Source: a virus. Taken from it: 64,000 bases of DNA. The position numbers were made by a program, and so were the translations under genes. The stretch lies in the IMG/VR virus record IMGVR_UViG_3300008952_003529. One strand, written 5' to 3'. The notes beneath the pieces were generated by a model. That model searched no databases. It saw nothing but the letters and a program-made list of their open reading frames with translations, and was not told the DNA's origin. Positions 1 through 64,000 of this stretch are shown here, in pieces (the stretch's first letter is position 1; the number at the start of each line of letters is the position of its first letter).

Positions 1-381
1 GGGAGTACATTTTCCGCTGATATGCTAATCAAGAGGGTAGAGTCGTTTTTCGGCTTAAAAGAGATATTCAGGATGTTGAATGACCAAGCGCAATCAGGAT
101 ATATCACTAATTTTTATGGCCGACCCATTGAGGTCACGGATGCTCGCCGCAATGTGCTTGTGAATAATTTCCTGCAATCATCCGCGGTCGACGTTGCATT
201 GGCAGGGTTTTGCCAGATCGCTGAAAATATTCCTTCATGCAAGCCGGTATTTATTATTCATGATGCTCTAATTATGGATGTGCCGAAAGGACAAGAAGAC
301 GCTTTGGAGAACATCGTTGCTCAAGGATTTTCTGATGAGAAGATGGGACACTTTCCTCTCAAGCTCACGAGGCTAAAATGA
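1..381 (+). CDS. Family A DNA polymerase, C-terminal fragment (5' end outside window)
   Basis: Frame is open from position 1. GYITNFYGRP, NNFLQSSAVD and IIHDALIMDV match the PolA C-terminal blocks (motif C here HDA instead of HDE). Confidence 0.75.
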   Translation, partial: GSTFSADMLIKRVESFFGLKEIFRMLNDQAQSGYITNFYGRPIEVTDARRNVLVNNFLQSSAVDVALAGFCQIAENIPSCKPVFIIHDALIMDVPKGQEDALENIVAQGFSDEKMGHFPLKLTRLK

Positions 382-896
382 ACGAAGAAAAATTACGAAA
401 ATATATCCGGCGAATGCTTACAGAAGAGGCTGAGGAGCCACAACCTCCTACACGACCAAAACGTAGAGGTGTTAAAACGAAACCAGGATCAATAACTGCG
501 TCTATCGGTCGGGGGAACACCAGCACCGGCGTAAAAGAAGCAGGTGCATTAGCAAAAGACAACCCCAAGCAATTAATGAAAAATCTCAAGATTTCATCTG
601 GAGGCCCAGGCGATTTAAAGGGTATTGGGTATATTCTTAAACAAGCGTTTAAGGGGGCTGAAGCAATGCAACAAGCATACTCTGGTCATAGTACTGTGAG
701 TAAAGGTGATAAAAAAGGTATTAAGGTTTCTATGTCTAAGCTTGATCCTCGAAATGGTGTGAAATATCTTCAACATACTCTTTTTGCTGCGAAAGAAGCT
801 GGGATGTTCAAGTTAAAAGATGCGCTACAAATAGACGTCGATGGTAAAGATATCGTCATTTATTTTTCTGAACATAAGGGTAGCTGGAACAAATAA
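378..896 (+). CDS. Hypothetical protein with shared amphipathic leader
   Basis: ATGA overlap with upstream stop; N-terminus MNEEKLRKYIRRMLTEE resembles the leader found on many ORFs in this window. Confidence 0.7.
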   Translation: MNEEKLRKYIRRMLTEEAEEPQPPTRPKRRGVKTKPGSITASIGRGNTSTGVKEAGALAKDNPKQLMKNLKISSGGPGDLKGIGYILKQAFKGAEAMQQAYSGHSTVSKGDKKGIKVSMSKLDPRNGVKYLQHTLFAAKEAGMFKLKDALQIDVDGKDIVIYFSEHKGSWNK

Positions 897-900
897 AGCC

Positions 901-928
901 TTGTACATCCCACCAGGAATGTTAAAAT
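901..928 (+). promoter_or_regulatory. Candidate sigma70-like promoter
   Basis: TTGTAC-16 bp-TAAAAT with TG extended -10, intergenic, followed by GGAG RBS and ATG at 950. Confidence 0.4.
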
Positions 929-949
929 ATATCTTGGTAGGAGAAATGT

Positions 950-1789
950 ATGAAGCATTTAGAAAATAAGGACGGTCTTGTAGTTCTCACTAAGTTCTCT
1001 GGACTGTCGGCCCCTGATCGAGAGCCCATTTCTGGAGATGTTCCAGCAGTTGTGCTGGATGTGGAAACAACCGGCCTTCGAGCAGACAAAGACGAAGTTA
1101 TTCAAATCGCTATACGCCCGTTTTTTGTGAGCCCCTCGACCGGTGAAATTTCTGGTATTAAGAAAACGATCGAGTTCAAGCAGCAACCGACATACCCTCT
1201 CTCGCCTGAAATTCAAGACATTACAGGCTTCTCTGATGAAGACTTGAAGGGTCATGAGATTAATTGGGCTCGAGTTGCAAAGATTTTAAATTCATGTCAA
1301 TTTATAATTGCTCACAATGCAAGCTTTGATAGGGAATGGGTAGACACGAACCTTAAAAGGAACGGCCATTCGCCTCCCCCTGATGCCATCTGGTGTTGCT
1401 CAATGTCTCAAGTTATGTGGAAGGACATTTGCCGCCCATCAAAGGCTCTAGAGGTCCTCTGCGCCTGGCATGGTTTTTTCTATAATTCCCATAACGCTAT
1501 TGCTGACATTGATGCGACTCTCCACCTTCTGAGGATGAGTGATAAGATGGAAGAACTGCTTCAGACGGCAGTAAAATCTGATTATCATGTTTTTGCTGTT
1601 GGGTCTCAAAGGGATGAGAATCCGCTTTTGAAATCTCGTCGTTATCGCTGGAATCCCGAGCTAACATGTTGGTGGAAATCTACGCCGAATCAAAATGCGG
1701 CGGAAGATGAGTGCGAATGGCTAGCACAGAACTTAAGAAAAGTAGAGCCGCAATTTTTTGAAGTAGAGCCGCAGAATCGTTTTTCTTGA
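950..1789 (+). CDS. DEDDh 3'-5' exonuclease (DNA polymerase III epsilon-like)
   Basis: ExoI LDVETTG, ExoII AHNASFD, ExoIII HNAIAD motifs; GGAG RBS. Confidence 0.88.
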   Translation: MKHLENKDGLVVLTKFSGLSAPDREPISGDVPAVVLDVETTGLRADKDEVIQIAIRPFFVSPSTGEISGIKKTIEFKQQPTYPLSPEIQDITGFSDEDLKGHEINWARVAKILNSCQFIIAHNASFDREWVDTNLKRNGHSPPPDAIWCCSMSQVMWKDICRPSKALEVLCAWHGFFYNSHNAIADIDATLHLLRMSDKMEELLQTAVKSDYHVFAVGSQRDENPLLKSRRYRWNPELTCWWKSTPNQNAAEDECEWLAQNLRKVEPQFFEVEPQNRFS

Positions 1790-1803
1790 GATAATTAAAA
1801 TAG

Positions 1804-2073
1804 ATGAGTATCGATCACGAAAAAAAGCTTAGAGAGTTTATTAGGTTTCTTGTTGAGGAAGCCGAAGTTCTTGGCGAACCCGATTTTATACCGGGTCGTG
1901 ATGAGGATGATGATGAGGGTCATCATGATGAAGCTTCGACGGGCGGTGTCCCGGGTCCGATGCTTCCATTGGGTATGGGTTCCCCATCTGCTCGCCGAAA
2001 AAGACGGAAAGATGCCACGACCGCAAATGCGTCTGGTTTCGGCGGCGCAAAGGCCCATAAAAAAAGAAAATAA
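1804..2073 (+). CDS. Hypothetical protein with shared leader
   Basis: N-terminus EKKLREFIRFLVEE; fills the gap between flanking genes. Confidence 0.6.
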   Translation: MSIDHEKKLREFIRFLVEEAEVLGEPDFIPGRDEDDDEGHHDEASTGGVPGPMLPLGMGSPSARRKRRKDATTANASGFGGAKAHKKRK

Positions 2074-2075
2074 AT

Positions 2076-2104
2076 TTGAACATTGACAGCTTAACTATTA
2101 AATT
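2076..2104 (+). promoter_or_regulatory. Candidate sigma70-like promoter
   Basis: TTGAAC-17 bp-TAAATT in the intergenic region upstream of the SSB gene. Confidence 0.4.
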
Positions 2105-2173
2105 TTACTTGTCCTTAGGGATACCCATACTGGGAAATTAAACATTGCATATTAAAAATTTGGAGATTACAAA

Positions 2174-2980
2174 ATGGCAATTGATTTTGAAGCACTTCGT
2201 AAGAAGCTAGGCCAGCTTTCTGGCACCAACTCTCGCCGCGATAAGATGTGGCGACCTCAAGAAGGGGAAGAAGCTATTGTTCGGATGCTAGCATTCGATA
2301 CTGAGGATGGGCTTCCCTTTTCAGAACGATGGTTCTATTATAACATCGGAAATAATCCAGGTCTCTTGGCCCCCTATCAATTTGGCAATCCTGACCCGAT
2401 TCAGGAGCTGATTACCACTCTTCGTGATGAAGGAACAAAGGAGTCCTATGAGCTCTGCAAGAAGCTTTACCCAAAGCCTCGCTACTATGCTCCTGTTATT
2501 GTTCGTGGTGAGGAAGACAAGGGTGTTCGTCTTTGGGCTTTCGGGAAGACAGTGTATCAGTCACTTCTCAACATTATGCTTGATGAAGACTATGGCGACA
2601 TCACTGATCCCTCAAACGGTCGAGATGTAAAGGTTATCTGCACCAAGCAGCCCGGACGTCTTTACGCCTCAACAGAAGTTCGACCTCGAGGTAAGCAGTC
2701 TAAGCTGGCTTCTTCGACCAAGCAAGCCAAGGAATGGCTAGACTCTTTGCCCAACCTTGACGATCTTTACGAAGCGAAGTCTTACGACCAGCTTTCAAAG
2801 ATTGTTAATGACTGGTTGAGTGGGGATGATGCTGAAACCCAAAACTCAGAAGGTACCTCGCGTGGGTTTTCCAACGCTCAGGGCTCCAATACTACCACAG
2901 CCGGTGATAGCAACGAGCTCACGTCGAAGTTCAAGAGTTTGGATGATGCATTCGCTGATTTGGAAGATGACGGTTTTTAG
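2174..2980 (+). CDS. Single-stranded DNA-binding protein, T4 gp32-like
   Basis: GGAG RBS; aromatic-rich OB-like core (WFYYNIG, PRYY, LWAFGK), acidic tail DAFADLEDDGF; lies just upstream of the recombinase and helicase genes. Confidence 0.75.
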   Translation: MAIDFEALRKKLGQLSGTNSRRDKMWRPQEGEEAIVRMLAFDTEDGLPFSERWFYYNIGNNPGLLAPYQFGNPDPIQELITTLRDEGTKESYELCKKLYPKPRYYAPVIVRGEEDKGVRLWAFGKTVYQSLLNIMLDEDYGDITDPSNGRDVKVICTKQPGRLYASTEVRPRGKQSKLASSTKQAKEWLDSLPNLDDLYEAKSYDQLSKIVNDWLSGDDAETQNSEGTSRGFSNAQGSNTTTAGDSNELTSKFKSLDDAFADLEDDGF

Positions 2981-3006
2981 TCTCTAAAAAATAAGCGAAT
3001 ATCTCC

Positions 3007-3042
3007 GAGGGACCGAATCTCTGATTCGGTCCCTCTTTTTTT
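3007..3042 (+). terminator. Intrinsic terminator
   Basis: Perfect 13-bp stem GAGGGACCGAATC/GATTCGGTCCCTC with a 3-nt loop, followed by 7 T, just after the SSB gene. Confidence 0.85.
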
Positions 3043-3069
3043 GAAAACATGCTGAGAAGATGTTATAAT
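3041..3069 (+). promoter_or_regulatory. Sigma70-like promoter
   Basis: TTGAAA-17 bp-TATAAT with TG extended -10, 20 nt upstream of the recA start. Confidence 0.75.
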
Positions 3070-3088
3070 CTTTCAACGGGGAAATTTA

Positions 3089-4285
3089 ATGGCAAAGAAG
3101 AAAGACAAGAAAGAAACAGAAGATTTTACCAGCGACTTAATCAAATCGCTGAATAAAGAGCACGGCACCAGGGTCGCATATAATTTGTCTCAAGATGAAT
3201 CTCCTACTCACGTCAAACGGTGGGTGAGCACTGGCTCTGCACAATTAGATTATATTATTTCAAATAGATCGAATGGTGGTTTACCAGAGGGACGTATCGT
3301 AGAGATTTTTGGTCCTCCGTCCATTGGAAAATCCCATATTGCTATTCAAATTGCTCGATCCACCCAAGAAATGGGGGGTATCGTAGTTTATATTGACACC
3401 GAGAATGCTACATCAGTAGAAAATCTAGCTTTGCTTGGGGTCAACATTAGTAAGAGGTTTGTTTACGTCGATACACATTGTACTGAAGAAGTACTTTCCA
3501 TTGCTGAGTCGACGATTATGAAGGCTAGAGCAATGGAAAAAGATGTACCAATCACTATCATTTGGGATTCTGTTGCTGCATCATCTCCCAAGGCAGAGTT
3601 GACCGGAACGTATGAGCAGAATTCGATCGGACTACAGGCTCGAGCCATTTCAAAGGGAATGCGAAAAATTACAGGGGTTATAGGTCAAACTAATACACTC
3701 TTTGTAATTCTTAATCAGACTCGAACAAAAATTGGTGTTATGTACGGTGACCCCACAACCACACCTGGCGGTAAAGCTATTCCATTCCATTCGTCGGTTC
3801 GCATTAAGCTCGGAGCTGGCCAGAAAATTGAAAATAAGGAAAAAGAAGTTATCGGTATCCACGTATCTGCAAAGACAATCAAGAATAAAGTGGCTGCCCC
3901 TTTTCGGACATGCAAATTTGAAATTCATTTTGGAAAAGGCATCCGCGAACATGAACAAGTTTTTGATGAATTACGTAAATTCGGAGCGGGAATTATTGAT
4001 GGCAAAGAGGTGTGTATTAAGGGTTCGTCAGCTTGGAAAAATTTGACTGTTACTGACACTAGCACAGGCGAAATTTTATTAGAGAAGAAATTCTATAAGG
4101 CTGACTTTAGAGATGTCTGGCAAGACCCTCAATATAAAGAATACATTGATGCTTTGCTAGAGCTCTGTATGATTCGAAAGTTAGAAGATCCCAATGAAGC
4201 ACATCTAGATACCGAGGCTTACGAAGAGGTAAGAGCGGCTGCAATGGAGATTAATCTTGATGACATTCCTGATTTAGATGCATAA
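3089..4285 (+). CDS. recA: RecA/UvsX recombinase
   Basis: STG...GGLPEGRIVEIFGPPSIGKS Walker A, YIDTEN, IIWDSVAA Walker B, TTPGGKAIPFHSSVR. Confidence 0.93.
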   Translation: MAKKKDKKETEDFTSDLIKSLNKEHGTRVAYNLSQDESPTHVKRWVSTGSAQLDYIISNRSNGGLPEGRIVEIFGPPSIGKSHIAIQIARSTQEMGGIVVYIDTENATSVENLALLGVNISKRFVYVDTHCTEEVLSIAESTIMKARAMEKDVPITIIWDSVAASSPKAELTGTYEQNSIGLQARAISKGMRKITGVIGQTNTLFVILNQTRTKIGVMYGDPTTTPGGKAIPFHSSVRIKLGAGQKIENKEKEVIGIHVSAKTIKNKVAAPFRTCKFEIHFGKGIREHEQVFDELRKFGAGIIDGKEVCIKGSSAWKNLTVTDTSTGEILLEKKFYKADFRDVWQDPQYKEYIDALLELCMIRKLEDPNEAHLDTEAYEEVRAAAMEINLDDIPDLDA

Positions 4286-5228
4286 ACGACCGATACTCAT
4301 TATTGATGGTCTAAATTGTTTTTTTAGACATTTCGTTGCGAACCCATCATTAAGCGATAACGGCGATCCGGTTGGGGGTGTTGTTGGTTTCTTGAAAGGT
4401 CTACAGCTTTTGCTGGAGAGGTACAACCCTGATCGGGTTATTGTTGTTTGGGAGGGTGGTGGTTCACCTCGCCGTCGGTCGATCGACCCTAATTATAAGA
4501 TGGGCCGCCGGCCTGAAAGATTAAATCGTTTCTATTCAGATGACATTCCAGATACCGTCTCTAATCGAAATGAGCAGTTAGCAAAGCTTGTAAAAACGTT
4601 ACGGTACACTCCTGTTTTGCAATTTTATGTTTCTGATTGCGAGGCAGATGATATAATCGCAAGATTAGTGAACGTAAATTTTAAGGATGAAGACTGTATA
4701 ATCGTCTCCACCGATAAGGACTTGTATCAATTGGTCTCTGAAAAAATAAAGCAATGGTCCCCAGGGCAAAAAGCTGAGCTCAGCACTAGCGTTATTTTAG
4801 AGAAATTTGGTATTCATCCAATTAATTTTTGTGTAGCTCGTTGCTTCATTGGTGACGGATCTGACGGGTTAAAAGGCATCCCTGGAGCGGGGTTTAAAGC
4901 TATGGCAAAACGTTTTCCTGAACTTAAATCTTCTTCATTTGTGAGTGTCGAAGATATACTTACATTATGTCGCGAACGGCAAGAACAAAAGAGGTTAAAG
5001 CTTTATGATAATATCATGTCAGGAGAAGAAGTTGTTAAGAAAAATTGGAAACTTATGTATCTTGGAGATGGTAACCTTTCAGCCTCGCACGTTCAAAAAG
5101 TAGATGGTATTGTTGAAGCAGCAACACCCCGAAAAGACAAGCTAGGGTTTATGCGCTGCTTAATACAGCTTTGCATCAAAAACTTCGACACAGATAAGCT
5201 CTTTATGACTTTCAAAGCGTTAAATTAA
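4278..5228 (+). CDS. 5'-3' exonuclease / flap endonuclease (PolI N-terminal, T4 RNase H-like)
   Basis: LIIDGLN, YKMGR, CEADDII, VSTDKDLYQL, GDGSDGLKGIPGAG motifs. Confidence 0.9.
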   Translation: MHKRPILIIDGLNCFFRHFVANPSLSDNGDPVGGVVGFLKGLQLLLERYNPDRVIVVWEGGGSPRRRSIDPNYKMGRRPERLNRFYSDDIPDTVSNRNEQLAKLVKTLRYTPVLQFYVSDCEADDIIARLVNVNFKDEDCIIVSTDKDLYQLVSEKIKQWSPGQKAELSTSVILEKFGIHPINFCVARCFIGDGSDGLKGIPGAGFKAMAKRFPELKSSSFVSVEDILTLCRERQEQKRLKLYDNIMSGEEVVKKNWKLMYLGDGNLSASHVQKVDGIVEAATPRKDKLGFMRCLIQLCIKNFDTDKLFMTFKALN

Positions 5229-5239
5229 AAAGGAACATC

Positions 5240-6643
5240 ATGGCATCCACTATTGCATTATTAGATTCGGTTCCATCCGGCCAATTTTCACAGTATAACA
5301 AAAATTTTCAAGAAAAGATTTTGCAGGGCTTGTTATCTGACAAAACTTGGGCAATGCAGATGGTAGAAGTTATGCGCTCAGATTTTTTTGAACTTCGATA
5401 TCTTGAATATCTTTGTGAAAAATACTTTACGTACTTTGCTGAGTACCGCTGCTTCCCAACACAGGTTTTGCTCATTAGTATTATTAAGGATGCCCTAAGC
5501 GAAGACGGTGATATTTTGCTCAGAGATCAAATAGTATCATATTTGATAAGAATGAAAGAAAACCCGAGCCCAAATGATCTGGCGTACGTTAAGGCTAAGG
5601 CGCTAGATTTTTGTAAAAGACAGGCCTTTAAAGAAGCCCTTGAAGAATCAGTTAATTTGATCACCACCGGTGAATTTGAGCATGTTATTACTCTAATGAA
5701 GAACGCTGTTTCGATTGGGATGCCCAATACTGCTGGTCACGATTTTTTTGAAGATATGGAAGCGAGATTTTTGAAAATCCAGCGTTGCGTTTGCCCAACA
5801 GGCTTAGCAGAATTGGATTCGAGAGAAATTTTAAATGGTGGCCTGGGACGAGGTGAAATTGGCGTCGTTGTTGCCAACACTGGTGTCGGAAAATCTCATT
5901 GGCTTGTGGCAATGGGAGCGAACGCAATGAGGAATGGAAAAAATGTTCTTCACTACACTTTTGAGTTGACAGAGCAGGCTGTTGGATTGAGATATGATGC
6001 CAATCTGTGTAATATATCAGCGTCTGATGTAATTGACCATAAGAAGACTGTTCAAGACTACTATGGGAAAAATGAAGGATTTGGCCGATTGATGATCAAA
6101 GAGTATCCAACAGGTTCCGCATCTGTGGTGTCTATTAGGAACCATATCGAGAAATTAGCTTTTCGTAATTTCAAGCCAAGCGTCATAATCGTAGATTACG
6201 CAGATATTATGCGCTCCACCAAGTCATATGACTCTTTACGACACGAATTAAAGCTAATTTATGAGGAGCTAAGAAATTTGGCCATGGAGCTTAATATTCC
6301 TATATGGACTGCATCACAAGCAAATAGGGATTCTGCAAATTCTGATATTGTTGGGCTTGAGAACATGTCAGAAGCATATGGGAAAGCCATGGTTGCAGAT
6401 TTTGTAGTGTCGATTTCCAGAAAGGCAACCGAAAAAGCCACCGGTGCCGGCCGGCTATTTATTGCAAAAAATCGTGCAGGGAAGGACGGGATCGTTTTTC
6501 CTATTCACATTGACACAGCTACATCTAAGATTAGCGTATTGGACGAAGATGTTTCTACACTTTCAGAAACAATCGAAAATGATGAGAAAGAAATGAAGTC
6601 TGCGCTTAGAAAAAAATGGAAGTCAATTTCAGGTATCGCTTAG
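5240..6643 (+). CDS. dnaB: Replicative DNA helicase (DnaB / T4 gp41-like)
   Basis: Walker A ANTGVGKS, TFEL, Walker B IIVDYAD, WTASQANR, KNRAG motifs. Confidence 0.9.
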   Translation: MASTIALLDSVPSGQFSQYNKNFQEKILQGLLSDKTWAMQMVEVMRSDFFELRYLEYLCEKYFTYFAEYRCFPTQVLLISIIKDALSEDGDILLRDQIVSYLIRMKENPSPNDLAYVKAKALDFCKRQAFKEALEESVNLITTGEFEHVITLMKNAVSIGMPNTAGHDFFEDMEARFLKIQRCVCPTGLAELDSREILNGGLGRGEIGVVVANTGVGKSHWLVAMGANAMRNGKNVLHYTFELTEQAVGLRYDANLCNISASDVIDHKKTVQDYYGKNEGFGRLMIKEYPTGSASVVSIRNHIEKLAFRNFKPSVIIVDYADIMRSTKSYDSLRHELKLIYEELRNLAMELNIPIWTASQANRDSANSDIVGLENMSEAYGKAMVADFVVSISRKATEKATGAGRLFIAKNRAGKDGIVFPIHIDTATSKISVLDEDVSTLSETIENDEKEMKSALRKKWKSISGIA

Positions 6644-6654
6644 GGAGTTCCGGT

Positions 6655-9162
6655 ATGACATATGACTATAAAACGGCGGTCGAAAAATCGCTGGCTTATT
6701 TTGGTGGTGATGAGTTAGCTGCTAATGTCGTTGTAACGAAATATCTTTTGATGAATAAAGATGGTGAGTATCTTGAAGCCACACCTAACGATATGCACCG
6801 TCGTCTCGCAAAAGAATTTCACCGGATTGAAGCGAAATATGAGAACCCACTAACTGAAGAAGAAATATTTGATTTGTTGAAGGGATTTAAGAAGATAATC
6901 CCCCAAGGCTCTCCCATGGCTGGAATTGGTAACAATACCAAATTACAGTCTATCTCGAATTGTTTTGTCATTCCAGCGCCCGAAGACAGTTATGGGGGAA
7001 TTCTTTCAACAGACCAAAGACTCGTTCAGATTGCCAAGCGCCGCGGCGGTGTTGGTTTTGATATAAGCACAATTCGACCAAAGGGCCTTTCTACTGCTAA
7101 CGCTGCAAAGACTACCGACGGAATTGAGGTCTTCATGGATCGCTTTTCTAATTCGTGTCGAGAGGTTGCGCAAGGTGGCCGCCGCGGCGCATTGATGCTT
7201 ACGATATCTGTTCATCATCCTCAAATTCGTGACTTTATAAAAATCAAGAAAGACCTTAAAAGAGTGACAGGTGCGAATATTTCTATTCGTGTAACTGATG
7301 AGTTTATGGAAGCAGTTCAATCAAGCTCAAATGTACATTTACGTTGGCCTGTAGAGAGCAAAGAGTGCACGATATCAGAGTACGTTGACGCAAAAACGCT
7401 TTGGCATGAAATTATAGAGTCAGCTCATGCCACCGCTGAACCCGGATTGTTGTTTTGGGATACGGCAAAAAAGATGACTCCTTCTGATATTTACGCTAAC
7501 GAAGGTTTTTCATCGTGCTCCACAAACCCTTGCGGCGAGATTATTTTGTCTCCTCATGACAGCTGCAGATTGATGCTTGTGAACTTGACAAGCTTCGTAA
7601 AGAAAAAGTGGAAGTCTAATGCAAAATTTGACTTCGCTTCATTCGGCAAAGTGGTTCAAAAAGCTCAACGCTTAATGGACGACATGATCGATATTGAGAT
7701 TGAGCAAGTTGAAAAGATTCTTAAGAAGATTGAGGCCGATCCAGAGTCTGGCGAGGTAAAGCAAATCGAGAAAGACTTGTGGACAAATATCCAGACGATG
7801 GCTGTTCTAGGGCGTAGAACTGGCCTTGGAATCACGGGACTTGGTGATACTTTAGCAATGCTGGGTGTACAATATGGTAGCAAAAAAAGCATCAAGCTCA
7901 CTGAAGAAATATATCGAGCGCTAGCGGTTAATGCGTACTATTCATCTGCTGTCTTGGCAAAAGAACGCGGTGCGTTTCCTGCGCACGATCACGCCAAAGA
8001 GGATGGTCATCCATTTTTAGAGAGAATTTGGAAAGAAAATCCAGAAATTAAGGAAATGAATAAGGAATTTGGTCGCCGAAATATTTCAATAACTACGACG
8101 GCCCCAGCCGGATCAGTTTCTGTACTGACACAAACAACTTCCGGTATCGAGCCAGCTTATATGCTACACTATACACGTCGTAAAAAAATTACAGGTCAAG
8201 ACGAGGCTGCTAGTGTGGATTTTGTTGATGATAGTGGCGATAAGTGGCAAGAATATACAGTTTATCATCATGGATTTAGAGAGTGGATAGAACATTCGGC
8301 ATTTCGCAGCGATGATGATCCTGAAGAGATGGTCGAACTGAGTCCGTATAAGTGTTCAACAGCCTCAGAAATTGATTGGGTTGCAAAAGTGAGAATGCAG
8401 GCAGCTGCTCAAAAATGGGTATGTCATGCAATCTCTAATACGACAAATCTTCCCGCAGATATAGACATTGAGACCGTTAAAGATGTTTATATGACTGGTT
8501 GGGAGCTAGGGTGCAAGGGTATCACTGTATATCGTGATGGTTCACGAACTGGTGTTTTGGTCGCGAAAACAGAGGAAGAAGTTGACCCCCGGGAAAGTGA
8601 AAAGATCATCATAAAATCAGCTCCCAGAAGACCTGAAATATTAGACTGTGATATTCACCAGGCAAACATTAAGGGTGAGGCCTGGACGTTACTAGTGGGG
8701 TTAATGGACGGTGTTCCCTACGAAATTATTGGTGGTCTTGCGGAATATGTGGAAATTCCACGACGCTATATCACTGGTCAAATTCGGCGTCGCCCTCGTA
8801 AGTCAATGCCTTCGAAATATGATTTAATTTTTGGGCAGAATGGTGACGAGATGACCATCAAGGACATTGTTAAGGTTTTTGATAACCCCAACCATTCGGC
8901 ATTTACAAGGACAATTTCGTTAGCATTACGCCATGGCGTCCCGACCCAGTATTTGGTGGAGCAATTATTAAAAGATAAAGATGCGGATTTATTTTGTTTT
9001 TCAAAAGTCATTGCACGGTGCTTGAAGAAATATATCGCAGATGGTACAAGGGCTAGCAATGGCGTACTTGAGTGTGATTGTGAAACACCAGAAGACTGTA
9101 ATGTTGTTTATCAAGAGGGCTGTGCGACATGCTTGACATGCGGCATGGCGAAGTGCGGATAG
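6655..9162 (+). CDS. nrdJ: Class II (adenosylcobalamin-dependent) ribonucleotide reductase
   Basis: SNCF, RRGGGVG, QGGRRGA, TNPCGEI, TTAPAGS, KGITVYRDGSR and a C-terminal Cys-rich tail; no small-subunit gene adjacent. Start moved to ATG 6655 after the AGGGAG RBS. Confidence 0.9.
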   Translation: MTYDYKTAVEKSLAYFGGDELAANVVVTKYLLMNKDGEYLEATPNDMHRRLAKEFHRIEAKYENPLTEEEIFDLLKGFKKIIPQGSPMAGIGNNTKLQSISNCFVIPAPEDSYGGILSTDQRLVQIAKRRGGVGFDISTIRPKGLSTANAAKTTDGIEVFMDRFSNSCREVAQGGRRGALMLTISVHHPQIRDFIKIKKDLKRVTGANISIRVTDEFMEAVQSSSNVHLRWPVESKECTISEYVDAKTLWHEIIESAHATAEPGLLFWDTAKKMTPSDIYANEGFSSCSTNPCGEIILSPHDSCRLMLVNLTSFVKKKWKSNAKFDFASFGKVVQKAQRLMDDMIDIEIEQVEKILKKIEADPESGEVKQIEKDLWTNIQTMAVLGRRTGLGITGLGDTLAMLGVQYGSKKSIKLTEEIYRALAVNAYYSSAVLAKERGAFPAHDHAKEDGHPFLERIWKENPEIKEMNKEFGRRNISITTTAPAGSVSVLTQTTSGIEPAYMLHYTRRKKITGQDEAASVDFVDDSGDKWQEYTVYHHGFREWIEHSAFRSDDDPEEMVELSPYKCSTASEIDWVAKVRMQAAAQKWVCHAISNTTNLPADIDIETVKDVYMTGWELGCKGITVYRDGSRTGVLVAKTEEEVDPRESEKIIIKSAPRRPEILDCDIHQANIKGEAWTLLVGLMDGVPYEIIGGLAEYVEIPRRYITGQIRRRPRKSMPSKYDLIFGQNGDEMTIKDIVKVFDNPNHSAFTRTISLALRHGVPTQYLVEQLLKDKDADLFCFSKVIARCLKKYIADGTRASNGVLECDCETPEDCNVVYQEGCATCLTCGMAKCG

Positions 9163-9166
9163 TGAT

Positions 9167-9562
9167 ATGAGTTATTCAGGTAAAGTTATAGACCATTTTG
9201 AGAACCCAAAAAATGTAGGAAGCTTCGATCAGGATGACCCTAGTGTTGGTACTGGGATTGTAGGCGCTCCAGCTTGCGGTGATGTAATGAAGCTTCAACT
9301 TAAAATTAGCGACACCGGCATTATCGAGGATGCCAAATTTAAAACTTTTGGTTGCGGTTCTGCAATTGCATCCACCTCGTTAATAACTGTATGGGTCAAA
9401 GGAAAAACGCTGGAAGAAGCCTCAGAGATAAAAAATACTGATGTTGCAAAAGAGCTTTGTTTACCACCAGTAAAGATCCACTGCTCTGTGTTGGCAGAAG
9501 ACGCGATTAAAGCTGCAATAGAAGACTATAGGAGAAGAAGTGCACTGGACATCAAAAATTGA
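9167..9562 (+). CDS. iscU: Fe-S cluster scaffold protein IscU/NifU
   Basis: YSGKVIDHFENPKNVG, GAPACGDVMKLQ, KTFGCGSAIAS, LPPVKIHCS: all three Cys present. Confidence 0.95.
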   Translation: MSYSGKVIDHFENPKNVGSFDQDDPSVGTGIVGAPACGDVMKLQLKISDTGIIEDAKFKTFGCGSAIASTSLITVWVKGKTLEEASEIKNTDVAKELCLPPVKIHCSVLAEDAIKAAIEDYRRRSALDIKN

Positions 9563-10142
9563 TAATAAAATTGAAAAAGTTGAGCTAAGAAAAAGCCCGG
9601 TCATTGTAAGAGTTAATAAATTTGACGAAGAATCAGCAAAAAAGTTTAACGATGAAATGGCTTTAGCACATAACACTGGACAAGATGTGATTCCAGTTGT
9701 TATTGATTCGTACGGAGGACAAGTTTACAGTTTGATGGCGATGATAAGCGCAATAAAGAATGCTGAAATACCCGTCGCTACGATCGTCGAAGGAAAAGCG
9801 ATGTCCTGTGGTGCGATTCTTTTTTCATTCGGTGAAGAGGGTCGCCGTTTTATGGACCCCAATGCAACAGTGATGATTCATGATGTGTCGTCAATGGACA
9901 TGGGGAAAGTAGAAGAATTAAAGGCTGGCGCAAAAGAAGCAGATCGTCTAAACGGTATTGTATACAAGATGATGGCTCAAAATTGTGGCAAGAAAGACGA
10001 TTATTTTATGAAGATTGTCGACAAGAAGAAACACGCAGACTGGTTTCTGGATGCTAAAGAAGCAAAGAAGCATGGGCTTGCAAATCACCTCCGTGTTCCA
10101 AAGCTTTCTATAACGGTCGAAGTTAATATCGAGATGGAGTAA
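9540..10142 (+). CDS. clpP: ClpP-like serine protease
   Basis: IDSYGGQV, GKAMSCGA (catalytic Ser), ATVMIHD (His), WFLDAKEAKKHGLA. Confidence 0.82.
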   Translation: MHWTSKIDNKIEKVELRKSPVIVRVNKFDEESAKKFNDEMALAHNTGQDVIPVVIDSYGGQVYSLMAMISAIKNAEIPVATIVEGKAMSCGAILFSFGEEGRRFMDPNATVMIHDVSSMDMGKVEELKAGAKEADRLNGIVYKMMAQNCGKKDDYFMKIVDKKKHADWFLDAKEAKKHGLANHLRVPKLSITVEVNIEME

Positions 10143-10146
10143 GGAA

Positions 10147-11106
10147 GTGGATAAAGACTTTTATAATAAATCTAGCTCTGATAGTCTGGGGTGGGAACCG
10201 TCTTGGTTCGGGTGTGAAGAGTTTAATAACGATCTAGTAAAAGCCGTCAAGGAGTGGCAGAAATCATACGGTTTAACAGCGGATGGTCTTGTTGGCCCAA
10301 TGACGTATAGAAGGCTCTGGACCGAAAGGGAGACGAACATTACTGATTGGATGGATGCGTTACCATTAAAACGAACCTATCGAGATGGAGACAAGCACAT
10401 CGTCCACAACGGGCACTTTATTCCCATAGAGTGGGACAAAGTAATTTTGTGGGATGAGTCTGATGGGTTCAAATCAAAAGACGGGTGCTACACAAGCTAT
10501 GCCGGAAAGCCCGATCGTAAACCAACGATGTTTGTCAACCATTGGGACGTATGTCTCAGCGCAGAATCGTGCGCAAAGGTTTTGAATAAGCGTGGAATAT
10601 CAGTACACTTTCTTATTGATAATGACGGTACCATTTTTCAGATGCTAGATACGCAGCATAAGGCATGGCATGCTGGAATTCCTCGCTACGAAGGTGGGAA
10701 CTCAAAGGGAATTGGCGTCGAAATTTCTAATGCATATTACTTGAAATATCAAGACTGGTATACTAAACAGGGTCTAGGGAAAAGACCGGTTCAAGAACAT
10801 GGTTATGTGCATGGAAGAACATTACCTCCGTTTACAGACTTTTATCCTGTCCAACTTGAGGCCCTTAAGGCTCTTTGGAAAGCGATACACACTGGAATTG
10901 GAATACCCTTAGATTATCCTAAGAATGTAGAAGGTCACATCGAAACAGGGGTGCACAAAGAGTGTGAGCGAGGAAAATTTCACGGTTTTTGTAACCATTA
11001 TAATTTCACTCGCGGAAAGATAGATTGTGCCGGATTAGATTTACCGAAACTGCTACAAGATGTTGCTGCTTCTCCTGCTTATTGTATCGATAAAGAACGA
11101 GGATAA
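10147..11106 (+). CDS. N-acetylmuramoyl-L-alanine amidase with N-terminal peptidoglycan-binding domain (endolysin-like)
   Basis: WQKSYGLTADGLVGPMT PG-binding repeat; NHWD, SVHFLID, AWHAG, GVEI, HYNF...KIDC amidase_2 motifs; GTG start. Confidence 0.82.
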   Translation: MDKDFYNKSSSDSLGWEPSWFGCEEFNNDLVKAVKEWQKSYGLTADGLVGPMTYRRLWTERETNITDWMDALPLKRTYRDGDKHIVHNGHFIPIEWDKVILWDESDGFKSKDGCYTSYAGKPDRKPTMFVNHWDVCLSAESCAKVLNKRGISVHFLIDNDGTIFQMLDTQHKAWHAGIPRYEGGNSKGIGVEISNAYYLKYQDWYTKQGLGKRPVQEHGYVHGRTLPPFTDFYPVQLEALKALWKAIHTGIGIPLDYPKNVEGHIETGVHKECERGKFHGFCNHYNFTRGKIDCAGLDLPKLLQDVAASPAYCIDKERG

Positions 11107-11110
11107 GATA

Positions 11111-11674
11111 ATGCCAGCATGTGATGGAAAGCTTTTTAAAAAATTTAAGCGGGGCTCCGCTTTTGTTGAGACAGGGGCATATCTTGGCGAGGGCGTGCAA
11201 GCTGCACTAAGGGCTGGGTTTGATAAAATCTGGACCGTTGAATTATCTGAGTCGCAGTACAAACATGTAGCCAAGAAATTTTGCGATAATGAAAAAGTTG
11301 TATGTTTATTTGGAGACTCGAGAGACCTTCTTGGGGAGATGCTGTTAAAGTGTAGAGACATGGACCCACTGATTTGGCTTGATGCACATGGCGGTCAATC
11401 AAACACGGGGGATATTACAATGCAAGATATGATTCCGCTTGAGTGTGGTATTATCAATAATGTGATGGAAAAACGAAGTTTTACGATTTTAATCGATGAT
11501 TTCGGCTACAGTAACGACAAGACTCTCCTAGAAGAAAATTGGATTGTTAAAGAAGTAAGAAGAATCTGGCCTGATGCTATTATTACTAGGGAAGACGGTT
11601 GCGGCGATCATCGCGGGGGATACCGGACTATGCCCGGTTTTGTCTTAGCAGTGCGTGTGGAAAATAAAATCTAG
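11111..11674 (+). CDS. Putative class I SAM-dependent methyltransferase-like protein
   Basis: FVETGAYLGEG motif I, TVE, LFGDS, IWLDAH, ILIDD. Start moved to ATG 11111. Confidence 0.55.
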   Translation: MPACDGKLFKKFKRGSAFVETGAYLGEGVQAALRAGFDKIWTVELSESQYKHVAKKFCDNEKVVCLFGDSRDLLGEMLLKCRDMDPLIWLDAHGGQSNTGDITMQDMIPLECGIINNVMEKRSFTILIDDFGYSNDKTLLEENWIVKEVRRIWPDAIITREDGCGDHRGGYRTMPGFVLAVRVENKI

Positions 11675-11743
11675 TGATTCAACGATTTACTGAGTGATGG
11701 AGTAGCGTAGTATTATTGCGTATATTCTGCTATAGGAGAAAAC

Positions 11744-12754
11744 ATGAAAGTAGCGCATATTGACTATATTTGGGTAGACGGGTTTGATGTACCATCAATT
11801 AGGTCAAAGACGAAGGTAGGTCCCATCACAACTAACGATGAGGGCCAATCCGCGATAGAAATAACACAGTGGAATTTTGATGGCTCATCGACCGGCCAGG
11901 CTTCGACGAGCGAGTCTGAAAGACTTCTAACACCTGTTCGTCTTTACCAGGTGTCACCAAGCCAGTACATGGTACTTTGTGAGGTGGAGGACGTTGATGG
12001 AACAGCACATTCTACAAACCATAGAGCTGTTCTGCGAGAGTATCTTACGGAAAATCCGACCAAAAATCTTTGGCTTGGTTTCGAACAAGAATATTTTTTA
12101 ACTGATAATAGAAGTAAGAATATGTTTTGGGCGGGTGAAGTAGAGCCGCCAAACACACCCATGTATTATTGTTCTTCTGGTGGGGACAGAGTGATGAAAC
12201 GAGGCTTAGTAAGAGCCCACGCTGATATTTGCTGGTCAATGGGAATTCAGGTTGTTGGATATAACGCTGAAGTCGCTCCAAGTCAATGGGAATTTCAATG
12301 TTTCGGTGAAGACACGCTAAAGGCATGTGATGATTTATGGGTTTCAAGATATATGTTGTCACTTCTCGCCGAGAACGATGGCGTTGGTGTCGATTGGTCC
12401 CCCAAGCCACATACAGGATGGAACGGCTCAGGTTGTCATACTAATTTTTCAACCGAGGAGATGCGGACAGGTACGGACAACGAGAAGTTGTATAATAGCA
12501 TTTTAGAAAAGATGTCCATGAACCATACCTCAACGATATCAGAATATGGCGAAGGGAATAATGATAGATTAGTGGGAGCGTATGAGACATCTAGTTTCGA
12601 GAAGTTTTCGTACGGCGTCGCCGACCGTAGTGCTTCTGTTAGGATTCCCACATCGACAGTCGACAACGAGTGGAAAGGGTATTTAGAGGACCGACGACCT
12701 TCTTCAAATTGTGATCCGTACCGAGTCGCAAACCAATTAATAAGATTTGTGTGA
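11744..12754 (+). CDS. glnII: Glutamine synthetase type II
   Basis: WNFDGSSTGQA, GFEQEY, NAEVAPSQWEFQ, WNGSGCHTNFST, RSASVRIP, GYLEDRRPSSNCDPY. Confidence 0.93.
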   Translation: MKVAHIDYIWVDGFDVPSIRSKTKVGPITTNDEGQSAIEITQWNFDGSSTGQASTSESERLLTPVRLYQVSPSQYMVLCEVEDVDGTAHSTNHRAVLREYLTENPTKNLWLGFEQEYFLTDNRSKNMFWAGEVEPPNTPMYYCSSGGDRVMKRGLVRAHADICWSMGIQVVGYNAEVAPSQWEFQCFGEDTLKACDDLWVSRYMLSLLAENDGVGVDWSPKPHTGWNGSGCHTNFSTEEMRTGTDNEKLYNSILEKMSMNHTSTISEYGEGNNDRLVGAYETSSFEKFSYGVADRSASVRIPTSTVDNEWKGYLEDRRPSSNCDPYRVANQLIRFV

Positions 12755-12763
12755 GGGAATGCT

Positions 12764-14308
12764 GTGTCGTTAAAATTTACTGTTGATTTAACCGAAGAGC
12801 AGGCGTCTGTATTGTCTCTTGATGTTATAACATTTTTAGACGCCTTATGTGAAGAGTTCAGTCTTACGATTGCTCATCTTCTGGATGAGCGTGGGGGATT
12901 TACACCTGGTTTTCTGGAAGAAACGAAGTGGATACGAGAAAGCCAGTGGAAGATTGCGGATTTCTCAAAAGACCTCGAAGACAGACGTGTCGAAATTACT
13001 GGTCCTCCCGATCGAAAAATGATAATCAACGCATTGAATTCCGGCGCGAATGTGTACATGGCAGACTTTGAGGACTCCAATTCTCCGACGTGGAGCAACT
13101 GTGTAAATGGCCAGATAAATTTGCGCGATGCGATTCATAACGAGATTGATTTTCATGATGAGAAAAGAGACAAAATGTACTCCCTCGGCTCCGAGCTAGC
13201 AGTGTTATTTGTTCGTCCCCGCGGACTTCATTTATCAGAGGGTCATGTGATTCATGATTTGTGGGATGCGCCAATTCCAGCAGCGCTCTTCGACTTTGGT
13301 GTTTACATTGCGAATAATATCACCACCCTTGTGGAGACCGGCCGCAGTCCCTATTTTTATCTTCCCAAATTAGAGCACCACAATGAAGCTGCTCTTTGGA
13401 ATAAGATTTTTTCATTTTCTGAAGAATATTTTGGCGTGAAGAATGGAGTTATTAAGGCAACTGTGTTGATTGAAACCCTTCCAGCGGCATTTCAAATGGA
13501 CGAGATATTATACGAATTGCGAGAGCATTCAGTTGGGTTGAATTGCGGTCGGTGGGACTATATTTTTAGTTTCATAAAAACATTTCGAAATGACCCAAAG
13601 TATATTGTTCCTGATCGAGATGAAGTGGGTATGACGCAACATTTTATGCAGTCCTACTCGAGACTCTTAATACAAACATGTCACCGCCGGGGAGCGCATG
13701 CGATGGGCGGTATGGCTGCTCAGATACCTATAAAGAACGACCCTGTAGCGAACTCAACCGCGATTAGAAAGGTAGAGCAAGACAAGATTCGGGAAGTAAT
13801 GGATGGACATGACGGCACATGGGTAGCGCATCCAGGATTAGTGGCAATCGCAAAAAAAGTTTTCGATGAATATCTTATCACGCCCAACCAAATTAACAGA
13901 CCTCTATCAAATATTGAGATATCAACTGAAGACTTGGTGGAAGTTCCTGTAGGATCTTTCACAGAGGAAATGTTAAGAAAAAATATAAAAATTGGATATG
14001 AATATATGAAGGCCTGGGTTGCGGGGTCTGGGTGCGTGCCTCTTAACAATTTAATGGAAGACGCCGCCACTGCTGAGATATCTCGTGCACAGACCTGGCA
14101 GTGGTTGCGGCATAACGTAATGCTTGATAACGGAGCTGTTGTGACGCAAGAGTATTTAGGCGCACTGTTTCAGGAAGAATTGATTGGTGAGTGCGGAGTA
14201 GCGTATGATCTATGGCACATATTGTGCTTTCAAAATAATATGGATGAGTTTTTAACACTACAAGCCTATAATAGCTTGGAATTAAATGGAAAATTGGAGA
14301 TTCTCTGA
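12764..14308 (+). CDS. aceB: Malate synthase A
   Basis: [64 protein letters not shown]. Confidence 0.96.
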
Positions 14309-15546
14309 TGACAGCTAATAATCGATGGGACGGAATTACCCGCCCTTACTCCGCTGAGCAGGTAGATAAATTACGCGGCTCATTTCGTGAAAACTATGGT
14401 TTCGCAACACACGTTGCAACAAAGCTTTGGAACCAATTATGCTCTGAGCCCTACGTTCATGCAATGGGAGCTGTGACTGGAAATCAAGCGATGCAGATGG
14501 TCAAGGCCGGTACACCCTCGATTTATTGCTCTGGATGGCAAGTCGCCGCCGACGCGAATGATTCTCATTCCATGTACCCGGACCAAAGTTTATATGCGGT
14601 AAACAGTGTTCCAATGCTTATTGAAAAAATAAATAATGCTCTTCGTCGTGCCGACCAGGTCGAATGGATTGAAAATTGCGGGTCAATAAGAGACTGGTTC
14701 GCACCGATTGTTGCAGATGCAGAAGCAGGTTTCGGTGGAAACCTCAATGCGTTTGAATTGATGCAAGCAATGATTCGCGCCGGCGCAGCAGGGGTGCATT
14801 TTGAAGACCAGTTATCTTCGGCCAAGAAGTGTGGTCATTTAGGCGGAAAAGTTCTTGTACCGACCAGCGAGTTTGTTAAGAAATTGATAGCTGCTCGGCT
14901 AGCAGCGGATGTGATGGATGTACCAACTATTTTAATTGCCCGTACCGATGCCGATTCAGCCCGTTTGATAACGTTAGATGTTGATCCTATAGACCAACAA
15001 TTTATTACATCAAATGAACGAACCGCAGAAGGATTTTATCATATCACTGGCGGGATAGATATGGCCATATCTCGAGGCTTGGCGTATGCGCCGTATGCCG
15101 ACCTTCTTTGGTGCGAAACCAGCACGCCTGATTTAGCAGAGGCGCAAAAATTCGCTGACGCTATACATGAAAAATTTCCCGGTAAGATGCTGGCGTATAA
15201 TTGTTCACCTTCTTTTAACTGGCGCGCGAACCTCGATGATGAAACTATTGCAAAGTTTCAAAATTCTTTGGGGGAAATGGGTTACAAATTTCAGTTTATC
15301 ACCTTGGCTGGTTTTCATTGCTTGAATTATTCAATGTTCAATTTAGCGCTGGATTACAATAAGCGAGATATGTCTGCATACGCCGAACTTCAAGCTGCTG
15401 AATTTGCCGCTGAAGATATTGGATATACTGCTACAAAGCACCAACGTGAAGTAGGAACAGGATATTTCGACGCAGTTGCACAAACGATATCGTCAGATTC
15501 ATCGACTTTAGCTTTAAAAGAGTCCACCGAAGCTGAGCAATTTTAG
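14308..15546 (+). CDS. aceA: Isocitrate lyase
   Basis: [28 protein letters not shown], catalytic [28 protein letters not shown]. Confidence 0.97.
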
Positions 15547-16253
15547 TGAGTAGAATTGAATTATATGATGACAAGATAGGCGTTGTTGAATACGTTTCCC
15601 ATATGGGAGAAGACATTACAGTTGTTAATAGCGCCAGGGTTTCTTTTGGGAAACATAAGGATGTAATGGATGACAAAGATAGAAAGCTTATTAAGTATCT
15701 TATCAAACATAAGCATACGTCAACACTCGAACACTGTGTTATAACATATCGGTTCATAGTACCCCTTTTCGTTCGAAGCCAGCATCACCGTCATCGAACA
15801 TGGAGCTATAACGAGATATCACGTCGTTATACTGACGAGAATCTCCGGTTTTATGAGCCAGCAAGTTTCAGAACGCAGCATAAATCCAATCGACAAGCTT
15901 CAAATATTAATGAGCTAAGGGACCCTGTAGTGATACCAGACCTTTCGGATACGGATTATGGTATGACTGCATCTCAAGTTGTCAGTGATCATCACCGACG
16001 TTCTGTAATGTTATACAACGATCTTCTCAGGGTAGGTGTATGCCGCGAACAGGCTCGAGGTGTTCTCTCCCAAAACCTGTACACTGAGTATTACGGAACT
16101 GTCAATTTAAACAATCTTTTAAAGTTTGTTTCGCTTCGAACCCATGACGGTGCCCAATGGGAGATTCAACAAGTAGCAAAAGCTTGTTTAGAAATTGCTA
16201 AAAATTGCTGGCCAGAAACAATAGAAGCCTATCAAGAATTAACATCATCTTGA
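15546..16253 (+). CDS. thyX: FAD-dependent thymidylate synthase
   Basis: VNSARVSF, HTSTLEH, RHRTWSYNEISRRY ThyX signature, REQARGVL, HDGAQWEI; GTG start overlapping the aceA stop. Confidence 0.95.
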   Translation: MSRIELYDDKIGVVEYVSHMGEDITVVNSARVSFGKHKDVMDDKDRKLIKYLIKHKHTSTLEHCVITYRFIVPLFVRSQHHRHRTWSYNEISRRYTDENLRFYEPASFRTQHKSNRQASNINELRDPVVIPDLSDTDYGMTASQVVSDHHRRSVMLYNDLLRVGVCREQARGVLSQNLYTEYYGTVNLNNLLKFVSLRTHDGAQWEIQQVAKACLEIAKNCWPETIEAYQELTSS

Positions 16254-16319
16254 TTCAAGAAAGCTTATCTTTTGCTCTATATTTAAGAGCTGGATAGTTT
16301 GTTTCGGCGGTAATATAAT

Positions 16320-16556
16320 ATGTCAAAATGTGATAGCGGTTCTAGTATTTTACGGTTAAGAGCTCTTAGGGAGCAATTATGTGGTAAAGAACAAGAATGG
16401 AAGTCGGCATTTGAGGTACGTGATGAAGTTGTACAAAGGTTAGTGGATATACACACTTACTCTGGGTTGGATGACGCTGAAATGGAGGTTATTCATGAAA
16501 AGCTTGGTTGCATTTTAGAATACCTTCAAATAACACCTGACGAAGACACGGAGTAA
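16320..16556 (+). CDS. Hypothetical protein
   Basis: 78-aa ORF filling a gap, downstream of an ATATTTA motif. Confidence 0.55.
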   Translation: MSKCDSGSSILRLRALREQLCGKEQEWKSAFEVRDEVVQRLVDIHTYSGLDDAEMEVIHEKLGCILEYLQITPDEDTE

Positions 16557-16560
16557 GATT

Positions 16561-16884
16561 ATGCCTGAAGAAACTAATGGATGGAGCGAATATTCTAGGC
16601 TTGTTTTAAAAGAACTTGAAACGCTAGCAACAAGTATCCAAGCACTAAATGCTGAGATTCAAGAGCTTAAGCAAGAAATTGCTAGAATGAGAGAGAGGGA
16701 AGACCGGGTAGACGAGCTTCGTGCCTGGAAAGAAAAGATTGATGAAGTTGCATCGCCCTCTCAGCTCGGAACGATGACAAAAGAAGTAGAAGACCTGAAG
16801 CTTTTTAAGACAAAGGCAATAACTGCTTTTGTGGTGGTCCAATTCGTTATGGCTGCCTTTGCTTGGGCTATAAATTATCTGTAA
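16561..16884 (+). CDS. Coiled-coil protein with C-terminal transmembrane helix
   Basis: Heptad-like LATSIQALNAEIQELKQEI; hydrophobic tail AITAFVVVQFVMAAFAWAINYL. Confidence 0.65.
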   Translation: MPEETNGWSEYSRLVLKELETLATSIQALNAEIQELKQEIARMREREDRVDELRAWKEKIDEVASPSQLGTMTKEVEDLKLFKTKAITAFVVVQFVMAAFAWAINYL

Positions 16885-17022
16885 ATCTCGATAATTTCTG
16901 TTATCATAACATATGATAACTTGGATTCCGCTCAACCCCAGCAATCATACCTTGAATGATTATCGGGGGTGGTTACAAATGAATCATGACTCCTATAATA
17001 TGATTAGTGAAATGGAGGAAAC

Positions 17023-17256
17023 ATGAACACTAATGAACTAAAAATGAATGATGATGCAATCAATCATCTCGCAAAGCTTCTGCAAATGGCTATTTTAACT
17101 GGTACTGATATTATGGACAATCTTCGTTCTGCTACATTTGTTGTACACAACGATGAGCTTCATATCCATCCAGATTATCATGAAGCGTTTGAGCAGAATA
17201 TTCAAAATATGATGTCTGCCTTGGCAACTGAAGAAGAAGTTGAAGAAGTTGAGTGA
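17023..17256 (+). CDS. Hypothetical protein
   Basis: Strong GGAGG RBS; TATAAT upstream at 16994. Confidence 0.65.
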   Translation: MNTNELKMNDDAINHLAKLLQMAILTGTDIMDNLRSATFVVHNDELHIHPDYHEAFEQNIQNMMSALATEEEVEEVE

Positions 17257-17623
17257 CAAATTAGACCAAATGTTCGCCCGGCGGACAGCGTTTATGACAC
17301 GCTTAAAGGGAAAGAAGCCAGCTGAGTATCCAGATTGGCCGATCGATTTGTCAGATAAACGAAACCAACAGCACGTAAGAGATATGGCTCTAAGGGGTGT
17401 TGAGGAAATGTTCGAGGCATTGCAGCATCTCAAAAACTGGAAACCGCATAGAGACACAGAGGTTCATGAATTTGATAGAAGCGAATTTTTGGAGGAGGTT
17501 GTTGATGCGTTTAACTACTTTATGTCAGTACTTGTCTTGACTGGAGTCGATGCTGAAGAGCTTTTTAGCGCGTACTGTGAAAAAGACCAGATAATTCATG
17601 ATCGGTTGGATGAGGGTTATTGA
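17240..17623 (+). CDS. All-alpha NTP pyrophosphatase (dimeric dUTPase / T4 gp56 dCTPase-like)
   Basis: EEMFEALQHLKNWKPH and EEVVDAFNYF acidic EE..E / E..D motifs. Exact start uncertain. Confidence 0.72.
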   Translation: MKKLSDKLDQMFARRTAFMTRLKGKKPAEYPDWPIDLSDKRNQQHVRDMALRGVEEMFEALQHLKNWKPHRDTEVHEFDRSEFLEEVVDAFNYFMSVLVLTGVDAEELFSAYCEKDQIIHDRLDEGY

Positions 17624-17644
17624 TCGACGATATTTAATGACGTT

Positions 17645-18325
17645 ATGCAGCAATTCAAGCGTCAACTTCAAAGAAAAATTCGAATATTAAAATCTGAGCT
17701 AAAAATGCTCCAAAATTATTATGACGAATCGTATAACCTTTTTAAAGAGTATGAGCAGGAATGGCTTAGCGATTTAAATCACTTTCAAAAAAAATTTAAG
17801 GGCCCTCAACCAGTTGATGAAACCCCCGATACGACAGCAACAGGCGTGGGGTATAAGCTGGGACAAGCTGAAGAACGAAAAAATCATGATACAGCCGAGC
17901 AACCAGAGAAATTTCATCCGGAATGGGCAAAAAAATTATTTCGTAAGATTGCTATGTTGACGCATCCAGACCGCGCGATGCCAGAAGACAAAGCTAGGTT
18001 GGAAGCGTTATTTTTAAAAGCATCCACAGCACTAGAAAGCGAAGATCATGAAGAATTATTATCACTCGCTTTAGATCTCGGAATTTCGATTGATATAGAT
18101 GCACCCGAGCTTAGACCTCTTCTCGAAAAGCGTGTCGCTCAAGTGAAGGAAAAAATAGCTTCTTTAGAATGTGACATTCCATGGATCTGGGGCGAAGGAT
18201 TCGGTCTCCTTGAAATACGAATTCCTCTTTTAAGAGCAGTATTAGCTAATGATGGAATCGATACAAACGATGAAGAATTAAGAACTGAGATTAGTAAAAG
18301 AGAGAGCGAAAATGATACCGGGTGA
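17645..18325 (+). CDS. Coiled-coil protein with J-domain-like HPD motif
   Basis: AKKLFRKIAMLTHPDR matches J-domain helix II plus the HPD loop. Confidence 0.6.
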   Translation: MQQFKRQLQRKIRILKSELKMLQNYYDESYNLFKEYEQEWLSDLNHFQKKFKGPQPVDETPDTTATGVGYKLGQAEERKNHDTAEQPEKFHPEWAKKLFRKIAMLTHPDRAMPEDKARLEALFLKASTALESEDHEELLSLALDLGISIDIDAPELRPLLEKRVAQVKEKIASLECDIPWIWGEGFGLLEIRIPLLRAVLANDGIDTNDEELRTEISKRESENDTG

Positions 18326-18527
18326 TGTGGCGTGTATTACGGAGTACCACTTCGGTGTAGGCTCAGACGGAACATCTTACATTCTCACGCCAGGTGACGG
18401 CGGATTGATTGTCGAACGCTATCATGAATTCGGGACAGTTATATTATTTATATTAGGTAACCTCATTGAGGTGGAAGAGCAAGCGCTAAGTCTACGTGAG
18501 TATAATAACCGGGAGATTATCAAATGA
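18312..18527 (+). CDS. Hypothetical protein
   Basis: Overlaps both neighbours in a translationally coupled arrangement. Confidence 0.55.
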   Translation: MIPGDVACITEYHFGVGSDGTSYILTPGDGGLIVERYHEFGTVILFILGNLIEVEEQALSLREYNNREIIK

Positions 18528-19354
18528 CAAAGAAGATTAATCAAGATCGATTAAACGAAATTATAAAAGAAGAAGTTGTTAGTCATTTTTTGATGGAATC
18601 AAACTTACGAGTGGTGAGCACCTTAACGAACCGCGTTACGCGCGCGATTCTTTTCCTTGTAAAAGATGGTAAGACAACCACTGAGGAATATCAAGTCTTG
18701 GAAGCAGACGATTTAATCGACACTGCCGGCCTACAAGATGAGACAGCTATCTACAGTCTTGATATAGATTTTCTCCCTGGAAAAATTAATCCAGACTTGG
18801 TCAGTGATGACTTCGGCGAAGACGACACTTATTTAAGCGTTTCGTTATTTATTACTCCCTCTGATGCGATCCATATTTCTGGTGATAATATCAACCGTAC
18901 GGGGAGCCCCGGAATTCATGTGGATGTATTTGCTCCGAACCCGCTCCCTGATAAGAAGCGTGCTCTTCTTCGATCTGAGATTTCGAATACTGTCCGTCAT
19001 GAGATTGAGCATATGCTTCAAGAGCTTCCAATGTATTATCGAGGGATGGAAGCTGCCGAGGGTGGAACATACGAATATGAAGACTTCGAAGTCATCGGTA
19101 CGCCGGTGTCAGATCGCGCGAAAGATTACTATCTTGATGTAAAAGAGGTCTCTGCTCATATTATGGGATATGCGCATAATGCACAATCAACAAAGGCATT
19201 AGAAAGTGAAATACGTTCCATGCTTCAGAATTGGGCTAAGCAAGATTGGGAAAAAGATCGAGAGCGATATATCGCACCTGAAGATGTAGATATTATTGCA
19301 GGCGCCTGGATGGATTGGGCAAAAAAACACCTGAGAAAACAAAGATTTCGTTGA
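18524..19354 (+). CDS. Leader-bearing protein with HExxH zinc-binding motif
   Basis: N-terminal KINQDRLNEIIKEE; VRHEIEH followed by a downstream Glu (KEVSAH), as in zincin metalloproteases. Confidence 0.6.
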   Translation: MTKKINQDRLNEIIKEEVVSHFLMESNLRVVSTLTNRVTRAILFLVKDGKTTTEEYQVLEADDLIDTAGLQDETAIYSLDIDFLPGKINPDLVSDDFGEDDTYLSVSLFITPSDAIHISGDNINRTGSPGIHVDVFAPNPLPDKKRALLRSEISNTVRHEIEHMLQELPMYYRGMEAAEGGTYEYEDFEVIGTPVSDRAKDYYLDVKEVSAHIMGYAHNAQSTKALESEIRSMLQNWAKQDWEKDRERYIAPEDVDIIAGAWMDWAKKHLRKQRFR

Positions 19355-19379
19355 AAAAGATTGCTAATTTCTCTATAAT
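19351..19379 (+). promoter_or_regulatory. Sigma70-like promoter
   Basis: TTGAAA-17 bp-TATAAT, upstream of the GGAG RBS and dnaE start. Confidence 0.75.
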
Positions 19380-19397
19380 GATTGGTATGGAGACAAA

Positions 19398-22300
19398 ATG
19401 CGAAAGACGAAACTAATCCCACCCAGTAAATTTATCTCCCTTCATTCACATGACGGGTTTTCTACTTTTGACGGTTTGGGGTACCCACAAGAACACATCG
19501 ATTTTGTTATTGAGAATGGCATGGATGGATGGTGTCTTACTAATCATGGTCATATGAATTCTTTTGGTCATGCATTTCTCCATGCAGAAAAAGTTCAAAA
19601 GCGCGGTGGTTCGTTTAAGTTCGTTCCAGGCTGTGAAATGTATGTGCATCCTGACCTTGAAGTATGGCAGCTCGATTACGAAATTAGGCAAGCAGCAAAG
19701 AAGGGTGACAAGGAGGCTATGTTCGCTCTTAGAGAGCGTCGTGAAGCAATAACAACTCCTCTTACTGCGATCATTGATGGCGATGATGAGATTGTTGATA
19801 TAGGCAAAGAAGACGCTGGCCTCACTGTAGAAAATGAAGAGGAAACCAAGTCTGGGAAATTTTATGATCCAGTAAAGCGTCGTCATCATCTTGTGGTTTT
19901 GCCAAAGACGAGTGAAGGTCTCCAGCGCTTGTTTCATCTCGTAAGTAGAGGTTACAGAGAGGGCTTCTATAGGTTCCCCCGTGTAGACTATAGGATGTTA
20001 AGGGAAGCCGCCCAGGGTGGCCATCTGATGATTTCTACAGCATGTATCGGCGGTCCTATTGCTTATGAGGTGTTTCGACATGCTCAACAGATAGAATTTG
20101 ATGATTTAAAGCATACTTTACTTGACGATCCTTCATTTCACCGTAATGTGATGACAGGAGTTGGGAACGCGTACCAAGGTCTTGTTGATGCGGTTGGAAT
20201 GGATGATGTACATCTAGAGCTTCAATTTAACAAGCTTCCTGCACAACACCTTGTTAATCGTGCGATTATTGAATTTGCAAACAACAATGGTCTAAATGAT
20301 AAGCTTGTCGTTACAACGGATTCACATTATGCTCGTCCTGAGCATTGGCGGGAGCGTGAACTTTACAAGAAGTTGGGGTGGTTAAATTATCGTGAATTCG
20401 ACCCATCTAAGTTGCCACAATCAAGAGATGACTTGAAATGTGAACTCTATCCCAAGAATGCACATCAGGTTTGGGACACATATCTTGAGTCAGCCGATGG
20501 CATGGATTTTTATGATGATCAAATAGTAAAAGATGCGATCGAACGGCCCCATGGGATAGTACATGAGGGTATTCAAGACATTGCCCCTGACCGCACTATG
20601 AAGCTCCCATCTTACGTTGTCCCCGAAGGACAAACTGATGATAAGGCGCTTCTTGAGGCTTGTAAAAAGGGGCTTATTGAACGCGGCTTTGCAAGCGACC
20701 CGAAGTATATTGAGCGCTTGAAGTATGAGTTGAAAGTTATCAAAGACAAGAAGTTTTCTCGATACTTTTTGACCATGACGGCAATCATTAACATCGCAAG
20801 AAAAGCAATGTTGGTCGGTCCTGGCCGAGGCTCCGCCGCCGGCAGTCTTGTTGCGTATGTGCTTCGACTAACAGACGTAGATCCTTTTGAGTACGACTTA
20901 ATGTTCGAGAGATTTTTGAACCCTTCTCGAAAAGGCGCCCCTGATATTGATACCGACGTCGGTGACCGCGATCTTTTGATTCAATTAATGAAAGATGAAT
21001 GGGGTGATGAAAATATCATTCCTATTTCGAACTACAACACCTTTAAGCTAAAATCACTTGTTAAGGATATTTCTCGTTTTTATGGAATTCCATTTCACGA
21101 AGTAAATAAGGCATTGTCCACCGTCGATCAAGACGTACGGCGAGCTGTTTTTAAGCCGGGTACTGATAAGAACCTGTTTGTCCTTTTGTACGAAGACGCG
21201 CTAGCACATTCGTCGAAGTTTCGGACATTCATTGAAAAACATCCAGAAGTAGCAGAGCCTATCCAGGTTTTGTTTAAGCAGAACAAGGCCTTGGGTCGAC
21301 ATGCTGGTGGGTGTATTGTAGCAGAGAATATTTCCGAAAGAATGCCACTAATCAAAGCCCGAGGAGAGCTTCAAACTCCATGGGCCGAAGGGATGAACTA
21401 CAAACATCTTGAAACATTCGGGTGGATTAAGTTTGATCTTCTCGGCCTTGAGACACTACGGATTATCCAAAGAACGATTGAGCTTATCCTTCAACGAAAG
21501 GAGGGTATCGAAGAGCCTACATTCGAGCAGGTTTCGGAGTGGTTTGAGACTCACATGAATCCCAAGATTTTAGATTTGAATGACCAGCATGTTTATGAGC
21601 ATGTTTATGCTGAAGGTCGGTTCCCGGGTGTGTTTCAGTTGGCTAATCGAGGCTCTAGAAATCTCTTTAAGAAAGCCAAGCCAAAGAGCATTGTTGATAT
21701 TGCAACACTGACGTCGATTTATCGTCCTGGTCCACTAACTGCAAAAGTTGATAGACACTACATTAAGGCAAAGAACAATCCGGGCAGTGTGGATTATGGT
21801 CATCCGCTGATTAAAGAAGTTCTTGAAGAAACATATGGGATGATTGTTTTTCAAGAGCAAATCATGCAATTGTGCTCTGTGGTCGCTGGTTTCCCAGAAG
21901 AAGAAACCGACACTGTGCGTCGTAGTATTATGAAGAGAAAGGCATCGGAAGCAGAGGAGTCTTTGGCTCAGGCCAGAGCGATTAAGGAACAGTTCGTTGC
22001 AGGTGCTGTAGGGAATGGTGTCGATCGACAGTTGGCAGACGACCTTTACGAGAAGATTTTGTACTTCTCTGGCTATGGATTCAATAAGGCACATGCTGTT
22101 TCATATGCTATTGACTCTTACTACTGTGCTTGGCTGTTGACGTATTACGAGGAAGAGTGGCTTTGCGCTTATCTAGAAGCTATGTCTGGTAATGATAAAA
22201 AGCGAGCTAAGGCTTTTGCTGAAGTTAAGGCTCTCGGTTATCGGGTTGCTCCAATTGATATCAATTATGCAACCAAGAAGTGGACAATTCTTGAGGGGAA

Positions 22301-23006
22301 AAAGTTCATGCCATCTCTTCTTTCATGTAAGGGCATCGGTGCAGCAGCTATCGACGAGCTTGTAGCTAATCGTCCTTACCAGAAAATTGATGATTTGCTC
22401 TGGACAGAAGACGGAAAATGGAAGCACTCTAAATTTAATAAACGCGCAATGGAGGCGCTGATTAACATTCGTGCATTCGAATCAATGAACCTTATCGGCA
22501 GCGAGTTTGAGTCTTATAAACATATGCATGAAGTCTTGATTGGTAAGAATAACGATATTAAAAAATGGACTAAAAAGGATGCTGATCGCGGAAGAAGAAA
22601 TTATCGAGAAGCATTGTTAGAAACGCAAGGTTGCGGAGACTGGTCTCGCAGAGAGCGTGTCGAGAACAGCGTAAAGCACTTCGGCTCGTTTAACGCATCC
22701 ACCCTAATTTCAGACGAAGTACAAGATAAGTTAACAGAAATGAATATCCATCCTATCGATGCGATTAATGGGCATGATTTGTATTGGTTTCTCGTGTCTG
22801 AGGTGAAGCCAAAGATGACAAAGAATAATCGCCCATATTTGCTCGTTACAGCCACAGCATTGTCAGGTCAAACATACCGAATGTTTTGCTGGGGATGGGA
22901 TGGAGAGACAGAGCTACCACTTTACAGCCTTTGTGTCGCAGAAGTAAAAAAGAACGACTTTGGGTATCAAACGTCAATGAAAAAAGTAAAATTGCTACAA
23001 ATGTGA
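19398..23006 (+). CDS. dnaE: DNA polymerase III alpha subunit (family C)
   Basis: PHP domain (LHSH, TNHG, GCE, TDSHY), GPGRGSAAGSLVAY, PDIDTD, GRHAGG, KFDLLGL, FSGYGFNKAHA; C-terminal OB fold. Confidence 0.95.
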   Translation: MRKTKLIPPSKFISLHSHDGFSTFDGLGYPQEHIDFVIENGMDGWCLTNHGHMNSFGHAFLHAEKVQKRGGSFKFVPGCEMYVHPDLEVWQLDYEIRQAAKKGDKEAMFALRERREAITTPLTAIIDGDDEIVDIGKEDAGLTVENEEETKSGKFYDPVKRRHHLVVLPKTSEGLQRLFHLVSRGYREGFYRFPRVDYRMLREAAQGGHLMISTACIGGPIAYEVFRHAQQIEFDDLKHTLLDDPSFHRNVMTGVGNAYQGLVDAVGMDDVHLELQFNKLPAQHLVNRAIIEFANNNGLNDKLVVTTDSHYARPEHWRERELYKKLGWLNYREFDPSKLPQSRDDLKCELYPKNAHQVWDTYLESADGMDFYDDQIVKDAIERPHGIVHEGIQDIAPDRTMKLPSYVVPEGQTDDKALLEACKKGLIERGFASDPKYIERLKYELKVIKDKKFSRYFLTMTAIINIARKAMLVGPGRGSAAGSLVAYVLRLTDVDPFEYDLMFERFLNPSRKGAPDIDTDVGDRDLLIQLMKDEWGDENIIPISNYNTFKLKSLVKDISRFYGIPFHEVNKALSTVDQDVRRAVFKPGTDKNLFVLLYEDALAHSSKFRTFIEKHPEVAEPIQVLFKQNKALGRHAGGCIVAENISERMPLIKARGELQTPWAEGMNYKHLETFGWIKFDLLGLETLRIIQRTIELILQRKEGIEEPTFEQVSEWFETHMNPKILDLNDQHVYEHVYAEGRFPGVFQLANRGSRNLFKKAKPKSIVDIATLTSIYRPGPLTAKVDRHYIKAKNNPGSVDYGHPLIKEVLEETYGMIVFQEQIMQLCSVVAGFPEEETDTVRRSIMKRKASEAEESLAQARAIKEQFVAGAVGNGVDRQLADDLYEKILYFSGYGFNKAHAVSYAIDSYYCAWLLTYYEEEWLCAYLEAMSGNDKKRAKAFAEVKALGYRVAPIDINYATKKWTILEGKKFMPSLLSCKGIGAAAIDELVANRPYQKIDDLLWTEDGKWKHSKFNKRAMEALINIRAFESMNLIGSEFESYKHMHEVLIGKNNDIKKWTKKDADRGRRNYREALLETQGCGDWSRRERVENSVKHFGSFNASTLISDEVQDKLTEMNIHPIDAINGHDLYWFLVSEVKPKMTKNNRPYLLVTATALSGQTYRMFCWGWDGETELPLYSLCVAEVKKNDFGYQTSMKKVKLLQM

Positions 23007-23040
23007 TAAAATAAACTGACTAAAGGTTATGGAGTAAGAA

Positions 23041-24069
23041 TTGTACGCAGGAAGTTTCGAGAGTTTTACTGAATGTTATATTGAGTTGATTAAAGAGGTC
23101 TATAACAATCCGACCTATATGTCAGCTCCTCGTGGGCAAAAGATTAAAGAAAAACTGGGTGTTTCATTTACAATCGAGAACCCCAGAGATCGAATTCCGT
23201 ATGTTGCGGGTCGAAAATTTAGTATTTCTTATATGGTCGCTGAGCTATTGTGGTACCTTTCAGCCAATAATAAGACTGAGTGGATTTCAAGGTATTCGGC
23301 TTTCTGGAAAGATATTAGTGATGATGGTGTAACTGCAAACTCTGCTTATGGTGCCCGCTTGTTTGAGAAGCACCCCAAGATTGCCGATGGCCGTTATAGA
23401 CAGTGGCAATATGTTGTAAATGAGCTTAATCGTGATAGAGATTCTAGAAGAGCCGTGATGCACCTACGTGTTCCAGCTGATAGTATCGATGCTCGGCTTG
23501 ATGTTCCCTGTACTTTATCACTTCAATTTTTTATTCGTGATGAAAAGCTCCACATGATTGTGAATATGCGCAGTTCTGACCTTATTTTTGGGATTGCTTA
23601 TGATATACCTGCATTTACACTTTTCCAGGAAATTTTAGCTGAGCAACTGGAAGTCGGCCTCGGTTCTTATACACACATGAGTAATTCTCTTCATATTTAC
23701 GAGCGGCATTTCGAGATGGTCGAAGGTATTTTGGCCAGAGAAAATCGTACTCTTAAACTTCACGAAACTCATGGTCCAATGCCTCCACTCGGATCATTGA
23801 ATTGTAAGCAGTGGGTTCTTGAAGGGTGGATTGAGACACTAATGAAAGCTGAAGATCATATTAGCAGCTTAACTAGCCCGATAGAAATTCAGCAAGCATT
23901 TAATACTCATTTCATATCGACAGAAGAAGCTGACAACGTTTGGTCAGACTGGGCCAGGGTCTTGGCCGCACACAGATTAAGAAAGCTTGGCTTTACTGAA
24001 GATGCGAACCGTGTTCAAAACCAGACGGCATTTTCTGGTTATTCATTCAACATTAAAAAAGAGGGATAG
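23041..24069 (+). CDS. Thymidylate-synthase-fold enzyme, probable dCMP hydroxymethylase (T4 gp42-like)
   Basis: PCTLSLQFFIRDEKLHMIVNMRSSDLIFGIAYD and SLHIYERHF. Asp188 occupies the pyrimidine-specificity position that is Asn in ThyA. TTG start. Confidence 0.75.
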   Translation: MYAGSFESFTECYIELIKEVYNNPTYMSAPRGQKIKEKLGVSFTIENPRDRIPYVAGRKFSISYMVAELLWYLSANNKTEWISRYSAFWKDISDDGVTANSAYGARLFEKHPKIADGRYRQWQYVVNELNRDRDSRRAVMHLRVPADSIDARLDVPCTLSLQFFIRDEKLHMIVNMRSSDLIFGIAYDIPAFTLFQEILAEQLEVGLGSYTHMSNSLHIYERHFEMVEGILARENRTLKLHETHGPMPPLGSLNCKQWVLEGWIETLMKAEDHISSLTSPIEIQQAFNTHFISTEEADNVWSDWARVLAAHRLRKLGFTEDANRVQNQTAFSGYSFNIKKEG

Positions 24070-24071
24070 AA

Positions 24072-25196
24072 GTGACAAATTACGATTATCTTATTGTCGG
24101 CGCCGGACTTTTTGGTGCAACTTTTGCGAGGGAAATGACAGATGCTGGAAAAAAGTGCCTTGTTATTGACAAGCGTCCGCATATTGGCGGAAACGTTTAT
24201 TCAGAAAATAGGAATGGAGTTGATGTGCATGTATACGGAGCTCATATTTTTCATACTAGTAGTGATCGTATTTGGGAGTATGTAAATCGATTTGCAACAT
24301 TCAACAATTACGTCAATAAACCAAAGGTCAGGTTTGGCGATAGGATTTTTTCTTTTCCTATTAATTTAATGACGCTACACCAGCTTTGGGGTGTGATGAC
24401 ACCTGCGGAAGCCGAGGCAAAGCTTAAGGAAGTTCGTATTCCATGCGAGAATCCAGATAATTTAGAGGACTGGATCTTATCTCAAGTTGGTCGTGAAGTA
24501 TATGAGACATTCATTCGTGGATACACAATGAAGCAATGGCAAAGGGATCCTCGAGAGCTACCTGCATCAATCATTAAGCGACTTCCCATTCGTATGGTTT
24601 TCGAGGAGAATTATTTCTTTGACAAGTATCAAGGGATTCCTGTCAAAGGGTATACAGAGATGGTCAATAATATGCTTGAGGATATTACGGTCATGACCGG
24701 CATGGATTACTTCGCACAACGTGAACACTTCAATTCTTTAGCGGAAACAGTCGTATTTACTGGGAAGGTGGATGAGTATTTTGATTTTTGCCATGGTGAA
24801 CTAGAGTATAGAACTCTCCGATTTGAGCATGAAGAGCTCGAAGGGGATTTCCAGGGAAATGCAGTTGTGAACTATACCTCACCAGACATTCCCTTCACTC
24901 GAATCGTTGAGCACAAACATTTTCTACCGTCTACCGCAAGCAAGTTGCCTAATACTATTGTTACACGAGAATATTCTGACGAGTATAAGCGAGGAAAGAC
25001 GCCGTATTATCCCATTAACAATGATCGAAATAACATGATGTATAAGAAATATGCAGCGATGGCCGCCGCGGAAGATGATGTAATTTTTGGTGGTAGGTTG
25101 GCAGAGTACAAATATTATGATATGCATCAAGTTATTGGTTCTGCGCTTGTAAAAGCCAAGCGAGAGCTCAATAATCAATCAATGGAGAAAGAATGA
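24072..25196 (+). CDS. glf: UDP-galactopyranose mutase
   Basis: YDYLIVGAGLFG FAD motif, HIGGN, YGAHIFHT, RIVEHKHF, PYYPIN, GRLAEYKYYDMHQVI. Confidence 0.95.
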   Translation: MTNYDYLIVGAGLFGATFAREMTDAGKKCLVIDKRPHIGGNVYSENRNGVDVHVYGAHIFHTSSDRIWEYVNRFATFNNYVNKPKVRFGDRIFSFPINLMTLHQLWGVMTPAEAEAKLKEVRIPCENPDNLEDWILSQVGREVYETFIRGYTMKQWQRDPRELPASIIKRLPIRMVFEENYFFDKYQGIPVKGYTEMVNNMLEDITVMTGMDYFAQREHFNSLAETVVFTGKVDEYFDFCHGELEYRTLRFEHEELEGDFQGNAVVNYTSPDIPFTRIVEHKHFLPSTASKLPNTIVTREYSDEYKRGKTPYYPINNDRNNMMYKKYAAMAAAEDDVIFGGRLAEYKYYDMHQVIGSALVKAKRELNNQSMEKE

Positions 25197-25399
25197 GCCG
25201 TATTAATAGAGGCCGCCGCCGCAAAGAAGAACTTCGTGAAGTAGTAGAAGAAAATACAAAGGAACGTGCTAAACGATCGCCACAGCAGCAATTGGATTTG
25301 CTTGATGAAAGACTTGGCATCGGAATCGGAGCAGTTCGCGAACGAAAGCACTTACAGAAACTTTTAGCAAATAGTAAAAATAAAAAGGACAAAAAATGA
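25193..25399 (+). CDS. Small basic hypothetical protein
   Basis: ATGA overlaps on both sides within the operon. Confidence 0.65.
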   Translation: MSRINRGRRRKEELREVVEENTKERAKRSPQQQLDLLDERLGIGIGAVRERKHLQKLLANSKNKKDKK

Positions 25400-26451
25400 G
25401 AGTACTTTACAGCTTTTGGGGATTTATTACCCCTCTTGAGAAAAACAGCATTGTCGACACACCTGATGGTGAACGAGGAAATCGAGTTGACTGGGTAAAC
25501 GAACTATTAAAGCGCGGTCATACACCAATTCAGCTTCAAAAGATGCGTGATGACGAGCAGTATCTGGGGGTTGAGTATGACGACTCTGGTTTCCCTGATG
25601 GCGATATTCTTTATGTAGAGTGGCGCTGGCCGACCTGGAAGAATTCCGGTCAGAATCCTGTTGAGTCTGATTATAATCGCCAATGCGAAGTACTTGACTA
25701 TTACCATGAACAAGGAATTCCCATTGTGATAGTTGACGGTGATTTGAAGATGACGCCTGAGGAAGAGTTGCGCTGGCCAGATGCCATCTTAGCAGATGCA
25801 TGTGTCGACCCCCAGCACCAAACTCGTAAGCGTATTACAATTCCCTGGTGCAATTATATGAAGCGATACTTCGATCCAGTAGAATATTCGTACAATTATA
25901 CATACGTCGGTAACAATTACGAACGTGAATATCAATTCGGGAAATACTATATTGACCCAAGCCGATATCTGAGAGAGGAGGGAATCCAGACTACGATTTA
26001 TGGAAATTGGCTTCAGAAATCGCCTGAAAGAGTTGATCCGGGAGAGCTCTTAGCCAAGACGCCTTGCGTTGCGTTTGGACCTCGCTTGGCATACAAAGAT
26101 ATTTTTAGTGTATTGAACTCTTCTATCACGGTAACTCACATTACAAAGGATGCGTATACTCCATTTGGCAACATCACAGGAAGATTTTTTGAGGCGATCA
26201 AAAGTAACGTTCCTGCGTTGATTCCAATTGAGTTTCGGCATGCATTACCTGTCGGGCTAAAGGGTGGCGCTCTTGTGGTTGAAACGGCAGATGATGTGAT
26301 CGATAAGGTGAAGTGGATTTCAACGTTAAGTGCCACAGAGCGAAAAGCGCTAGTCGACGAGCAAGAAGAAGCTCTACGTACTGTTATCGACCCTCGCCCT
26401 GAATATCGCACTGATCTTCTTGAACATATTGTGGGAGATTATCAAGCATGA
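25396..26451 (+). CDS. GT-B glycosyltransferase, T4 DNA beta-glucosyltransferase-like
   Basis: C-terminal half (YVGN, IYGN, ITGRFFEAIKSNVPALIPIEF, VIDKVKWI...ERKALVDEQEEAL) parallels the T4 BGT C-terminal domain as recalled; lies between glf and a kinase gene. Confidence 0.65.
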   Translation: MRVLYSFWGFITPLEKNSIVDTPDGERGNRVDWVNELLKRGHTPIQLQKMRDDEQYLGVEYDDSGFPDGDILYVEWRWPTWKNSGQNPVESDYNRQCEVLDYYHEQGIPIVIVDGDLKMTPEEELRWPDAILADACVDPQHQTRKRITIPWCNYMKRYFDPVEYSYNYTYVGNNYEREYQFGKYYIDPSRYLREEGIQTTIYGNWLQKSPERVDPGELLAKTPCVAFGPRLAYKDIFSVLNSSITVTHITKDAYTPFGNITGRFFEAIKSNVPALIPIEFRHALPVGLKGGALVVETADDVIDKVKWISTLSATERKALVDEQEEALRTVIDPRPEYRTDLLEHIVGDYQA

Positions 26452-27011
26452 AAGTTGCATTTATTGGTCCCGATATGACGGGGAAATCGAACATCGCTGC
26501 TGAGCTTTCGAAACAAACGGGCGTTCCAGTTTTTAAGAATTCTGGAGAGTGGAAAACGCAGTTAAACAGCTCGGAGTACTTTCTTAACCTACTGAGATTT
26601 GGTGGCCCATTTTTGATGGATTTCATCCGGCAAACAAACGTATCAGTCATCTTAGACCGTTTTTATCCTTGTGAGATGGTATATTCGCAAGCTTTCGGTC
26701 GAGAAACGGACGACACCGCATTAGCGTGGATGGACAAGAATTTCGCAGAGGTAGGCGGAAAGTTCATTATTTGCGTTCGGAATGACTATTCAGATTTGAT
26801 TGATGATCAATATCCTGAAGACCTGCCGCCAAATGTATTGGGTGCTTTAACTCTTCATTATCGAAAGTTTGCTAAATGGACAGGGTGTGAATGCTTGATT
26901 TTGGAAACAGATGATATGGACCTGAACAATCAGGTAAAAAAGATTAAAATGTTCTTAGGAATTAAGAATAGGGAAGATATGCAAGCGGAGGATTTTTGTA
27001 GTCATGCGTAA
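26448..27011 (+). CDS. Deoxynucleoside monophosphate kinase (thymidylate kinase-like)
   Basis: P-loop GPDMTGKS and ILDRFYPCEMVYS motif. Confidence 0.8.
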   Translation: MKVAFIGPDMTGKSNIAAELSKQTGVPVFKNSGEWKTQLNSSEYFLNLLRFGGPFLMDFIRQTNVSVILDRFYPCEMVYSQAFGRETDDTALAWMDKNFAEVGGKFIICVRNDYSDLIDDQYPEDLPPNVLGALTLHYRKFAKWTGCECLILETDDMDLNNQVKKIKMFLGIKNREDMQAEDFCSHA

Positions 27012-27996
27012 AGCTTTAGTTACTGGCTGTTGTGGTTTTATTGGTGGACATCTTACTAGAATGTTAGTGAAAGATGGGTGGAATGTTGTTGGCGTCGACG
27101 ATCTTTCAAATGGTGATCCAGACGTCCTTCATGATATTGATATTCGATGTGTCCCACCGGCACTTCTCCCTGCCTATAACGGCGCGGAAGATGTAGACAA
27201 GACACTTATTATTACTGGTGATTTTGCAAATGAACATATTCTCATGAGAGCCGACCGCGGCGATTTTGATGTTATTTTTCATCTTGCCGCGAATCCACGG
27301 GTAGAGTATTCTGTAAAGAACCCTGCATCGACAACTCATACAAACGTCCAGAAGACGATTGAGCTAATGACTGCGGCCGTTGGAAAGATTGATCGATTTG
27401 TATTTGCTTCTTCTTCCGCAGTGTATGGTAACGGGGTTTCATTACCAACCAAAGAGTCTGAGTCAACAAATCCTCAATCTCCATACGCTCTACAGAAACT
27501 TGTAGTTGAGCAATTCGGTGAAATGTACAGTGAACTCTATGGCTTAGATTTTGTTGCATTGAGGTTTTTCAATGTATACGGCCCCGGACAGCTTGGGAGT
27601 TCTCCGTATTCTACTGCAATCGCCGCGTGGTGTGATAAGCTGAAGGCTGGAAAGCCCCTCCGAAGTGACGGGGACGGGGAGCAAAGTAGAGATATGGTTT
27701 ATGTTGAGGATGTCTCCAGGGCCCTTATTACGTGTGCAGAACGAAACAGCTCCTTTGGATTTGAAGTATATAACGTAGGCGCAGGTCAATCATTGACAAA
27801 TAATCAAATTTTGAATGGCCTTCGTGAATATTTTCCATCAATGGAAATCACGCATGCGCCTGAACGAACAGGAGACGTCAAGCATACTTTGGCTAACGTT
27901 AATAAGATTGAAACTGAAGTTCTATTTTCGGCAAAAGTACATTTTTGGCGAGGCTTACGAGACACCCTTTTATGGTGGGAGCTAATTGATGAATAA
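27004..27996 (+). CDS. NAD-dependent nucleotide-sugar epimerase/dehydratase (GalE-like extended SDR)
   Basis: VTGCCGFIGGHL, FHLAA, ASSSAVYG, SPYALQK (YxxxK), RFFNVYGP, RDMVYVED. Confidence 0.9.
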   Translation: MRKALVTGCCGFIGGHLTRMLVKDGWNVVGVDDLSNGDPDVLHDIDIRCVPPALLPAYNGAEDVDKTLIITGDFANEHILMRADRGDFDVIFHLAANPRVEYSVKNPASTTHTNVQKTIELMTAAVGKIDRFVFASSSAVYGNGVSLPTKESESTNPQSPYALQKLVVEQFGEMYSELYGLDFVALRFFNVYGPGQLGSSPYSTAIAAWCDKLKAGKPLRSDGDGEQSRDMVYVEDVSRALITCAERNSSFGFEVYNVGAGQSLTNNQILNGLREYFPSMEITHAPERTGDVKHTLANVNKIETEVLFSAKVHFWRGLRDTLLWWELIDE

Positions 27997-28426
27997 AAAC
28001 GCATGGATTGGGAAGTCAACAGTATCGGAAAAACCCTGGGGTATAGAGACTGCATGGGCTGCTCTTCCTACGATCGCTGGAAAGAAGCTGGAAATCATGG
28101 AAGGAAAATGTACGAGTCTTAAATTTCATAAACATAAGAATGAAGTCTTATTTGTCGCGATGGGGAGCGTAAATGTTATATTCGCCTCAGAGCGCCACTT
28201 TATAGACCCGGTCCAGTATCCGTCAGAGAGTAGAGATTTGGTCCCTGGCCAACTACTGAATGTACAAGCTGGATGTCCATATCGAATATATGCAAAGAAA
28301 AATTCGATTGTGTATGAAATTTCTGACGGAACTACCTCAGACCAACCCGTGCGCTTAGAAGATGAATATGGTAGGGAAATCGATGCGAATCTTACTGATT
28401 ATCGGTTTACTTATCCTAAGGAGTAG
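27986..28426 (+). CDS. Cupin-domain protein (mannose-6-phosphate isomerase type II-like)
   Basis: EKPWG, SLKFHKHKNE, PYRI, EIS...VRLED pattern. Confidence 0.7.
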   Translation: MMNKNAWIGKSTVSEKPWGIETAWAALPTIAGKKLEIMEGKCTSLKFHKHKNEVLFVAMGSVNVIFASERHFIDPVQYPSESRDLVPGQLLNVQAGCPYRIYAKKNSIVYEISDGTTSDQPVRLEDEYGREIDANLTDYRFTYPKE

Positions 28427-28447
28427 TACTTATTTCACGGAGGAAAT

Positions 28448-29287
28448 ATGAGTTCTTTAGACCCAAATTCGGTTGACGTGGTGATTTATCACGCAGACTG
28501 CACTGATGGTTTCGGTGCTGCGTATTCTGCATGGAAGTTGCTAGGAAATCGAGCTGAGTTTCATGCTTGTAAGCATGGTAACCCACCACCAAAGGTGAAG
28601 GGTAAGAACGTCGTTATTTTAGATTTTTCTTTTAGCAATGAAGTTACAAAAAAGATGATTAAGTCCGCCAAGAACTTACTGGTTATTGATCATCACAAGT
28701 CTGCGATGGTTGAGTTGCATGATATAACCAACACACATTTCGATATGACGAAATCGGGTGCAATACTTTCTTGGGAGTTCTTTCACCCAGGGAAGGAACC
28801 ACCAAAATTTATAAGGTATATCCAGGATAGAGATTTGTGGAAGTGGGAACTCGAGTATTCTAAAGAGTTTAGCGCGGCCTTCGATATGGTACCTTTTGAT
28901 TTTGAAGAATTTGAAAAATTTGAGGACGATTCAGTATTTGATGATGCAAGAAAACGCGGATCTTATATTTTGGCTTACTCAAAGACTGTTATCAAGAAAG
29001 TTTGTGAGAAAGCTGTCCCTCGTAAATATGAGGGAAAAGACATACTTGTTGTCAACGCTTCTCACTGGATGTCTGAGATCGGCGCACGCCTTTCTCCTGA
29101 TTGTGACTTTGCATTGATCTGGTATTGGGACCACGAAGATAAGGTCACCAAAGTCAGCTTACGCGCTTTCCATGAAACTATAGATGTGTCCGAAATTGCT
29201 AAAAAGTTCGGTGGCGGAGGGCACAAAAAAGCCGCCGGATTTACACTACCAAAGGAAACTCATGTCGAGGAACTTTTTGACTCTTAA
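28448..29287 (+). CDS. DHH/DHHA1 phosphoesterase
   Basis: YHADCTDG, ILDFS, IDHH, QDRDLW, GGGGHKKAAGF; GGAGG RBS. Confidence 0.88.
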   Translation: MSSLDPNSVDVVIYHADCTDGFGAAYSAWKLLGNRAEFHACKHGNPPPKVKGKNVVILDFSFSNEVTKKMIKSAKNLLVIDHHKSAMVELHDITNTHFDMTKSGAILSWEFFHPGKEPPKFIRYIQDRDLWKWELEYSKEFSAAFDMVPFDFEEFEKFEDDSVFDDARKRGSYILAYSKTVIKKVCEKAVPRKYEGKDILVVNASHWMSEIGARLSPDCDFALIWYWDHEDKVTKVSLRAFHETIDVSEIAKKFGGGGHKKAAGFTLPKETHVEELFDS

Positions 29288-29864
29288 TAATGACCCAAAG
29301 TATGACATCATATATCTTGACCCACCCTGGGATTATAAGGGCCAGCTTCAGCATTCCAAACCAGGAATGGGTGATACAGGCGGCGCTCGTAAGCATTATA
29401 GCACTCTCAAACTGAATGATCTTAAGAAGTTTCCACTTCAAAAGATTATTTCGGAAGACGGCCTTGTTTTTATGTGGGTAACGAATCCACATCTGGACCA
29501 GGGTATTGAGCTCTTAAAAAGCTGGGGGTTAAAGTATTCAACGGTTGGATTTGTCTGGAATAAGATGAGGGTTAATCCAGGCTTTTATACGATGAGTCAG
29601 TGCGAGCTGTGTATCATTGGAAAGAATGGGAAGATCCCTCGACCTCGGGGAGCCAGAAATGTTCGGCAATATCTTGAGCATATGCGAGAGCAGCACAGCA
29701 AGAAGCCAGATGAGGCCCGAGAAAGGATCGAGCAAATGTTTCCAGACCAGTCTAAGGCTGAATTATTTGCAAGGCATCAGCACCCTGGATGGGCTGCATG
29801 GGGCCATGAAGTAGAGGGCGGCTGTGTCCGTCTGGAGGAATATCTGCGTGAACTTGGATGGTAG
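29262..29864 (+). CDS. MT-A70 family amino-methyltransferase
   Basis: YDIIYLDPPW, FMWVT, WG..Y, HSKKPDE, ELFAR, GWAAWG. Start moved to ATG 29262. Confidence 0.85.
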   Translation: MSRNFLTLNNDPKYDIIYLDPPWDYKGQLQHSKPGMGDTGGARKHYSTLKLNDLKKFPLQKIISEDGLVFMWVTNPHLDQGIELLKSWGLKYSTVGFVWNKMRVNPGFYTMSQCELCIIGKNGKIPRPRGARNVRQYLEHMREQHSKKPDEARERIEQMFPDQSKAELFARHQHPGWAAWGHEVEGGCVRLEEYLRELGW

Positions 29865-30273
29865 ACCAGCATGGGACGAAATCTGGATGGATTTTGCGCA
29901 ATCTATAGCTCGCAGGAGCTATGATCCGCGTCATCAAGTGGGAGCAGTCGTAGTAACTGAAAGAAACACACAGGTGTTAGCAGTCGGCTACAACGGCAAT
30001 TATTCTGGTGGCCCTAATGAGGTGGAGTCGACAATTCCAGGCGAGTCCGGGATGATCCATGCAGAAATTAACGCTCTATTGAAGTGTGACTATAATAACG
30101 TATCTAAAAAGACAATGTACGTCACACTCAGCCCGTGTAGGATGTGTGCAAAAGCAATGGTGAATGGTGGTATTAAAGAAGTTGTTTATGATGATGAATA
30201 CAGAGATACATCTGGCCTGGATCTTCTACGAACGGCGGGAGTTGAAGTAAGGCGCCATTCAACCAAGAAATAG
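29824..30273 (+). CDS. dCMP deaminase
   Basis: RHQVGAVVV, GYNG, HAEINAL, TLSPCRMCAK zinc motifs. True start may be slightly downstream. Confidence 0.88.
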   Translation: MSVWRNICVNLDGRPAWDEIWMDFAQSIARRSYDPRHQVGAVVVTERNTQVLAVGYNGNYSGGPNEVESTIPGESGMIHAEINALLKCDYNNVSKKTMYVTLSPCRMCAKAMVNGGIKEVVYDDEYRDTSGLDLLRTAGVEVRRHSTKK

Positions 30274-30324
30274 TAGTTGCAGGGGTATATTTAGTCTTGT
30301 GATTTGTTTGATGGAGAACTGTGC

Positions 30325-31908
30325 ATGTCAAAAGGATTAGTAGAAAGTCTTGCTGAAGCTTCAATTTTAGCTGTTTACCGGGCTCATCATGACGAATTAA
30401 GTTATATTGCTTTACGAGAGGGCATTACTACTGGAATTCTTTTAAAAGAAGAATATTCGTCTGAAGATGCTAACAAGCTAGCGGACATTTCGAAAGAAAT
30501 GGAAGCAACAATTGATATGCTCGAAAAAGCCGGTGTTGCCGCAGCTGGTGATAGCAATGAAGCGGTAAAGGGCTGGAACAACGTTACAAAAGCGTTGAGG
30601 GGTGCGTTGTCAACAGTCAATCCAGCAGAGATTATCAATTTAATAAACGATCCAGACCCTAAAGCACTCCAGAAAAAAGCGACTGAACTTACCAAGGTGC
30701 TACAAAAAGTGCTTGGAGAGATAGCTGCGATTGTTGAGACAGTTGAGTCATTTAAGAAGAACTTTGGCAATGTCAAAATTCCAGACGGAGTTGATCCTGA
30801 AGGTGCCATGACGTTGCTACAACTATCTAATGCTTCATCAGGAAAAGGGGACGAACAACCTACCAAGCCGGCTTCCACCACCGAATCTTACATGTTGGCT
30901 GACCATTTATTACTTGAAGCTCCGCCACCCACCGAAGATCAAGAGCAGCCTGAGCAAGAGGGTCAACCAGCACCAGAACAGCAGGAAGCGGCAACAGGCT
31001 GGTTCCCAGATGCTGACAAGCTCAAGCAGGCAATAGAAAAAGCGTATAAAGAACCTTCCTGGTTTAAGCAAAAGTGGGCAGATGGCACCCAGGCAGCAGA
31101 GAAAGCCGTTGCTGATGAAGAAGGCGGCGGCGGATTTATGAAGAAAGCGCTTGGATTCGTGAAGGGCCTCTTCGGGGGTGGAGGAGAAACAAAGATCGTT
31201 TCTGGAGAACTTCTTGGTTCTGCAATTCTGAACACACCATATGATGCCTTTATGAAGATAGACCTCTCGGCATTAAAAGGCGATCTGGCTGATACAACTA
31301 CGGGAACAGCGGATAATACCACCCAAGCATTAGAGACGGCTGTGGAAGAGGATCCCGCACAGCCAACAGATGGGGATGAGCCGCCACCCCCCACGGAAGA
31401 AGAATCAATTGAGTCACAGAAAGCTGCCGAGACTGCCGCGAAAGAAGTCGCCGTAGCAGCCGCAAAATTAAATGACCCTCCAGGTGTCGCAGCCGGAAAA
31501 GCGATTGAGGGCTGGCGTGACGCTTTACCCCCTTCCACACAAAAATGGATCCAAGCCGCAGGTCGTTACGATGATCTAAAGGGGGGAATCGAGACAGTGT
31601 TTGCTGATCAAGCAAAGACGATGTCGGCAGCTGTTGAAACCGCAATATCAACATGGCATGAGAAAAATGCAGATGCAATTGCAAAATCAAAGCGTTTTTC
31701 TAAGAAAAGTCAAGCGGCCTTACAAAAGATGATTCCTGATATGGTCGCTTCAATTATGCAAAAAAAGCACGAGTCTACGGGACGATTTACCTACGGTACA
31801 GTTCAACGCGCAGTTTATCGTTACTGTGACAACTATTATTTTAATAATGACGTGCTAATAGAGTCCAGTAGATGGGGCAGACTAGCCGGCTTAGGAGAGG
31901 ACCGATGA
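30325..31908 (+). CDS. Large acidic hypothetical protein, possibly virion-associated
   Basis: Long ORF with Pro/Glu low-complexity segments; ends ESSRWGRLAGL. Start moved to ATG 30325. Confidence 0.7.
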   Translation: MSKGLVESLAEASILAVYRAHHDELSYIALREGITTGILLKEEYSSEDANKLADISKEMEATIDMLEKAGVAAAGDSNEAVKGWNNVTKALRGALSTVNPAEIINLINDPDPKALQKKATELTKVLQKVLGEIAAIVETVESFKKNFGNVKIPDGVDPEGAMTLLQLSNASSGKGDEQPTKPASTTESYMLADHLLLEAPPPTEDQEQPEQEGQPAPEQQEAATGWFPDADKLKQAIEKAYKEPSWFKQKWADGTQAAEKAVADEEGGGGFMKKALGFVKGLFGGGGETKIVSGELLGSAILNTPYDAFMKIDLSALKGDLADTTTGTADNTTQALETAVEEDPAQPTDGDEPPPPTEEESIESQKAAETAAKEVAVAAAKLNDPPGVAAGKAIEGWRDALPPSTQKWIQAAGRYDDLKGGIETVFADQAKTMSAAVETAISTWHEKNADAIAKSKRFSKKSQAALQKMIPDMVASIMQKKHESTGRFTYGTVQRAVYRYCDNYYFNNDVLIESSRWGRLAGLGEDR

Positions 31909-32324
31909 CAAGAGCAGATTCAAAATTTCTCTTGGAGGTACTTAGATTTGAGTATTCTCAACGATTGTCTTTCATGCTTCACGAAGCAGAAGTTTTTGAT
32001 GCGCATGGCAATATTGTTATTAAGCCTGATTTGAAGGTTCGTCACAAAGCGTCAGGATACGAGTACACAGTGGACAGAGTGGAGGGAGACTCTCCAGGGA
32101 ATATTCAAATTATTTTACGCGACCCGGAAGAACCCCGTTTTGAAGCTCCGCCACCCAGTGAAGAAGTTTTGGATGAGGTCCCCGCGGTGCTAGCTGAAGA
32201 TGATTTACCGGTTATGTCTGTTGGGAATGTAGACATAATCTCTAAACTCGATGATGAGGATCCAGAAGAAGAGTTCTTTATTGTTGATGAAAAAGATTTT
32301 AAAGACGAATACGAGGTAAAGTGA
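31905..32324 (+). CDS. Hypothetical acidic protein
   Basis: AGGAGAGG RBS and ATGA overlap at 31905. Confidence 0.7.
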   Translation: MTRADSKFLLEVLRFEYSQRLSFMLHEAEVFDAHGNIVIKPDLKVRHKASGYEYTVDRVEGDSPGNIQIILRDPEEPRFEAPPPSEEVLDEVPAVLAEDDLPVMSVGNVDIISKLDDEDPEEEFFIVDEKDFKDEYEVK

Positions 32325-32325
32325 C

Positions 32326-33033
32326 ATGTCGATCAATGATAGAGAATTAGAGAAAGTAATTCGAGAGACGCTTGGATTGAAAGATACTAAGAAAACCCTG
32401 AAAGAAGCTTACGTTCTTGAAGCAGAGAAATATAATCTTACGACTGACTTGCTAAGTCAAAAAACAAACACTGCGCACCAAGAATTATTGGATGGGTATG
32501 TAGAGACATCTAACCATATTTCTGCGAAGCTTGATACCGTTGATAAGTCAGTCGCTAATTCTAATGATTCAGCGTTTCGATCTCTTAAGTGCGAGGAAGT
32601 GTATAATTTAAACGCTTCATTTCTTCATGCGTATTATTTTGATAATATAGCTGATCCTACATCAAAAATCACAATGGATTCATTAGCCTATATGAGGTTG
32701 TCTCGCGATTTTGGTACATTTGATAATTGGCAACAAGACTTTGTTGCATGTGCAATGTCTTCTCGTGAGGGATGGGCAATCACTGTTTACAATTGTTTCT
32801 TAGACCGCTTTATGAATATCGTTGTAGATCTGCATAGTATTCATGTTCCAATGAATTGTTACCCAGTAATTGTTGTTGACATGTGGGAACATGCTTATTA
32901 TCGTGATTACCTGAACGATAAGAAAAAGTATGTTTTTGCTATGATGAAAGAATTAAATTGGGATGTTGTAGAGGCTCGAGTAAAGCGCGCAGATAAATTA
33001 TCAAAATTATTTTCAAAACCCCTCGAGGTATGA
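32326..33033 (+). CDS. Fe/Mn superoxide dismutase family protein with N-terminal leader extension
   Basis: DMWEHAYY signature, N-terminal His (TAHQELL, LHAYYF), DFGTFDNW; N-terminus DRELEKVIRETL. Confidence 0.8.
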   Translation: MSINDRELEKVIRETLGLKDTKKTLKEAYVLEAEKYNLTTDLLSQKTNTAHQELLDGYVETSNHISAKLDTVDKSVANSNDSAFRSLKCEEVYNLNASFLHAYYFDNIADPTSKITMDSLAYMRLSRDFGTFDNWQQDFVACAMSSREGWAITVYNCFLDRFMNIVVDLHSIHVPMNCYPVIVVDMWEHAYYRDYLNDKKKYVFAMMKELNWDVVEARVKRADKLSKLFSKPLEV

Positions 33034-33034
33034 C

Positions 33035-33721
33035 ATGAAAATGAAAAAAGCAGACATTAGAAATTTTTTCGAGAGAGCATACACCCATGTCTTGAGAGAG
33101 CAAGACGAAGACCCATTCGCAACTGATGACGAGGGTGGCGACGACGCCGGTGGCGAAGAGGGTGGCGATGACCCATTTGCAGACGACGCCGGTGGCGATG
33201 AGGGCGGTGGCGAAGAAGGTGGTGATGAAGAAGGCGGCGAGGGTGAAGAGGAAGAGGAAGAAGAGCCCGAAGTTGAAGTAGACGAGGAAGATGAAGTTAG
33301 ATTCGGTAAATCCTTGGATGACCAATTACAAGCAATTTTTATCGATATAGAATCCGACGCACTTAAGTCCGCAGCCATCCAGGCAGAGGGCTACTCTTTG
33401 TCTCGGTTGTTTCTGCGAGAGCAAGAAGAAGCTCCTGACGCCCCGGCGATTGATATAGACAAATTTGCAGCAGAAACAGCTCGGCTTATTAAGAATTTTG
33501 ACGCATTTTTTGACATTGAAGAGCAATTACAGGCAAAAGCAATGAGCTTTTTATTAGACAAGTATGGAGAAGAAGTTGCAGACGAGTTTGCTGAGCTTTT
33601 AACAGTACGTCACGGAATTAAAACAAACGAAGAGCAGCGTGCAGAAAGAGAAGACCTTGATATGGAACAGCCGATTGCGGTAGGCGCATCTGGCGGCGGT
33701 GGTGGTGGTGGAGCTGTATGA
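33035..33721 (+). CDS. Highly acidic Gly/Glu/Asp-rich hypothetical protein
   Basis: DPFA.DD.GG repeats and a poly-E tract; coupled to neighbours. Confidence 0.7.
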   Translation: MKMKKADIRNFFERAYTHVLREQDEDPFATDDEGGDDAGGEEGGDDPFADDAGGDEGGGEEGGDEEGGEGEEEEEEEPEVEVDEEDEVRFGKSLDDQLQAIFIDIESDALKSAAIQAEGYSLSRLFLREQEEAPDAPAIDIDKFAAETARLIKNFDAFFDIEEQLQAKAMSFLLDKYGEEVADEFAELLTVRHGIKTNEEQRAEREDLDMEQPIAVGASGGGGGGGAV

Positions 33722-33996
33722 GCGACCTGATTCGTAAGAAGTCCGTTCACTTTAATCTTCTTCGGGAGACCCATGCAGAATTTCGAGTGCTCGCGTTTAG
33801 GAAAAAGTTGTCTATGCAAGAGATCGTGGAGGGGTTAATTTCAAGATTAGCCAATGGAAACCCATCGTTAGTGAAGATTGTTGATAAGATAGCAGAGGAA
33901 AAGCAGAGCAAAGAATTGAGGAAGGTTATTGGAACCGATGCAGAGAGTGTGTTTGATGCGATAGAGCAACATGACGCACTCCGGGGGAAAAATTAA
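33718..33996 (+). CDS. Hypothetical protein (possible ribbon-helix-helix DNA-binding)
   Basis: KKSVHFNL...HAEFRVLA...SMQEIVEGLI pattern; ATGA overlap. Confidence 0.55.
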   Translation: MSDLIRKKSVHFNLLRETHAEFRVLAFRKKLSMQEIVEGLISRLANGNPSLVKIVDKIAEEKQSKELRKVIGTDAESVFDAIEQHDALRGKN

Positions 33997-34277
33997 TGTT
34001 TTGGCTTTTTAAAAGTCGCCGCGCCGAAGATGAAAAGCGGATTAAAGAGCTAGAACGAAAAGTGTATGTTATGCAACAAACTATGGAGATGGTAAAGATG
34101 AGTCTCCATAATTTGCAAAGCGCATTACTTGCGATATCTAAAACACAAGATACCATTGGACAAGACGTGTGTAACATTGGCGAAGTTATAGAAAATATCG
34201 TAAATGTCTTTGAGCTCGAGCCAAACCCACATTTAACGTTAGTACGCTTGAGTCCAGATGAGGATTTACCAAATTAA
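33996..34277 (+). CDS. Coiled-coil hypothetical protein
   Basis: TAATG overlap; heptad pattern. Confidence 0.6.
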   Translation: MFWLFKSRRAEDEKRIKELERKVYVMQQTMEMVKMSLHNLQSALLAISKTQDTIGQDVCNIGEVIENIVNVFELEPNPHLTLVRLSPDEDLPN

Positions 34278-34289
34278 AAGGAGCATAAA

Positions 34290-34505
34290 ATGAGTGAAGA
34301 AGTTGAAGTTCAGAGAACAGGTGTGATTGATAGAGTAGTTGCAAAGGCTATTTCTAGAAAGTTTTTGGTGTTTTTAACAGCCACGGGATTACTTGCCTGG
34401 TCAGATTTAGATAGCCAGACATGGGGAATGATTGCAATGATTTATATCGGAAGTCAAGCAGTCATTGACGCCGCCCTAGCATGGAAACACGGAACACTAC
34501 GATAA
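34290..34505 (+). CDS. Small two-TM membrane protein (holin-like)
   Basis: AGGAG RBS; SRKFLVFLTATGLLAW and WGMIAMIYIGSQA hydrophobic segments. Confidence 0.6.
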   Translation: MSEEVEVQRTGVIDRVVAKAISRKFLVFLTATGLLAWSDLDSQTWGMIAMIYIGSQAVIDAALAWKHGTLR

Positions 34506-34506
34506 T

Positions 34507-34887
34507 ATGTTGATTTGGCTGAAGATTAAGACTGCTATTTGTAGCTGGTGCAAGAAGTACTGGCAAATTTTAGTTGGTTTTTTTGGAGCAATAATCGCTG
34601 TCTTTGCTTTTAGCGGCGGTAATAGGGGAGCTCGAAAAATTTTAGATGCCAAGAATGAGTTACAAAGAAAAGAAGAAGAGCTTGATCGTATTCTTCGAGA
34701 AGAGGAAGACGCGGCCATAAAAGAAAATATTGAGAGGTATTTCAAGGCAGAAGATCAGGCCAAGAGCAATTTATTAGGTAAGCTTAAGGATCTAGACGAT
34801 CAGCAGCGCAATCGAGTTAAAGAGCTTTTAGAGTCCGATAATCCAGAAGCTGAGATAGCAGCGGGTCTTCGAAAGTTTTTGGATTAG
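34507..34887 (+). CDS. Membrane-anchored coiled-coil protein
   Basis: N-terminal TM WQILVGFFGAIIAVFAF followed by a charged coiled coil. Confidence 0.65.
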   Translation: MLIWLKIKTAICSWCKKYWQILVGFFGAIIAVFAFSGGNRGARKILDAKNELQRKEEELDRILREEEDAAIKENIERYFKAEDQAKSNLLGKLKDLDDQQRNRVKELLESDNPEAEIAAGLRKFLD

Positions 34888-34939
34888 ATAGTTTGTGGCT
34901 TTATGCCATATTTAAGATGTAGATTTTTGGAGTTATAAT

Positions 34940-36130
34940 ATGTCAAAGAAAACTCTCTCAGAGGTATATGGGTACTCAAGACCAAAGAAGAAGTCTAGAA
35001 AACTTTCTTCGGGCGGCTTGCGTTCTATAATTTTACGCGAAATCCGAAGTGTCATAAGAGAGCAAGACGAAGAATCCGGAGGTCCTGTCAACGTAGAGGG
35101 TATACCCGACGCGTACAAAGAGCCAAAGGGAACGGCGATGGCTGGCAAAGACAACATCGCAGCAGCCGACGCAACAGAAATCGTAGCTCAACTTGTCAGT
35201 GGCGATTCCAAGATGCCCATCTTTGCAGCTATTGGTGAATTTCATAATCCAGAATACACCGAAGGTATTCCTAAGGCCAGTACTCCAGAGGGTGCAAAAG
35301 CAATTGCTGCCTGGGCGAAAGGATTAGGTCCTGATTTTTTAAAGCAGAACATTGAAAAAGTTCAGCAAGCGTTGCCCAGTAGCGGAATGCCCAAAGACTC
35401 TATGCCCGCCCTCGAACCGTCGGATAGCGGTCATGTTAAAGACGCGTTAAGTCCTGGCGGCCAAATTAATATCGACATGGATGGTAAGATGGCCGATGGG
35501 CTGGAAGATGTTGAAGATTGGCACCAGAAGTATGGAAGCGATGCTAAGCTCGGCGGAGCTGAGAAAGAAGAAACGACCAAAGAAGGGTCTAAGCGATCTC
35601 TTGCAAACATTCTTTTTGAAGACAAGTATCCACAAGGCCATAAGGGTGGCATGCCTGGTGCTCCCGTAAAGGGAGAGAAGGACGCTGTCGATCTCGGTTC
35701 AATCAAGGATTTGGCGCTTAGTTTCTTAACAAAAGGACTCCAAACATACGATGATGAAGGCGGCGACGACACGATAGAAGTTAAGGAGAATGAGCCTATT
35801 CAAGTTGCTTCGATGATCCCCACACAGAAAAATGTCCTTTTAGGAAAAGCTCTTGCGTTTGCAATCGGCGGTGGATTCGGTGGTAAAGAGCTTGGCGCAT
35901 ATATCACTGGTGGAAATGAGATCTTAGATGGTCACCATCGATGGGCCGGAACAATGATTGTCGATCCGGGTGCCGGGATTAAGGGCCATAAGGTAATGGC
36001 ACCAGCGAAGGATATTCTTCCCGTGCTGACTACTCTCGGCAACGCGTTAGGTCGGCAACAAAAGGGTATGGAGCATGGAGAGAAAAATGAATCTCTTCAG
36101 CGCTGGCGTAAATTAGCTGGTTTACTTTAA
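34940..36130 (+). CDS. Leader-bearing protein with C-terminal ParB/Srx-like domain
   Basis: GLRSIILREIRSVIREQ near the N-terminus; PTQ and ILDGHHRW ParB-like motifs; ends NESLQRWRKLAGLL. Confidence 0.65.
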   Translation: MSKKTLSEVYGYSRPKKKSRKLSSGGLRSIILREIRSVIREQDEESGGPVNVEGIPDAYKEPKGTAMAGKDNIAAADATEIVAQLVSGDSKMPIFAAIGEFHNPEYTEGIPKASTPEGAKAIAAWAKGLGPDFLKQNIEKVQQALPSSGMPKDSMPALEPSDSGHVKDALSPGGQINIDMDGKMADGLEDVEDWHQKYGSDAKLGGAEKEETTKEGSKRSLANILFEDKYPQGHKGGMPGAPVKGEKDAVDLGSIKDLALSFLTKGLQTYDDEGGDDTIEVKENEPIQVASMIPTQKNVLLGKALAFAIGGGFGGKELGAYITGGNEILDGHHRWAGTMIVDPGAGIKGHKVMAPAKDILPVLTTLGNALGRQQKGMEHGEKNESLQRWRKLAGLL

Positions 36131-36154
36131 GCCTTCCCTCTCTACTATTTTAGT

Positions 36155-36607
36155 ATGAGAATTCTTACAAATTTATTCTGCGGATACTTCTTCGCATGGA
36201 TAATTTTATTTCCCACTATTTCCTATGCAGATGAGCCGGTCCCAATAAGCGCTGGTGATCCTGCACCACATGATGGTGTTTTATTTACGACTGAAGACGC
36301 TGCTCGACTTCTAGCAAATTTAGAAACTCAAGAAGCGACATGCCAAGCTCGAGTCAATTATGAGGTCGCGTCTGCCGTTAATCAAACGCAATTATTACTA
36401 GATAATTGTCAATCGTCCTTAGATCTTAGAACACAGATGTACGAACAAAGACTTGCTTTTCACACAGACTATAGCAACTATCTTGAAAACAGATTAACAA
36501 AACCCAAAATATCGCCAGAGCTAACACTATTTATAGGAATATTGGCTGGGGTTGGTTTAACGATTGGCGCCGGTGTCGCAATGAACCAAGCAGCAACTTC
36601 TCCGTGA
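36155..36607 (+). CDS. Exported or membrane protein with coiled coil and C-terminal TM
   Basis: Signal-like N-terminus ending SYA-DE; C-terminal LFIGILAGVGLTIGAGVAM. Confidence 0.65.
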   Translation: MRILTNLFCGYFFAWIILFPTISYADEPVPISAGDPAPHDGVLFTTEDAARLLANLETQEATCQARVNYEVASAVNQTQLLLDNCQSSLDLRTQMYEQRLAFHTDYSNYLENRLTKPKISPELTLFIGILAGVGLTIGAGVAMNQAATSP

Positions 36608-36648
36608 AAAAGCGCTGTTCTTGGTGATACTTATTGCTGAGGTATCCA

Positions 36649-37863
36649 ATGAAACGAAATTTTAGACATTTAAGAGAGCAAGCAAGGAAGCTTTTATTCG
36701 AGGATGTGTATCCCGAATACAGCAACTCTACCTGGGCTGATGGCGAACGCGCCGGTACCCAGTTTAATGAGCCAGAGACAGCTGATCCTATGGAGCCGCC
36801 AATAACACCTGAGCCACAAATGGCTGTCCAGCTATCAACGGATGAGCCACCAGTGGATGATCCTGAGTACGCTCCAATAAACAGCAAAGAATTAGCAAAA
36901 GCACTAGCCGTGCTTGCGCAGCGGTTACCTGATGATGTTGCTGAAACAACATATGATAAATTTGAGAAATTTGTAACTGATCATGAAATTGAGGGTGTTG
37001 AAATTATTGATGATGCTGGAGTGGATGATCCTGAGGAAGAGACGCTAGAAGTTGTAGAAGAAGCTCGAAAAGCAATCCGATTATCGCTACTCAAGCACCT
37101 TGCAGAGGGTAATTGGGGCGACTTTAAGCTGGGAAGGCATGACCACGATGATGATGATGACTTGGGGGAGGAAGGGTATTACTCTGAGTATACCCCCCCT
37201 GATGAAAGTGCTTCTTTTGAAGACATCGCCGATATGATACCTGGTGTGACAGGAGCTTCGGGCGCCAAGCAGTACGTAAATCGGGTGTTAAAAAAACTAC
37301 AAACCCTTGAAAAACATTTTCCTGGGGACATAGGACCTATAAGAGACCGCGCCCTCTATGCATTCACTCGTGCTAGCGTAAATCTAGACCTATTCCCTCA
37401 GGAAGAGGTTGAGGAGATTGGGTGGACCAATCCTGAGTGGGCTTCGCTTGATGCTTTCCGAATATTTCAGGATGAAGCCTTTATTCGTCCAGGTCATCAA
37501 TCGCTATTAAGAGATATGGGAAAAGAGCTCCGAAAAGAGATTCAGGACTCTGATATTGATCCCGCTGTTCATGAGATGATATTCAATCAGGCGGTTGGAA
37601 ACTCTGAGCCCTCTGCTCGCAAAATCGGTTTGAAGCTTCAAAGAAAAAATCCTGATATGTCAATGGAAGAACGAGATCTTCAAGTTTTGGATGCTGAGGC
37701 TTTGGTTGATCGTCTAGAAAAGCAATATGAGGACCTTGGCACACTTACTCCGGGATTGGCAGATAGAGCGATTGATGCGTGGGAAAGTAAGTCACAGTCA
37801 CGACAGTTGGAAATAGCAGCAAAGGCCTGGGAAGAAGCTCGTAACTATAAAATGGAGGGGTGA
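36649..37863 (+). CDS. Leader-bearing acidic hypothetical protein
   Basis: MKRNFRHLREQARKLLFED; GAGG RBS before ATG 36649. Confidence 0.7.
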   Translation: MKRNFRHLREQARKLLFEDVYPEYSNSTWADGERAGTQFNEPETADPMEPPITPEPQMAVQLSTDEPPVDDPEYAPINSKELAKALAVLAQRLPDDVAETTYDKFEKFVTDHEIEGVEIIDDAGVDDPEEETLEVVEEARKAIRLSLLKHLAEGNWGDFKLGRHDHDDDDDLGEEGYYSEYTPPDESASFEDIADMIPGVTGASGAKQYVNRVLKKLQTLEKHFPGDIGPIRDRALYAFTRASVNLDLFPQEEVEEIGWTNPEWASLDAFRIFQDEAFIRPGHQSLLRDMGKELRKEIQDSDIDPAVHEMIFNQAVGNSEPSARKIGLKLQRKNPDMSMEERDLQVLDAEALVDRLEKQYEDLGTLTPGLADRAIDAWESKSQSRQLEIAAKAWEEARNYKMEG

Positions 37864-38267
37864 TGAAGCTCAATGAGCTAATGCATAGATATTTGGGCGA
37901 GCAGGTGTCGGAAAGAGACCCGCTTCAAAATATTGTGCCTCAAGATTTAATCATGGAAAGCAATACATTGCCAGTAGAGGTTATTGAATCGAAGTGGGAG
38001 ATTAAGGGTTCACCTGAACGAATGATTCGAGTATTTCATTTTAACGACCTCACAACGCGCAATTGGTTTTTGGCAGAAGTTTTAGAAAATGAAAAATCAA
38101 ATCATCACTTTGGGAAGATTTTGGTTGAGGGTATGGATGTAAAAGTTGAAGTTCAAACTCATGATATCAATCGAGTTACAGAGCTAGACCAAGAATATGC
38201 AGCATATTGTGATGATATTTGGGGTGACGTTGAGTTTATTGGGAGGACGCAAGCATGGGAGACATAA
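37860..38267 (+). CDS. Pterin-4-alpha-carbinolamine dehydratase-like protein
   Basis: F.F....WF..V...E...HH.G.I...VKVEVQTHD..RVTELD matches the PCD pattern. Confidence 0.6.
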   Translation: MMKLNELMHRYLGEQVSERDPLQNIVPQDLIMESNTLPVEVIESKWEIKGSPERMIRVFHFNDLTTRNWFLAEVLENEKSNHHFGKILVEGMDVKVEVQTHDINRVTELDQEYAAYCDDIWGDVEFIGRTQAWET

Positions 38268-38701
38268 AAGTAACTGAGGTTTACGGTGAATCAGAAAAAA
38301 TAAACGATGGTTTAACAGCGGAGCATGTAATAGTTTCTGAAGAATTAATAGGCTTGCTTGACATTCCCGAAGAAGATGCGTCAATCGATCTTAACGAATT
38401 ATCTATAATAAGAGAAGACGACAATGAAATGCTAAACGCACTTGTGCGTGGCAATTTATTTTCTATTGCTTCTGCTCAATATTTAATAGTGAAGTTTGTC
38501 GCAAAAAGCGATTGCAAGGATATGTTACAAGTTCTAAAATCATCTACGAACCCCAGCTCCAAGGTTGTCAGAATAAATGTCTCTGGCAAATATGGGTTTG
38601 AGGCTTCGGGAAAGCAGCTTGAAGCATGGGAGCTAGCGATGCTAGAAGACCGGTCTGCGCTGTTAACCCTTACTATGAGGACTAAAGATGTCACATTTTG
38701 A
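38255..38701 (+). CDS. Hypothetical protein
   Basis: GGAGG RBS; overlaps neighbours. Confidence 0.65.
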   Translation: MGDIKVTEVYGESEKINDGLTAEHVIVSEELIGLLDIPEEDASIDLNELSIIREDDNEMLNALVRGNLFSIASAQYLIVKFVAKSDCKDMLQVLKSSTNPSSKVVRINVSGKYGFEASGKQLEAWELAMLEDRSALLTLTMRTKDVTF

Positions 38702-38870
38702 TAAGTTCATAAAAGATTTAGATAAACGCTCCCAAAAGAAGAAAGAAATTAAAAATATTTCTGAACAGGAGCAGACCTACCAGGAAAAGAGAAGGCTCCG
38801 AGTTCGACGCTTTCAAGAGCGGTGGCAAAATTCGGTTCGGTACATACCGATTCCAGGGAAGAAAAAATGA
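38688..38870 (+). CDS. Small basic hypothetical protein
   Basis: GAGG RBS; its stop overlaps the next ATG (ATGA at 38867). Confidence 0.5.
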   Translation: MSHFDKFIKDLDKRSQKKKEIKNISEQEQTYQEKRRLRVRRFQERWQNSVRYIPIPGKKK

Positions 38871-39877
38871 GACGTTTTAATCCTGAAATGATTGGTGATA
38901 GAATTGCACGTCTACTGCTACTGGAACAGGGTTTTGCTGGCGATGAAAAAAAGCGCCAAGAAAAATTATCTGGAAAAATAGACAAGCTTAAACTTCGAGC
39001 CCCGGAAGATTCCGCAGAAGAGAAAATCACTGATGAAGAAGACGAAGATGAAGAAGCAGTTGAAGCAAAGCCGAAGCCAGACGTAGAAGCTGGGGAGGAG
39101 AAAGCAGCTGCCGATGCAGAAGCAGAGGAGGATGCGGGTAATGAAGAAGAAGATGTTGAGGATGGCGCTAAATCCACCGGTGGTCAGGGGGAGGAGTTTG
39201 AAGTAAGCGCTCCGTCGTATATTCCAACACAGCTTAACATAAAAGACATCGAACGGCAACTAAACAATCTCAGGGCAGGTAAGAGTCTAAAAGATAAAGA
39301 AATATCGACAGAGCTAGAAACGTATTTTGCAGAACTGGGCCAAGGCGAACAACAGGCACTCTTTACATACCTCGCATCGCTTGCCGCTATTATGACTGGT
39401 GGCACTTCTGGCGCTGCTGCACCTCGTCCACAAAATCTCGATGTTGATATTGAGATCGCCCCCCAAACAGGCTCTGACAGTTTAGAAAAAGTTCGATATG
39501 ATAATGCTCGGCAAAGAAAGAAAGCAAAGCACAAAGGTACTGTTGATCTCGCAGCCCCCATTGTCGTGGGAGAGCAAGCAAACAAATACAGTGAATTAAA
39601 GTCGGTCTTTGAGAATTCTTCGTATGGTGATAGTCATCGATGTGTTAGCGGTAAGACGGTACCCTTCGGCAGCCAGCAATGCGTTGATGATCTGGATAAT
39701 CGCATTGGTGACCTTACAGATCAACGTGACAGCTTAGCTGGTGGAACTGCTGACAGAGCCAGTCTTAATGGTACGTTAAAATATCTACGTCAGAAGAGAC
39801 GCCGGGCAGGGAAGGTCGCTGATCAAGCGAGCCAAGAGAAAGTACAAGGCAGGCTGAATTTAGCAGATGAGGCGTAA
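38867..39877 (+). CDS. Acidic hypothetical protein
   Basis: Long ORF; start placed at ATG 38867 from the ATGA overlap. Confidence 0.7.
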   Translation: MRRFNPEMIGDRIARLLLLEQGFAGDEKKRQEKLSGKIDKLKLRAPEDSAEEKITDEEDEDEEAVEAKPKPDVEAGEEKAAADAEAEEDAGNEEEDVEDGAKSTGGQGEEFEVSAPSYIPTQLNIKDIERQLNNLRAGKSLKDKEISTELETYFAELGQGEQQALFTYLASLAAIMTGGTSGAAAPRPQNLDVDIEIAPQTGSDSLEKVRYDNARQRKKAKHKGTVDLAAPIVVGEQANKYSELKSVFENSSYGDSHRCVSGKTVPFGSQQCVDDLDNRIGDLTDQRDSLAGGTADRASLNGTLKYLRQKRRRAGKVADQASQEKVQGRLNLADEA

Positions 39878-39880
39878 AGC

Positions 39881-40774
39881 GTGTTATTTAAGCCCACCCC
39901 ATACCTTTGGTCTCTTGAGGGTTTGACGTTAAATGAATTAGCAGAAGTAGCTGATACGCTATCTCATTCTTCTGTTCCAGTAAGACCAATTTTTGAGTGC
40001 GTAAAAGTCTACATTAAATTAGACGAAAATTCTAATGTACGATATGCGCGTCATATTAACGATTTTTTAGGGCTTGACAAAGTCGCCGTAGTTTCCAGAA
40101 TAAAAGACCCGATGGTTCGGGAAGCTGTGGAAGATGCACTAAATTACGTAGAGCAGACCATTAAGACCTATTGGCCTTTCCGTCCAGGTTCTTCGACATG
40201 GTGTTTATTGGAAATTTTAGACCCAAAAATCAATATAGCTGGCATGGAAAATCCACGTAGAATTATAATCCGAGAAGCAACTAGAATAGATATCAAGGGC
40301 TCTTTTTCAAAGTCACCATTGTTGGAAAGGATGTTCAGCAGAATGAAGGTTGATATAACGCGGGATGAGGATCCTGTCTATGTTGTCGACCCGATTGTCT
40401 ATCTTCGAAATATTAGTGGGACGGGTGTCTATACAGAGCTCAAAGCAGACCTCATCGGTATCGCTGCCCTTGAGGGTGGAATGGAATTAAGAGTTGAAGA
40501 ATTATCAAAAACATCTCAGAGTTATCTGGTGGAAGCTGTAAAGCGTTTTTCTGACGGACTGTTTTTAGGGAATTCTGAGTTTATATTATCTGAGACAGTA
40601 ATTCATGAAGAGAAACAGTTTTATTTAGAGTCTTTTCCAGGAATAAATGTGGAATTGGGTGCACGCGCATTCCGTCTTTCTGGGTCATTTTTAAGACGAA
40701 AAGATAAAATTGTGGCAAAAAGACGTAAGGCAAAAAAAACGTTTTTCCCGCCGCTTATGGCATGGAGGTCATAG
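39881..40774 (+). CDS. Hypothetical protein
   Basis: 297-aa ORF, GTG start 3 nt after the upstream stop. Confidence 0.65.
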   Translation: MLFKPTPYLWSLEGLTLNELAEVADTLSHSSVPVRPIFECVKVYIKLDENSNVRYARHINDFLGLDKVAVVSRIKDPMVREAVEDALNYVEQTIKTYWPFRPGSSTWCLLEILDPKINIAGMENPRRIIIREATRIDIKGSFSKSPLLERMFSRMKVDITRDEDPVYVVDPIVYLRNISGTGVYTELKADLIGIAALEGGMELRVEELSKTSQSYLVEAVKRFSDGLFLGNSEFILSETVIHEEKQFYLESFPGINVELGARAFRLSGSFLRRKDKIVAKRRKAKKTFFPPLMAWRS

Positions 40775-41008
40775 GTGACCCATGACGAAATTCTTGAGGA
40801 AGCTGTGAGTCTTGGTAGAGCCTGTGAAATAAGCGACTGGATGGACTTAAAGAAGATTCTGTTGGTAAGCATCCCTTCACCCGCGAGGAAAAATTTCTCG
40901 ATAAGAGACCCAAAGACGAAAAGACAGCAGTTAAATGATTTTGAACACTGGCTAATAGATAATTACTACCAGCAGGTGGGCATAAAGCTTAGGTTTAAAG
41001 AGCAATGA
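40775..41008 (+). CDS. Hypothetical protein
   Basis: GGAGG RBS; abuts both neighbours. Confidence 0.6.
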   Translation: MTHDEILEEAVSLGRACEISDWMDLKKILLVSIPSPARKNFSIRDPKTKRQQLNDFEHWLIDNYYQQVGIKLRFKEQ

Positions 41009-42339
41009 GAATGAGCGCAGACGAACGGTTTATACGAGAACAGATTCGAAAGATTCTTCATGAGTCTTCTTCACCGTTGTTATTAGAGAACCAATTTGGT
41101 GATTTCGCGTCTACCAGTGATATGTACAAAACATTTATTGCTCCGTTTACGAATGTGCTTAAGGTAGCCAAGACCGCATTTAAAGATATTACATCATCGA
41201 CGATTACTACATTACGACACAACTTTTCATTTGATAATGACTTTCGTAAGAAGATGGCTGCAAAGCAACGTTCTGACCGAGATAAGTACAAGCAAGAATA
41301 TGAGACAGTAATGAAAGACATCAATGCTTCGCTTGAGACAGGCGACGCCGCGCTTTTGATGTTCATGGCAAACCCAGGAGTAATGATTGGAAAAGCTATG
41401 TTCGATCAAGCGGCAGACATTGGTGAACCTGTTATCGATTTTACAAAAGAAAAAATGGGAATGTTTAGTCCTGAGCTGGACACGCTGTACCGAGACGTAC
41501 AAACGACGTCTAATACTGGAAAGGGACCAGTACGAGGTCTTTTAGGAGATCTCAAGTCGCTATTCTTTGGAGAAGGGTATCAGCACGGGCCTCTTCTTGA
41601 GGAAGAAGAAAAAGAAGAGGAACCGAAAAAAGAAGATGAAGCCGTGGAGCTTTCTGAACAGGAAGCGCTGGAGATGATTGATAAAGCAATCCAGAGCTCG
41701 AGCTGGGGCCAGCAATTAGAGAAAGATGCCCAAGAGTTTGTTGAGAATAAAGCACAACAAATTGAAGAAGTGAAGCAGAATGTCAAAGACCAAATGGCCA
41801 CATTGAATGCACTAGTTTCAGCCAACAGCTTAGAAGAAATGGTCCCGCCATTCAACGCTTTAAAGACAATGGGCGTTGATTTGTCACAGCAAATGAGCGA
41901 AGTGGAAAAGCTTGTTTCTTCTGCTAAAGAGCGTCTTATTGGAACGGGGGAACCTGTAGCTACGAAACCAGCAGAAGAAGAGAGTCAGAAAAAACCAGTC
42001 CAAGAAGATGATGAAGCGCTACCAGAGAAGCAAACCCAGACTCCCAATGAAGAAGCACAGACGATGATGGACGAGCTTAGAAAAACACCCGAAGGGAAAA
42101 ACCTTCCAAAAGACGCGAAGCCAGAAGACTTCGTTCCTCTCTTAGAGAAGGGAATCATTGCAGCAGCATTTCAGGGTGGCGTCGGAGAGGCTCGCCAAGA
42201 GCTTTTACAGAACGTTATGGATTTCGTTGCAGAGGACATGGGCCCAGCGGAGCTTAAAGATCTCGCAAAGACAAGCGCGCTCGGAAAAAAGTATTCTGAC
42301 CTCATTATGAACTTTGCTAAAGAGTTATCAGAACTTTAG
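41005..42339 (+). CDS. Leader-bearing acidic hypothetical protein
   Basis: ERFIREQIRKILHES near the N-terminus; 444-aa ORF. Confidence 0.72.
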   Translation: MRMSADERFIREQIRKILHESSSPLLLENQFGDFASTSDMYKTFIAPFTNVLKVAKTAFKDITSSTITTLRHNFSFDNDFRKKMAAKQRSDRDKYKQEYETVMKDINASLETGDAALLMFMANPGVMIGKAMFDQAADIGEPVIDFTKEKMGMFSPELDTLYRDVQTTSNTGKGPVRGLLGDLKSLFFGEGYQHGPLLEEEEKEEEPKKEDEAVELSEQEALEMIDKAIQSSSWGQQLEKDAQEFVENKAQQIEEVKQNVKDQMATLNALVSANSLEEMVPPFNALKTMGVDLSQQMSEVEKLVSSAKERLIGTGEPVATKPAEEESQKKPVQEDDEALPEKQTQTPNEEAQTMMDELRKTPEGKNLPKDAKPEDFVPLLEKGIIAAAFQGGVGEARQELLQNVMDFVAEDMGPAELKDLAKTSALGKKYSDLIMNFAKELSEL

Positions 42340-42395
42340 TTTTCATTTTCTAATTTGTGCTTATAATAGAGTAAGACACATTCAGGAGATGTATT

Positions 42396-42755
42396 ATGAA
42401 CGAAGAAAGACAGTGGATTCCCGAAATCTGCTATGAAGAAGTTGAAGATGGGTTGACATCACATATCCCGTTTATTGAAGTGCCCGATACTGCAGAAATG
42501 CCAAGGGTACTTTTTATTTTTGAGTCTACCAATACAGGAGAGACCGAGCCCGGATTGGACGGGGAGGAGGTCCCCATTGTGGAGCTTAATCTTCATCAAT
42601 ATGCGAATATGAATACTTTACGTGATCAATTACCGACGAGCATTTATGATACAATAAGGCAAGCGCTTGGATTAGATCCGCTGGCGACTGCCGTCACCGA
42701 AGGGAAAAAGATCACAGAAAACATTCGAAGCAATCTCGATCAAAATGTTGAGTAG
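42396..42755 (+). CDS. Hypothetical protein
   Basis: AGGAG RBS; TATAAT at 42362. Confidence 0.7.
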   Translation: MNEERQWIPEICYEEVEDGLTSHIPFIEVPDTAEMPRVLFIFESTNTGETEPGLDGEEVPIVELNLHQYANMNTLRDQLPTSIYDTIRQALGLDPLATAVTEGKKITENIRSNLDQNVE

Positions 42756-42815
42756 CGTGTAAATTGAGCTGTTTTATGGTAAAATAATACTATAGCAACA
42801 GCAGTGGAGGTTTGT

Positions 42816-43490
42816 ATGCTACAATCATATCTTACGAGATCAGCCGCAATAGGCGCAGTTGATAATATTATGACATTTGCAGACGACATGCAGAAGACTT
42901 ATCAAAGACATGGCATCAATCTTGGAGCTGATGTCGGCCGACAAAACATTATTTTGTCACCAGCACAAGAGCACTTCTTTGCTGACGCAATTAGGATGGC
43001 GGTCGGAGCATGTCGAAATGATGGTCGAACTGGTGAGCCTGATATCATTATCACCGCGCTTGATAATCGTGAGCTGGAATGTAAGGTGGTCTGTAAGGGC
43101 AAGGCCGGTTCATGGCATCTTCAGGCCGACCGTAAATCTTTAGAAGCTGGTGGAAGTTTAGATTTCCTCTATCTTCTCTTTGATCGTACATACGAGAATG
43201 TGGGGGTTTTCCTTTTTAAAGATTTAGTATATGATGATTTTAAGGTCCCTTCTCCGGGATCAAGGGGAAAATCACGTATGAATAAAAAGTCAGCTTTTAA
43301 GAAGTGTGTTCCCTTAATCGGTGGATTTTATGACAAGCGAGAGCATTATCTTAAGCGATACGAGAATGATCTTAAGTCGGCGACGACGATTTATGAGGTG
43401 GGGAAAGCAAAGCAAAAATTGGAACTGTGGACAAACAAAGAGCCCCAGATCTCCATTACACTGGAGCCAATAGATGAAATTAGAACCTGA
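42816..43490 (+). CDS. Putative PD-(D/E)xK endonuclease
   Basis: GEPDIII...ELECK motif; GGAGG RBS before ATG 42816; GTGTAA-17 bp-TAAAAT promoter-like sequence upstream. Confidence 0.5.
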   Translation: MLQSYLTRSAAIGAVDNIMTFADDMQKTYQRHGINLGADVGRQNIILSPAQEHFFADAIRMAVGACRNDGRTGEPDIIITALDNRELECKVVCKGKAGSWHLQADRKSLEAGGSLDFLYLLFDRTYENVGVFLFKDLVYDDFKVPSPGSRGKSRMNKKSAFKKCVPLIGGFYDKREHYLKRYENDLKSATTIYEVGKAKQKLELWTNKEPQISITLEPIDEIRT

Positions 43491-43875
43491 ACAAGACTTT
43501 GAAGTAGGACAAGTTGTCTTTTTTATAGCAAGTAAAACAGAATCGGTGATACCCGCACTTGTCGCAGAGAAAATTGTAAGAACTAGAATTGATGGTGCTC
43601 AAATAGCTTACGTGTTGCATATTAACACCCCCAAAGGGTTAAAGGAGCATGAGGTAAATCCAGGAAAAACAAGACTTTATGCAAGCTTGGAAGAAGTCCG
43701 GATGACAATGATGTCATCTGCTGAGACCGCTATCGGTCACCTTATAGCCGCGGCCTCTGCTGCTGCATCAGAGCTGGGTGGTAATATAAAGCAAGAAATT
43801 CCCCCACCAGAAATAGGAGAAGTGGCTCAGGTCACTTTAGATGATGGGCGTGTTGCAAAAATTAGGATGACTTAG
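43474..43875 (+). CDS. Hypothetical protein
   Basis: Overlaps the upstream gene; FEVGQVVFF SH3-like start. Confidence 0.65.
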   Translation: MKLEPEQDFEVGQVVFFIASKTESVIPALVAEKIVRTRIDGAQIAYVLHINTPKGLKEHEVNPGKTRLYASLEEVRMTMMSSAETAIGHLIAAASAAASELGGNIKQEIPPPEIGEVAQVTLDDGRVAKIRMT

Positions 43876-43877
43876 TT

Positions 43878-44720
43878 ATGAAGCACTTGATTTTAGATGC
43901 AAATAATCTGATCTTTAGAGCTCGCCACTCATGCTATAGACGTACGTATGAGAATGTTATCGTTCATGCATTTTTTCGTAGTCTAAAACCCATAATAGAA
44001 AAGTTTTCTCCGGATTTTGTATACTTCGTTTTAGATGGAAAACCAAAGAAGCGTTTAGCGGCGTTGCCTGAGTATAAGGCCAACCGCGTTTATCATGATA
44101 AAGATAATTTTGGTGCGCAACGAAAGGAAATCATTCGAATAATTCGTACCGATTTTCCATTTGTGACACTGCGCCATCCAGAAGCTGAGGCAGATGATGT
44201 AATTGCGCATCTGGCCCTTGAGGCGATTCCCGAAGACCATGAAAAAATTATCGTTTCAAGTGACACAGACTTCATACAGTTGTGCCAAGACGCTCCTTGT
44301 ACCCAGCTTTATAATCCCATTTCAAAAAGCTTCCGTCCTGCGCCCTCATACCCATACGCAGTTTGGAAAGCATTTCGTGGCGATAGTTCAGATAACATTG
44401 CGGGGATTCGAGGTATTGGGAACAAGCGCGCTGCTGTCCTTGCTACGGATGAGAATGCCCGAAAAGCTTTTTTTGAAAAGCGCAGCGATGCAGAGGAAAT
44501 CTTTATTAGAAATGTTGAATTGATTGCCTTAACTGCATTTAATGACATATCGCCGTTGCAAATTTCATGGGGATCAAAAAACTTAGCAGCTATATTGGAT
44601 ACCTTTACTAACCTTGGTTTTAAGAGTATGATTAGTGAGAAGGCTTGGAAGAAATATTCTGCCCCATTTGAAGGATTAAACGATGGAACACAATACATTA
44701 TCAACAGAGATCTTAAATGA
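43878..44720 (+). CDS. Second 5'-3' exonuclease / flap endonuclease
   Basis: LILDANN, YKANR, AEADDVI, VSSDTDF, GDSSDNIAGIRGIG motifs. Confidence 0.9.
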   Translation: MKHLILDANNLIFRARHSCYRRTYENVIVHAFFRSLKPIIEKFSPDFVYFVLDGKPKKRLAALPEYKANRVYHDKDNFGAQRKEIIRIIRTDFPFVTLRHPEAEADDVIAHLALEAIPEDHEKIIVSSDTDFIQLCQDAPCTQLYNPISKSFRPAPSYPYAVWKAFRGDSSDNIAGIRGIGNKRAAVLATDENARKAFFEKRSDAEEIFIRNVELIALTAFNDISPLQISWGSKNLAAILDTFTNLGFKSMISEKAWKKYSAPFEGLNDGTQYIINRDLK

Positions 44721-44877
44721 GCTACGAAGCTCTGGGGTGATCACCCAAACTGAGGTTGTCTATAAAGAAGGGGACTTATTTGTCGCAAAAGATGTTGTCA
44801 CAAACGCAAAGCGTATTATTGAATATCGCGGGTCGATGGTCGAAGGCCAGAGCGGCAAGAGGCTTCTTAAGGGATGA
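44683..44877 (+). CDS. Small hypothetical protein
   Basis: 64-aa ORF coupled to groEL by an ATGA overlap; too short and lacking motifs to call GroES. Confidence 0.55.
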   Translation: MEHNTLSTEILNELRSSGVITQTEVVYKEGDLFVAKDVVTNAKRIIEYRGSMVEGQSGKRLLKG

Positions 44878-46466
44878 TAGATAGTTCATCTAAAATTATT
44901 AATTTTTCGGATGATTCTCGAGAAGCCGTAAAGGTCGGGGTTGATATGCTTAACTCTGCTGTTCGTGTGACAATGGGCCCTAGCGGAAAAAATGTCCTGA
45001 TTGAAAGAGACGGAACATCACCTATTTTGACGAAAGACGGGGTAACAGTCGCAAGAGCCATAAATCTTCGGGACCGATTTGCAAATATGGGCGTTCATCT
45101 AGTTCGTGAAGCAGCACAGCGTACAGCAGAAGAAGCAGGAGACGGCACAACAACCGCCACCGTCTTGGCTGCTGCGATCTTTCAGGAAGGCTTAAAGGCC
45201 CTTAACGCCGGACATGAACTTAATGATATTCGGACCGGTATCCGCGGCGCTACCCAGAAGCTAGTTAATGAGCTTAAGCGAAAATCCAGTCCAGTGAAAT
45301 CAGATAAAGACCTATTAAGAGTTGCCAATATCTCTGTTAATGGCGAGAGCGATCTTGCTGAGCTCATTGTTGATGCGCTAAAAGCTGTCGGTGAAACAGG
45401 TGTTGTCACTGTAGACGAAGCAAAGGGCTTTGAGTCATCACTAGAGGTTGTGGATGGGTGTGAGGTCGACAGAGGATATGTTTCACCTTATTTCATAAAT
45501 CGTCCATCTCGGATGTGCTGTGAGCTCGAAAACCCAGCTATTTTAATCACGACTCACAAAATTCATATGCTTAGTCATATTATACATTTTTTAGAAGAAG
45601 CGGCCCACACAAATCGCTCTATAATATTTATCTCTCCTGAAATAATGGGAGAAGCATTGCAGGCGGTCATCTTAAATCATTCGAAGAACCTTATTAGGTC
45701 TTGCGCATTAGCAGCGCCAGAGTTCGGTGATGCGAGAATAGAGGCATTACGAGACTTGTCTATTTTATTGGGCGGTCAGCTCTTAACTGATGAGCCATCA
45801 TCCTGGAAAAATTATACGTTGGAAAACTTGGGTCGTTGCGACCGGATGTTAGCGTATCGTTTCAGAAGTGTATTCATAGGCGCAGCTGGTAGCGTAGAAG
45901 CCAGAGAAGCCCGAATTCAAGATATCTTGAATGCCAGGAAAGAACACACGGCAAGTAGTGAAACAACAGCTTCTTTAGATCGTCGTGTAAGACGTATGAG
46001 CAGTGGAATTGGTATCCTTCGGGTGGGTGGAGCGACAGAAGCAGAGATCAGAGAAAGAAAAGATAGAGTCGATGATGCTATCTATGCAACACGAGCCGCA
46101 ATCGAAGAGGGCATCATCCCTGGCGGAGGGTCAATACTCGCTAGAATTGCGATGGAATTTTTAAAGAATGAGTCTTCGATCGGGGAAAAGATTTTGTATA
46201 AAGCAGCTACATCACCCTTAAAACAAATAGCTAGAAATTGTGGCGCTGTACCAGAGGTTATTTTAGAAAAAATGCTTGAAAAACCCTTTGCGTACGGATA
46301 TAATGGATTATCCAATGAAATATGCAATCTTAATAAATCTGGAATTGTTGATCCCGTCAAGGTCGCTCGTTTAGCGTTAACAAACGCTTCAAGTGTTGCG
46401 GTTAACCTATTATCGATTGGGTGTGCGATGGTCACTGATGAGGAGCAATCAAGCGAAAATGTCTAA
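44874..46466 (+). CDS. groEL: Group I chaperonin GroEL-like
   Basis: TMGPSGKNV, TKDGVTVA, AGDGTTTATV, DRGYVSPYF, VGGATE, EEGIIPGGG, GIVDP.KV; no GGM tail. Confidence 0.92.
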   Translation: MIDSSSKIINFSDDSREAVKVGVDMLNSAVRVTMGPSGKNVLIERDGTSPILTKDGVTVARAINLRDRFANMGVHLVREAAQRTAEEAGDGTTTATVLAAAIFQEGLKALNAGHELNDIRTGIRGATQKLVNELKRKSSPVKSDKDLLRVANISVNGESDLAELIVDALKAVGETGVVTVDEAKGFESSLEVVDGCEVDRGYVSPYFINRPSRMCCELENPAILITTHKIHMLSHIIHFLEEAAHTNRSIIFISPEIMGEALQAVILNHSKNLIRSCALAAPEFGDARIEALRDLSILLGGQLLTDEPSSWKNYTLENLGRCDRMLAYRFRSVFIGAAGSVEAREARIQDILNARKEHTASSETTASLDRRVRRMSSGIGILRVGGATEAEIRERKDRVDDAIYATRAAIEEGIIPGGGSILARIAMEFLKNESSIGEKILYKAATSPLKQIARNCGAVPEVILEKMLEKPFAYGYNGLSNEICNLNKSGIVDPVKVARLALTNASSVAVNLLSIGCAMVTDEEQSSENV

Positions 46467-46710
46467 AAAGCGAATGAGAGCAGAGCCATTTATGAAAGTG
46501 AATATGGAAAGTATTTCGTATATGCACGACCATAAGGTTGAAATGCTCTTAGAGAGATATAGGTTACGAAGAAGAACCAGCAACCGGGCATTTCACAAAG
46601 ATTTAGAAGAAGAAATTTGTTATATTTTTCGTGAACACGAGATTCGAAAGAGGAGAAAAATTGCGCACCAAGCTTATTTAAAGAAAAAGAATTTCCGCCG
46701 TGCAAAGTAA
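46459..46710 (+). CDS. Small basic hypothetical protein
   Basis: Start placed at ATG 46459 overlapping the groEL end; start uncertain. Confidence 0.5.
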   Translation: MSKKRMRAEPFMKVNMESISYMHDHKVEMLLERYRLRRRTSNRAFHKDLEEEICYIFREHEIRKRRKIAHQAYLKKKNFRRAK

Positions 46711-46720
46711 CGGTTAATTG

Positions 46721-46729
46721 TGGTATAAT
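46721..46729 (+). promoter_or_regulatory. Extended -10 promoter upstream of the sigma factor gene
   Basis: TGgTATAAT, with GTGCAA about 18 bp upstream. Confidence 0.5.
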
Positions 46730-46793
46730 AGTATTATAGAGTGATTTAGCCAATTGCTTTATTTTTCATTCACATATTCTTCAGGGGTAAATT

Positions 46794-47549
46794 ATGGCTC
46801 TAGACAATTATTTTCAAGACGTAGGTCAGCACGCTCTTCTCACTAGAGAAGAAGAAGTTGTGTTGGCAAAAGCAATAGAAGCGGGTGATAAATACGCCCG
46901 TGACAAGATGATCCAGTCAAATCTCAGACTGGCCATCTCAATCGCAAAAAACTTTCGAGATCGAGGGTGCTCATTTGAGGACCTAATCCAGGAGTCTAAT
47001 CTTGGTTTGATCAGGGCCGTGGATCGCTTCGATTGGCGCCGAGGCTTTAAGTTCAGCACCTATGCTGTGTGGTGGATTCGACAAGCGGTCCAGTCTCATG
47101 TTGCAGGCCAATCTGGCGCAATTAAAATGCCCACCTCTGCAAGAGCGCTCATGTACAAGGCGTACAAGTTCTCTGAAGAGTATCAGGAAGCATTTAAGTG
47201 CGAGCCCTCTCCAGAGGAGGTTGCCGAAGCGGTGGGCGTGCCAGTTCAAACGCTAAAAGCTATTCGGAAGTCGGGCGCGCCACAATTGTCGCTTGATGCA
47301 CCAGTCAGCAAGAGCGATTCTGGAAGCAGAACGTTTGCTGAGCTTGTGGGTGGGGTCGACGATAGAGACCCGGGGGACGATATGGACAAGGTCACTCTCC
47401 GAGGTGCCCTTGTTGAAGCGCTGATGAAGCTGTCACCGCGTGAAGAAAAGATCATTCGTCTTCGTTTTGGGCTTTCGGAAGAAGATACCGATTCGAAGAA
47501 TTTTCCAATTTCTAAGAAAGACTTTGTACGTCTTCAGAGGAGCCGTTAA
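46794..47549 (+). CDS. Sigma70-family RNA polymerase sigma factor lacking a recognisable region 4.2
   Basis: Region 1.2 YFQDVG..LLTREEE; region 2 [44 protein letters not shown]; region 3 SLDAP; ends soon after [15 protein letters not shown]. Confidence 0.9.
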
Positions 47550-47550
47550 C

Positions 47551-47835
47551 ATGAGTATGCCAAAAGGGTTTAAAGCACAACATGGATATGCGACCGTCGC
47601 AGATCGAGGCGGGAAGGGTTATCGAGAAATCGCTGAAATCATGACCAGCGAAGGAGACTCAATGAAGCATTCTGCTGCCAGAAATTATTTCCTAAGTGGA
47701 ATGCGGAAGGTGGCGACTGTAGTTTGTGATCTTTACGAAATGACAGATGCGGAGATTGATCGAATTGCGCTCGATCCTCGATTTCAGGAAAGCGTTGCAG
47801 ACATCATGTCCGAGGTAAAAGGAATCGATTTGTGA
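47551..47835 (+). CDS. Small helix-turn-helix protein (sigma region 4-like)
   Basis: AGAGGAG RBS; ATG 1 nt after the sigma stop; GYREIAEIM...HSAARNYFLSGMRK HTH-like pattern. Confidence 0.6.
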   Translation: MSMPKGFKAQHGYATVADRGGKGYREIAEIMTSEGDSMKHSAARNYFLSGMRKVATVVCDLYEMTDAEIDRIALDPRFQESVADIMSEVKGIDL

Positions 47836-48170
47836 TTTTAGCAACATTTATAAGACAAGTCCAGCAGCTCCGTGATCATACGGAGCTGCTGGAATGCCTG
47901 AATTGGGACGAAGAGCTTACAGACAATTTTGTGAATGAGCTTCAAGTGATGCTAATGGTAGCACCCCCAAATTTAGAAAAAGCATTATTTTGGTTACAGA
48001 ACACTCCTTGGGAGTGTTTTGAGGGTGGAAAGATGCCCGATAATGTTTTTCAGACTGTGGAAATACTTATTACTAGAACACGTAATCAATTGATAGTTGA
48101 AGAAGCTGCAAGGGATAGACATGGCTCTTTTGCAGCCGGTTCGTGGGGAGATGAGGATGACTGGAATTAG
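47832..48170 (+). CDS. Hypothetical protein
   Basis: GTGA overlap with the upstream stop. Confidence 0.6.
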   Translation: MILATFIRQVQQLRDHTELLECLNWDEELTDNFVNELQVMLMVAPPNLEKALFWLQNTPWECFEGGKMPDNVFQTVEILITRTRNQLIVEEAARDRHGSFAAGSWGDEDDWN

Positions 48171-48480
48171 TGGACGAACATTTGAGCAGTGGATTTTTCG
48201 CCGGAAAATTAATCTAAAAGAGTGGCTTGAAAATCATTCGATTAAAACAATCGATGAATTGAATGAGTGGTGCAAGAAGAGCAATCTTTTGCTACCCACA
48301 TCTCCAGTTGTGCTAAGCCATCTTCAAGCGCCGATCGCTACAGAGACTATTGTAAAAAGTAGCAAGAAGAAAGTCAAGCAGTCATTAAAGAAGCGTCGTA
48401 GCTCTAAGCAGGCTGATGAAGTAATAGACAAAGCTTGGCACACTCCCGCTGCCGAACGGCCAAGACGAAAGAAAAAATAG
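48157..48480 (+). CDS. Hypothetical protein with basic C-terminus
   Basis: Start placed at ATG 48157; Lys/Arg-rich tail. Confidence 0.6.
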   Translation: MTGISGRTFEQWIFRRKINLKEWLENHSIKTIDELNEWCKKSNLLLPTSPVVLSHLQAPIATETIVKSSKKKVKQSLKKRRSSKQADEVIDKAWHTPAAERPRRKKK

Positions 48481-48488
48481 GAGAGATT

Positions 48489-48668
48489 ATGATTCCAAAG
48501 AGTTGGAAGGGTCGAATATTTGTTGTTTTGACATTTTTAAATTTTGGTGTCGCTTCATTTTTTGCTGCGTTAGGAGAAGTTCAGCAGGTTGTGTTTAGCG
48601 GGGTCACTGCCACTATTTGTTTCGGCGTATGGTGGTCTGAATTTGCAAAAGAAAATGAGGATGAGTAG
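48489..48668 (+). CDS. Small two-TM membrane protein
   Basis: AGGAGAG RBS before ATG 48489; two hydrophobic segments. Confidence 0.6.
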   Translation: MIPKSWKGRIFVVLTFLNFGVASFFAALGEVQQVVFSGVTATICFGVWWSEFAKENEDE

Positions 48669-49324
48669 TGTACAAAAAGATTGTTACGTGGCCAAACAGG
48701 TCTTTATTCAAAGAGTGTGTACCCGTTAAGCTCACTGATTCTTATTTTGCCAAGTTAGACGATCTTGTTGATACATTCCGCGTCACCCAGGGCTATGGTT
48801 TGGCGGCGCCACAAATTGGCTATCACTTAAGAGCCTTTGTCATTAATCCTCAAATGCTTGGCATCGAGGGTTTTGATGGCGAATATATGGAAATTATCAA
48901 TCCTACGATCGAGTGTTCAGGAGAAGAATTCGTTGCAAATGAGGCATGCTTCTCGGTACCAGAAGTGGGTGCTCGGGTGAAACGTTATGAAAATTGCGAA
49001 GTGAAATTTTCTGATAGAAACGGTAGCCAGCATACTCTTAGGACTGTTGGGTTCCCATCGGCATGTTTGCAGCACGAATACGATCATCTAGAGGGTGTTT
49101 TGTTTTTGGGGAGGGTTTCAAGCTTAAAGCGATCGATGTTGACTCGAAAGATAAGCAAAATTAGGAAAAGAAAAGCTCAAGCAGCAAAACTTGCTAGAGA
49201 GCAATTTCAAGAAGACAGTATGCTTTATCAAGATGAGTCACCCTCGAGGAAGAAAGCACCCTCTACGAAAAAGAGAAAAAAGCGTGTTAAGAGAAAAAAA
49301 CAGCAAAAACGGAAAAGAAAGTAA
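48668..49324 (+). CDS. def: Peptide deformylase with long basic tail
   Basis: GYGLAAPQIG, EACFSVP, QHEYDHLEG: all three PDF motifs. Confidence 0.92.
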   Translation: MYKKIVTWPNRSLFKECVPVKLTDSYFAKLDDLVDTFRVTQGYGLAAPQIGYHLRAFVINPQMLGIEGFDGEYMEIINPTIECSGEEFVANEACFSVPEVGARVKRYENCEVKFSDRNGSQHTLRTVGFPSACLQHEYDHLEGVLFLGRVSSLKRSMLTRKISKIRKRKAQAAKLAREQFQEDSMLYQDESPSRKKAPSTKKRKKRVKRKKQQKRKRK

Positions 49325-49381
49325 ATAAAAACTGTTAACTTCGTTATTTAGAATTGAACAACAAGCTTTAAGGCGTCAGAG

Positions 49382-49972
49382 GTGGGTTACACAGCTATTG
49401 TTTGTCAAATTCTCGTTGCATGGATTTACGGACATTTTTTAGAATATTGCGCTCATAGATTTTACCTGCATGGCCGGTATCGTGCAGCTAAATCAGCTTT
49501 TGCTTCCCACTTCAAAGACCATCATTCTTCATCTCGAAAAAATAGGATGGGCGATCCCAAGTATGCCTCATGGCACCTCGATCCACGAAACGATTTTGAG
49601 CAACGGGCATTATTTTCTCTTGTAATCGCGCATTTACCAGTGTTGTTTTTCTTTCCCTTCGCTTATTTGACACTACTATATTCTGCGGTTTCATATTATG
49701 TCATTCATAATTTACAGCACCGATATCCCCTGTGGGGGCGCAAGTATTTTCCATGGCATTTCGCTCACCACTTAGCGTCTGATCAACACAAAAACTGGGG
49801 TGTACGTTTGCCGATCTTCGATTATGTTTTTAATACACGTAGAAAGTATGTCGGCTCAGAGAAAGAAGCAGAAGATATTTTTAAGTACGTTTTTAAACAA
49901 CGAGAAAAACATGCAGCTCGATCATGTAGCAATACAGGTAAAGGACATCAATCGAGCGATCGAGTGGTATAA
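49382..49972 (+). CDS. Fatty acid hydroxylase / sterol desaturase family membrane protein
   Basis: His boxes EYCAHRFYLH, HFKDHH, HNLQH, HFAHH; NWGV...FDYVF.T; hydrophobic segments. Confidence 0.75.
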   Translation: MGYTAIVCQILVAWIYGHFLEYCAHRFYLHGRYRAAKSAFASHFKDHHSSSRKNRMGDPKYASWHLDPRNDFEQRALFSLVIAHLPVLFFFPFAYLTLLYSAVSYYVIHNLQHRYPLWGRKYFPWHFAHHLASDQHKNWGVRLPIFDYVFNTRRKYVGSEKEAEDIFKYVFKQREKHAARSCSNTGKGHQSSDRVV

Positions 49973-50222
49973 AGAAAATTTAGGTGCAAGAGTACATTAC
50001 GTAGATGATACTTGGGCGATGTTATTAATTGGTGATGCCGCTAATTGCTGCTGGGTTGCTCTCGTTACACCAAGCCAGCACCCACCTCATATTGCATTTC
50101 GTGTTTCTTCAAAAAAAGAGCTAGATGGGGAGAAAGTAAAAGTACATCGCGATGGAAGCTCTTATATTTACAAAGCTGATTCGGAAGGAAACATCATTGA
50201 GTTAATTTGTTGGGAGGACTAA
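49911..50222 (+). CDS. VOC (glyoxalase/bleomycin resistance) family protein
   Basis: LDHVAIQVKDINRAIEWY, HIAFRV, YKADSEGNIIELI. Start moved to ATG 49911. Confidence 0.85.
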   Translation: MQLDHVAIQVKDINRAIEWYKENLGARVHYVDDTWAMLLIGDAANCCWVALVTPSQHPPHIAFRVSSKKELDGEKVKVHRDGSSYIYKADSEGNIIELICWED

Positions 50223-50226
50223 AACA

Positions 50227-50466
50227 ATGTCAAGTGAAATTAAGCTACGAAAAGGTCAACGAGTCATGAAGTCACGACGGGGTGAACGAGGGTTTTATTA
50301 TCCTACATCCATTGATAAAGTGACGATTATGGAAGACTGTGTTGGATTAAGAATGACTGGGTATGTTGGAAGTGACAATAGAACGGCTTACTCTATTCCC
50401 ACCTCTGCTGTGGGAGCTGAAGACCAGTATGATCCAGAGATTCCCTATATGGTCATCTGGGAATGA
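50227..50466 (+). CDS. Hypothetical protein
   Basis: GGAGG RBS. Confidence 0.65.
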   Translation: MSSEIKLRKGQRVMKSRRGERGFYYPTSIDKVTIMEDCVGLRMTGYVGSDNRTAYSIPTSAVGAEDQYDPEIPYMVIWE

Positions 50467-50476
50467 AAAGCTTAGT

Positions 50477-50512
50477 CTTCTCTCATATAATAATTGAGTA
50501 TATGAGGAGAAG
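50477..50512 (+). promoter_or_regulatory. Inverted repeat covering the RBS of the next gene
   Basis: CTTCTCTCATATA ... TATATGAGGAGAAG pair with one bulge; the 3' arm contains GAGGAG. Confidence 0.45.
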
Positions 50513-50514
50513 TT

Positions 50515-50856
50515 GTGGCGAAAAAGAAGACCCGAAGAACACGTACTAGAAAAGGTATATCAAAAGACTGGGGACGTAAGGCAGATGTGAAGGTAGAATA
50601 CACACCTTGTCTTATTGCAATTCCATCTGGAACATGTCCGGTCAAGTTAACAGGTTGTGATTTGCAATCTGTAAGAGATTGGGTTGTTGCGTTGACTAAC
50701 AAAAAGCCAACCGCATATACTTACAAACCAACTGTATACCGGTATTGGGTAAGAAATTTTTATGATTTCTGGACCGACGAGCACAAAACCGTACAAGAAA
50801 ATATCGAAAAAATTGTAAAGTGTGATATTAAGACTGTCACAGATTTGGAGGACTGA
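50515..50856 (+). CDS. Hypothetical protein with basic N-terminus
   Basis: GAGGAG RBS, GTG start. Confidence 0.65.
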   Translation: MAKKKTRRTRTRKGISKDWGRKADVKVEYTPCLIAIPSGTCPVKLTGCDLQSVRDWVVALTNKKPTAYTYKPTVYRYWVRNFYDFWTDEHKTVQENIEKIVKCDIKTVTDLED

Positions 50857-50864
50857 CATGCCAA

Positions 50865-51221
50865 GTGTACTATCGAGCTAAGGAGCTAGCTATGTCTAAT
50901 GGTCGACAATACCATCTAGCTGCTATTCTACGTCGCAACGGGAAAGTTGTGCGTATTGGTGAAAATACATATAAAACGCACCCTCGCTTTAAGCGCCAGT
51001 ACTCTGATGGTACCTGGGGCTCTCATATGCATGCTGAAATGAATGTTCTCCGGTTCGCAGAGCCGGGTGATGAGGTAGAAGTAATGAGGTTTAAAAAGTG
51101 TGACCACACATTTTCGATGGCGAAGCCATGCTTCTTTTGCGTAGGTGAAATGCAAAAAGCGGGTATCAAAAAAGTAAGATACACCAATTGGGATGGAACC
51201 TGGGAGGAACTTCAGCTATGA
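50865..51221 (+). CDS. Cytidine/dCMP deaminase-fold protein
   Basis: HLAAIL, HMHAEMNVL, AKPCFFC zinc motifs; start codon uncertain. Confidence 0.75.
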   Translation: MYYRAKELAMSNGRQYHLAAILRRNGKVVRIGENTYKTHPRFKRQYSDGTWGSHMHAEMNVLRFAEPGDEVEVMRFKKCDHTFSMAKPCFFCVGEMQKAGIKKVRYTNWDGTWEELQL

Positions 51222-51487
51222 TAAGAAAGGGTTCTTTGGCTCGACGAAAGGGAAGTAAGTATTGCTTTCACTTACGAAGAGATATTCTTTCTCACGATTA
51301 CCCACCCGAGGGAGAAGTGTGTATTGTGGTGACTGTCCCAAAAGAAAAAGATCTCACCTATCAGCAACGAAGAGTGAGGGCGGTTGAAGTTTTAGCATTA
51401 AAGACATCGATTGATGTTATTCATAATGGAAAATTATTTGGTCCTTGCGACATGTTTCTATTTGACGAGGTGAAAAATGAAGGGTAA
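51218..51487 (+). CDS. Hypothetical protein
   Basis: GGAGG RBS and ATGA overlap at 51218. Confidence 0.6.
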   Translation: MIRKGSLARRKGSKYCFHLRRDILSHDYPPEGEVCIVVTVPKEKDLTYQQRRVRAVEVLALKTSIDVIHNGKLFGPCDMFLFDEVKNEG

Positions 51488-51845
51488 GCTATTAAGAGTT
51501 CTAGATGTATTTCACCAAATGCCCTTACCTACATTCTATCCCCCTCCAGGAGCTCGCGTTTTATGCGTGGAGGAGCATCCCGGTCTCAAAACGGGTGACC
51601 CATGGTTCGAAGTCCTATATAGAGATAGGATATATGCGGTGGATATGTACATGGTAAAAGAATGCGAGGTAGAAAAACTTGAGCTCGGCGACATAATAGT
51701 CCTTAATAGCGGAGGACAAGCTGTTATAACCAACGTACACTCTTCTGAGGAGCTTGGGATGTTTTTTACTGTTCTAACCCATAATCAAACTATGGAAATA
51801 TCAGCTTTAGACATTAAGGAAATTGTCTCTCCTTTGGGTGAGTAG
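51477..51845 (+). CDS. Hypothetical protein (tandem SH3-like folds possible)
   Basis: GAGGTG RBS; overlaps the upstream gene. Confidence 0.6.
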   Translation: MKGKLLRVLDVFHQMPLPTFYPPPGARVLCVEEHPGLKTGDPWFEVLYRDRIYAVDMYMVKECEVEKLELGDIIVLNSGGQAVITNVHSSEELGMFFTVLTHNQTMEISALDIKEIVSPLGE

Positions 51846-51846
51846 G

Positions 51847-52188
51847 ATGAAGCTCCTTTCAGCTGCGGCTCTTTTTACGCTGCTCCATACGTTGGTTTGG
51901 TTTGCTGCTAATACTCAATTCATTTCACCCGAATGGAAAACAAGGTCTCTACATATTGCTCTAGCTGTGGCTATTCCAGCTACGCTTTGTTCATACTATG
52001 GCGCTCGATTTGCCTATGATGCTTTGAACAATAGCGTTTGGGCGTCCAGGTTTTTGGCATTTGGAATTTCTTATCTCGTCTTTCCTACCTTGACATATTT
52101 GCTTTTGGGAGAATCAATGTTTACGATAAAAACAATGACTTGTGTTTTCCTTTCTTTCCTAATAATCTTTATTCAAATTTACTGCTAG
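51847..52188 (+). CDS. Four-TM membrane protein (SMR/DMT-like)
   Basis: Four hydrophobic helices; LLLGES motif; start at ATG 51847. Confidence 0.6.
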   Translation: MKLLSAAALFTLLHTLVWFAANTQFISPEWKTRSLHIALAVAIPATLCSYYGARFAYDALNNSVWASRFLAFGISYLVFPTLTYLLLGESMFTIKTMTCVFLSFLIIFIQIYC

Positions 52189-52236
52189 CGTCAAGTTTGC
52201 ACATTACCGCGATACTTAGTAATTCCGGATTGTGTA

Positions 52237-52836
52237 ATGCCTCAAAGAAGATTTTCTAAAGAAGACTTTGAAGACGTCTATGCCACCGCGCGAATGGCTC
52301 ACATGGGCCAGAAACGACGGTCAGGCCAAGATTATCTTTCACATCCGAGTGCTGTGCGAAACTTAGCAAGAAGATATTATCCAAGTGATAAAGAGGCACA
52401 GCTTGTTGCACTGCTCCACGATACACTAGAAGACGGTCCCCGAGTTGGTAATGTGTCTTCAAAAGAGGAAATGCGCGCTTGGATTATGGCATCAGTGGCT
52501 GATCAGTCCGCAGCTAAAGAAATTTTAGACTCTGTGGAGATGTTGACTCATGAGAAAGGAATTCGTTATGACGTATATCTTTCTTCGCTACTGGGGAACC
52601 CACTTGCCATCCGAGTAAAGCTTTTGGACATGTTGCATAATCTAACCACCAGCCCAACCGAACGTCAGGCCAATAAATATAAAAGCGCGCTGAGGACGCT
52701 AGAGGATGTGGCTAGCGGGTCACCTCCAAGTATCAGTCGAAAACACTGGAGTGATTTAAAACTGGCATTAGAAGCGGTGACTGAAAGTAATACAGCTGAT
52801 GTCCGCATGCTAATTAGGGAGCTAATGTTTGAGTAG
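52237..52836 (+). CDS. HD-domain hydrolase, SpoT/MESH1 alarmone hydrolase-like
   Basis: AHMGQKRRSGQDYLSHP, ALLHDTLED, LTHEK, VKLLDMLHN. Confidence 0.82.
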   Translation: MPQRRFSKEDFEDVYATARMAHMGQKRRSGQDYLSHPSAVRNLARRYYPSDKEAQLVALLHDTLEDGPRVGNVSSKEEMRAWIMASVADQSAAKEILDSVEMLTHEKGIRYDVYLSSLLGNPLAIRVKLLDMLHNLTTSPTERQANKYKSALRTLEDVASGSPPSISRKHWSDLKLALEAVTESNTADVRMLIRELMFE

Positions 52837-52842
52837 GAGATA

Positions 52843-53073
52843 ATGGCTAGAAACGCGTGGGATACGATTATGGCATCGTATATAAAGCCCGGAGACATGA
52901 TTCGTCATAAGTCCTCCGGGGAACATGGGATCGTTATTAGAAGATTTCCGGCTCTGTCCAGTACCTTCGTCGAAGTGAAATTTACTTCTCGCATGATAGC
53001 AGTCGATTATAAAGAGGTTGAAAAAGTATTTGAAGTTAAAGACTTTTACCCGTGCAAATTACCTCAAAAATAA
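52843..53073 (+). CDS. Hypothetical protein (KOW/SH3-like)
   Basis: AGGAG RBS; IKPGDMIRHK..GEHGIV. Confidence 0.6.
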   Translation: MARNAWDTIMASYIKPGDMIRHKSSGEHGIVIRRFPALSSTFVEVKFTSRMIAVDYKEVEKVFEVKDFYPCKLPQK

Positions 53074-53105
53074 GATATAATAATAATGTAGGTAGGAGTT
53101 TATCT

Positions 53106-53309
53106 ATGCCATTTTGGAAATTTACTAAGGGGCCTTATAAGGACAAAGTTGCACTGGTTGTTGATAATGAAAAGCTAAAAGCAGCAACAACATGGGAAAA
53201 AGAATTAATCACGCTGTATGTGGATGGAACGACGGTTGCATTCATACGCGAAGCTTTAGAACAAATAGCTGATTACGTAGACGAAAAGAGCAATCTACTG
53301 TCCCAGTAA
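53106..53309 (+). CDS. Hypothetical protein
   Basis: AGGAG RBS before ATG 53106; GTGCAA-18 bp-TATAAT upstream. Confidence 0.55.
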   Translation: MPFWKFTKGPYKDKVALVVDNEKLKAATTWEKELITLYVDGTTVAFIREALEQIADYVDEKSNLLSQ

Positions 53310-54158
53310 AGTACGTCTTTCCTTGTTGGTTCCACCACCCCGTGTGGAAAGCTGATCTTCAATCCATTGTCGACCTATCGGGTTCTGGATTGGACGCGCG
53401 ATAAAGGCATCCACTGCCGCTTCTACATCTTCGGGTAGCGGACCATACACTGTATTATCAACGATCGTGATGGCTGCCTGGCTAAACAGGCTTTGAAATG
53501 CTCCAAGGTTGGCTTGCACGTCAGTCCAGATTTCTTCCACTTTCGGTGGGGGAAGCTTTCTTTTACGCTTCATGTTTCTTTCTTGGGCAACTTCAAGGGT
53601 GGTGTTCACAAACACCATATATGTGTCATACCCAAGTTCTTCCATCGCAGCTTTCTTGGTGGTAATTTTCTCTAAATCATCACCGGTACCATCAATAATG
53701 ATACCAAGCCGTGAGTTGGGTCCAGTCCAAGCTCTTTGCAATGACGTCTTATATCTTTTTGCTTTTCCTCGGGGGGAGTCGGGTGGAATACCTCTCTCAT
53801 CATCCAGACCAAGTTCATAAGCAAGTTCTGGATCATCTTCTGCTATTGTAGCAAGATCACCTGGATCGACTCCCACATCATTAAGATACTTTTCAAACGC
53901 CGGGTCTGAGTTTAAGATTTTAAGACCAGTGTTGGTTGCTGTAGTAAGTTCGCTAGCTTGGACTCCACCAAATAATGCTTTGGCTGTGAAGCTCTTTCCG
54001 CTTCCTGGTCCACCTGCCATGAATACGGCTTTAAGAATTCCAGGGTCGTAAATACCCTCGGTGAGTATGCCATTAATCGCTTCACGAAAAATTCTTTGTT
54101 CGTTTCGAAAAAGCTCTTCTCTAATAATCCGAAGTAATTGCTTTTTAGACACTCTCAT
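53295..54158 (-). CDS. Leader-bearing P-loop kinase (AAA_33 / zeta-toxin-like fold)
   Basis: MRVSKKQLLRIIREE; AVFMAGGPGSGKS, ILNSDP, IIIDGTG, FVNTTLEVAQERN. Confidence 0.78.
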   Translation of the reverse strand: MRVSKKQLLRIIREELFRNEQRIFREAINGILTEGIYDPGILKAVFMAGGPGSGKSFTAKALFGGVQASELTTATNTGLKILNSDPAFEKYLNDVGVDPGDLATIAEDDPELAYELGLDDERGIPPDSPRGKAKRYKTSLQRAWTGPNSRLGIIIDGTGDDLEKITTKKAAMEELGYDTYMVFVNTTLEVAQERNMKRKRKLPPPKVEEIWTDVQANLGAFQSLFSQAAITIVDNTVYGPLPEDVEAAVDAFIARPIQNPIGRQWIEDQLSTRGGGTNKERRTLLGQ

Positions 54159-54159
54159 T

Positions 54160-54564
54160 TTAGAGCTCGTTTATTGCAATATCAATAACACCTGTTTCTG
54201 ATCCTAAGCCAGCAGATTCTGAAACGAGTTGAGTTTGAGCATCCAGCATTTCTTGTAAGGCTTCTGCTTGTGCGACTACTGCTTCCATAATTTGAGCTTG
54301 TGCAGCAATTGGACCTGTGCAGTCCGGACAAAGATGAGCGGCATTTTGGACCGATTCAACTACCTGTTCAAGCGCTCGACTTGCAACTTCCATTTCAACA
54401 ACAAGATCACCATCGGCCCCTTCCGTCTCTGCCATAAGAGCCGGCTCGGGAGAGGGTTCGATGACATCGATGACATCGACGGGGGCAGCGTCGCCACAAC
54501 CTTCACGCATCTTATATTTTTCTTCTCTAATAATTCTGCGCAATTGGCGCTTAGAAATCTTCAT
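54160..54564 (-). CDS. Leader-bearing hypothetical protein
   Basis: MKISKRQLRRIIREE; GGGAGA RBS on the minus strand. Confidence 0.75.
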   Translation of the reverse strand: MKISKRQLRRIIREEKYKMREGCGDAAPVDVIDVIEPSPEPALMAETEGADGDLVVEMEVASRALEQVVESVQNAAHLCPDCTGPIAAQAQIMEAVVAQAEALQEMLDAQTQLVSESAGLGSETGVIDIAINEL

Positions 54565-54639
54565 GTGGTATATCTCCCTGTATCATGATGGGTGAACATC
54601 CATTAAATATGCACAAAGAGTTGATATTTGCCCTGCTTT

Positions 54640-55869
54640 TTACAGCCCACCAAGAAGTGTGATTGCTATAAGCCCAGGGATACCTTCTTTGATATAAATT
54701 CCTGAGAAAACTGTTTTTGCTCTTCCGCCTACATACGAGAAAGCAGACTCAAGTCGTCGACCTACATCTGGGTCAGATGCCATAGCGTTGTCGACGATTA
54801 GCAAAAGAGCACCAGTCTCTGTGCCTCCGCTTGGAGTGGGACATGGTGAGGATCTTAAACATCCTTGATATACCAACGATCCCAGGTCATTTCTGTTAAC
54901 GTCTCTTACAACTGTACTTCCGATGACCATTCTACCAGGTGTGCTCAAACATCTTTCCAGATCTTTCGTGTCAAATGTTTGCACCTCGGTATGCTCTGAT
55001 GCCAACTTAAAGACTTGTGAAACAAGCTTTGCAAAGTTTTTATTCGCAACAGGCATCATATTAAGTAGCCCAGCTTTTCCACGAAGCAATTGAAGTTGAC
55101 GTTCATTATCAATGATAATGTACGGGCTATTACCCACATCGCTTAAAAGCGATGCATAATTTGTTTTGATTGTCGGATTAAGTAATTCTTGAGCCGTTGG
55201 TTTGGTGATGATATAAACAACTTTTCCTGAAGCCTCGATGGACTGGAGATATCTGTTAAGAGACGCATCGAGTTCGTGGCAAGCACTTCCAGTGCCTCCG
55301 CCCCCACCTGCTACAACAAACAACCAGTCTACATGACCGATTCTGGTTCGTACTGCATCTTCAACGAATGCGCTGTTTTCTGCAATGACTTTTTTTCCGA
55401 GAGCAATATCTTTCCCGACACCATCTGCGCCTGGTACTAAGACGAAGTGCTGTGGGTCAACACCCCCTGGCTGGTCTTTTTCTGTGGTGTTAACCAAAAT
55501 CGTTTTTGTAAAGCCTACGTCAAGAAACGCTTTTACAATTTTTCCACCACCACCACCAACGCCAATAAAGCCGCAATTGATTGCGGATGGTGCTGAATTA
55601 TCTGGTAGGAGTCTTTCATCCCCAGCAGCAGGATCATCGTCATAGGCCATCACGAAGTCAAAATCGTCTCCAACATCTGGCGTGTTAATATAAGTGTCGT
55701 CTTGTTTTTCGCCACCTGTCATTATTTGCTCCTCGTCTATTTTTGGATCTGGCATAATCTCTTTTAACCTCTTTGCAATTATAGCGTCTTCTGAATCAGA
55801 TATTTCTTTTTCTTTTTCTTTCAGCGCGGGCTGGCTCAGACCAACCCTGTTCCACGTTGTCGAAGCCAT
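54640..55869 (-). CDS. FtsZ/tubulin-family GTPase with acidic N-terminal extension
   Basis: GFIGVGGGGGKI, VNTT, GVGKD, AGGGGGTGS signature, E/NPT, IIDN and T7-loop-like FDTKDL. Confidence 0.85.
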   Translation of the reverse strand: MASTTWNRVGLSQPALKEKEKEISDSEDAIIAKRLKEIMPDPKIDEEQIMTGGEKQDDTYINTPDVGDDFDFVMAYDDDPAAGDERLLPDNSAPSAINCGFIGVGGGGGKIVKAFLDVGFTKTILVNTTEKDQPGGVDPQHFVLVPGADGVGKDIALGKKVIAENSAFVEDAVRTRIGHVDWLFVVAGGGGGTGSACHELDASLNRYLQSIEASGKVVYIITKPTAQELLNPTIKTNYASLLSDVGNSPYIIIDNERQLQLLRGKAGLLNMMPVANKNFAKLVSQVFKLASEHTEVQTFDTKDLERCLSTPGRMVIGSTVVRDVNRNDLGSLVYQGCLRSSPCPTPSGGTETGALLLIVDNAMASDPDVGRRLESAFSYVGGRAKTVFSGIYIKEGIPGLIAITLLGGL

Positions 55870-55945
55870 ACCTCGTTCCTAAGATTATATTCGTTCTCAT
55901 AATGTTATAAATATGTTGCTACCCTTTAACTATAACAAAGAATGG

Positions 55946-56021
55946 TGGTGGAGACGACTGGGATCGAACCAGCGACCTCCTGCGTGCAAAGCAGGCGCTC
56001 TCCCGACTGAGCTACGTCCCC
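55946..56021 (-). tRNA. tRNA-Ala (anticodon TGC)
   Basis: 76 nt GGGGACGTAGCTCAG...CCTGC-TTTGCAC-GCAGG...GGTTCGATCC...CGTCTCCACCA; G3:U70 pair; CCA encoded. Confidence 0.97.
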
Positions 56022-56024
56022 CTT

Positions 56025-56180
56025 TTAGCGGGCTCTTAAAAAGTTTCTGAAACAAAACGCTGCAAAAACAGAGCACACCCCGAATATAATCCAGCTTCCA
56101 GCCACAAATGACTGGAAAGCAAAAAGAGTGTTGACACCTGCACATACGAGGCTTACCCATTTATTAGCTAAAAAATCCAT
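56025..56180 (-). CDS. Small two-TM membrane protein (51 aa, absent from the ORF track)
   Basis: AAGGAGAG RBS, then MDFLANKWVSLVCAGVNTLFAFQSFVAGSWIIFGVCSVFAAFCFRNFLRAR*; fits exactly between tmRNA and tRNA. Confidence 0.7.
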   Translation of the reverse strand: MDFLANKWVSLVCAGVNTLFAFQSFVAGSWIIFGVCSVFAAFCFRNFLRAR

Positions 56181-56197
56181 CTATCTCTCCTTAAAAG

Positions 56198-56540
56198 TGG
56201 TGGAGGCGGCGGGAGTCGAACCCGCGTCCAAAGCATCTCAAAATTCAAGTCATTCACAGGTTTAGTTAGTTTCTTTAAACCAACAAAGCATCCACTGTGT
56301 GTTATCCTCCATAGTCCGTGGCCGAAGGAGTGTTGATCTTATTTATTTCGGTGGGATCAACCACTTAGCCCAAATTGGATAGATGGTCTTGGGCGACCAC
56401 CCGATTAAGCTGCTAGAGCTTGTTCGTAGTAATAATTGTTATTGGCAATTAAATTTTTGAAACCGCACTTAAGGTCTGCTATTTCGTGAGACCACCTGCA
56501 CTATCCTCTCTTAATACCCTGTCGAAACCGTTTCGCCCCC
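56198..56540 (-). ncRNA. ssrA: Transfer-messenger RNA (tmRNA); tag (A)ANNNYYYEQALAA
   Basis: 5' GGGGGCGAAACGGTTTCGAC; 3' GCGGGTTCGACTCCCGCCGCCTCCACCA; internal tag ORF 56446-56405 ending ALAA-stop. Confidence 0.95.
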
Positions 56541-56592
56541 TCATGAAAAATATAAGTATTCCCTTTATTATATTTAAGAATGAAGGTATTTC

Positions 56593-57336
56593 ATGACGAT
56601 TAGAAAAATAGTTGCATTTGATTTTGATGACACACTAGCCACCACCGAATCGCAAGTTGCGGTGCAACGTATTGATGCGTCCGGTGTGCCAGATTCTTCA
56701 TTCGAAGACTGGCTATTAGATCACAATATTCAGTATAGCGGAAGATCAAACGACTTCTATTGGTTTGATTCTGCAAATTTTGCTCTATACGAAGAGTATG
56801 CTCATGGCTTTGACGATATCATCGATTACGCTGGAACATCAACATTTGATATTGAAACTGCAGAAATAATTCCACCAATGCTTCGTAAGCTAGCCGAAGC
56901 CGAATCAGACCCTAACACTTTGGCGCTTATTGTAACTGCGCGTGGTGGTAAGAAAGAGCTGTATAGCCCATCGCAGGGCGCCACAATCCAGCCCGACAAC
57001 CGTCGTCAGATCCTTCAGTTGCTTAAAGACAATGGAGTCAGCATCGACGCCTCTCGCTTGTATACTGTGGGTGATATGAGCGAAGACAGTGCAGTTGCAA
57101 AGACTGTTGTATTGACACGTTATCTCGAAAAGTATAAACCTGAAGAGCTAATTTTTTATGATGATAATGAGAATAATGTTCGCGCTGTCGCGGAGTTATG
57201 TAAGCGTTTTGCACCATCAGTGAGGATAACGGCTTATCGTGTTGCTAATGGAGCTATTTCTTCACCCTCTGGATGCAATGAGGTGGTTAATTTACCGCGG
57301 AAAAAGATATTTAGTCGTACCGGCCGCTATCGATAA
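56593..57336 (+). CDS. HAD-superfamily phosphatase-like protein
   Basis: AFDFDDTL motif I, IVTAR motif II, AK motif III, FYDDNENN motif IV. Confidence 0.78.
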   Translation: MTIRKIVAFDFDDTLATTESQVAVQRIDASGVPDSSFEDWLLDHNIQYSGRSNDFYWFDSANFALYEEYAHGFDDIIDYAGTSTFDIETAEIIPPMLRKLAEAESDPNTLALIVTARGGKKELYSPSQGATIQPDNRRQILQLLKDNGVSIDASRLYTVGDMSEDSAVAKTVVLTRYLEKYKPEELIFYDDNENNVRAVAELCKRFAPSVRITAYRVANGAISSPSGCNEVVNLPRKKIFSRTGRYR

Positions 57337-57365
57337 AGCGCGGCCCTGTATAGAGGAGCCGCCGA

Positions 57366-58367
57366 ATGCCGCGTAGAATGATTCTTAAAGAAGAGACTAG
57401 CGCCTATAATATCGCTTTAGATGTCGTGGGTCTTATACCCGGTGTCGGTGAATTTGCAGATCTTGCCAATGCTTTAGACTATGCCCGAAAAGGTGATTAT
57501 TTGTTTTCAGCGTTGTCTTTGGTCTCTATTATTCCTGAGCTGGGAGACCTTGTTGGGAAGGGTGGTAAGGTTGCAATCGCACTTTCGAAATTGGGGAAGG
57601 GTGGCAAGGCGATGTCTAAGGCTGGCCAAGCCGCCGTTAAAAATAAGAAGTTCACTGATACATCTGACTACATTGTCAAACTTAAGAAAGTACTAACTGC
57701 GAATCAAGACTTGATTGATAGCGTTTTCGAAAAAGCAGCAGAAATCGATAATGAAGAATTGCAAGAGCACCTTCCAAGAATTAAGGAAGCTGTAGACCTA
57801 TTCATCAGAGAAGCTGAAGAGGTTGAAACAGCGGTCCTTGAAGCTACCCTACGCGAGTGCGTGCGTGAATTATTAAATGAAGGGACCGAGTTTCGTACCC
57901 TTGATTCTCCACTTACATATAATCGATACGGTGATGTTAAGCGGATAGCTTATTGCGACAACTCGGTAACAGAGCCTCCAGAATATCGTGACGCTTATTT
58001 CAAAGAATGGGAAAACTGGCGCAGGTATACAAAGAACCATAGCAGGCGACTTAAAAAGCCAGTTCTTGAAGAGATTGTCCCTGGTGTTTCCGATGTTTGT
58101 ATTATTGGATTTTTAGATTATCATTCCCAGGGGACCTATAACGACGGCCAAAACACTCATTGGTATATCGACTATATGAAGACCCGCGGGGATGCTCAAG
58201 GTACAGGCATCGCTAGTAAATTAATGGATCACTGGTACCAAACAGTCCCGCAACCTGGCGATAATGTTAATTTTGGAAAGATGATGCGGAAAGAGATTGG
58301 TCACCTTAAAGACAAGATGGTAGACAAGCACCCCGATATCAAGACTAGAGGGGGCGTGTATTACTGA
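57366..58367 (+). CDS. Modular protein: pre-toxin TG-like N-terminus and GNAT-like C-terminus
   Basis: LDVVGLIPGVGEFADLANALDY..GDY..ALSL..IIPELG; internal LRECVRELLNE; YIDYMKTRGDAQGTGIASKLM (acetyl-CoA motif A-like). Confidence 0.6.
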   Translation: MPRRMILKEETSAYNIALDVVGLIPGVGEFADLANALDYARKGDYLFSALSLVSIIPELGDLVGKGGKVAIALSKLGKGGKAMSKAGQAAVKNKKFTDTSDYIVKLKKVLTANQDLIDSVFEKAAEIDNEELQEHLPRIKEAVDLFIREAEEVETAVLEATLRECVRELLNEGTEFRTLDSPLTYNRYGDVKRIAYCDNSVTEPPEYRDAYFKEWENWRRYTKNHSRRLKKPVLEEIVPGVSDVCIIGFLDYHSQGTYNDGQNTHWYIDYMKTRGDAQGTGIASKLMDHWYQTVPQPGDNVNFGKMMRKEIGHLKDKMVDKHPDIKTRGGVYY

Positions 58368-59866
58368 TGCAAATCACTCGTAACAGAATCAGTAGAATAA
58401 TAGTCGAGTCCGAAGAACGAACTGCTTTGCTTCGAGACGTGGACGATATTCTGGATGATGTGATTATGGATGCTGCACCTGAGCTGGTTCAGATGATTCG
58501 TGAACGTGAGGTTGACGAAGATATTGACGAATTCATAGACGGTGCGCTTCATGGCGGTTGGGATGCAAGAACCCAAGACTATGCGGACCCACCTGCGGTC
58601 GGAGATGATGATGCAATCGGCGATGGTGAGACCACCGAGATGTATGTGCTTGGGTACGACTGGGGATGGGAGCATCCTCAAAAAGCGAAAGATAAGAACA
58701 TCCCACCCGCGACAAAGACCGAGATGATCGAGTACGCATTGGAGAATTTTAGCGGAAGGATCACCGAAGAATTTGTGATAGATGCTTTAGAGAAAGCGGT
58801 TGGATATGCAAAGAATCAAATTGATGACATCCATTCGCTGGTTAAGAAAGCCCAGGATCGATGGGGATGGAAAATAGCTCCAGCTGTGGTCGGGGTAGAA
58901 GTTTTTGAACACGCTATTCTGCCAAGTGTACTTGGAGCGATCCATCCAGCTTTTTATGCATTAGCCGCAGTCCCCACAATAGAGATATTGGCAGCCAGTG
59001 CTTTAGCGATTGCAAAGGCACGAATGCCCAAGAGAGAAAAAGAAGAATTGCCTCCAGGACACTTAGATTGGTACGAGGACGAAGGTCGTAAAAAGGCCGT
59101 TGGAGAAAATATAAAGATTAAAAGAAGCCAGTTAAGGCGCCTTATCCGAGAAGCTCTGTTGAACGAAGAAAAAGAGGGATACATGGTTCCTCGTTTTGAG
59201 ACCACAGAAGACATGATGCTTTTTCTTGATGAGCTTGAACCGGAAGACACAACAATGCACGATGTTGTTGATCCAGAAACTGGTGAAGTCTGGCTCGAAG
59301 CTGGGTATACACCCCTTGAAATCGGGCTTGTAGAACTTGAAGAAGAGGAGCCTGAAGAAAGCGATCCACAAGAGCTTGACAATTATGATTGGGATGCCTG
59401 GGATCGAGAGCAAGAAGAAGAAGAGAAGGCCGAAGAGGAAAAATATGAGCGTACTGTGAAGAAGGTCCAGGAAGATGCAGTCCAAGCAGGAAAGGATTGG
59501 GCAATGGATACAATGGGTGATGCGGTTCATAGTCCAAGCATGTGGCAGGACCAGGGCTACGGGCAATGGAGCTCACCTGAGGATTACGTTAGCGGCTTTG
59601 GTCAAGACGTAACAGCAGACGTTGCAGACGCGCTTCTTACGTACAGTGCTGATGAAGATGTCAATGATATGTACAAGTCACTTCCGACCGAAGAACGAAT
59701 GGGGGGATATTATAGGGACCCTTACACTGATCGACCCTCAAGACAGATTATGAAAGACATTGTTGCTGATTCTGTTTATGACGGTATCATGCAAGGTATA
59801 GAAGAATATAAGGAGAAATATCCAGAAAAGGTTTTACCATGGACAGACCTTGAGGCTACAACATGA
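58367..59866 (+). CDS. Leader-bearing acidic multidomain hypothetical protein
   Basis: MQITRNRISRIIVESEE and a second internal copy IKIKRSQLRRLIREALLNEE. Confidence 0.72.
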   Translation: MQITRNRISRIIVESEERTALLRDVDDILDDVIMDAAPELVQMIREREVDEDIDEFIDGALHGGWDARTQDYADPPAVGDDDAIGDGETTEMYVLGYDWGWEHPQKAKDKNIPPATKTEMIEYALENFSGRITEEFVIDALEKAVGYAKNQIDDIHSLVKKAQDRWGWKIAPAVVGVEVFEHAILPSVLGAIHPAFYALAAVPTIEILAASALAIAKARMPKREKEELPPGHLDWYEDEGRKKAVGENIKIKRSQLRRLIREALLNEEKEGYMVPRFETTEDMMLFLDELEPEDTTMHDVVDPETGEVWLEAGYTPLEIGLVELEEEEPEESDPQELDNYDWDAWDREQEEEEKAEEEKYERTVKKVQEDAVQAGKDWAMDTMGDAVHSPSMWQDQGYGQWSSPEDYVSGFGQDVTADVADALLTYSADEDVNDMYKSLPTEERMGGYYRDPYTDRPSRQIMKDIVADSVYDGIMQGIEEYKEKYPEKVLPWTDLEATT

Positions 59867-60333
59867 AAATTACAGAACGCGAACTTCGAAGAATTATTAA
59901 AGAACAGATGGCTTCTAAAAAAATACAACAAGTAGCAGTTGAGTGGGAGCTCGGGGATCATGATTCAACCGAAGGATTTGATAATCTTCCACCAATCGTA
60001 AATTTACCCTCTTCTGTCATGGCAGAATATAGGGCTGAGCTAGCAGAATATGGTGAACAAGACGCCGCGCATGTCATCAGCAATTGGTTAGACGATACAT
60101 TTGGGTGGCTGAGCCAGTGGGAATTTATTGGTCCCCGCCGACTACGTGAAGCGTATGTAGCATCGGCAATTGGACAGGTCCCAGTATTCGCGGAGTGGTC
60201 AGCAGACGGACTCGTGATGGAGCTAAAAACTCCGGGGGATGTACCCATCAAGTTCCGAACCCAAAGGGACGTACGAGCTCTCATTACCATGCTTGAAGAA
60301 TTATTGGATGGACCAATGAGGACATCTCCGTGA
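59863..60333 (+). CDS. Leader-bearing hypothetical protein
   Basis: MKITERELRRIIKEQ; ATGA overlap. Confidence 0.75.
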   Translation: MKITERELRRIIKEQMASKKIQQVAVEWELGDHDSTEGFDNLPPIVNLPSSVMAEYRAELAEYGEQDAAHVISNWLDDTFGWLSQWEFIGPRRLREAYVASAIGQVPVFAEWSADGLVMELKTPGDVPIKFRTQRDVRALITMLEELLDGPMRTSP

Positions 60334-60581
60334 AGATAACAAGGCGCCAGCTTAGGAGAATCATTGCTGAGGAGCTTGCTTTAGACCTCGAGGTTGGTGA
60401 TGTGATCCTAACTGGACGCTTTAAGAATAAGCGGACGGTGGTAAAGAAGCTTGGAACAGACGATCTCGGTCAACCTACTGTCAATGGGATGAAGGTCCTT
60501 TCATTTAGGATCGAAAAGCTAATGCCCAAAAGCAAGTGGAGCAAGAAAACTCTTGAAGAGCTTGAAGAGGATGAAGAATGA
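60330..60581 (+). CDS. Leader-bearing hypothetical protein
   Basis: MKITRRQLRRIIAEE; GTGA overlap. Confidence 0.72.
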   Translation: MKITRRQLRRIIAEELALDLEVGDVILTGRFKNKRTVVKKLGTDDLGQPTVNGMKVLSFRIEKLMPKSKWSKKTLEELEEDEE

Positions 60582-60621
60582 AAATCACAAAACGACAGCT
60601 TAGAAGAATTATTAGAGAAGC
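60578..60621 (+). repeat. 44-nt direct repeat, copy 1 (leader-coding)
   Basis: ATGAAAATCACAAAACGACAGCTTAGAAGAATTATTAGAGAAGC, identical to 61015-61058. Confidence 0.9.
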
Positions 60622-61018
60622 AATAATTGTTGAGGCTCGTCCAACAAATTATGAACAACTTCCATATGATATGGGCGGACCATGGGTTGATAAAGACGCT
60701 CCAGTTGGAAAAGGCGCTTCACAATACGATGACCTTGACGTAGAACTGACTGACGCAGAAATAGAAGCCTCTATGGGCTGGGAGAAGGGAACTGATTACG
60801 AACGTCATCAAGAAGTTCATTGGAAAGAGGGAGATCTTGTTCGCCAGGTTGATTTCGAGGGTGATGAATGGGGTGGAGACTACGAGAAGACTGTGGGAGA
60901 CCAGGTTGGACAAGTCATTGAAATTGATAAAGATCCGGATGGTACGCAGTATACTGTTCTTTTTCCTGACGGCACAACGGTAATGGATACTTACGATTCA
61001 TTTGAGGCGGCAAAATGA
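60578..61018 (+). CDS. Leader-bearing hypothetical protein (C-terminal SH3-like)
   Basis: MKITKRQLRRIIREA; ATGA overlap. Confidence 0.75.
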   Translation: MKITKRQLRRIIREAIIVEARPTNYEQLPYDMGGPWVDKDAPVGKGASQYDDLDVELTDAEIEASMGWEKGTDYERHQEVHWKEGDLVRQVDFEGDEWGGDYEKTVGDQVGQVIEIDKDPDGTQYTVLFPDGTTVMDTYDSFEAAK

Positions 61019-61058
61019 AAATCACAAAACGACAGCTTAGAAGAATTATTAGAGAAGC
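61015..61058 (+). repeat. 44-nt direct repeat, copy 2 (leader-coding)
   Basis: Identical to 60578-60621; a diverged third copy starts at 61378. Confidence 0.9.
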
Positions 61059-61377
61059 CACCGGCGACTGGTATAGCGATGAACACGAAACATTAGCAGA
61101 CCGGAAATTTGCTGATAGTCATCGCGGAAACGCTAACCTTAGGTCTAGTAAGGGCTGGCAAACCAGCGATGGTCGGTGCAACTCTCATAATATTTCAGAG
61201 AATGAAGCGTACGAAGCCGTCGCAGTACTACAAGAATTTGGGTTTGAGCTTGGAATACCCATAACAACTGATTCAAACAATATTGCGATTGATGATGCTT
61301 TGGCAGCATACCCTGGTGAGTATACATACGATGACTTTTACTGCGCCGTACAGGTCGTAAAAGGTCGGGGCGCGTAA
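61015..61377 (+). CDS. Leader-bearing hypothetical protein
   Basis: MKITKRQLRRIIREA; ATGA overlap. Confidence 0.75.
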   Translation: MKITKRQLRRIIREATGDWYSDEHETLADRKFADSHRGNANLRSSKGWQTSDGRCNSHNISENEAYEAVAVLQEFGFELGIPITTDSNNIAIDDALAAYPGEYTYDDFYCAVQVVKGRGA

Positions 61378-62253
61378 ATGAAAATTACAAGACGACAACT
61401 TAGAAGAATAATTCTTCAGGAGAAACAAGATCTTCCTGGAAGGTTCTTAAATTGGGTTTTCGATTCAGATGAGTATATTAAGGATGAACTTGAACAACTT
61501 CGTCACCCAAGTCTTGATACGATTGTTGATGCTGTTAATATTGCCAAACATGAGGTGGAGTTCGCGGTGTTGAAGAATTTTTTATTCAATATCAATTCCA
61601 AATTTGCAAACCGTGAGCTTATCGAAGTAACAGGGAACGATCTCAGAAGGCTTATACGAGATGTATTATTAGAAAAGAAGTTCAGCGATATTACTCCCGG
61701 GAAAAGCATTTATTTAGATGTCCCCGAAGAGGAGATTGCTTTTCATGACGCCAGCACGATCGATTTGGATGACGAAATATTTGATCTGGTGACCACCGCG
61801 TACGCTTCTCTTCCAGGAGGCAACATTAAAGTAAAAAGTCCAAATGATCTACCCGGTTCATACACTGTTTTTCGGGCAGTCGATGTCGATGAGGATCCAG
61901 ATCCTGACGCGGTGGTCTTTGGTAAGATGCGAGGTCCTAATTTAAAGATTGGTGGAATGGGTCATGATGGTGGAAAAGGCATTCGAGCTTCCATCACTGA
62001 GTTGCTGAACATGCTGCGGCAACCAGGCACATTCGCCGAGCTTTCCGGTAAGCCAGCTGAGATAGCGATCAAGGCCGGTATCCCTGCGATCATTGATCCA
62101 GATGTGGTTCAAGCTGTCGTTCGGAGAGACATTGATTGGGTTGGCGCACACCCAACGGGTCAGTACCCGGCTGGCTACGAGGGCTGGTATTCTAGAGGCT
62201 ATTCAGGTGAGTCCGGGAGTCCGCATCTGAAAATGATTTTTGGGAATGTATAA
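61378..62253 (+). CDS. Leader-bearing hypothetical protein
   Basis: MKITRRQLRRIILQE and an internal EVTGNDLRRLIRDVLLE. Confidence 0.75.
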   Translation: MKITRRQLRRIILQEKQDLPGRFLNWVFDSDEYIKDELEQLRHPSLDTIVDAVNIAKHEVEFAVLKNFLFNINSKFANRELIEVTGNDLRRLIRDVLLEKKFSDITPGKSIYLDVPEEEIAFHDASTIDLDDEIFDLVTTAYASLPGGNIKVKSPNDLPGSYTVFRAVDVDEDPDPDAVVFGKMRGPNLKIGGMGHDGGKGIRASITELLNMLRQPGTFAELSGKPAEIAIKAGIPAIIDPDVVQAVVRRDIDWVGAHPTGQYPAGYEGWYSRGYSGESGSPHLKMIFGNV

Positions 62254-63068
62254 TGAAGTTGCTGAGAGAATATGCAAGAGAAATCATGACGTCCCAGGTC
62301 GATCCCGGGAACGTTGATCTTTATATCTGCGCCAAGAAAATAAGCGTCGAGCTTGCGACCACAAACGAGACTAGAAATCGTGGTCTCATGTATCGTCATT
62401 CTCTTGGGGCAGATGATGGAATGCTTTTCGTTTTTCCAGATAACGATTACCGTTCGTTTTGGATGGAGAATACCTACATCCCTCTTTCCATTGCGTACCT
62501 CACGGAAGCTGGTACGATTATTAATATAGAAAGAATGTACCCTCACAATCGGACATCGGTGAAATCCAGGGCTCCAGCAAAGTATGCGCTCGAAACGAAT
62601 GCCGACTGGTTCAAGAAAAACGGAATCCAAGTAGGAGATTGCGTAGAAGGTCTCCCTAACTTCACTGAGACTGTGATAAGGGAGCAGGCATCATTGCGTC
62701 AAATGGTTCAAGAGCAGGAAGCTCTGGAAGCTAATGGAGATTGCTATGAGGCCGCCGGGCAATACATGATGCAAGAATGTACATTCGGTAAGGATAACTG
62801 CGGTCTCGTATTGGTTCATGGTGAAGTCATGGGCCAAGGGCCGATTGAGGGAATTACATTCGGTCATGCCTGGGTTGAGATTGATGGAATGGTAATCGAT
62901 AAATCTAATGGAAGAGACCTCAAGCTACCAGCTGCCCTTTATTATCACGCTGGAAAAATTAACGAGATTAATAATGTAATTCGGTATCCGTGGTCCGAGG
63001 CAAGAGTGAAGATTATTGACAATGGTACCTGGGGCCCTTGGGATCTAGAAACTTCGAGTGGATATTAA
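62253..63068 (+). CDS. DUF192-like domain fused to a transglutaminase-like domain
   Basis: VELA...R.RGLMYR...DGMLFVF...FWMENTYIPLSIAY...YALETNA (DUF192); then GDCYE...GHAWVE...VID (Cys-His-Asp). Confidence 0.7.
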   Translation: MKLLREYAREIMTSQVDPGNVDLYICAKKISVELATTNETRNRGLMYRHSLGADDGMLFVFPDNDYRSFWMENTYIPLSIAYLTEAGTIINIERMYPHNRTSVKSRAPAKYALETNADWFKKNGIQVGDCVEGLPNFTETVIREQASLRQMVQEQEALEANGDCYEAAGQYMMQECTFGKDNCGLVLVHGEVMGQGPIEGITFGHAWVEIDGMVIDKSNGRDLKLPAALYYHAGKINEINNVIRYPWSEARVKIIDNGTWGPWDLETSSGY

Positions 63069-63708
63069 GATGAAAAAAATACCGCAAATATTTACGACGA
63101 TAGACGCACAAGACGTTCCGGTCGCACCGGGAGTAATCGATGCGATCGAACAGGAAGAGCTTAGAGAGTGTGTGCGCGACCTCCTCAAAGAACAGGGGCA
63201 GTATTACGCCAAAGATCCAGAGAAAAGAATGGTCTGGCGCGGCATGAAGATTGATATGGGCTCTGCAAAGCTGGCTAGCGTCATTCGTAAAACATGCCGA
63301 GTCTGGGGTGATGAAAATACCGGAATGAGCAGAAGAGAAGCTCGAGACTTTATTCTTGCAAAGTGCGAAGGAAATTGCGGGGGTAGCTGGTCAACTGCCT
63401 GGAACGTTGCTGTTAGTTTCGCAGACGTCTGGGGTGTTGAGAGGAATGCAGGTAAAACCCTCCATGTAATTATTCAAGCGACTATCGATCAAGATACGGG
63501 TTACGATCCCCAAGCTGCCGGCGAAGAGCCAATGATATTTTATGATGAAGGCGAAGTCCGCATTAAAGCTGATACGCCCATTCCAATAACAGGAGTTTTC
63601 ATTTATTTTAAGAGCAAAGACAAATGGGCCAAGCCATCAAGTCCGCTACAATGGTGTGCGATGTGGAGAGATTACAAAGAAGATAGCCCAATAATAATGA
63701 AGGCGTGA
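63058..63708 (+). CDS. Putative ADP-ribosyltransferase-fold protein
   Basis: VWRG, SWST...VAVSFA and DEGEV in the R-S-E order; leader-like EELRECVRDLLKEQ. Start uncertain. Confidence 0.45.
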   Translation: MDIKMKKIPQIFTTIDAQDVPVAPGVIDAIEQEELRECVRDLLKEQGQYYAKDPEKRMVWRGMKIDMGSAKLASVIRKTCRVWGDENTGMSRREARDFILAKCEGNCGGSWSTAWNVAVSFADVWGVERNAGKTLHVIIQATIDQDTGYDPQAAGEEPMIFYDEGEVRIKADTPIPITGVFIYFKSKDKWAKPSSPLQWCAMWRDYKEDSPIIMKA

Positions 63709-63710
63709 CC

Positions 63711-64000
63711 GTGCGAATCACTGAGCTAGAGCTAAGATATCTAATCGCTGAAGCGTTGTCCGGCCCAAGTGGTTTAGATGAGAAAGCAGTCCGCGGACAT
63801 GGGAAAGATAAGAAGGTTCTGTATCACATTAATCGCTTTCGTCCCGCTCGTCCCCAGCCAAAAATGTCGTATTTTCGAGAATGGGACCCGGATGCAATTG
63901 ACCCGGACACGCATGAAAGAACAGGCGACTATGTAGACGTTCCAGGAACCGACAACTGGCAACGACACTGGCTTGATAGTCCAGTTAAGTCCGGCGTTTT
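63711..64000 (+). CDS. Leader-bearing hypothetical protein, partial (3' end outside window, absent from ORF track)
   Basis: GTG at 63711 opens MRITELELRYLIAEALSGPSG... with no stop before the window end. Confidence 0.7.
   Translation, partial: MRITELELRYLIAEALSGPSGLDEKAVRGHGKDKKVLYHINRFRPARPQPKMSYFREWDPDAIDPDTHERTGDYVDVPGTDNWQRHWLDSPVKSGV

Follow-up and report, generated by a model that had tools for sequence, protein, structure and literature searches.

The window, that is, the whole stretch of 64,000 nucleotides analysed here from the record IMGVR_UViG_3300008952_003529, carries four genes tightly packed on one strand at 11744-16253, for a type II glutamine synthetase (glnII), malate synthase A (aceB), isocitrate lyase (aceA) and the FAD-dependent thymidylate synthase ThyX (Table 1). 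An earlier reading made from the sequence only had taken the first three of these genes to be intact, and open reading frames, family matches and catalytic motifs all agree with it; its overlapping junctions, TGATG between aceB and aceA and TAGTG between aceA and thyX, were found as claimed when the sequence was re-read. For thyX, ATG codons ~20 nt downstream of the GTG may serve as an alternative start. A weak terminator-like hairpin is found at 11622-11638, just upstream of the gap before glnII, and Rfam matched no known RNA, riboswitches included, either ahead of glnII or across 11000-17000. Promoter-like sites are at the level of shuffled sequences (32 vs 31.5) and terminator-like sites are weakly enriched over shuffles (18 vs 10.5); neither kind of site bounds the block convincingly.

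Table 1. Features of the block, its flanks and other genes of the window discussed in the text.
Feature	Position	Strand	Evidence or remark
RNR large subunit, IscU/NifU, ClpP, peptidoglycan amidase with PG-binding domain (upstream backbone)	6616..11106	+	Pfam
IscU/NifU Fe-S scaffold	9167-9562		Pfam; within upstream backbone
orf204, strain-variable insert	11060..11674	+	no Pfam or PHROGs match
Gap before glnII	11675..11743	+	69 nt; ribosome-binding site AGGAGA 5 nt before ATG
Type II glutamine synthetase (GlnII-like), 336 aa	11744..12754	+	NF041605, Gln-synt_C
Malate synthase A (AceB), 514 aa	12764..14308	+	TIGR01344; GTG start 9 nt past glnII stop
Isocitrate lyase (AceA), 412 aa	14308..15546	+	NF011645; start overlaps aceB stop
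FAD-dependent thymidylate synthase ThyX, 235 aa	15546..16253	+	TIGR02170; GTG overlaps aceA stop
Downstream backbone, MazG-like through DnaE, including ORFs of no assigned function	17240..23006	+	PHROGs phrog_12184/phrog_405, Pfam
MazG-like NTP pyrophosphohydrolase	17240-17623	+	within downstream backbone
DnaE-type DNA polymerase III alpha	19398-23006	+	within downstream backbone
dCMP deaminase	29824-30273
Fe/Mn superoxide dismutase	32326-33033
Zeta-toxin-like kinase	53295-54158	-

The two enzymes of the glyoxylate bypass are clearly assigned. AceA scores 725 bits against NF011645 (cut-off 562), 556.5 against TIGR01346 (cut-off 275.9) and 317.9 against PF00463 (cut-off 26), and matches the solved isocitrate lyase 3i4e with an E-value of 8e-182. 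The KKCGH loop pointed out earlier is present in this alignment, and together with TLAGFH and further conserved blocks it is identical to that of 3i4e; these blocks include what we take to be the Mg and substrate ligands, as in the M. tuberculosis and E. coli structures. AceB reaches 685.6 bits with TIGR01344 (cut-off 594.5; PF01274 and PF20659 family) and only 34-37 bits with the G-type models, so it is of the A type. It matches the malate synthase of Bacillus anthracis, 3cux, at 3e-172 and keeps the RPRG, LIET, GRWDY and EDAATAE blocks, which presumably hold the catalytic Arg and Asp and the Glu and Asp metal ligands, judging from the E. coli and B. anthracis structures. Both proteins are ~15-20 residues shorter than the solved bacterial enzymes.

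The glutamine synthetase is more diverged. It gives 285 bits with NF041605 (E 6e-85), below the GlnII equivalog cut-off of 500, and 76.5 bits with Pfam Gln-synt_C (PF00120 and PF03951 family). It is nevertheless much closer to 16 solved type II enzymes (E 1e-63 to 1e-68) than to an archaeal enzyme that is not of type II (6e-11). The motifs NFDGSS, EQEY, NAEV, QWEFQ, CHTNFS, R..G..ET, RSASVRIP and EDRRPS are kept, the active-site residues are invariant in 36 relatives, and the best cellular GlnII proteins are 40-48% identical. The protein represents a diverged, virus-associated branch of type II. ThyX scores 164 bits with TIGR02170 (cut-off 87.9; PF02511 family), and its RHRxxS signature is present as RHRTWSYNEISRRY. 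No sign of inactive enzymes was found: AceA, AceB, glutamine synthetase and ThyX all retain their catalytic motifs, and the gene products look catalytically competent and would be expected to be active.

The record extends over 178 kb, ~44% of the genome by CheckV estimate, and is a genuine fragment of an uncultured marine jumbo phage. The contig that bears the cassette also encodes a portal protein (phrog_213, E 3e-70) and a major head protein (phrog_138, E 4e-72), as well as T4-like replication genes (gp32, RecA and DnaB) upstream of the block; 161 of its 169 ORFs share one strand, and GC is even across the four genes, at ~0.43. All or part of the stretch is found in 14 studies, and no RNA run is listed among those that contain it. 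A contig of 5,889 bp from another study (X7, ~98% identical) spans from RNR through the amidase, glnII and aceB into aceA, and another independent contig runs from aceA through thyX to 16681. Because both edges are bridged by independent assemblies from other marine studies, the cassette is not chimeric, and the join suspected as a possible refutation is absent. As is usual for auxiliary metabolic genes of phages, viral genes lie on both sides, hallmark genes on the same contig, and the genes recur in other viral contigs.

The aceB-aceA pair occurs in at least 13 other IMG/VR contigs, and the two genes adjoin in 13 of 16 related ones. In the phylogenies that had been proposed as a check, viral AceA and AceB form virus-only clades apart from their cellular homologues: all 17 viral AceA sequences fall on one side of a branch with an SH-aLRT of 91 (99 for a core of 14), and all 14 viral AceB sequences on one side of a branch at 100. 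Identity to the best cellular isocitrate lyases, which are spread over many phyla, is only 66-70%. In comparisons with the relatives L008 and L009, pN is 0.07-0.09 for AceA, 0.17-0.19 for AceB and 0.25 for GlnII; RNR has a pN of 0.13 with L008, so that AceA is better conserved than RNR. Because saturation has been reached at synonymous sites (pS at least 0.73), pN and pS are given here in place of dN/dS. On these values the viral aceB-aceA pair is under strong purifying selection, and it is likely to be a form of the bacterial aceBA pair that is ancient, vertically inherited and specific to viruses.

The block stands inside a replication and nucleotide module (RNR-ClpP-...-ThyX-MazG-DnaE), which bears out the embedding in a nucleotide-metabolism region suggested from the sequence. 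The order of the upstream backbone is repeated in related viral contigs, and the downstream backbone is conserved after ThyX; a gene of the thymidylate synthase family is also found downstream of the block. What lies between is changeable. In near-identical contigs of the runs X7 and X8, 3-5 nt stand in place of bases 11144-11644, and across relatives a single slot shows gains, losses and changes of order of glutamine synthetase, aceBA, amidase, IscU and thyX. The closest backbone relatives (L168 and L169) have neither aceBA nor thyX there, and both are therefore dispensable. The block occupies a variable cargo slot of the module, in which the constant unit is aceB-aceA, rather than its link to thyX. 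The coupling of the cassette to thyX and glutamine synthetase, as put forward in the sequence-only reading, does not hold across these relatives, and a fixed glnII-aceBA-thyX operon as a general rule was rejected because gene content and order vary. The adjacency of aceBA to thyX would then most plausibly be an accident of the slot, with no fixed functional coupling.

We regard the block as probably a set of auxiliary metabolic genes, which would provide the phage with a carbon bypass and with ammonium capture during infection. Because the slot belongs to the replication and nucleotide module, the block is probably expressed together with the genes of that module. In the infected cell, succinate and glyoxylate would arise from isocitrate through isocitrate lyase, and malate synthase would then join the glyoxylate to acetyl-CoA, giving malate. 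By avoiding both of the TCA-cycle reactions that release CO2, this bypass could convert C2 units to C4 acids, namely oxaloacetate and then aspartate, while glutamine synthetase would fix ammonium into glutamine. If flux runs in this direction, the joint effect would be that carbon and nitrogen are kept for biosynthesis, including that of nucleotides, during phage replication in a host poor in nutrients, and the phage may benefit accordingly. The more specific routing into dNTP and sugar-nucleotide precursors, which had also been suggested, can be put only conditionally: neither a glutamine amidotransferase nor an acetyl-CoA synthetase of the phage was found in the 178-kb fragment, and this lack of phage enzymes tying the products to phage pathways counts against the preferred explanation. 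AceK (PF06315) likewise had no match in the 178-kb record, as had been claimed, with a control matched in E. coli, although the record is only ~44% of the genome and its lack of AceK does not show that the phage lacks it. Neither AceK nor an isocitrate dehydrogenase gene was found there that could steer flux at the branch point, which also counts against the preferred explanation, as do the dispensability of the genes seen in L168 and L169 and the glutamine synthetase score below the GlnII equivalog cut-off.

Other purposes of the same genes were considered. First, the bypass may mainly serve the infected cell by curbing the formation of NADH and reactive oxygen, or the need for iron-rich respiration, with precursor supply being secondary, a reading of the glyoxylate bypass that stems from reports on marine heterotrophs short of iron or exposed to oxidative stress. 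The IscU/NifU scaffold and the superoxide dismutase in the window are in favour of it, as are the NifU-like gene and peroxiredoxin less than 4 kb from the isocitrate lyase of Phage C48C1. However, five relatives (L168, L169, L171, L176 and L180) have IscU without aceBA, a near-identical strain has aceBA without most of IscU, and the superoxide dismutase is 17 kb off, so that this purpose is unlikely as the main one. A specific link of aceBA to IscU or to antioxidant genes was rejected, because IscU is a backbone gene whether or not aceBA is present.

Second, glnII-aceB-aceA-thyX might be one transcript, forming a coordinated precursor module for modified, AT-rich phage DNA. Here the bypass would feed oxaloacetate and aspartate, dCMP deaminase would make dUMP for ThyX, and glutamine synthetase would recapture the ammonium released by the deaminase, so that nitrogen is not lost in the N-poor ocean. 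This idea is kept alive by one other phage lineage (L105-L107), where GlnII immediately precedes ThyX, and by several backbone relatives, where GlnII is ~0.5-4 kb upstream of ThyX; we consider it improbable. Third, aceBA may aid growth of a carrier host in a lysogenic or pseudolysogenic state rather than lytic replication. A role in host growth has been argued from LPS genes and a zeta-toxin homologue (Nishimura et al., 2017; PMC5332604), and the window has a zeta-toxin-like kinase. Against this, a search of the 178 kb (~44% of the genome) gave no tyrosine integrase, and aceBA is placed inside the replication module of a phage with its own DnaE, RNR and sigma factor, typically a virulent repertoire, which makes such a role very improbable. 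Finally, an artefact, either a chimeric bacterial/phage join or a bacterial contig mislabelled as viral, might be suspected because isocitrate lyase and malate synthase are typically cellular genes and matches in the GenBank phage collection are mostly bacterial contigs or short unannotated fragments under phage names, but the chance of it is negligible and, insofar as contigs can decide the matter, it has been refuted, given the bridging contigs, the recurrence of the pair in the same module of at least 13 other viral contigs, the separate viral clades, and the portal and capsid genes on the cassette's own contig.

The preferred reading, auxiliary genes for carbon bypass and ammonium capture, has precedents. 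The complete shunt had been called unusual among phage genes, which needs correcting: such genes are rare in GenBank phage records, but glyoxylate-shunt genes of phages have been in the literature from 2013/2017 on, and appeared there again in 2025. Nucleotide BLAST against GenBank phages gave only bacterial contigs, short unannotated phage-named fragments and one 63-nt match to a huge-phage record. An aceBA operon was described in the complete 178,632-bp marine viral genome TARA_ERS478052_N000008 (Nishimura et al., 2017, mSphere; PMC5332604). As in the window, malate synthase A (502 aa) is followed by an adjoining isocitrate lyase (411 aa). The genome, ~180 kb long, is that of a tailed phage and has structural genes of T4-like type, along with a zeta-toxin homologue and genes for sugars and LPS (PMC5332604). 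It is a separate genome, with a GC of 37.5% compared with ~43% here, and small genes without annotation flank its aceBA, next to which there is neither glutamine synthetase nor thyX, whereas aceBA here lies between glnII and thyX in an RNR-to-DnaE module. Glyoxylate-cycle enzymes and glutamine synthetase are also reported for huge phages, the latter as 248 genes in 247 of them, for the most part from freshwater and marine settings, and a carbon- and nitrogen-limitation reading is given as here; the main-text passages concerned do not mention glutamine synthetase beside aceBA or an RNR/ClpP-thyX slot (bioRxiv 10.1101/2025.02.27.640493).

Bacterial aceBA(K), such as E. coli aceBAK and the aceB-aceA pairs of many phyla, has the same two enzymes in the same order and on the same strand; of the 80 cellular loci nearest for isocitrate lyase, 48 have aceB immediately upstream. 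With the proteins of Salmonella, an enterobacterium, AceA shares 63% and AceB 47-48% identity, and the viral pair differs from aceBAK in the lack of aceK in the 178-kb record, the shorter proteins, the virus-only clades and the surrounding phage replication genes. The sole genuine phage of the GenBank collection with a related isocitrate lyase is Phage C48C1 (OQ984149.1, Kyanoviridae, 156 kb), in which the protein is 54.5% identical and annotated only as hypothetical. Upstream of it are an endolysin gene and the NifU-like gene, whose product is 73% identical to the IscU of the window; malate synthase had no match in this phage, and neither glutamine synthetase nor thyX stands beside its isocitrate lyase.

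Because earlier publications describe the aceBA pair in marine and in huge phages, the block is a well-supported new example and no discovery, and it opens no new question. It is well checked through intact active sites, purifying selection, virus-only clades and independent assemblies, and it lends support to the view, already in print, that a complete glyoxylate bypass and glutamine synthetase are carried by large marine phages, where they would keep carbon and nitrogen flowing in infection. Its useful part is the comparative result, a variable cargo slot in the replication module in which only aceB-aceA is a fixed pair; this warns against inferring function from neighbouring genes and marks the slot as a likely place for other metabolic genes of phages.

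Close relatives of the glutamine synthetase and the isocitrate lyase are carried by contigs of ~290 kb. The tmRNA of the phage gave no guide to its host: when it was compared by BLAST with 300 sampled genomes in each of two phyla, which were seeded from a Gammaproteobacteria MAG and a Saprospiraceae (Bacteroidota) MAG, almost only its conserved 3′ end (~30-45 nt) was matched, and this was so in both phyla.

The glnII-aceB-aceA-thyX cassette is real, intact, conserved and phage-borne. Families were assigned against the curated equivalog cut-offs of NCBIfam and against Pfam; malate synthase (685.6 versus a cut-off of 594.5), isocitrate lyase (725 versus 562) and ThyX (164 versus 87.9) pass as equivalogs, and the glutamine synthetase (GS) scores 285 on NF041605, below its cut-off of 500, and clearly passes Pfam Gln-synt_C. 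The isocitrate lyase aligns over its full length with the solved structure 3i4e (E 8e-182), with the KKCGH loop and TLAGFH among the blocks kept, and the malate synthase retains RPRG, LIET, GRWDY and EDAATAE against 3cux of Bacillus anthracis (E 3e-172). Among solved structures, GS hits 16 type II enzymes (E about 1e-63 to 1e-68) and otherwise only an archaeal glutamine synthetase (E 6e-11); it carries conserved active-site motifs that are invariant across 36 relatives; ThyX has the RHRxxS signature. The residues within these blocks of AceA, AceB, GS and ThyX that we take to be catalytic were assigned from solved structures. Judged by these motifs, the three metabolic enzymes appear as intact as the sequence-only reading had claimed, and the junctions TGATG (aceB/aceA) and TAGTG (aceA/thyX) are as it described. 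The glnII stop and the GTG of aceB are 9 nt apart, and the block is flanked by a 69-nt and a 66-nt gap.

Features of the window, with strand and supporting detail
Feature	Position	Strand	Detail
GlnII-type GS	first ORF in 11744-16253	+	336 aa
Malate synthase A (aceB)	second ORF in 11744-16253	+	514 aa
Isocitrate lyase (aceA)	third ORF in 11744-16253	+	412 aa
ThyX	fourth ORF in 11744-16253	+	235 aa
MazG	17240-17623		
ThyA-family gene	23041-24069		
NAD-dependent sugar epimerase/dehydratase, DHH/DHHA1 phosphoesterase, MT-A70 methyltransferase	27004-29864	+	behind Glf
dCMP/cytidine deaminase family	29824-30273	+	82 bits
Fe/Mn superoxide dismutase C-terminal domain ORF	32326-33033	+	PF02777, E 5e-21
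Sigma-70 family factor, full	46794-47549	+	regions 1.2, 2, 3; region 4 weak
dCMP/cytidine deaminase family	about 50889-51182	+	26 bits
Zeta-toxin/AAA_33-like kinase	53295-54158	-	
Tubulin/FtsZ-like, weak	54640-55869	-	E 1e-4, below cut-off
One-piece tmRNA	55946-56540	-	adjoins tRNA-Ala; tag ANNNYYYEQALAA; Rfam 125 bits

The source record (178,344 bp), of which the window forms the final 64 kb, is classed in IMG/VR as linear without a terminal repeat and is estimated by CheckV to be 44% complete. The contig of the block also has genes for portal (E 3e-70) and major head (E 4e-72) proteins, for a baseplate wedge-like protein and for a primase, and 161 of the 169 ORFs on the record share one strand. 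Upstream lie gp32, RecA, 5′-3′ exonuclease, DnaB, RNR, IscU, ClpP and amidase, and downstream a MazG-like pyrophosphohydrolase, DnaE, a thymidylate-synthase-family gene and Glf; GC content is uniform over the block. Marine metagenome runs from 14 studies contain all or part of the stretch. When contigs of four runs were compared with it, the two possible source samples being excluded, a 5,889-bp contig (~98% identical) of X7, a run from a separate study, was found to span RNR-ClpP-amidase-glnII-aceB into aceA, and a second X7 contig aceA-thyX up to 16681. Since these independent contigs bridge both edges of the cassette, it is not an assembly chimera, a possibility that the sequence-only reading had raised. 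In contigs of X7 and of another marine run, X8, both ~98% identical, 306 nt are missing from IscU (9222-9527), and 3-5 nt stand in place of 501 nt (11144-11644) comprising most of orf204, an insert with no family match; these length differences are natural strain-level indels.

A GS profile search of viral contigs gave at least 588 stretches, and the backbone in relatives runs RNR-(IscU)-ClpP-(amidase)-GlnII-[variable]-ThyX-o107-o77-MazG-...-DnaE. Contigs sharing this backbone differ between ClpP and ThyX: GlnII-aceBA-ThyX occurs in the window and in the related loci L008 and L021 (= L183); ClpP-aceBA-...-amidase-GlnII in L188 and L189; amidase-aceBA-ThyX without GS in L009; amidase-aceBA without GS in L012, whose contig stops before any thyX; ClpP-aceBA, ~1.8 kb and ThyX in L011; and GlnII, one small gene and ThyX in L170, L174, L175 and L177. 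The closest backbone relatives, L168 and L169, have GS and lack aceBA and ThyX at this position, ThyX directly follows GlnII without aceBA in a separate lineage (L105-L107), and roughly 90 kb separate the GS match from aceBA on contig 3300030329_006583. Because gene contents and order vary in this way, the ClpP-ThyX region is a cargo slot in which aceB-aceA is the only constant pairing. The proposed coupling of the cassette to thyX is therefore no general rule among relatives, and the aceA overlap with thyX is a local feature.

Isocitrate lyases 61-89% identical to that of the window are found on 16 IMG/VR contigs, with aceB directly upstream in 13. Maximum-likelihood phylogeny places the 17 viral AceA together to one side of a branch with SH-aLRT 91 (99 for a core of 14), and likewise all 14 viral AceB (SH-aLRT 100), so that both stand apart from cellular homologues; a single viral origin is supported rather than proven, because the trees are unrooted and their cellular sample is the best hits only (the 80 most similar loci, only 66-70% identical and from many phyla). 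Also in 48 of these 80 loci aceB lies just upstream of aceA, and joint acquisition of the two genes is probable. Synonymous sites are saturated between the window phage and L008/L009 (pS at least 0.73), with non-synonymous differences of 0.07-0.09 in AceA, 0.17-0.19 in AceB and 0.25 in GlnII; all three are under strong purifying selection, and AceA is more conserved than RNR. An NCBI isocitrate lyase labelled Cytophagales bacterium (P0011; 79% identical, with the virus-type length of 411 aa) either stems from a phage contig that was binned wrongly or hints faintly at the host.

Phage-borne aceBA is already published, and the window is a further example, not the first. Both genes were detected in ocean viromes in 2013. 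Nishimura et al. (2017; PMC5332604) then described an aceBA operon in a Tara viral genome that is complete (178,632 bp) and has T4-like structural genes; it differs from the window's genome in GC content, gene lengths and neighbours. No genuine phage in the GenBank phage collection has the aceBA pair; the only one with a related isocitrate lyase is Phage C48C1 (Kyanoviridae; OQ984149.1 44175-45416), whose 54.5% identical enzyme, annotated as a hypothetical protein, lies near NifU-like and peroxiredoxin genes without a malate synthase. GS is present in four huge-phage records of that collection, and no PHROGs family matches malate synthase. Isocitrate lyase also occurs alone on some large contigs of viruses (199 and 327 kb; L022/L023 10001-11203; L019), where the 10 kb around it contain no malate synthase, consistent with the 98-to-22 ratio in a 2025 preprint that reports glyoxylate-cycle enzymes and GS in huge phages (bioRxiv 10.1101/2025.02.27.640493).

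The best-supported reading is a putative functional glyoxylate bypass plus ammonium assimilation. Carbon would be conserved as C4 acids through the bypass and nitrogen as glutamine through GS, both for biosynthesis, and the cassette would be expressed together with the replication genes; the same preprint gives the same nutrient-limitation reading. A version in which phage enzymes use the products is weakened, because glutamine amidotransferase, acetyl-CoA synthetase, isocitrate dehydrogenase and AceK (the last not seen in the sequence-only reading either) are absent from the 178-kb record, an estimated 44% complete. More speculatively, GS may recapture ammonium released by the phage dCMP deaminase en route to ThyX. 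A fair rival is that the bypass serves a redox or iron-sparing purpose, with IscU encoded nearby but without specific linkage to aceBA. Little speaks for a lysogeny-linked role, as a search of the same 44%-complete record turned up no integrase.

Elsewhere in the window, the two deaminase-family matches, ThyX, the ThyA-family gene and MazG form an extensive pyrimidine toolkit, and the superoxide dismutase-domain ORF is an antioxidant gene carried by the phage. The sigma-70 family factor may let the phage direct transcription itself. BLAST of the tmRNA against two bacterial phyla gave matches almost solely to the conserved 3′ end. The window has a single minus-strand block, where the tubulin/FtsZ-like match and the zeta-toxin-like kinase lie, and a zeta-toxin homologue is also present in the Tara aceBA phage (PMC5332604).

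Follow-up and report, generated by a model that had tools for sequence, protein, structure and literature searches.

A putative dnaE-linked gene block for galactose-type decoration of 5-hydroxymethylcytosine DNA in an uncultured giant phage

What use would a phage have for a UDP-galactopyranose mutase (Glf) encoded among its nucleotide and replication genes? The question is raised by a 64,000-nucleotide stretch of viral DNA (the window; IMG/VR record IMGVR_UViG_3300008952_003529), in which a ten-ORF block lies at 23041-30273, entirely on the plus strand and directly 3' of dnaE. Judging from the sequence, the best reading of this block is that it probably yields DNA carrying a galactose-type hexose on 5-hydroxymethylcytosine (hmC), with UDP-Galf as the probable donor; cytosine would most likely be replaced by hmC and the galactose-type sugar, probably as a five-membered ring, added afterwards.

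Results

The block follows the gene for a DnaE-type DNA polymerase III alpha subunit (19398-23006, +; Pfam PHP, DNA_pol3_alpha, finger and HHH_6 domains), and the junctions along it measure +2, -4, -4, -4, -8, -11, +21, -104 and -41 nt. The -104 nt junction, between the DHH and MT-A70 genes, becomes -26 if the latter starts at the ATG at 29262, which is likely its true start. The best sigma-70-like site of the region (19351-19379, 11/12 matches) lies just 5' of dnaE, in a promoter scan whose sigma-70-like counts overall were at the level of chance. Many related metagenomic phage contigs share the order of the block, so the arrangement is not a chance one. The earlier note had described a ten-gene operon of named families after dnaE, and all ten ORFs and their family assignments were confirmed. 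Because the record is only ~44% complete (CheckV), gene absences in it carry little weight.

The first gene of the block (23041-24069, +) encodes a ThyA-fold enzyme (PF00303 Thymidylat_synt, 6.8e-35), predicted to be a dCMP 5-hydroxymethylase of the gp42 type. Its best solved relative was the CMP hydroxymethylase MilA (4.9e-42; 3.7e-16 for T4 dCMP hydroxymethylase), which it resembles in overall length and in a C-terminal extension of ~100 aa. Residues D154, C157, S178, D180 and D188 correspond to L143D, C146, S167, D169 and N177D in E. coli numbering, and R136 to E. coli R126. At positions 143, 169 and 177 the enzyme is identical to T4 gp42, whereas true thymidylate synthases (TSs) have L143 and N177 where it has Asp. 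Read by published rules for these three positions (PMC13326640), and with S167 and R126 of the deoxyribose type, in contrast to Ala and Lys in MilA (PMC5175136), the signature points to dCMP hydroxymethylation rather than to dTMP, hmU, 5-hydroxycytosine or CMP chemistry. A separate flavin-dependent thymidylate synthase, ThyX (15546-16253, +; Pfam Thy1, 2.2e-46), supplies dTMP, so that the ThyA-fold homologue can serve cytosine chemistry instead. The active-site signature makes hmC synthesis by the phage very likely and, together with ThyX, backs the previous proposal of hmC as the modified base.

An all-alpha NTP pyrophosphohydrolase of the MazG/dimeric-dUTPase superfamily (17240-17623, +; phrog_12184, 1.3e-17; Pfam dUTPase_2, 23.2 bits, just over the cut-off of 22.9) is conserved 5' of dnaE across many of the related loci; in two of these (L065/L067) it stands directly 5' of Glf. 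It is a candidate dCTPase and a putative functional analogue of T4 gp56. The dCMP deaminase that ends the block (29824-30273, +; PF00383, 3.4e-23; phrog_174, 1.4e-50) has the HAE and PCxxC zinc motifs and is predicted to provide ThyX with dUMP, the part played by Cd for Td in T4. Together with ThyX, these two enzymes round out a T4-like nucleotide scheme. The P-loop kinase (26448-27011, +) matched AAA_28 and, weakly, a thymidylate-kinase PHROG; its family profile was best against SPbeta YorR (2axp, 4.1e-13), followed by dGK and TMPK, and Pfam Thymidylate_kin was matched by 9 of the 27 family members. The previous label of dNMP kinase holds in that the enzyme is dNK/TMPK-like, but it is no relative of T4 gp1. 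Its gene adjoins that of the glycosyltransferase (GT) in nearly all related loci, and it would serve as an hm-dCMP kinase.

Glf (24072-25196, +; Pfam GLF, 7.6e-78) scored 367.1 bits against TIGR00031, over the NCBIfam equivalog cut-off of 303.75, and matched E. coli Glf (1i8t) at 2.1e-125. Enzymes of this kind interconvert UDP-Galp and UDP-Galf. The GalE-like extended SDR (27004-27996, +; PF01370 Epimerase, 4.3e-50) carries GxxGxxG at residue 8, a Ser-type SSSAVYG at 136 and YxxxK at 161. GalE was its best NCBIfam model, at 149 bits and under the cut-off of 262, and its best solved relatives are 4-epimerases (6dnt, 6wjb, 4zrm, WbgU and WbpP), which suggests a UDP-hexose/UDP-HexNAc 4-epimerase type. 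The closest of the solved relatives favour N-acetylated sugars, which counts against a plain GalE role. The earlier note had named both a Glf and an epimerase, and these assignments stand; its alternative of L-arabinofuranose finds no support, as no UDP-xylose-forming genes lie within the cluster.

Directly 3' of the SDR gene, here as always, lies that of a small cupin (27986-28426, +; weak Pfam match; AlphaFold model of cupin fold, pLDDT 92.5) whose matches were to generic cupins only. K46, K51, E53, C97, Y99, E111 and D126 are invariant in the family alignment (A2), across which the usual cupin His metal ligands are not conserved, and atlas neighbours carry Cupin_2, MannoseP_isomer or Lyx_isomer. 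The stand-alone DHH/DHHA1 phosphoesterase (28448-29287, +; Pfam DHHA1 and DHH; phrog_4771, 2.3e-77) has a DHH motif at residue 81, GGGH at 256 and weak PDB matches to NrnA-type enzymes; it is distantly NrnA-like and may serve in nucleotide salvage. The cupin and the DHH protein are conserved together with the SDR, yet have no step in the hmC-sugar scheme. The MT-A70 family DNA N6-adenine methyltransferase (29184-29864, +; PF05063, 1.8e-25; phrog_359, 2.4e-63) has DPPW at residue 46. A strongly basic 68-aa protein (25193-25399, +; pI 10.7), its ORF overlapping both neighbours by ATGA and preceded by GGAG, matched no family, is the sole block member without a counterpart in the 62 related loci and, like the cupin and the DHH protein, has no step in the scheme.

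Encoded between Glf and the kinase, the candidate hmC-DNA GT (25396-26451, +) showed only a weak Glyco_trans_1_2 match, but its AlphaFold model (pLDDT 91.6) has a GT-B fold and T4 BGT (1c3j) as its top Foldseek match (4.9e-10). Its profile alignment with T4 BGT (hhalign, E 1e-4) places R263 and E266 on the BGT ITLRVWE motif, the UDP-sugar-binding R-x-x-E. Structural scores (VIA) were Z 22.9 for T4 BGT and 21-22 for BshA, PimA and AGT; the BGT score is thus within ~1 Z of those for GT4 enzymes acting on small molecules or lipids. The Pfam T4 BGT family gave no match at E 0.01, and with a pI of 4.87 (family median 6.0) the protein is acidic, unlike the basic T4 BGT (pI 9.05). The description 'BGT-like' therefore survives for the modelled structure, of which T4 BGT is nominally the best match, but not at the level of sequence, at which the enzyme is no member of the BGT family. 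The search found 194 homologues, a family of ~190 proteins that has so far come from uncultured phages alone.

Linkage was compared among 62 related loci that carry this GT. Of the loci with enough sequence around the GT, nearly all have a D/S/D/D-signature TS homologue no more than ~5 kb from it; a motif scan found this TS in 51 loci and a variant with N143 in 2 more, and missed L065/L067, where the same signature is present. These two loci hold the minimal string NTP-PPase-Glf-kinase-GT-TS-deaminase-dnaE. Glf stands beside the TS/GT/kinase module in three separate GT lineages, and the maximum-likelihood tree of the GT forces at least three changes of the Glf label, so Glf joined the module at least three separate times. 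Linkage of Glf to this module thus recurs in related and unrelated phages.

Discussion

We propose that the block encodes a pathway that replaces cytosine in the phage's own DNA and decorates it with a sugar; for this reading with galactofuranosyl-hmC as its product we regard the case as evenly balanced. The NTP pyrophosphohydrolase would convert dCTP to dCMP, and the ThyA-fold enzyme, as predicted from its active-site signature, dCMP to 5-hydroxymethyl-dCMP. The P-loop kinase would raise this to the diphosphate and host NDK to hm-dCTP, which DnaE would build into DNA, while the dCMP deaminase and ThyX would keep up the supply of dTTP. On the sugar side, the substrates follow from family membership: the SDR would make UDP-Galp from host UDP-Glc, Glf would turn it into UDP-Galf, and the GT-B enzyme would attach the sugar to hmC in DNA through the hydroxymethyl group of the base. 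That this GT glycosylates hmC seems to us rather likely; that the sugar it delivers is Galf is an even call.

Of the alternatives, the one that survives best, although we think it somewhat doubtful, is that the GT makes hexopyranosyl-hmC (Glc or Galp), and UDP-Galf is spent elsewhere, by a different transferase adding a second sugar or on a glycan of the virion or cell surface. GT orthologues of 40-60% identity occur in phages with the SDR but without Glf, and a search for GT residues tracking the presence of Glf found none, so the donor could be a pyranose everywhere. Most of the known bacterial galactofuranosyltransferases are not BGT-like. Moreover, some 100 kb away in the same genome (G000 9.9-17.7 kb and 28-30 kb) lie four GT2 genes, one GT6, one Glyco_trans_1_2-like gene and two GT1 matches, which might be what actually consumes UDP-Gal or UDP-Galf, in making virion glycans for instance. 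However, GT2, GT1 and Glyco_trans_1_2 matches are all lacking from the 180 and 188 kb available for two Glf-bearing close relatives (67-69% complete), leaving the adjacent GT as the only visible user of UDP-Galf within the sequenced part. As four GT2 genes occur in a relative without Glf, the GT2 arrays do not track Glf. The place of Glf between TS and GT, tightly packed with its neighbours, and its repeated independent gain by the module also argue for the furanose donor.

It is unlikely that the sugar genes and the GT are not directed at DNA at all, being protein or envelope glycosylation genes in an early/replication region, with the DNA left as plain hmC or the GT acting on a nucleotide or small molecule. 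The acidity of the GT, structural scores for BshA, SenB and pterin glucosyltransferases as high as for DNA glucosyltransferases, and the phage's clear endowment with other glycosylation systems are consistent with this. Against it, a gp42-type TS and a nucleotide kinase almost invariably accompany the GT family, in ~60 loci and down to 25-30% identity, and the BGT R-x-x-E motif aligns. Unglycosylated hmC, besides, is exposed to McrBC-type systems.

We find it quite improbable that the sugar is N-acetylated, with the SDR a UDP-GlcNAc/GalNAc 4-epimerase and the mutase acting like the bifunctional Campylobacter UNGM to give GalNAc(f)-hmC. The UDP-HexNAc 4-epimerases among the SDR's best solved relatives (6dnt, 6wjb, WbgU and WbpP) suggest it, as does C. 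jejuni UNGM (4mo2, 7.6e-120), which ranks second among the solved matches of the mutase; the Thr in the SDR's KHTLAN is presumably the small residue that is Ser in WbpP and a bulky Tyr in E. coli GalE. However, the mutase matches E. coli Glf better still and clears the cut-off of the Glf equivalog model. At the places of Arg59 and Arg168, which UNGM presumably needs although a literature check found nothing on this, it has His and Lys.

Very improbable, finally, is another product of the TS homologue (the 5-hydroxy-dCMP of RB69/RL38J1, the 5-hydroxymethyl-dUMP of SPO1, or, like MilA, hm-CMP destined for a nucleoside): MilA is its closest solved relative, the deaminase could feed a dUMP-using enzyme and the only published Glf-linked DNA sugar is on 5-hydroxycytosine, but the enzyme keeps the D169 that is Asn in all tested 5-hydroxycytosine synthases, those of RB69 and RL38J1 included, its Asp rather than Asn at 177 indicates a cytosine, not uracil, substrate, S167 and R126 reverse MilA's preference for CMP, and ThyX is there to take dUMP.

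If the galactofuranosyl-hmC reading is true, the DNA of this phage would be resistant to restriction and CRISPR nucleases, and the uncultured giant phage is predicted to hold a new variant of T4-style DNA camouflage. The earlier note knew of no Glf-fed DNA glycosylation pathway, a statement since overtaken: one has been proposed for Rhizobium phage RL38J1, acting on 5-hydroxycytosine (PMC13326640, 2026). The association recurs in independent phages. Pootjesviridae have Glf, and galactose is the base-proximal sugar on their DNA. In Lactobacillus phage ATCCB, the genes for Glf, a TS of the gp42 type and a genuine homologue of T4 BGT (31% identity, 5e-49) are neighbours. The system proposed here would resemble that of T4, except that its sugar donor is of the galactose type.

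Organisation of the gene block downstream of dnaE

The window is the terminal 64 kb of one virus contig of 178,344 bp, whose record is only ~44% complete (CheckV). Between 19398 and 30273 all sizeable ORFs lie on the + strand. dnaE (19398-23006) is followed by ten genes with junctions of +2, -4, -4, -4, -8, -11, +21, -104 and -41 nt. In order, these encode a ThyA-fold protein (TS homologue, 23041-24069), UDP-galactopyranose mutase (Glf, 24072-25196), a 68-aa protein without a family (25193-25399), a weakly recognised glycosyltransferase (GT, 25396-26451), a P-loop kinase (26448-27011), an extended SDR 'epimerase' (27004-27996), a cupin, a DHH/DHHA1 protein, an MT-A70 protein and, ending at 30273, a dCMP deaminase. 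The earlier note had read this block as an operon for furanosyl-hydroxymethylcytosine (hmC), and the family names that it assigned agree with Pfam, PHROGs and NCBIfam. Megablast found no counterpart of the block in 50,697 phage records, and a promoter and terminator scan returned counts no better than chance. The 534-aa gene 3' of the deaminase had no family, PHROG or atlas match and was left outside the system.

The TS homologue carries a dCMP hydroxymethylase signature

The TS homologue matched PF00303 (6.8e-35) and has the full set of catalytic-site residues, C157, E68, R177, H218 and Y220 (equivalent to E. coli C146, Glu58, R166 and H207/Y209). Its closest solved relative is MilA (4.9e-42), and T4 dCMP hydroxymethylase scored 3.7e-16; judged by sequence, the protein is nearer to the solved cytosine hydroxymethylases than its Pfam label implies. 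We aligned it with T4 gp42, with the 5-hydroxy-dCMP synthases of RB69 and RL38J1, and with two genuine thymidylate synthases drawn from phage records. In this alignment D154 occupies the L143 site of E. coli TS, D188 the N177 site, and D180 is the conserved Asp169, which is exactly the pattern of gp42. The N177D change confers cytosine preference, and an acidic residue at 143, which gives water access, accompanies a hydroxymethyl or other non-methyl product (PMC13326640). D169N has been proposed as diagnostic of the flavin-dependent 5-hydroxy-dCMP synthases of the RB69 gp48, DLP3 gp80 and RL38J1 type (PMC13326640). This marker is missing from the TS homologue (D180), and RB69 and RL38J1 have Asn in the same column. 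In MilA, Ala176 and Lys133 select ribose, and Ser plus Arg at these positions switch the enzyme to dCMP (PMC5175136); the TS homologue has the deoxyribose-type residues S178 (= Ser167) and R136 (= Arg126).

On these active-site residues we rejected hmU (D188), 5-hydroxycytosine (D180 kept) and CMP-derived (S178/R136) products as unlikely. The choice of hmC as the base in the earlier note was borne out by the gp42-type signature, together with a separately encoded ThyX (15546-16253). The block very probably makes hmC, with the TS homologue as the predicted dCMP hydroxymethylase.

Nucleotide supply

With ThyX and the dCMP deaminase at the end of the block, dTMP supply is covered independently. 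The deaminase was recognised by PF00383 (3.4e-23) and phrog_174 (1.4e-50) and has zinc motifs HAE at 79 and PCRMC at 104. An all-alpha NTP pyrophosphohydrolase at 17240-17623 (phrog_12184, 1.3e-17; Pfam dUTPase_2 barely above cut-off) is a plausible candidate for the dCTPase, and a Pfam MazG search of the ~44%-complete genome record was negative. Directly before thyX lies a row of glutamine-synthetase-like (11744-12754), malate synthase (12764-14308) and isocitrate lyase (14308-15546) genes, named by Pfam; the last two have the gene content of a phage-encoded glyoxylate shunt.

The kinase family profile (27 members) matched SPbeta prophage YorR in the PDB (4e-13), followed by deoxyguanosine kinase and thymidylate kinases, and 9 of the 27 members matched Pfam Thymidylate_kin. 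The T4 gp1 structures (1dek/1del) were not among the PDB matches in single-sequence or profile searches. These matches place the enzyme in the dNK/TMPK group of nucleoside/nucleotide kinases, with no relation to gp1. The dNMP kinase of the earlier note thus holds as a nucleoside/nucleotide kinase in the gp1 slot, but its family, by profile search, is not that of T4 gp1.

Predicted genes for the sugar donor

Glf scored 367.1 bits against TIGR00031 (equivalog cut-off, 303.75) and 7.6e-78 against GLF, has an N-terminal FAD Rossmann domain (NAD_binding_8, 6.9e-21), and matched E. coli Glf (1i8t) over its full length (2.1e-125, residues 4-365). The SDR has the motifs GxxGxxG at 8, the Ser motif at 136 and YxxxK at 161. 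Its top solved relatives, 6dnt, 6wjb, 4zrm, WbgU and WbpP, are all 4-epimerases, and it falls short of the GalE equivalog TIGR01179 (149.1 bits; cut-off, 262.3). It may accept UDP-Glc, UDP-GlcNAc or both. For the mutase, the comparison is with the bifunctional UNGM, which would need Arg59 and Arg168 where Glf has His and Lys; a literature search on this rule returned nothing. The pairing of Glf with a GalE-like SDR of the 4-epimerase type is therefore as the earlier note had it, by equivalog score for Glf and by motifs and solved relatives for the SDR. 4,6-Dehydratases are marked by an Asp-Glu pair that epimerases lack; the SDR reads Ser-Ser-Ser-Ala-Val-Tyr-Gly, not the Thr-Asp-Glu type, and on this ground and that of its relatives we rejected a dehydratase.

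No sugar-1-phosphate nucleotidyltransferase (NTP_transferase) was found in the available, ~44%-complete genome sequence. The starting UDP-sugar would be supplied by the host. L-Arabinofuranose, offered by the earlier note as the alternative sugar, found no support within the block, which has no UDP-xylose-forming genes.

The glycosyltransferase resembles T4 BGT in fold

The GT (351 aa) has ~194 homologues, none of them a named protein; most are encoded on large contigs of metagenomic or viral origin. Its AlphaFold model, built on a 30-sequence alignment, is a confident GT-B fold (pLDDT 91.6). T4 BGT was the best match of this model both in Foldseek (4.9e-10) and in VIA-align (Z 22.9, 305 residues, rmsd 3.6). 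BshA, PimA, T4 AGT and others stayed within 1-2 Z of BGT, the GT4 enzymes within about 1, so fold alone cannot single out BGT. The GT family profile aligned with T4 BGT in hhalign at E ~1e-4 (probability 54-58%), a weakly positive result; a full-length alignment, of low confidence, came only from a local run with permissive settings, and a global run gave none. Within this weak profile match, the family-invariant R263 and E266 align with the Arg and Glu of the BGT motif ITLRVWE (Arg269/Glu272), which we take to contact the phosphate and ribose of UDP-glucose. The BGT catalytic base Asp100 falls near D68/D70 in the low-confidence N-terminal part; invariant Asp residues of the family include D70, D92, D114 and D134.

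The GT did not match Pfam T4-Gluco-transf (CAZy GT63) at E 0.01, found no PDB sequence at E 10 (phmmer), and found nothing in tblastn against the 50,697 phage records. It is also acidic (pI 4.87 vs 9.05 for BGT), a point of caution if it is to bind DNA. The earlier note's BGT-like enzyme is thus only partly borne out: BGT is nominally the best structural match and R-x-x-E aligns weakly, but the protein is acidic and outside the Pfam and CAZy families, and other GT-B enzymes come close. We consider it likely that the GT glycosylates hmC in DNA, and galactofuranose is, at even chances, the predicted sugar that it delivers.

Glf is repeatedly linked to the GT module in related phages

The strongest evidence for the system is linkage across genomes. 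We tabulated the block members by tblastn over the loci of GT homologues (5 from assemblies and 57 from IMG/VR). In nearly all of these 62 loci that were long enough, the TS homologue lay at most ~5 kb from the GT. The kinase adjoined the GT almost everywhere, and most loci had the SDR and the dCMP deaminase. Cupin and DHH genes occurred in a subset, the cupin always straight after the SDR. By motif scan, 51 loci have a TS homologue with the D/S/D/D signature, and in two more position 143 is Asn; the TS homologue of locus L065, missed by the scan, has the same signature in the alignment.

Glf appeared in three settings. It occurs in the clade of the window itself (GT at least 70% identical); in locus L060 (GT 40% identical), in the order SDR-Glf-kinase-GT-SDR-TS; and in loci L065/L067 (GT 30% identical), in the order NTP-PPase-Glf-kinase-GT-TS-deaminase-dnaE. 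The L065/L067 loci (7900-15643, on IMG/VR contigs of 62 and 113 kb) represent a minimal module in a distant phage, with a TS of 262 aa and a TMPK-like kinase and without epimerase, cupin or DHH. The earlier note had named lack of linkage between glf and the hydroxymethylase in relatives as grounds for giving up its reading; the two are linked in three GT lineages. Mapped on a maximum-likelihood tree built from 49 distinct GTs, Glf must have been gained or lost three or more times across branches with good support, which indicates that it repeatedly came or went at precisely this module. Its repeated recruitment suggests selection for changing the sugar.

Several Glf-less relatives, among loci L004, L047-L054 and L058-L060, have a pair of distinct SDR epimerase/dehydratase genes around GT and TS and a thymidine kinase, which suggests that sugars vary further within this group of phages. 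Contigs of the clade come from freshwater or wastewater samples. An IMPDH/GMP-reductase-like gene is also present in L004 and L060. In a 258-kb relative (L006 1027-3291), dnaE is interrupted by inteins, with Pfam Intein_splicing matches on two DnaE fragments.

Possible consumers of UDP-Galf

About 100 kb upstream of the window, at 9.9-17.7 kb of the full contig (2936-10662 of the excised locus, L076), lie four GT2 genes, one GT6 gene, a methyltransferase and a Glyco_trans_1_2-like gene, and two more GT1 matches were found at 28.3-29.9 kb. GT6 enzymes use UDP-Gal or UDP-GalNAc. These distant arrays could consume UDP-Gal or UDP-Galf, and the 9.9-17.7 kb array could act on virion proteins or build a longer DNA-linked glycan. 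In two close Glf-bearing relatives (180 and 188 kb, 67-69% complete), no GT2, GT1 or Glyco_trans_1_2 gene was found, and four GT2 genes are present in a relative without Glf. GT2 genes absent with Glf and present without it indicate that the arrays do not track Glf. The two Glf-bearing relatives, as sequenced, show no consumer of UDP-Galf other than the adjacent GT.

We also looked for GT residues that follow the presence of Glf. Over three Glf-bearing lineages, a comparison of low power, none was found; the sole column with disjoint residue sets was uninformative because it varied among the Glf-bearing rows. Two scenarios agree with this result: all members use a pyranose donor, or all use a furanose donor and the host Glf fills in. 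The near-universal phage 4-epimerase argues that the donor of the family is galacto-configured and not glucose. Tentatively, the whole GT family (~190 proteins of uncultured large DnaE phages) may consist of DNA galactofuranosyltransferases that place D-Galf directly on 5-hydroxymethylcytosine, the Glf-less members borrowing the Glf of the host; we hold this broader reading to be rather less likely than its opposite. Taken as a whole, the interpretation in the earlier note is supported in part: it gains from the hmC signature and the Glf linkage, but is weakened by a GT outside the BGT family and by the lack of a GT residue pattern tracking Glf.

Accessory genes

The cupin was modelled with pLDDT 92.5. 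It had no significant PDB match by sequence or profile, and a fold search returned only generic cupins (vicilins, quercetinase, KdgF), with the CapF cupin at rank 41. The PHROG label 'cysteine dioxygenase' was rejected on the ground that the canonical His metal ligands are not conserved. By eye only, its motif type resembles type II phosphomannose isomerase. Its neighbours in language-model space have Cupin_2, mannose-6-phosphate-isomerase or lyxose-isomerase domains, a hint that it handles sugars beside the SDR. The DHH protein has intact DHH and GGGH motifs and only remote NrnA-type similarity; a place in nucleotide salvage is a guess. If the reading of the GT family is true, the conserved SDR-cupin-DHH trio would be a submodule for donor supply or nucleotide salvage.

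The 68-aa ORF between Glf and GT encodes a very basic protein (pI 10.7), with ATGA overlaps at both ends and GGAG upstream. tblastn found no homologue in relatives; these lack the insert and have Glf abutting the GT directly, or the kinase between the two in L060 and L065/L067. The MT-A70 protein, with DPPW, is by its sequence an ordinary DNA adenine methyltransferase, and relatives have other methyltransferases at or near its position. Elsewhere in the window (2174-10142, 32326-33033 and 44874-46466) are host-like genes for a gp32-like SSB, RecA, a 5'-3' exonuclease and a DnaB-like helicase. Genes for a class I/II RNR large subunit, a NifU-like Fe-S scaffold, ClpP, an Fe/Mn superoxide dismutase and a GroEL-family chaperonin are also present in these regions.

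Significance

Sugar-coated cytosines are a main means by which phages escape restriction enzymes and CRISPR nucleases, and they drive the evolution of type IV restriction. The cytosine sugars known are glucose and gentiobiose, to which 2026 added, on 5-hydroxycytosine, arabinofuranose and chains of galactose/glucose. Galactofuranose on hydroxymethylcytosine would be new. If the reading is true, no DNA base decorated with a hexofuranose would have been known before, and the GTs would form a new DNA-glycosyltransferase family apart from GT63 and GT72. The module itself is widespread in uncultured large phages. Galf-hmC would presumably go unseen by enzymes that recognise glucosyl-hmC and would offer a useful new handle for enzymatic DNA labelling. 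Five small genes, those for the TS homologue, kinase, epimerase, Glf and GT, would suffice for a bench test.

Comparison with known systems

In the literature searched, only PMC13326640 links Glf to DNA hypermodification. An hmC-based, Glf-linked system with this GT family is undescribed there; Glf-fed DNA glycosylation itself has already been proposed for Rhizobium phage RL38J1. RL38J1 and the Pootjesviridae have glycosylated 5-hydroxycytosine with an ether-linked, base-proximal galactose, and synthesis of UDP-Galf by the phage mutase was proposed for RL38J1 (PMC13326640, NAR 2026). They share with the block a phage Glf, a cytosine-modifying enzyme of the TS superfamily, a nucleotide kinase and GT-B enzymes for glycosylating DNA, a role that is predicted in the block. 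However, RL38J1 makes 5-hydroxycytosine with a D169N flavin-dependent synthase, whereas the block has a folate-type hydroxymethylase signature with D169 kept. Glf lies far from the TS and GT genes in RL38J1 and is wedged between them in the block, and the GT families differ and the phage lineages are unrelated. RB69 and Acinetobacter phage DLP3 have arabinofuranosyl-5-hydroxycytosine, with the sugar derived from ribulose-5-phosphate (PMC13326640). There too GT-B enzymes put a furanose from a phage-built NDP-sugar on a C5-oxygenated cytosine in DNA, as is predicted for the block, but these phages attach a pentose to 5-hydroxycytosine and lack Glf.

The cultured Lactobacillus siphovirus ATCCB has TS, beta-glucosyltransferase and Glf genes side by side (MK504445 34336-37391; L001 10337-13392). 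As in the block, a gp42-type TS (E143, D169, D177) stands beside Glf and a homologue of DNA glucosyltransferases. Unlike the block GT, that of ATCCB is truly homologous to BGT (31% identity to T4 BGT, 5e-49), and this small phage of Gram-positive hosts has no epimerase, cupin or DHH. The related Enterococcus phages VPE25 and VFW have glycosylated cytosine (PMC4999554), and a search with the block TS homologue ranked those of all three phages among its best phage hits. The literature searched held no description of ATCCB DNA chemistry; the phage is a tractable system for asking whether a BGT-type enzyme accepts UDP-Galf. In T4-like Tulanevirus phages of Aeromonas, such as Aes012 (NC_020879; L075 5004-8278), Glf (35% identity) is followed by two ~350-aa hypothetical proteins beside motA, and one of these two proteins showed no profile similarity to the GT family. 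MilA, the CMP 5-hydroxymethylase of mildiomycin synthesis (PDB 5jnh, 5b6d), shares with the TS homologue its length, a C-terminal extension and Asp at 143 and 177, and differs in having Ala176/Lys133 in place of Ser/Arg.

The T4 glucosyl-hmC pathway has the logic and enzyme roles predicted for the block (gp56, gp42, gp1, Cd and the alpha- and beta-glucosyltransferases). The block and T4 have in common the gp42 D/D/D signature, a dCMP deaminase and a GT-B enzyme of BGT length (351 aa), nominally closest to BGT in structure, with a weakly aligned R-x-x-E. Unlike BGT, the GT is acidic and no member of the Pfam T4 BGT family, and the kinase is dNK/TMPK-like rather than gp1-like. The candidate dCTPase is of the all-alpha MazG/dimeric-dUTPase type, not gp56-like, dTMP comes via ThyX, and the polymerase is DnaE. 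T4 uses host UDP-glucose, whereas the block encodes its own donor genes, and this phage-borne 4-epimerase and Glf point to galactose, probably in the furanose form. By this comparison, the system would be T4-like, with non-homologous replacements (kinase, candidate dCTPase, ThyX and DnaE) and phage-encoded synthesis of the sugar donor.
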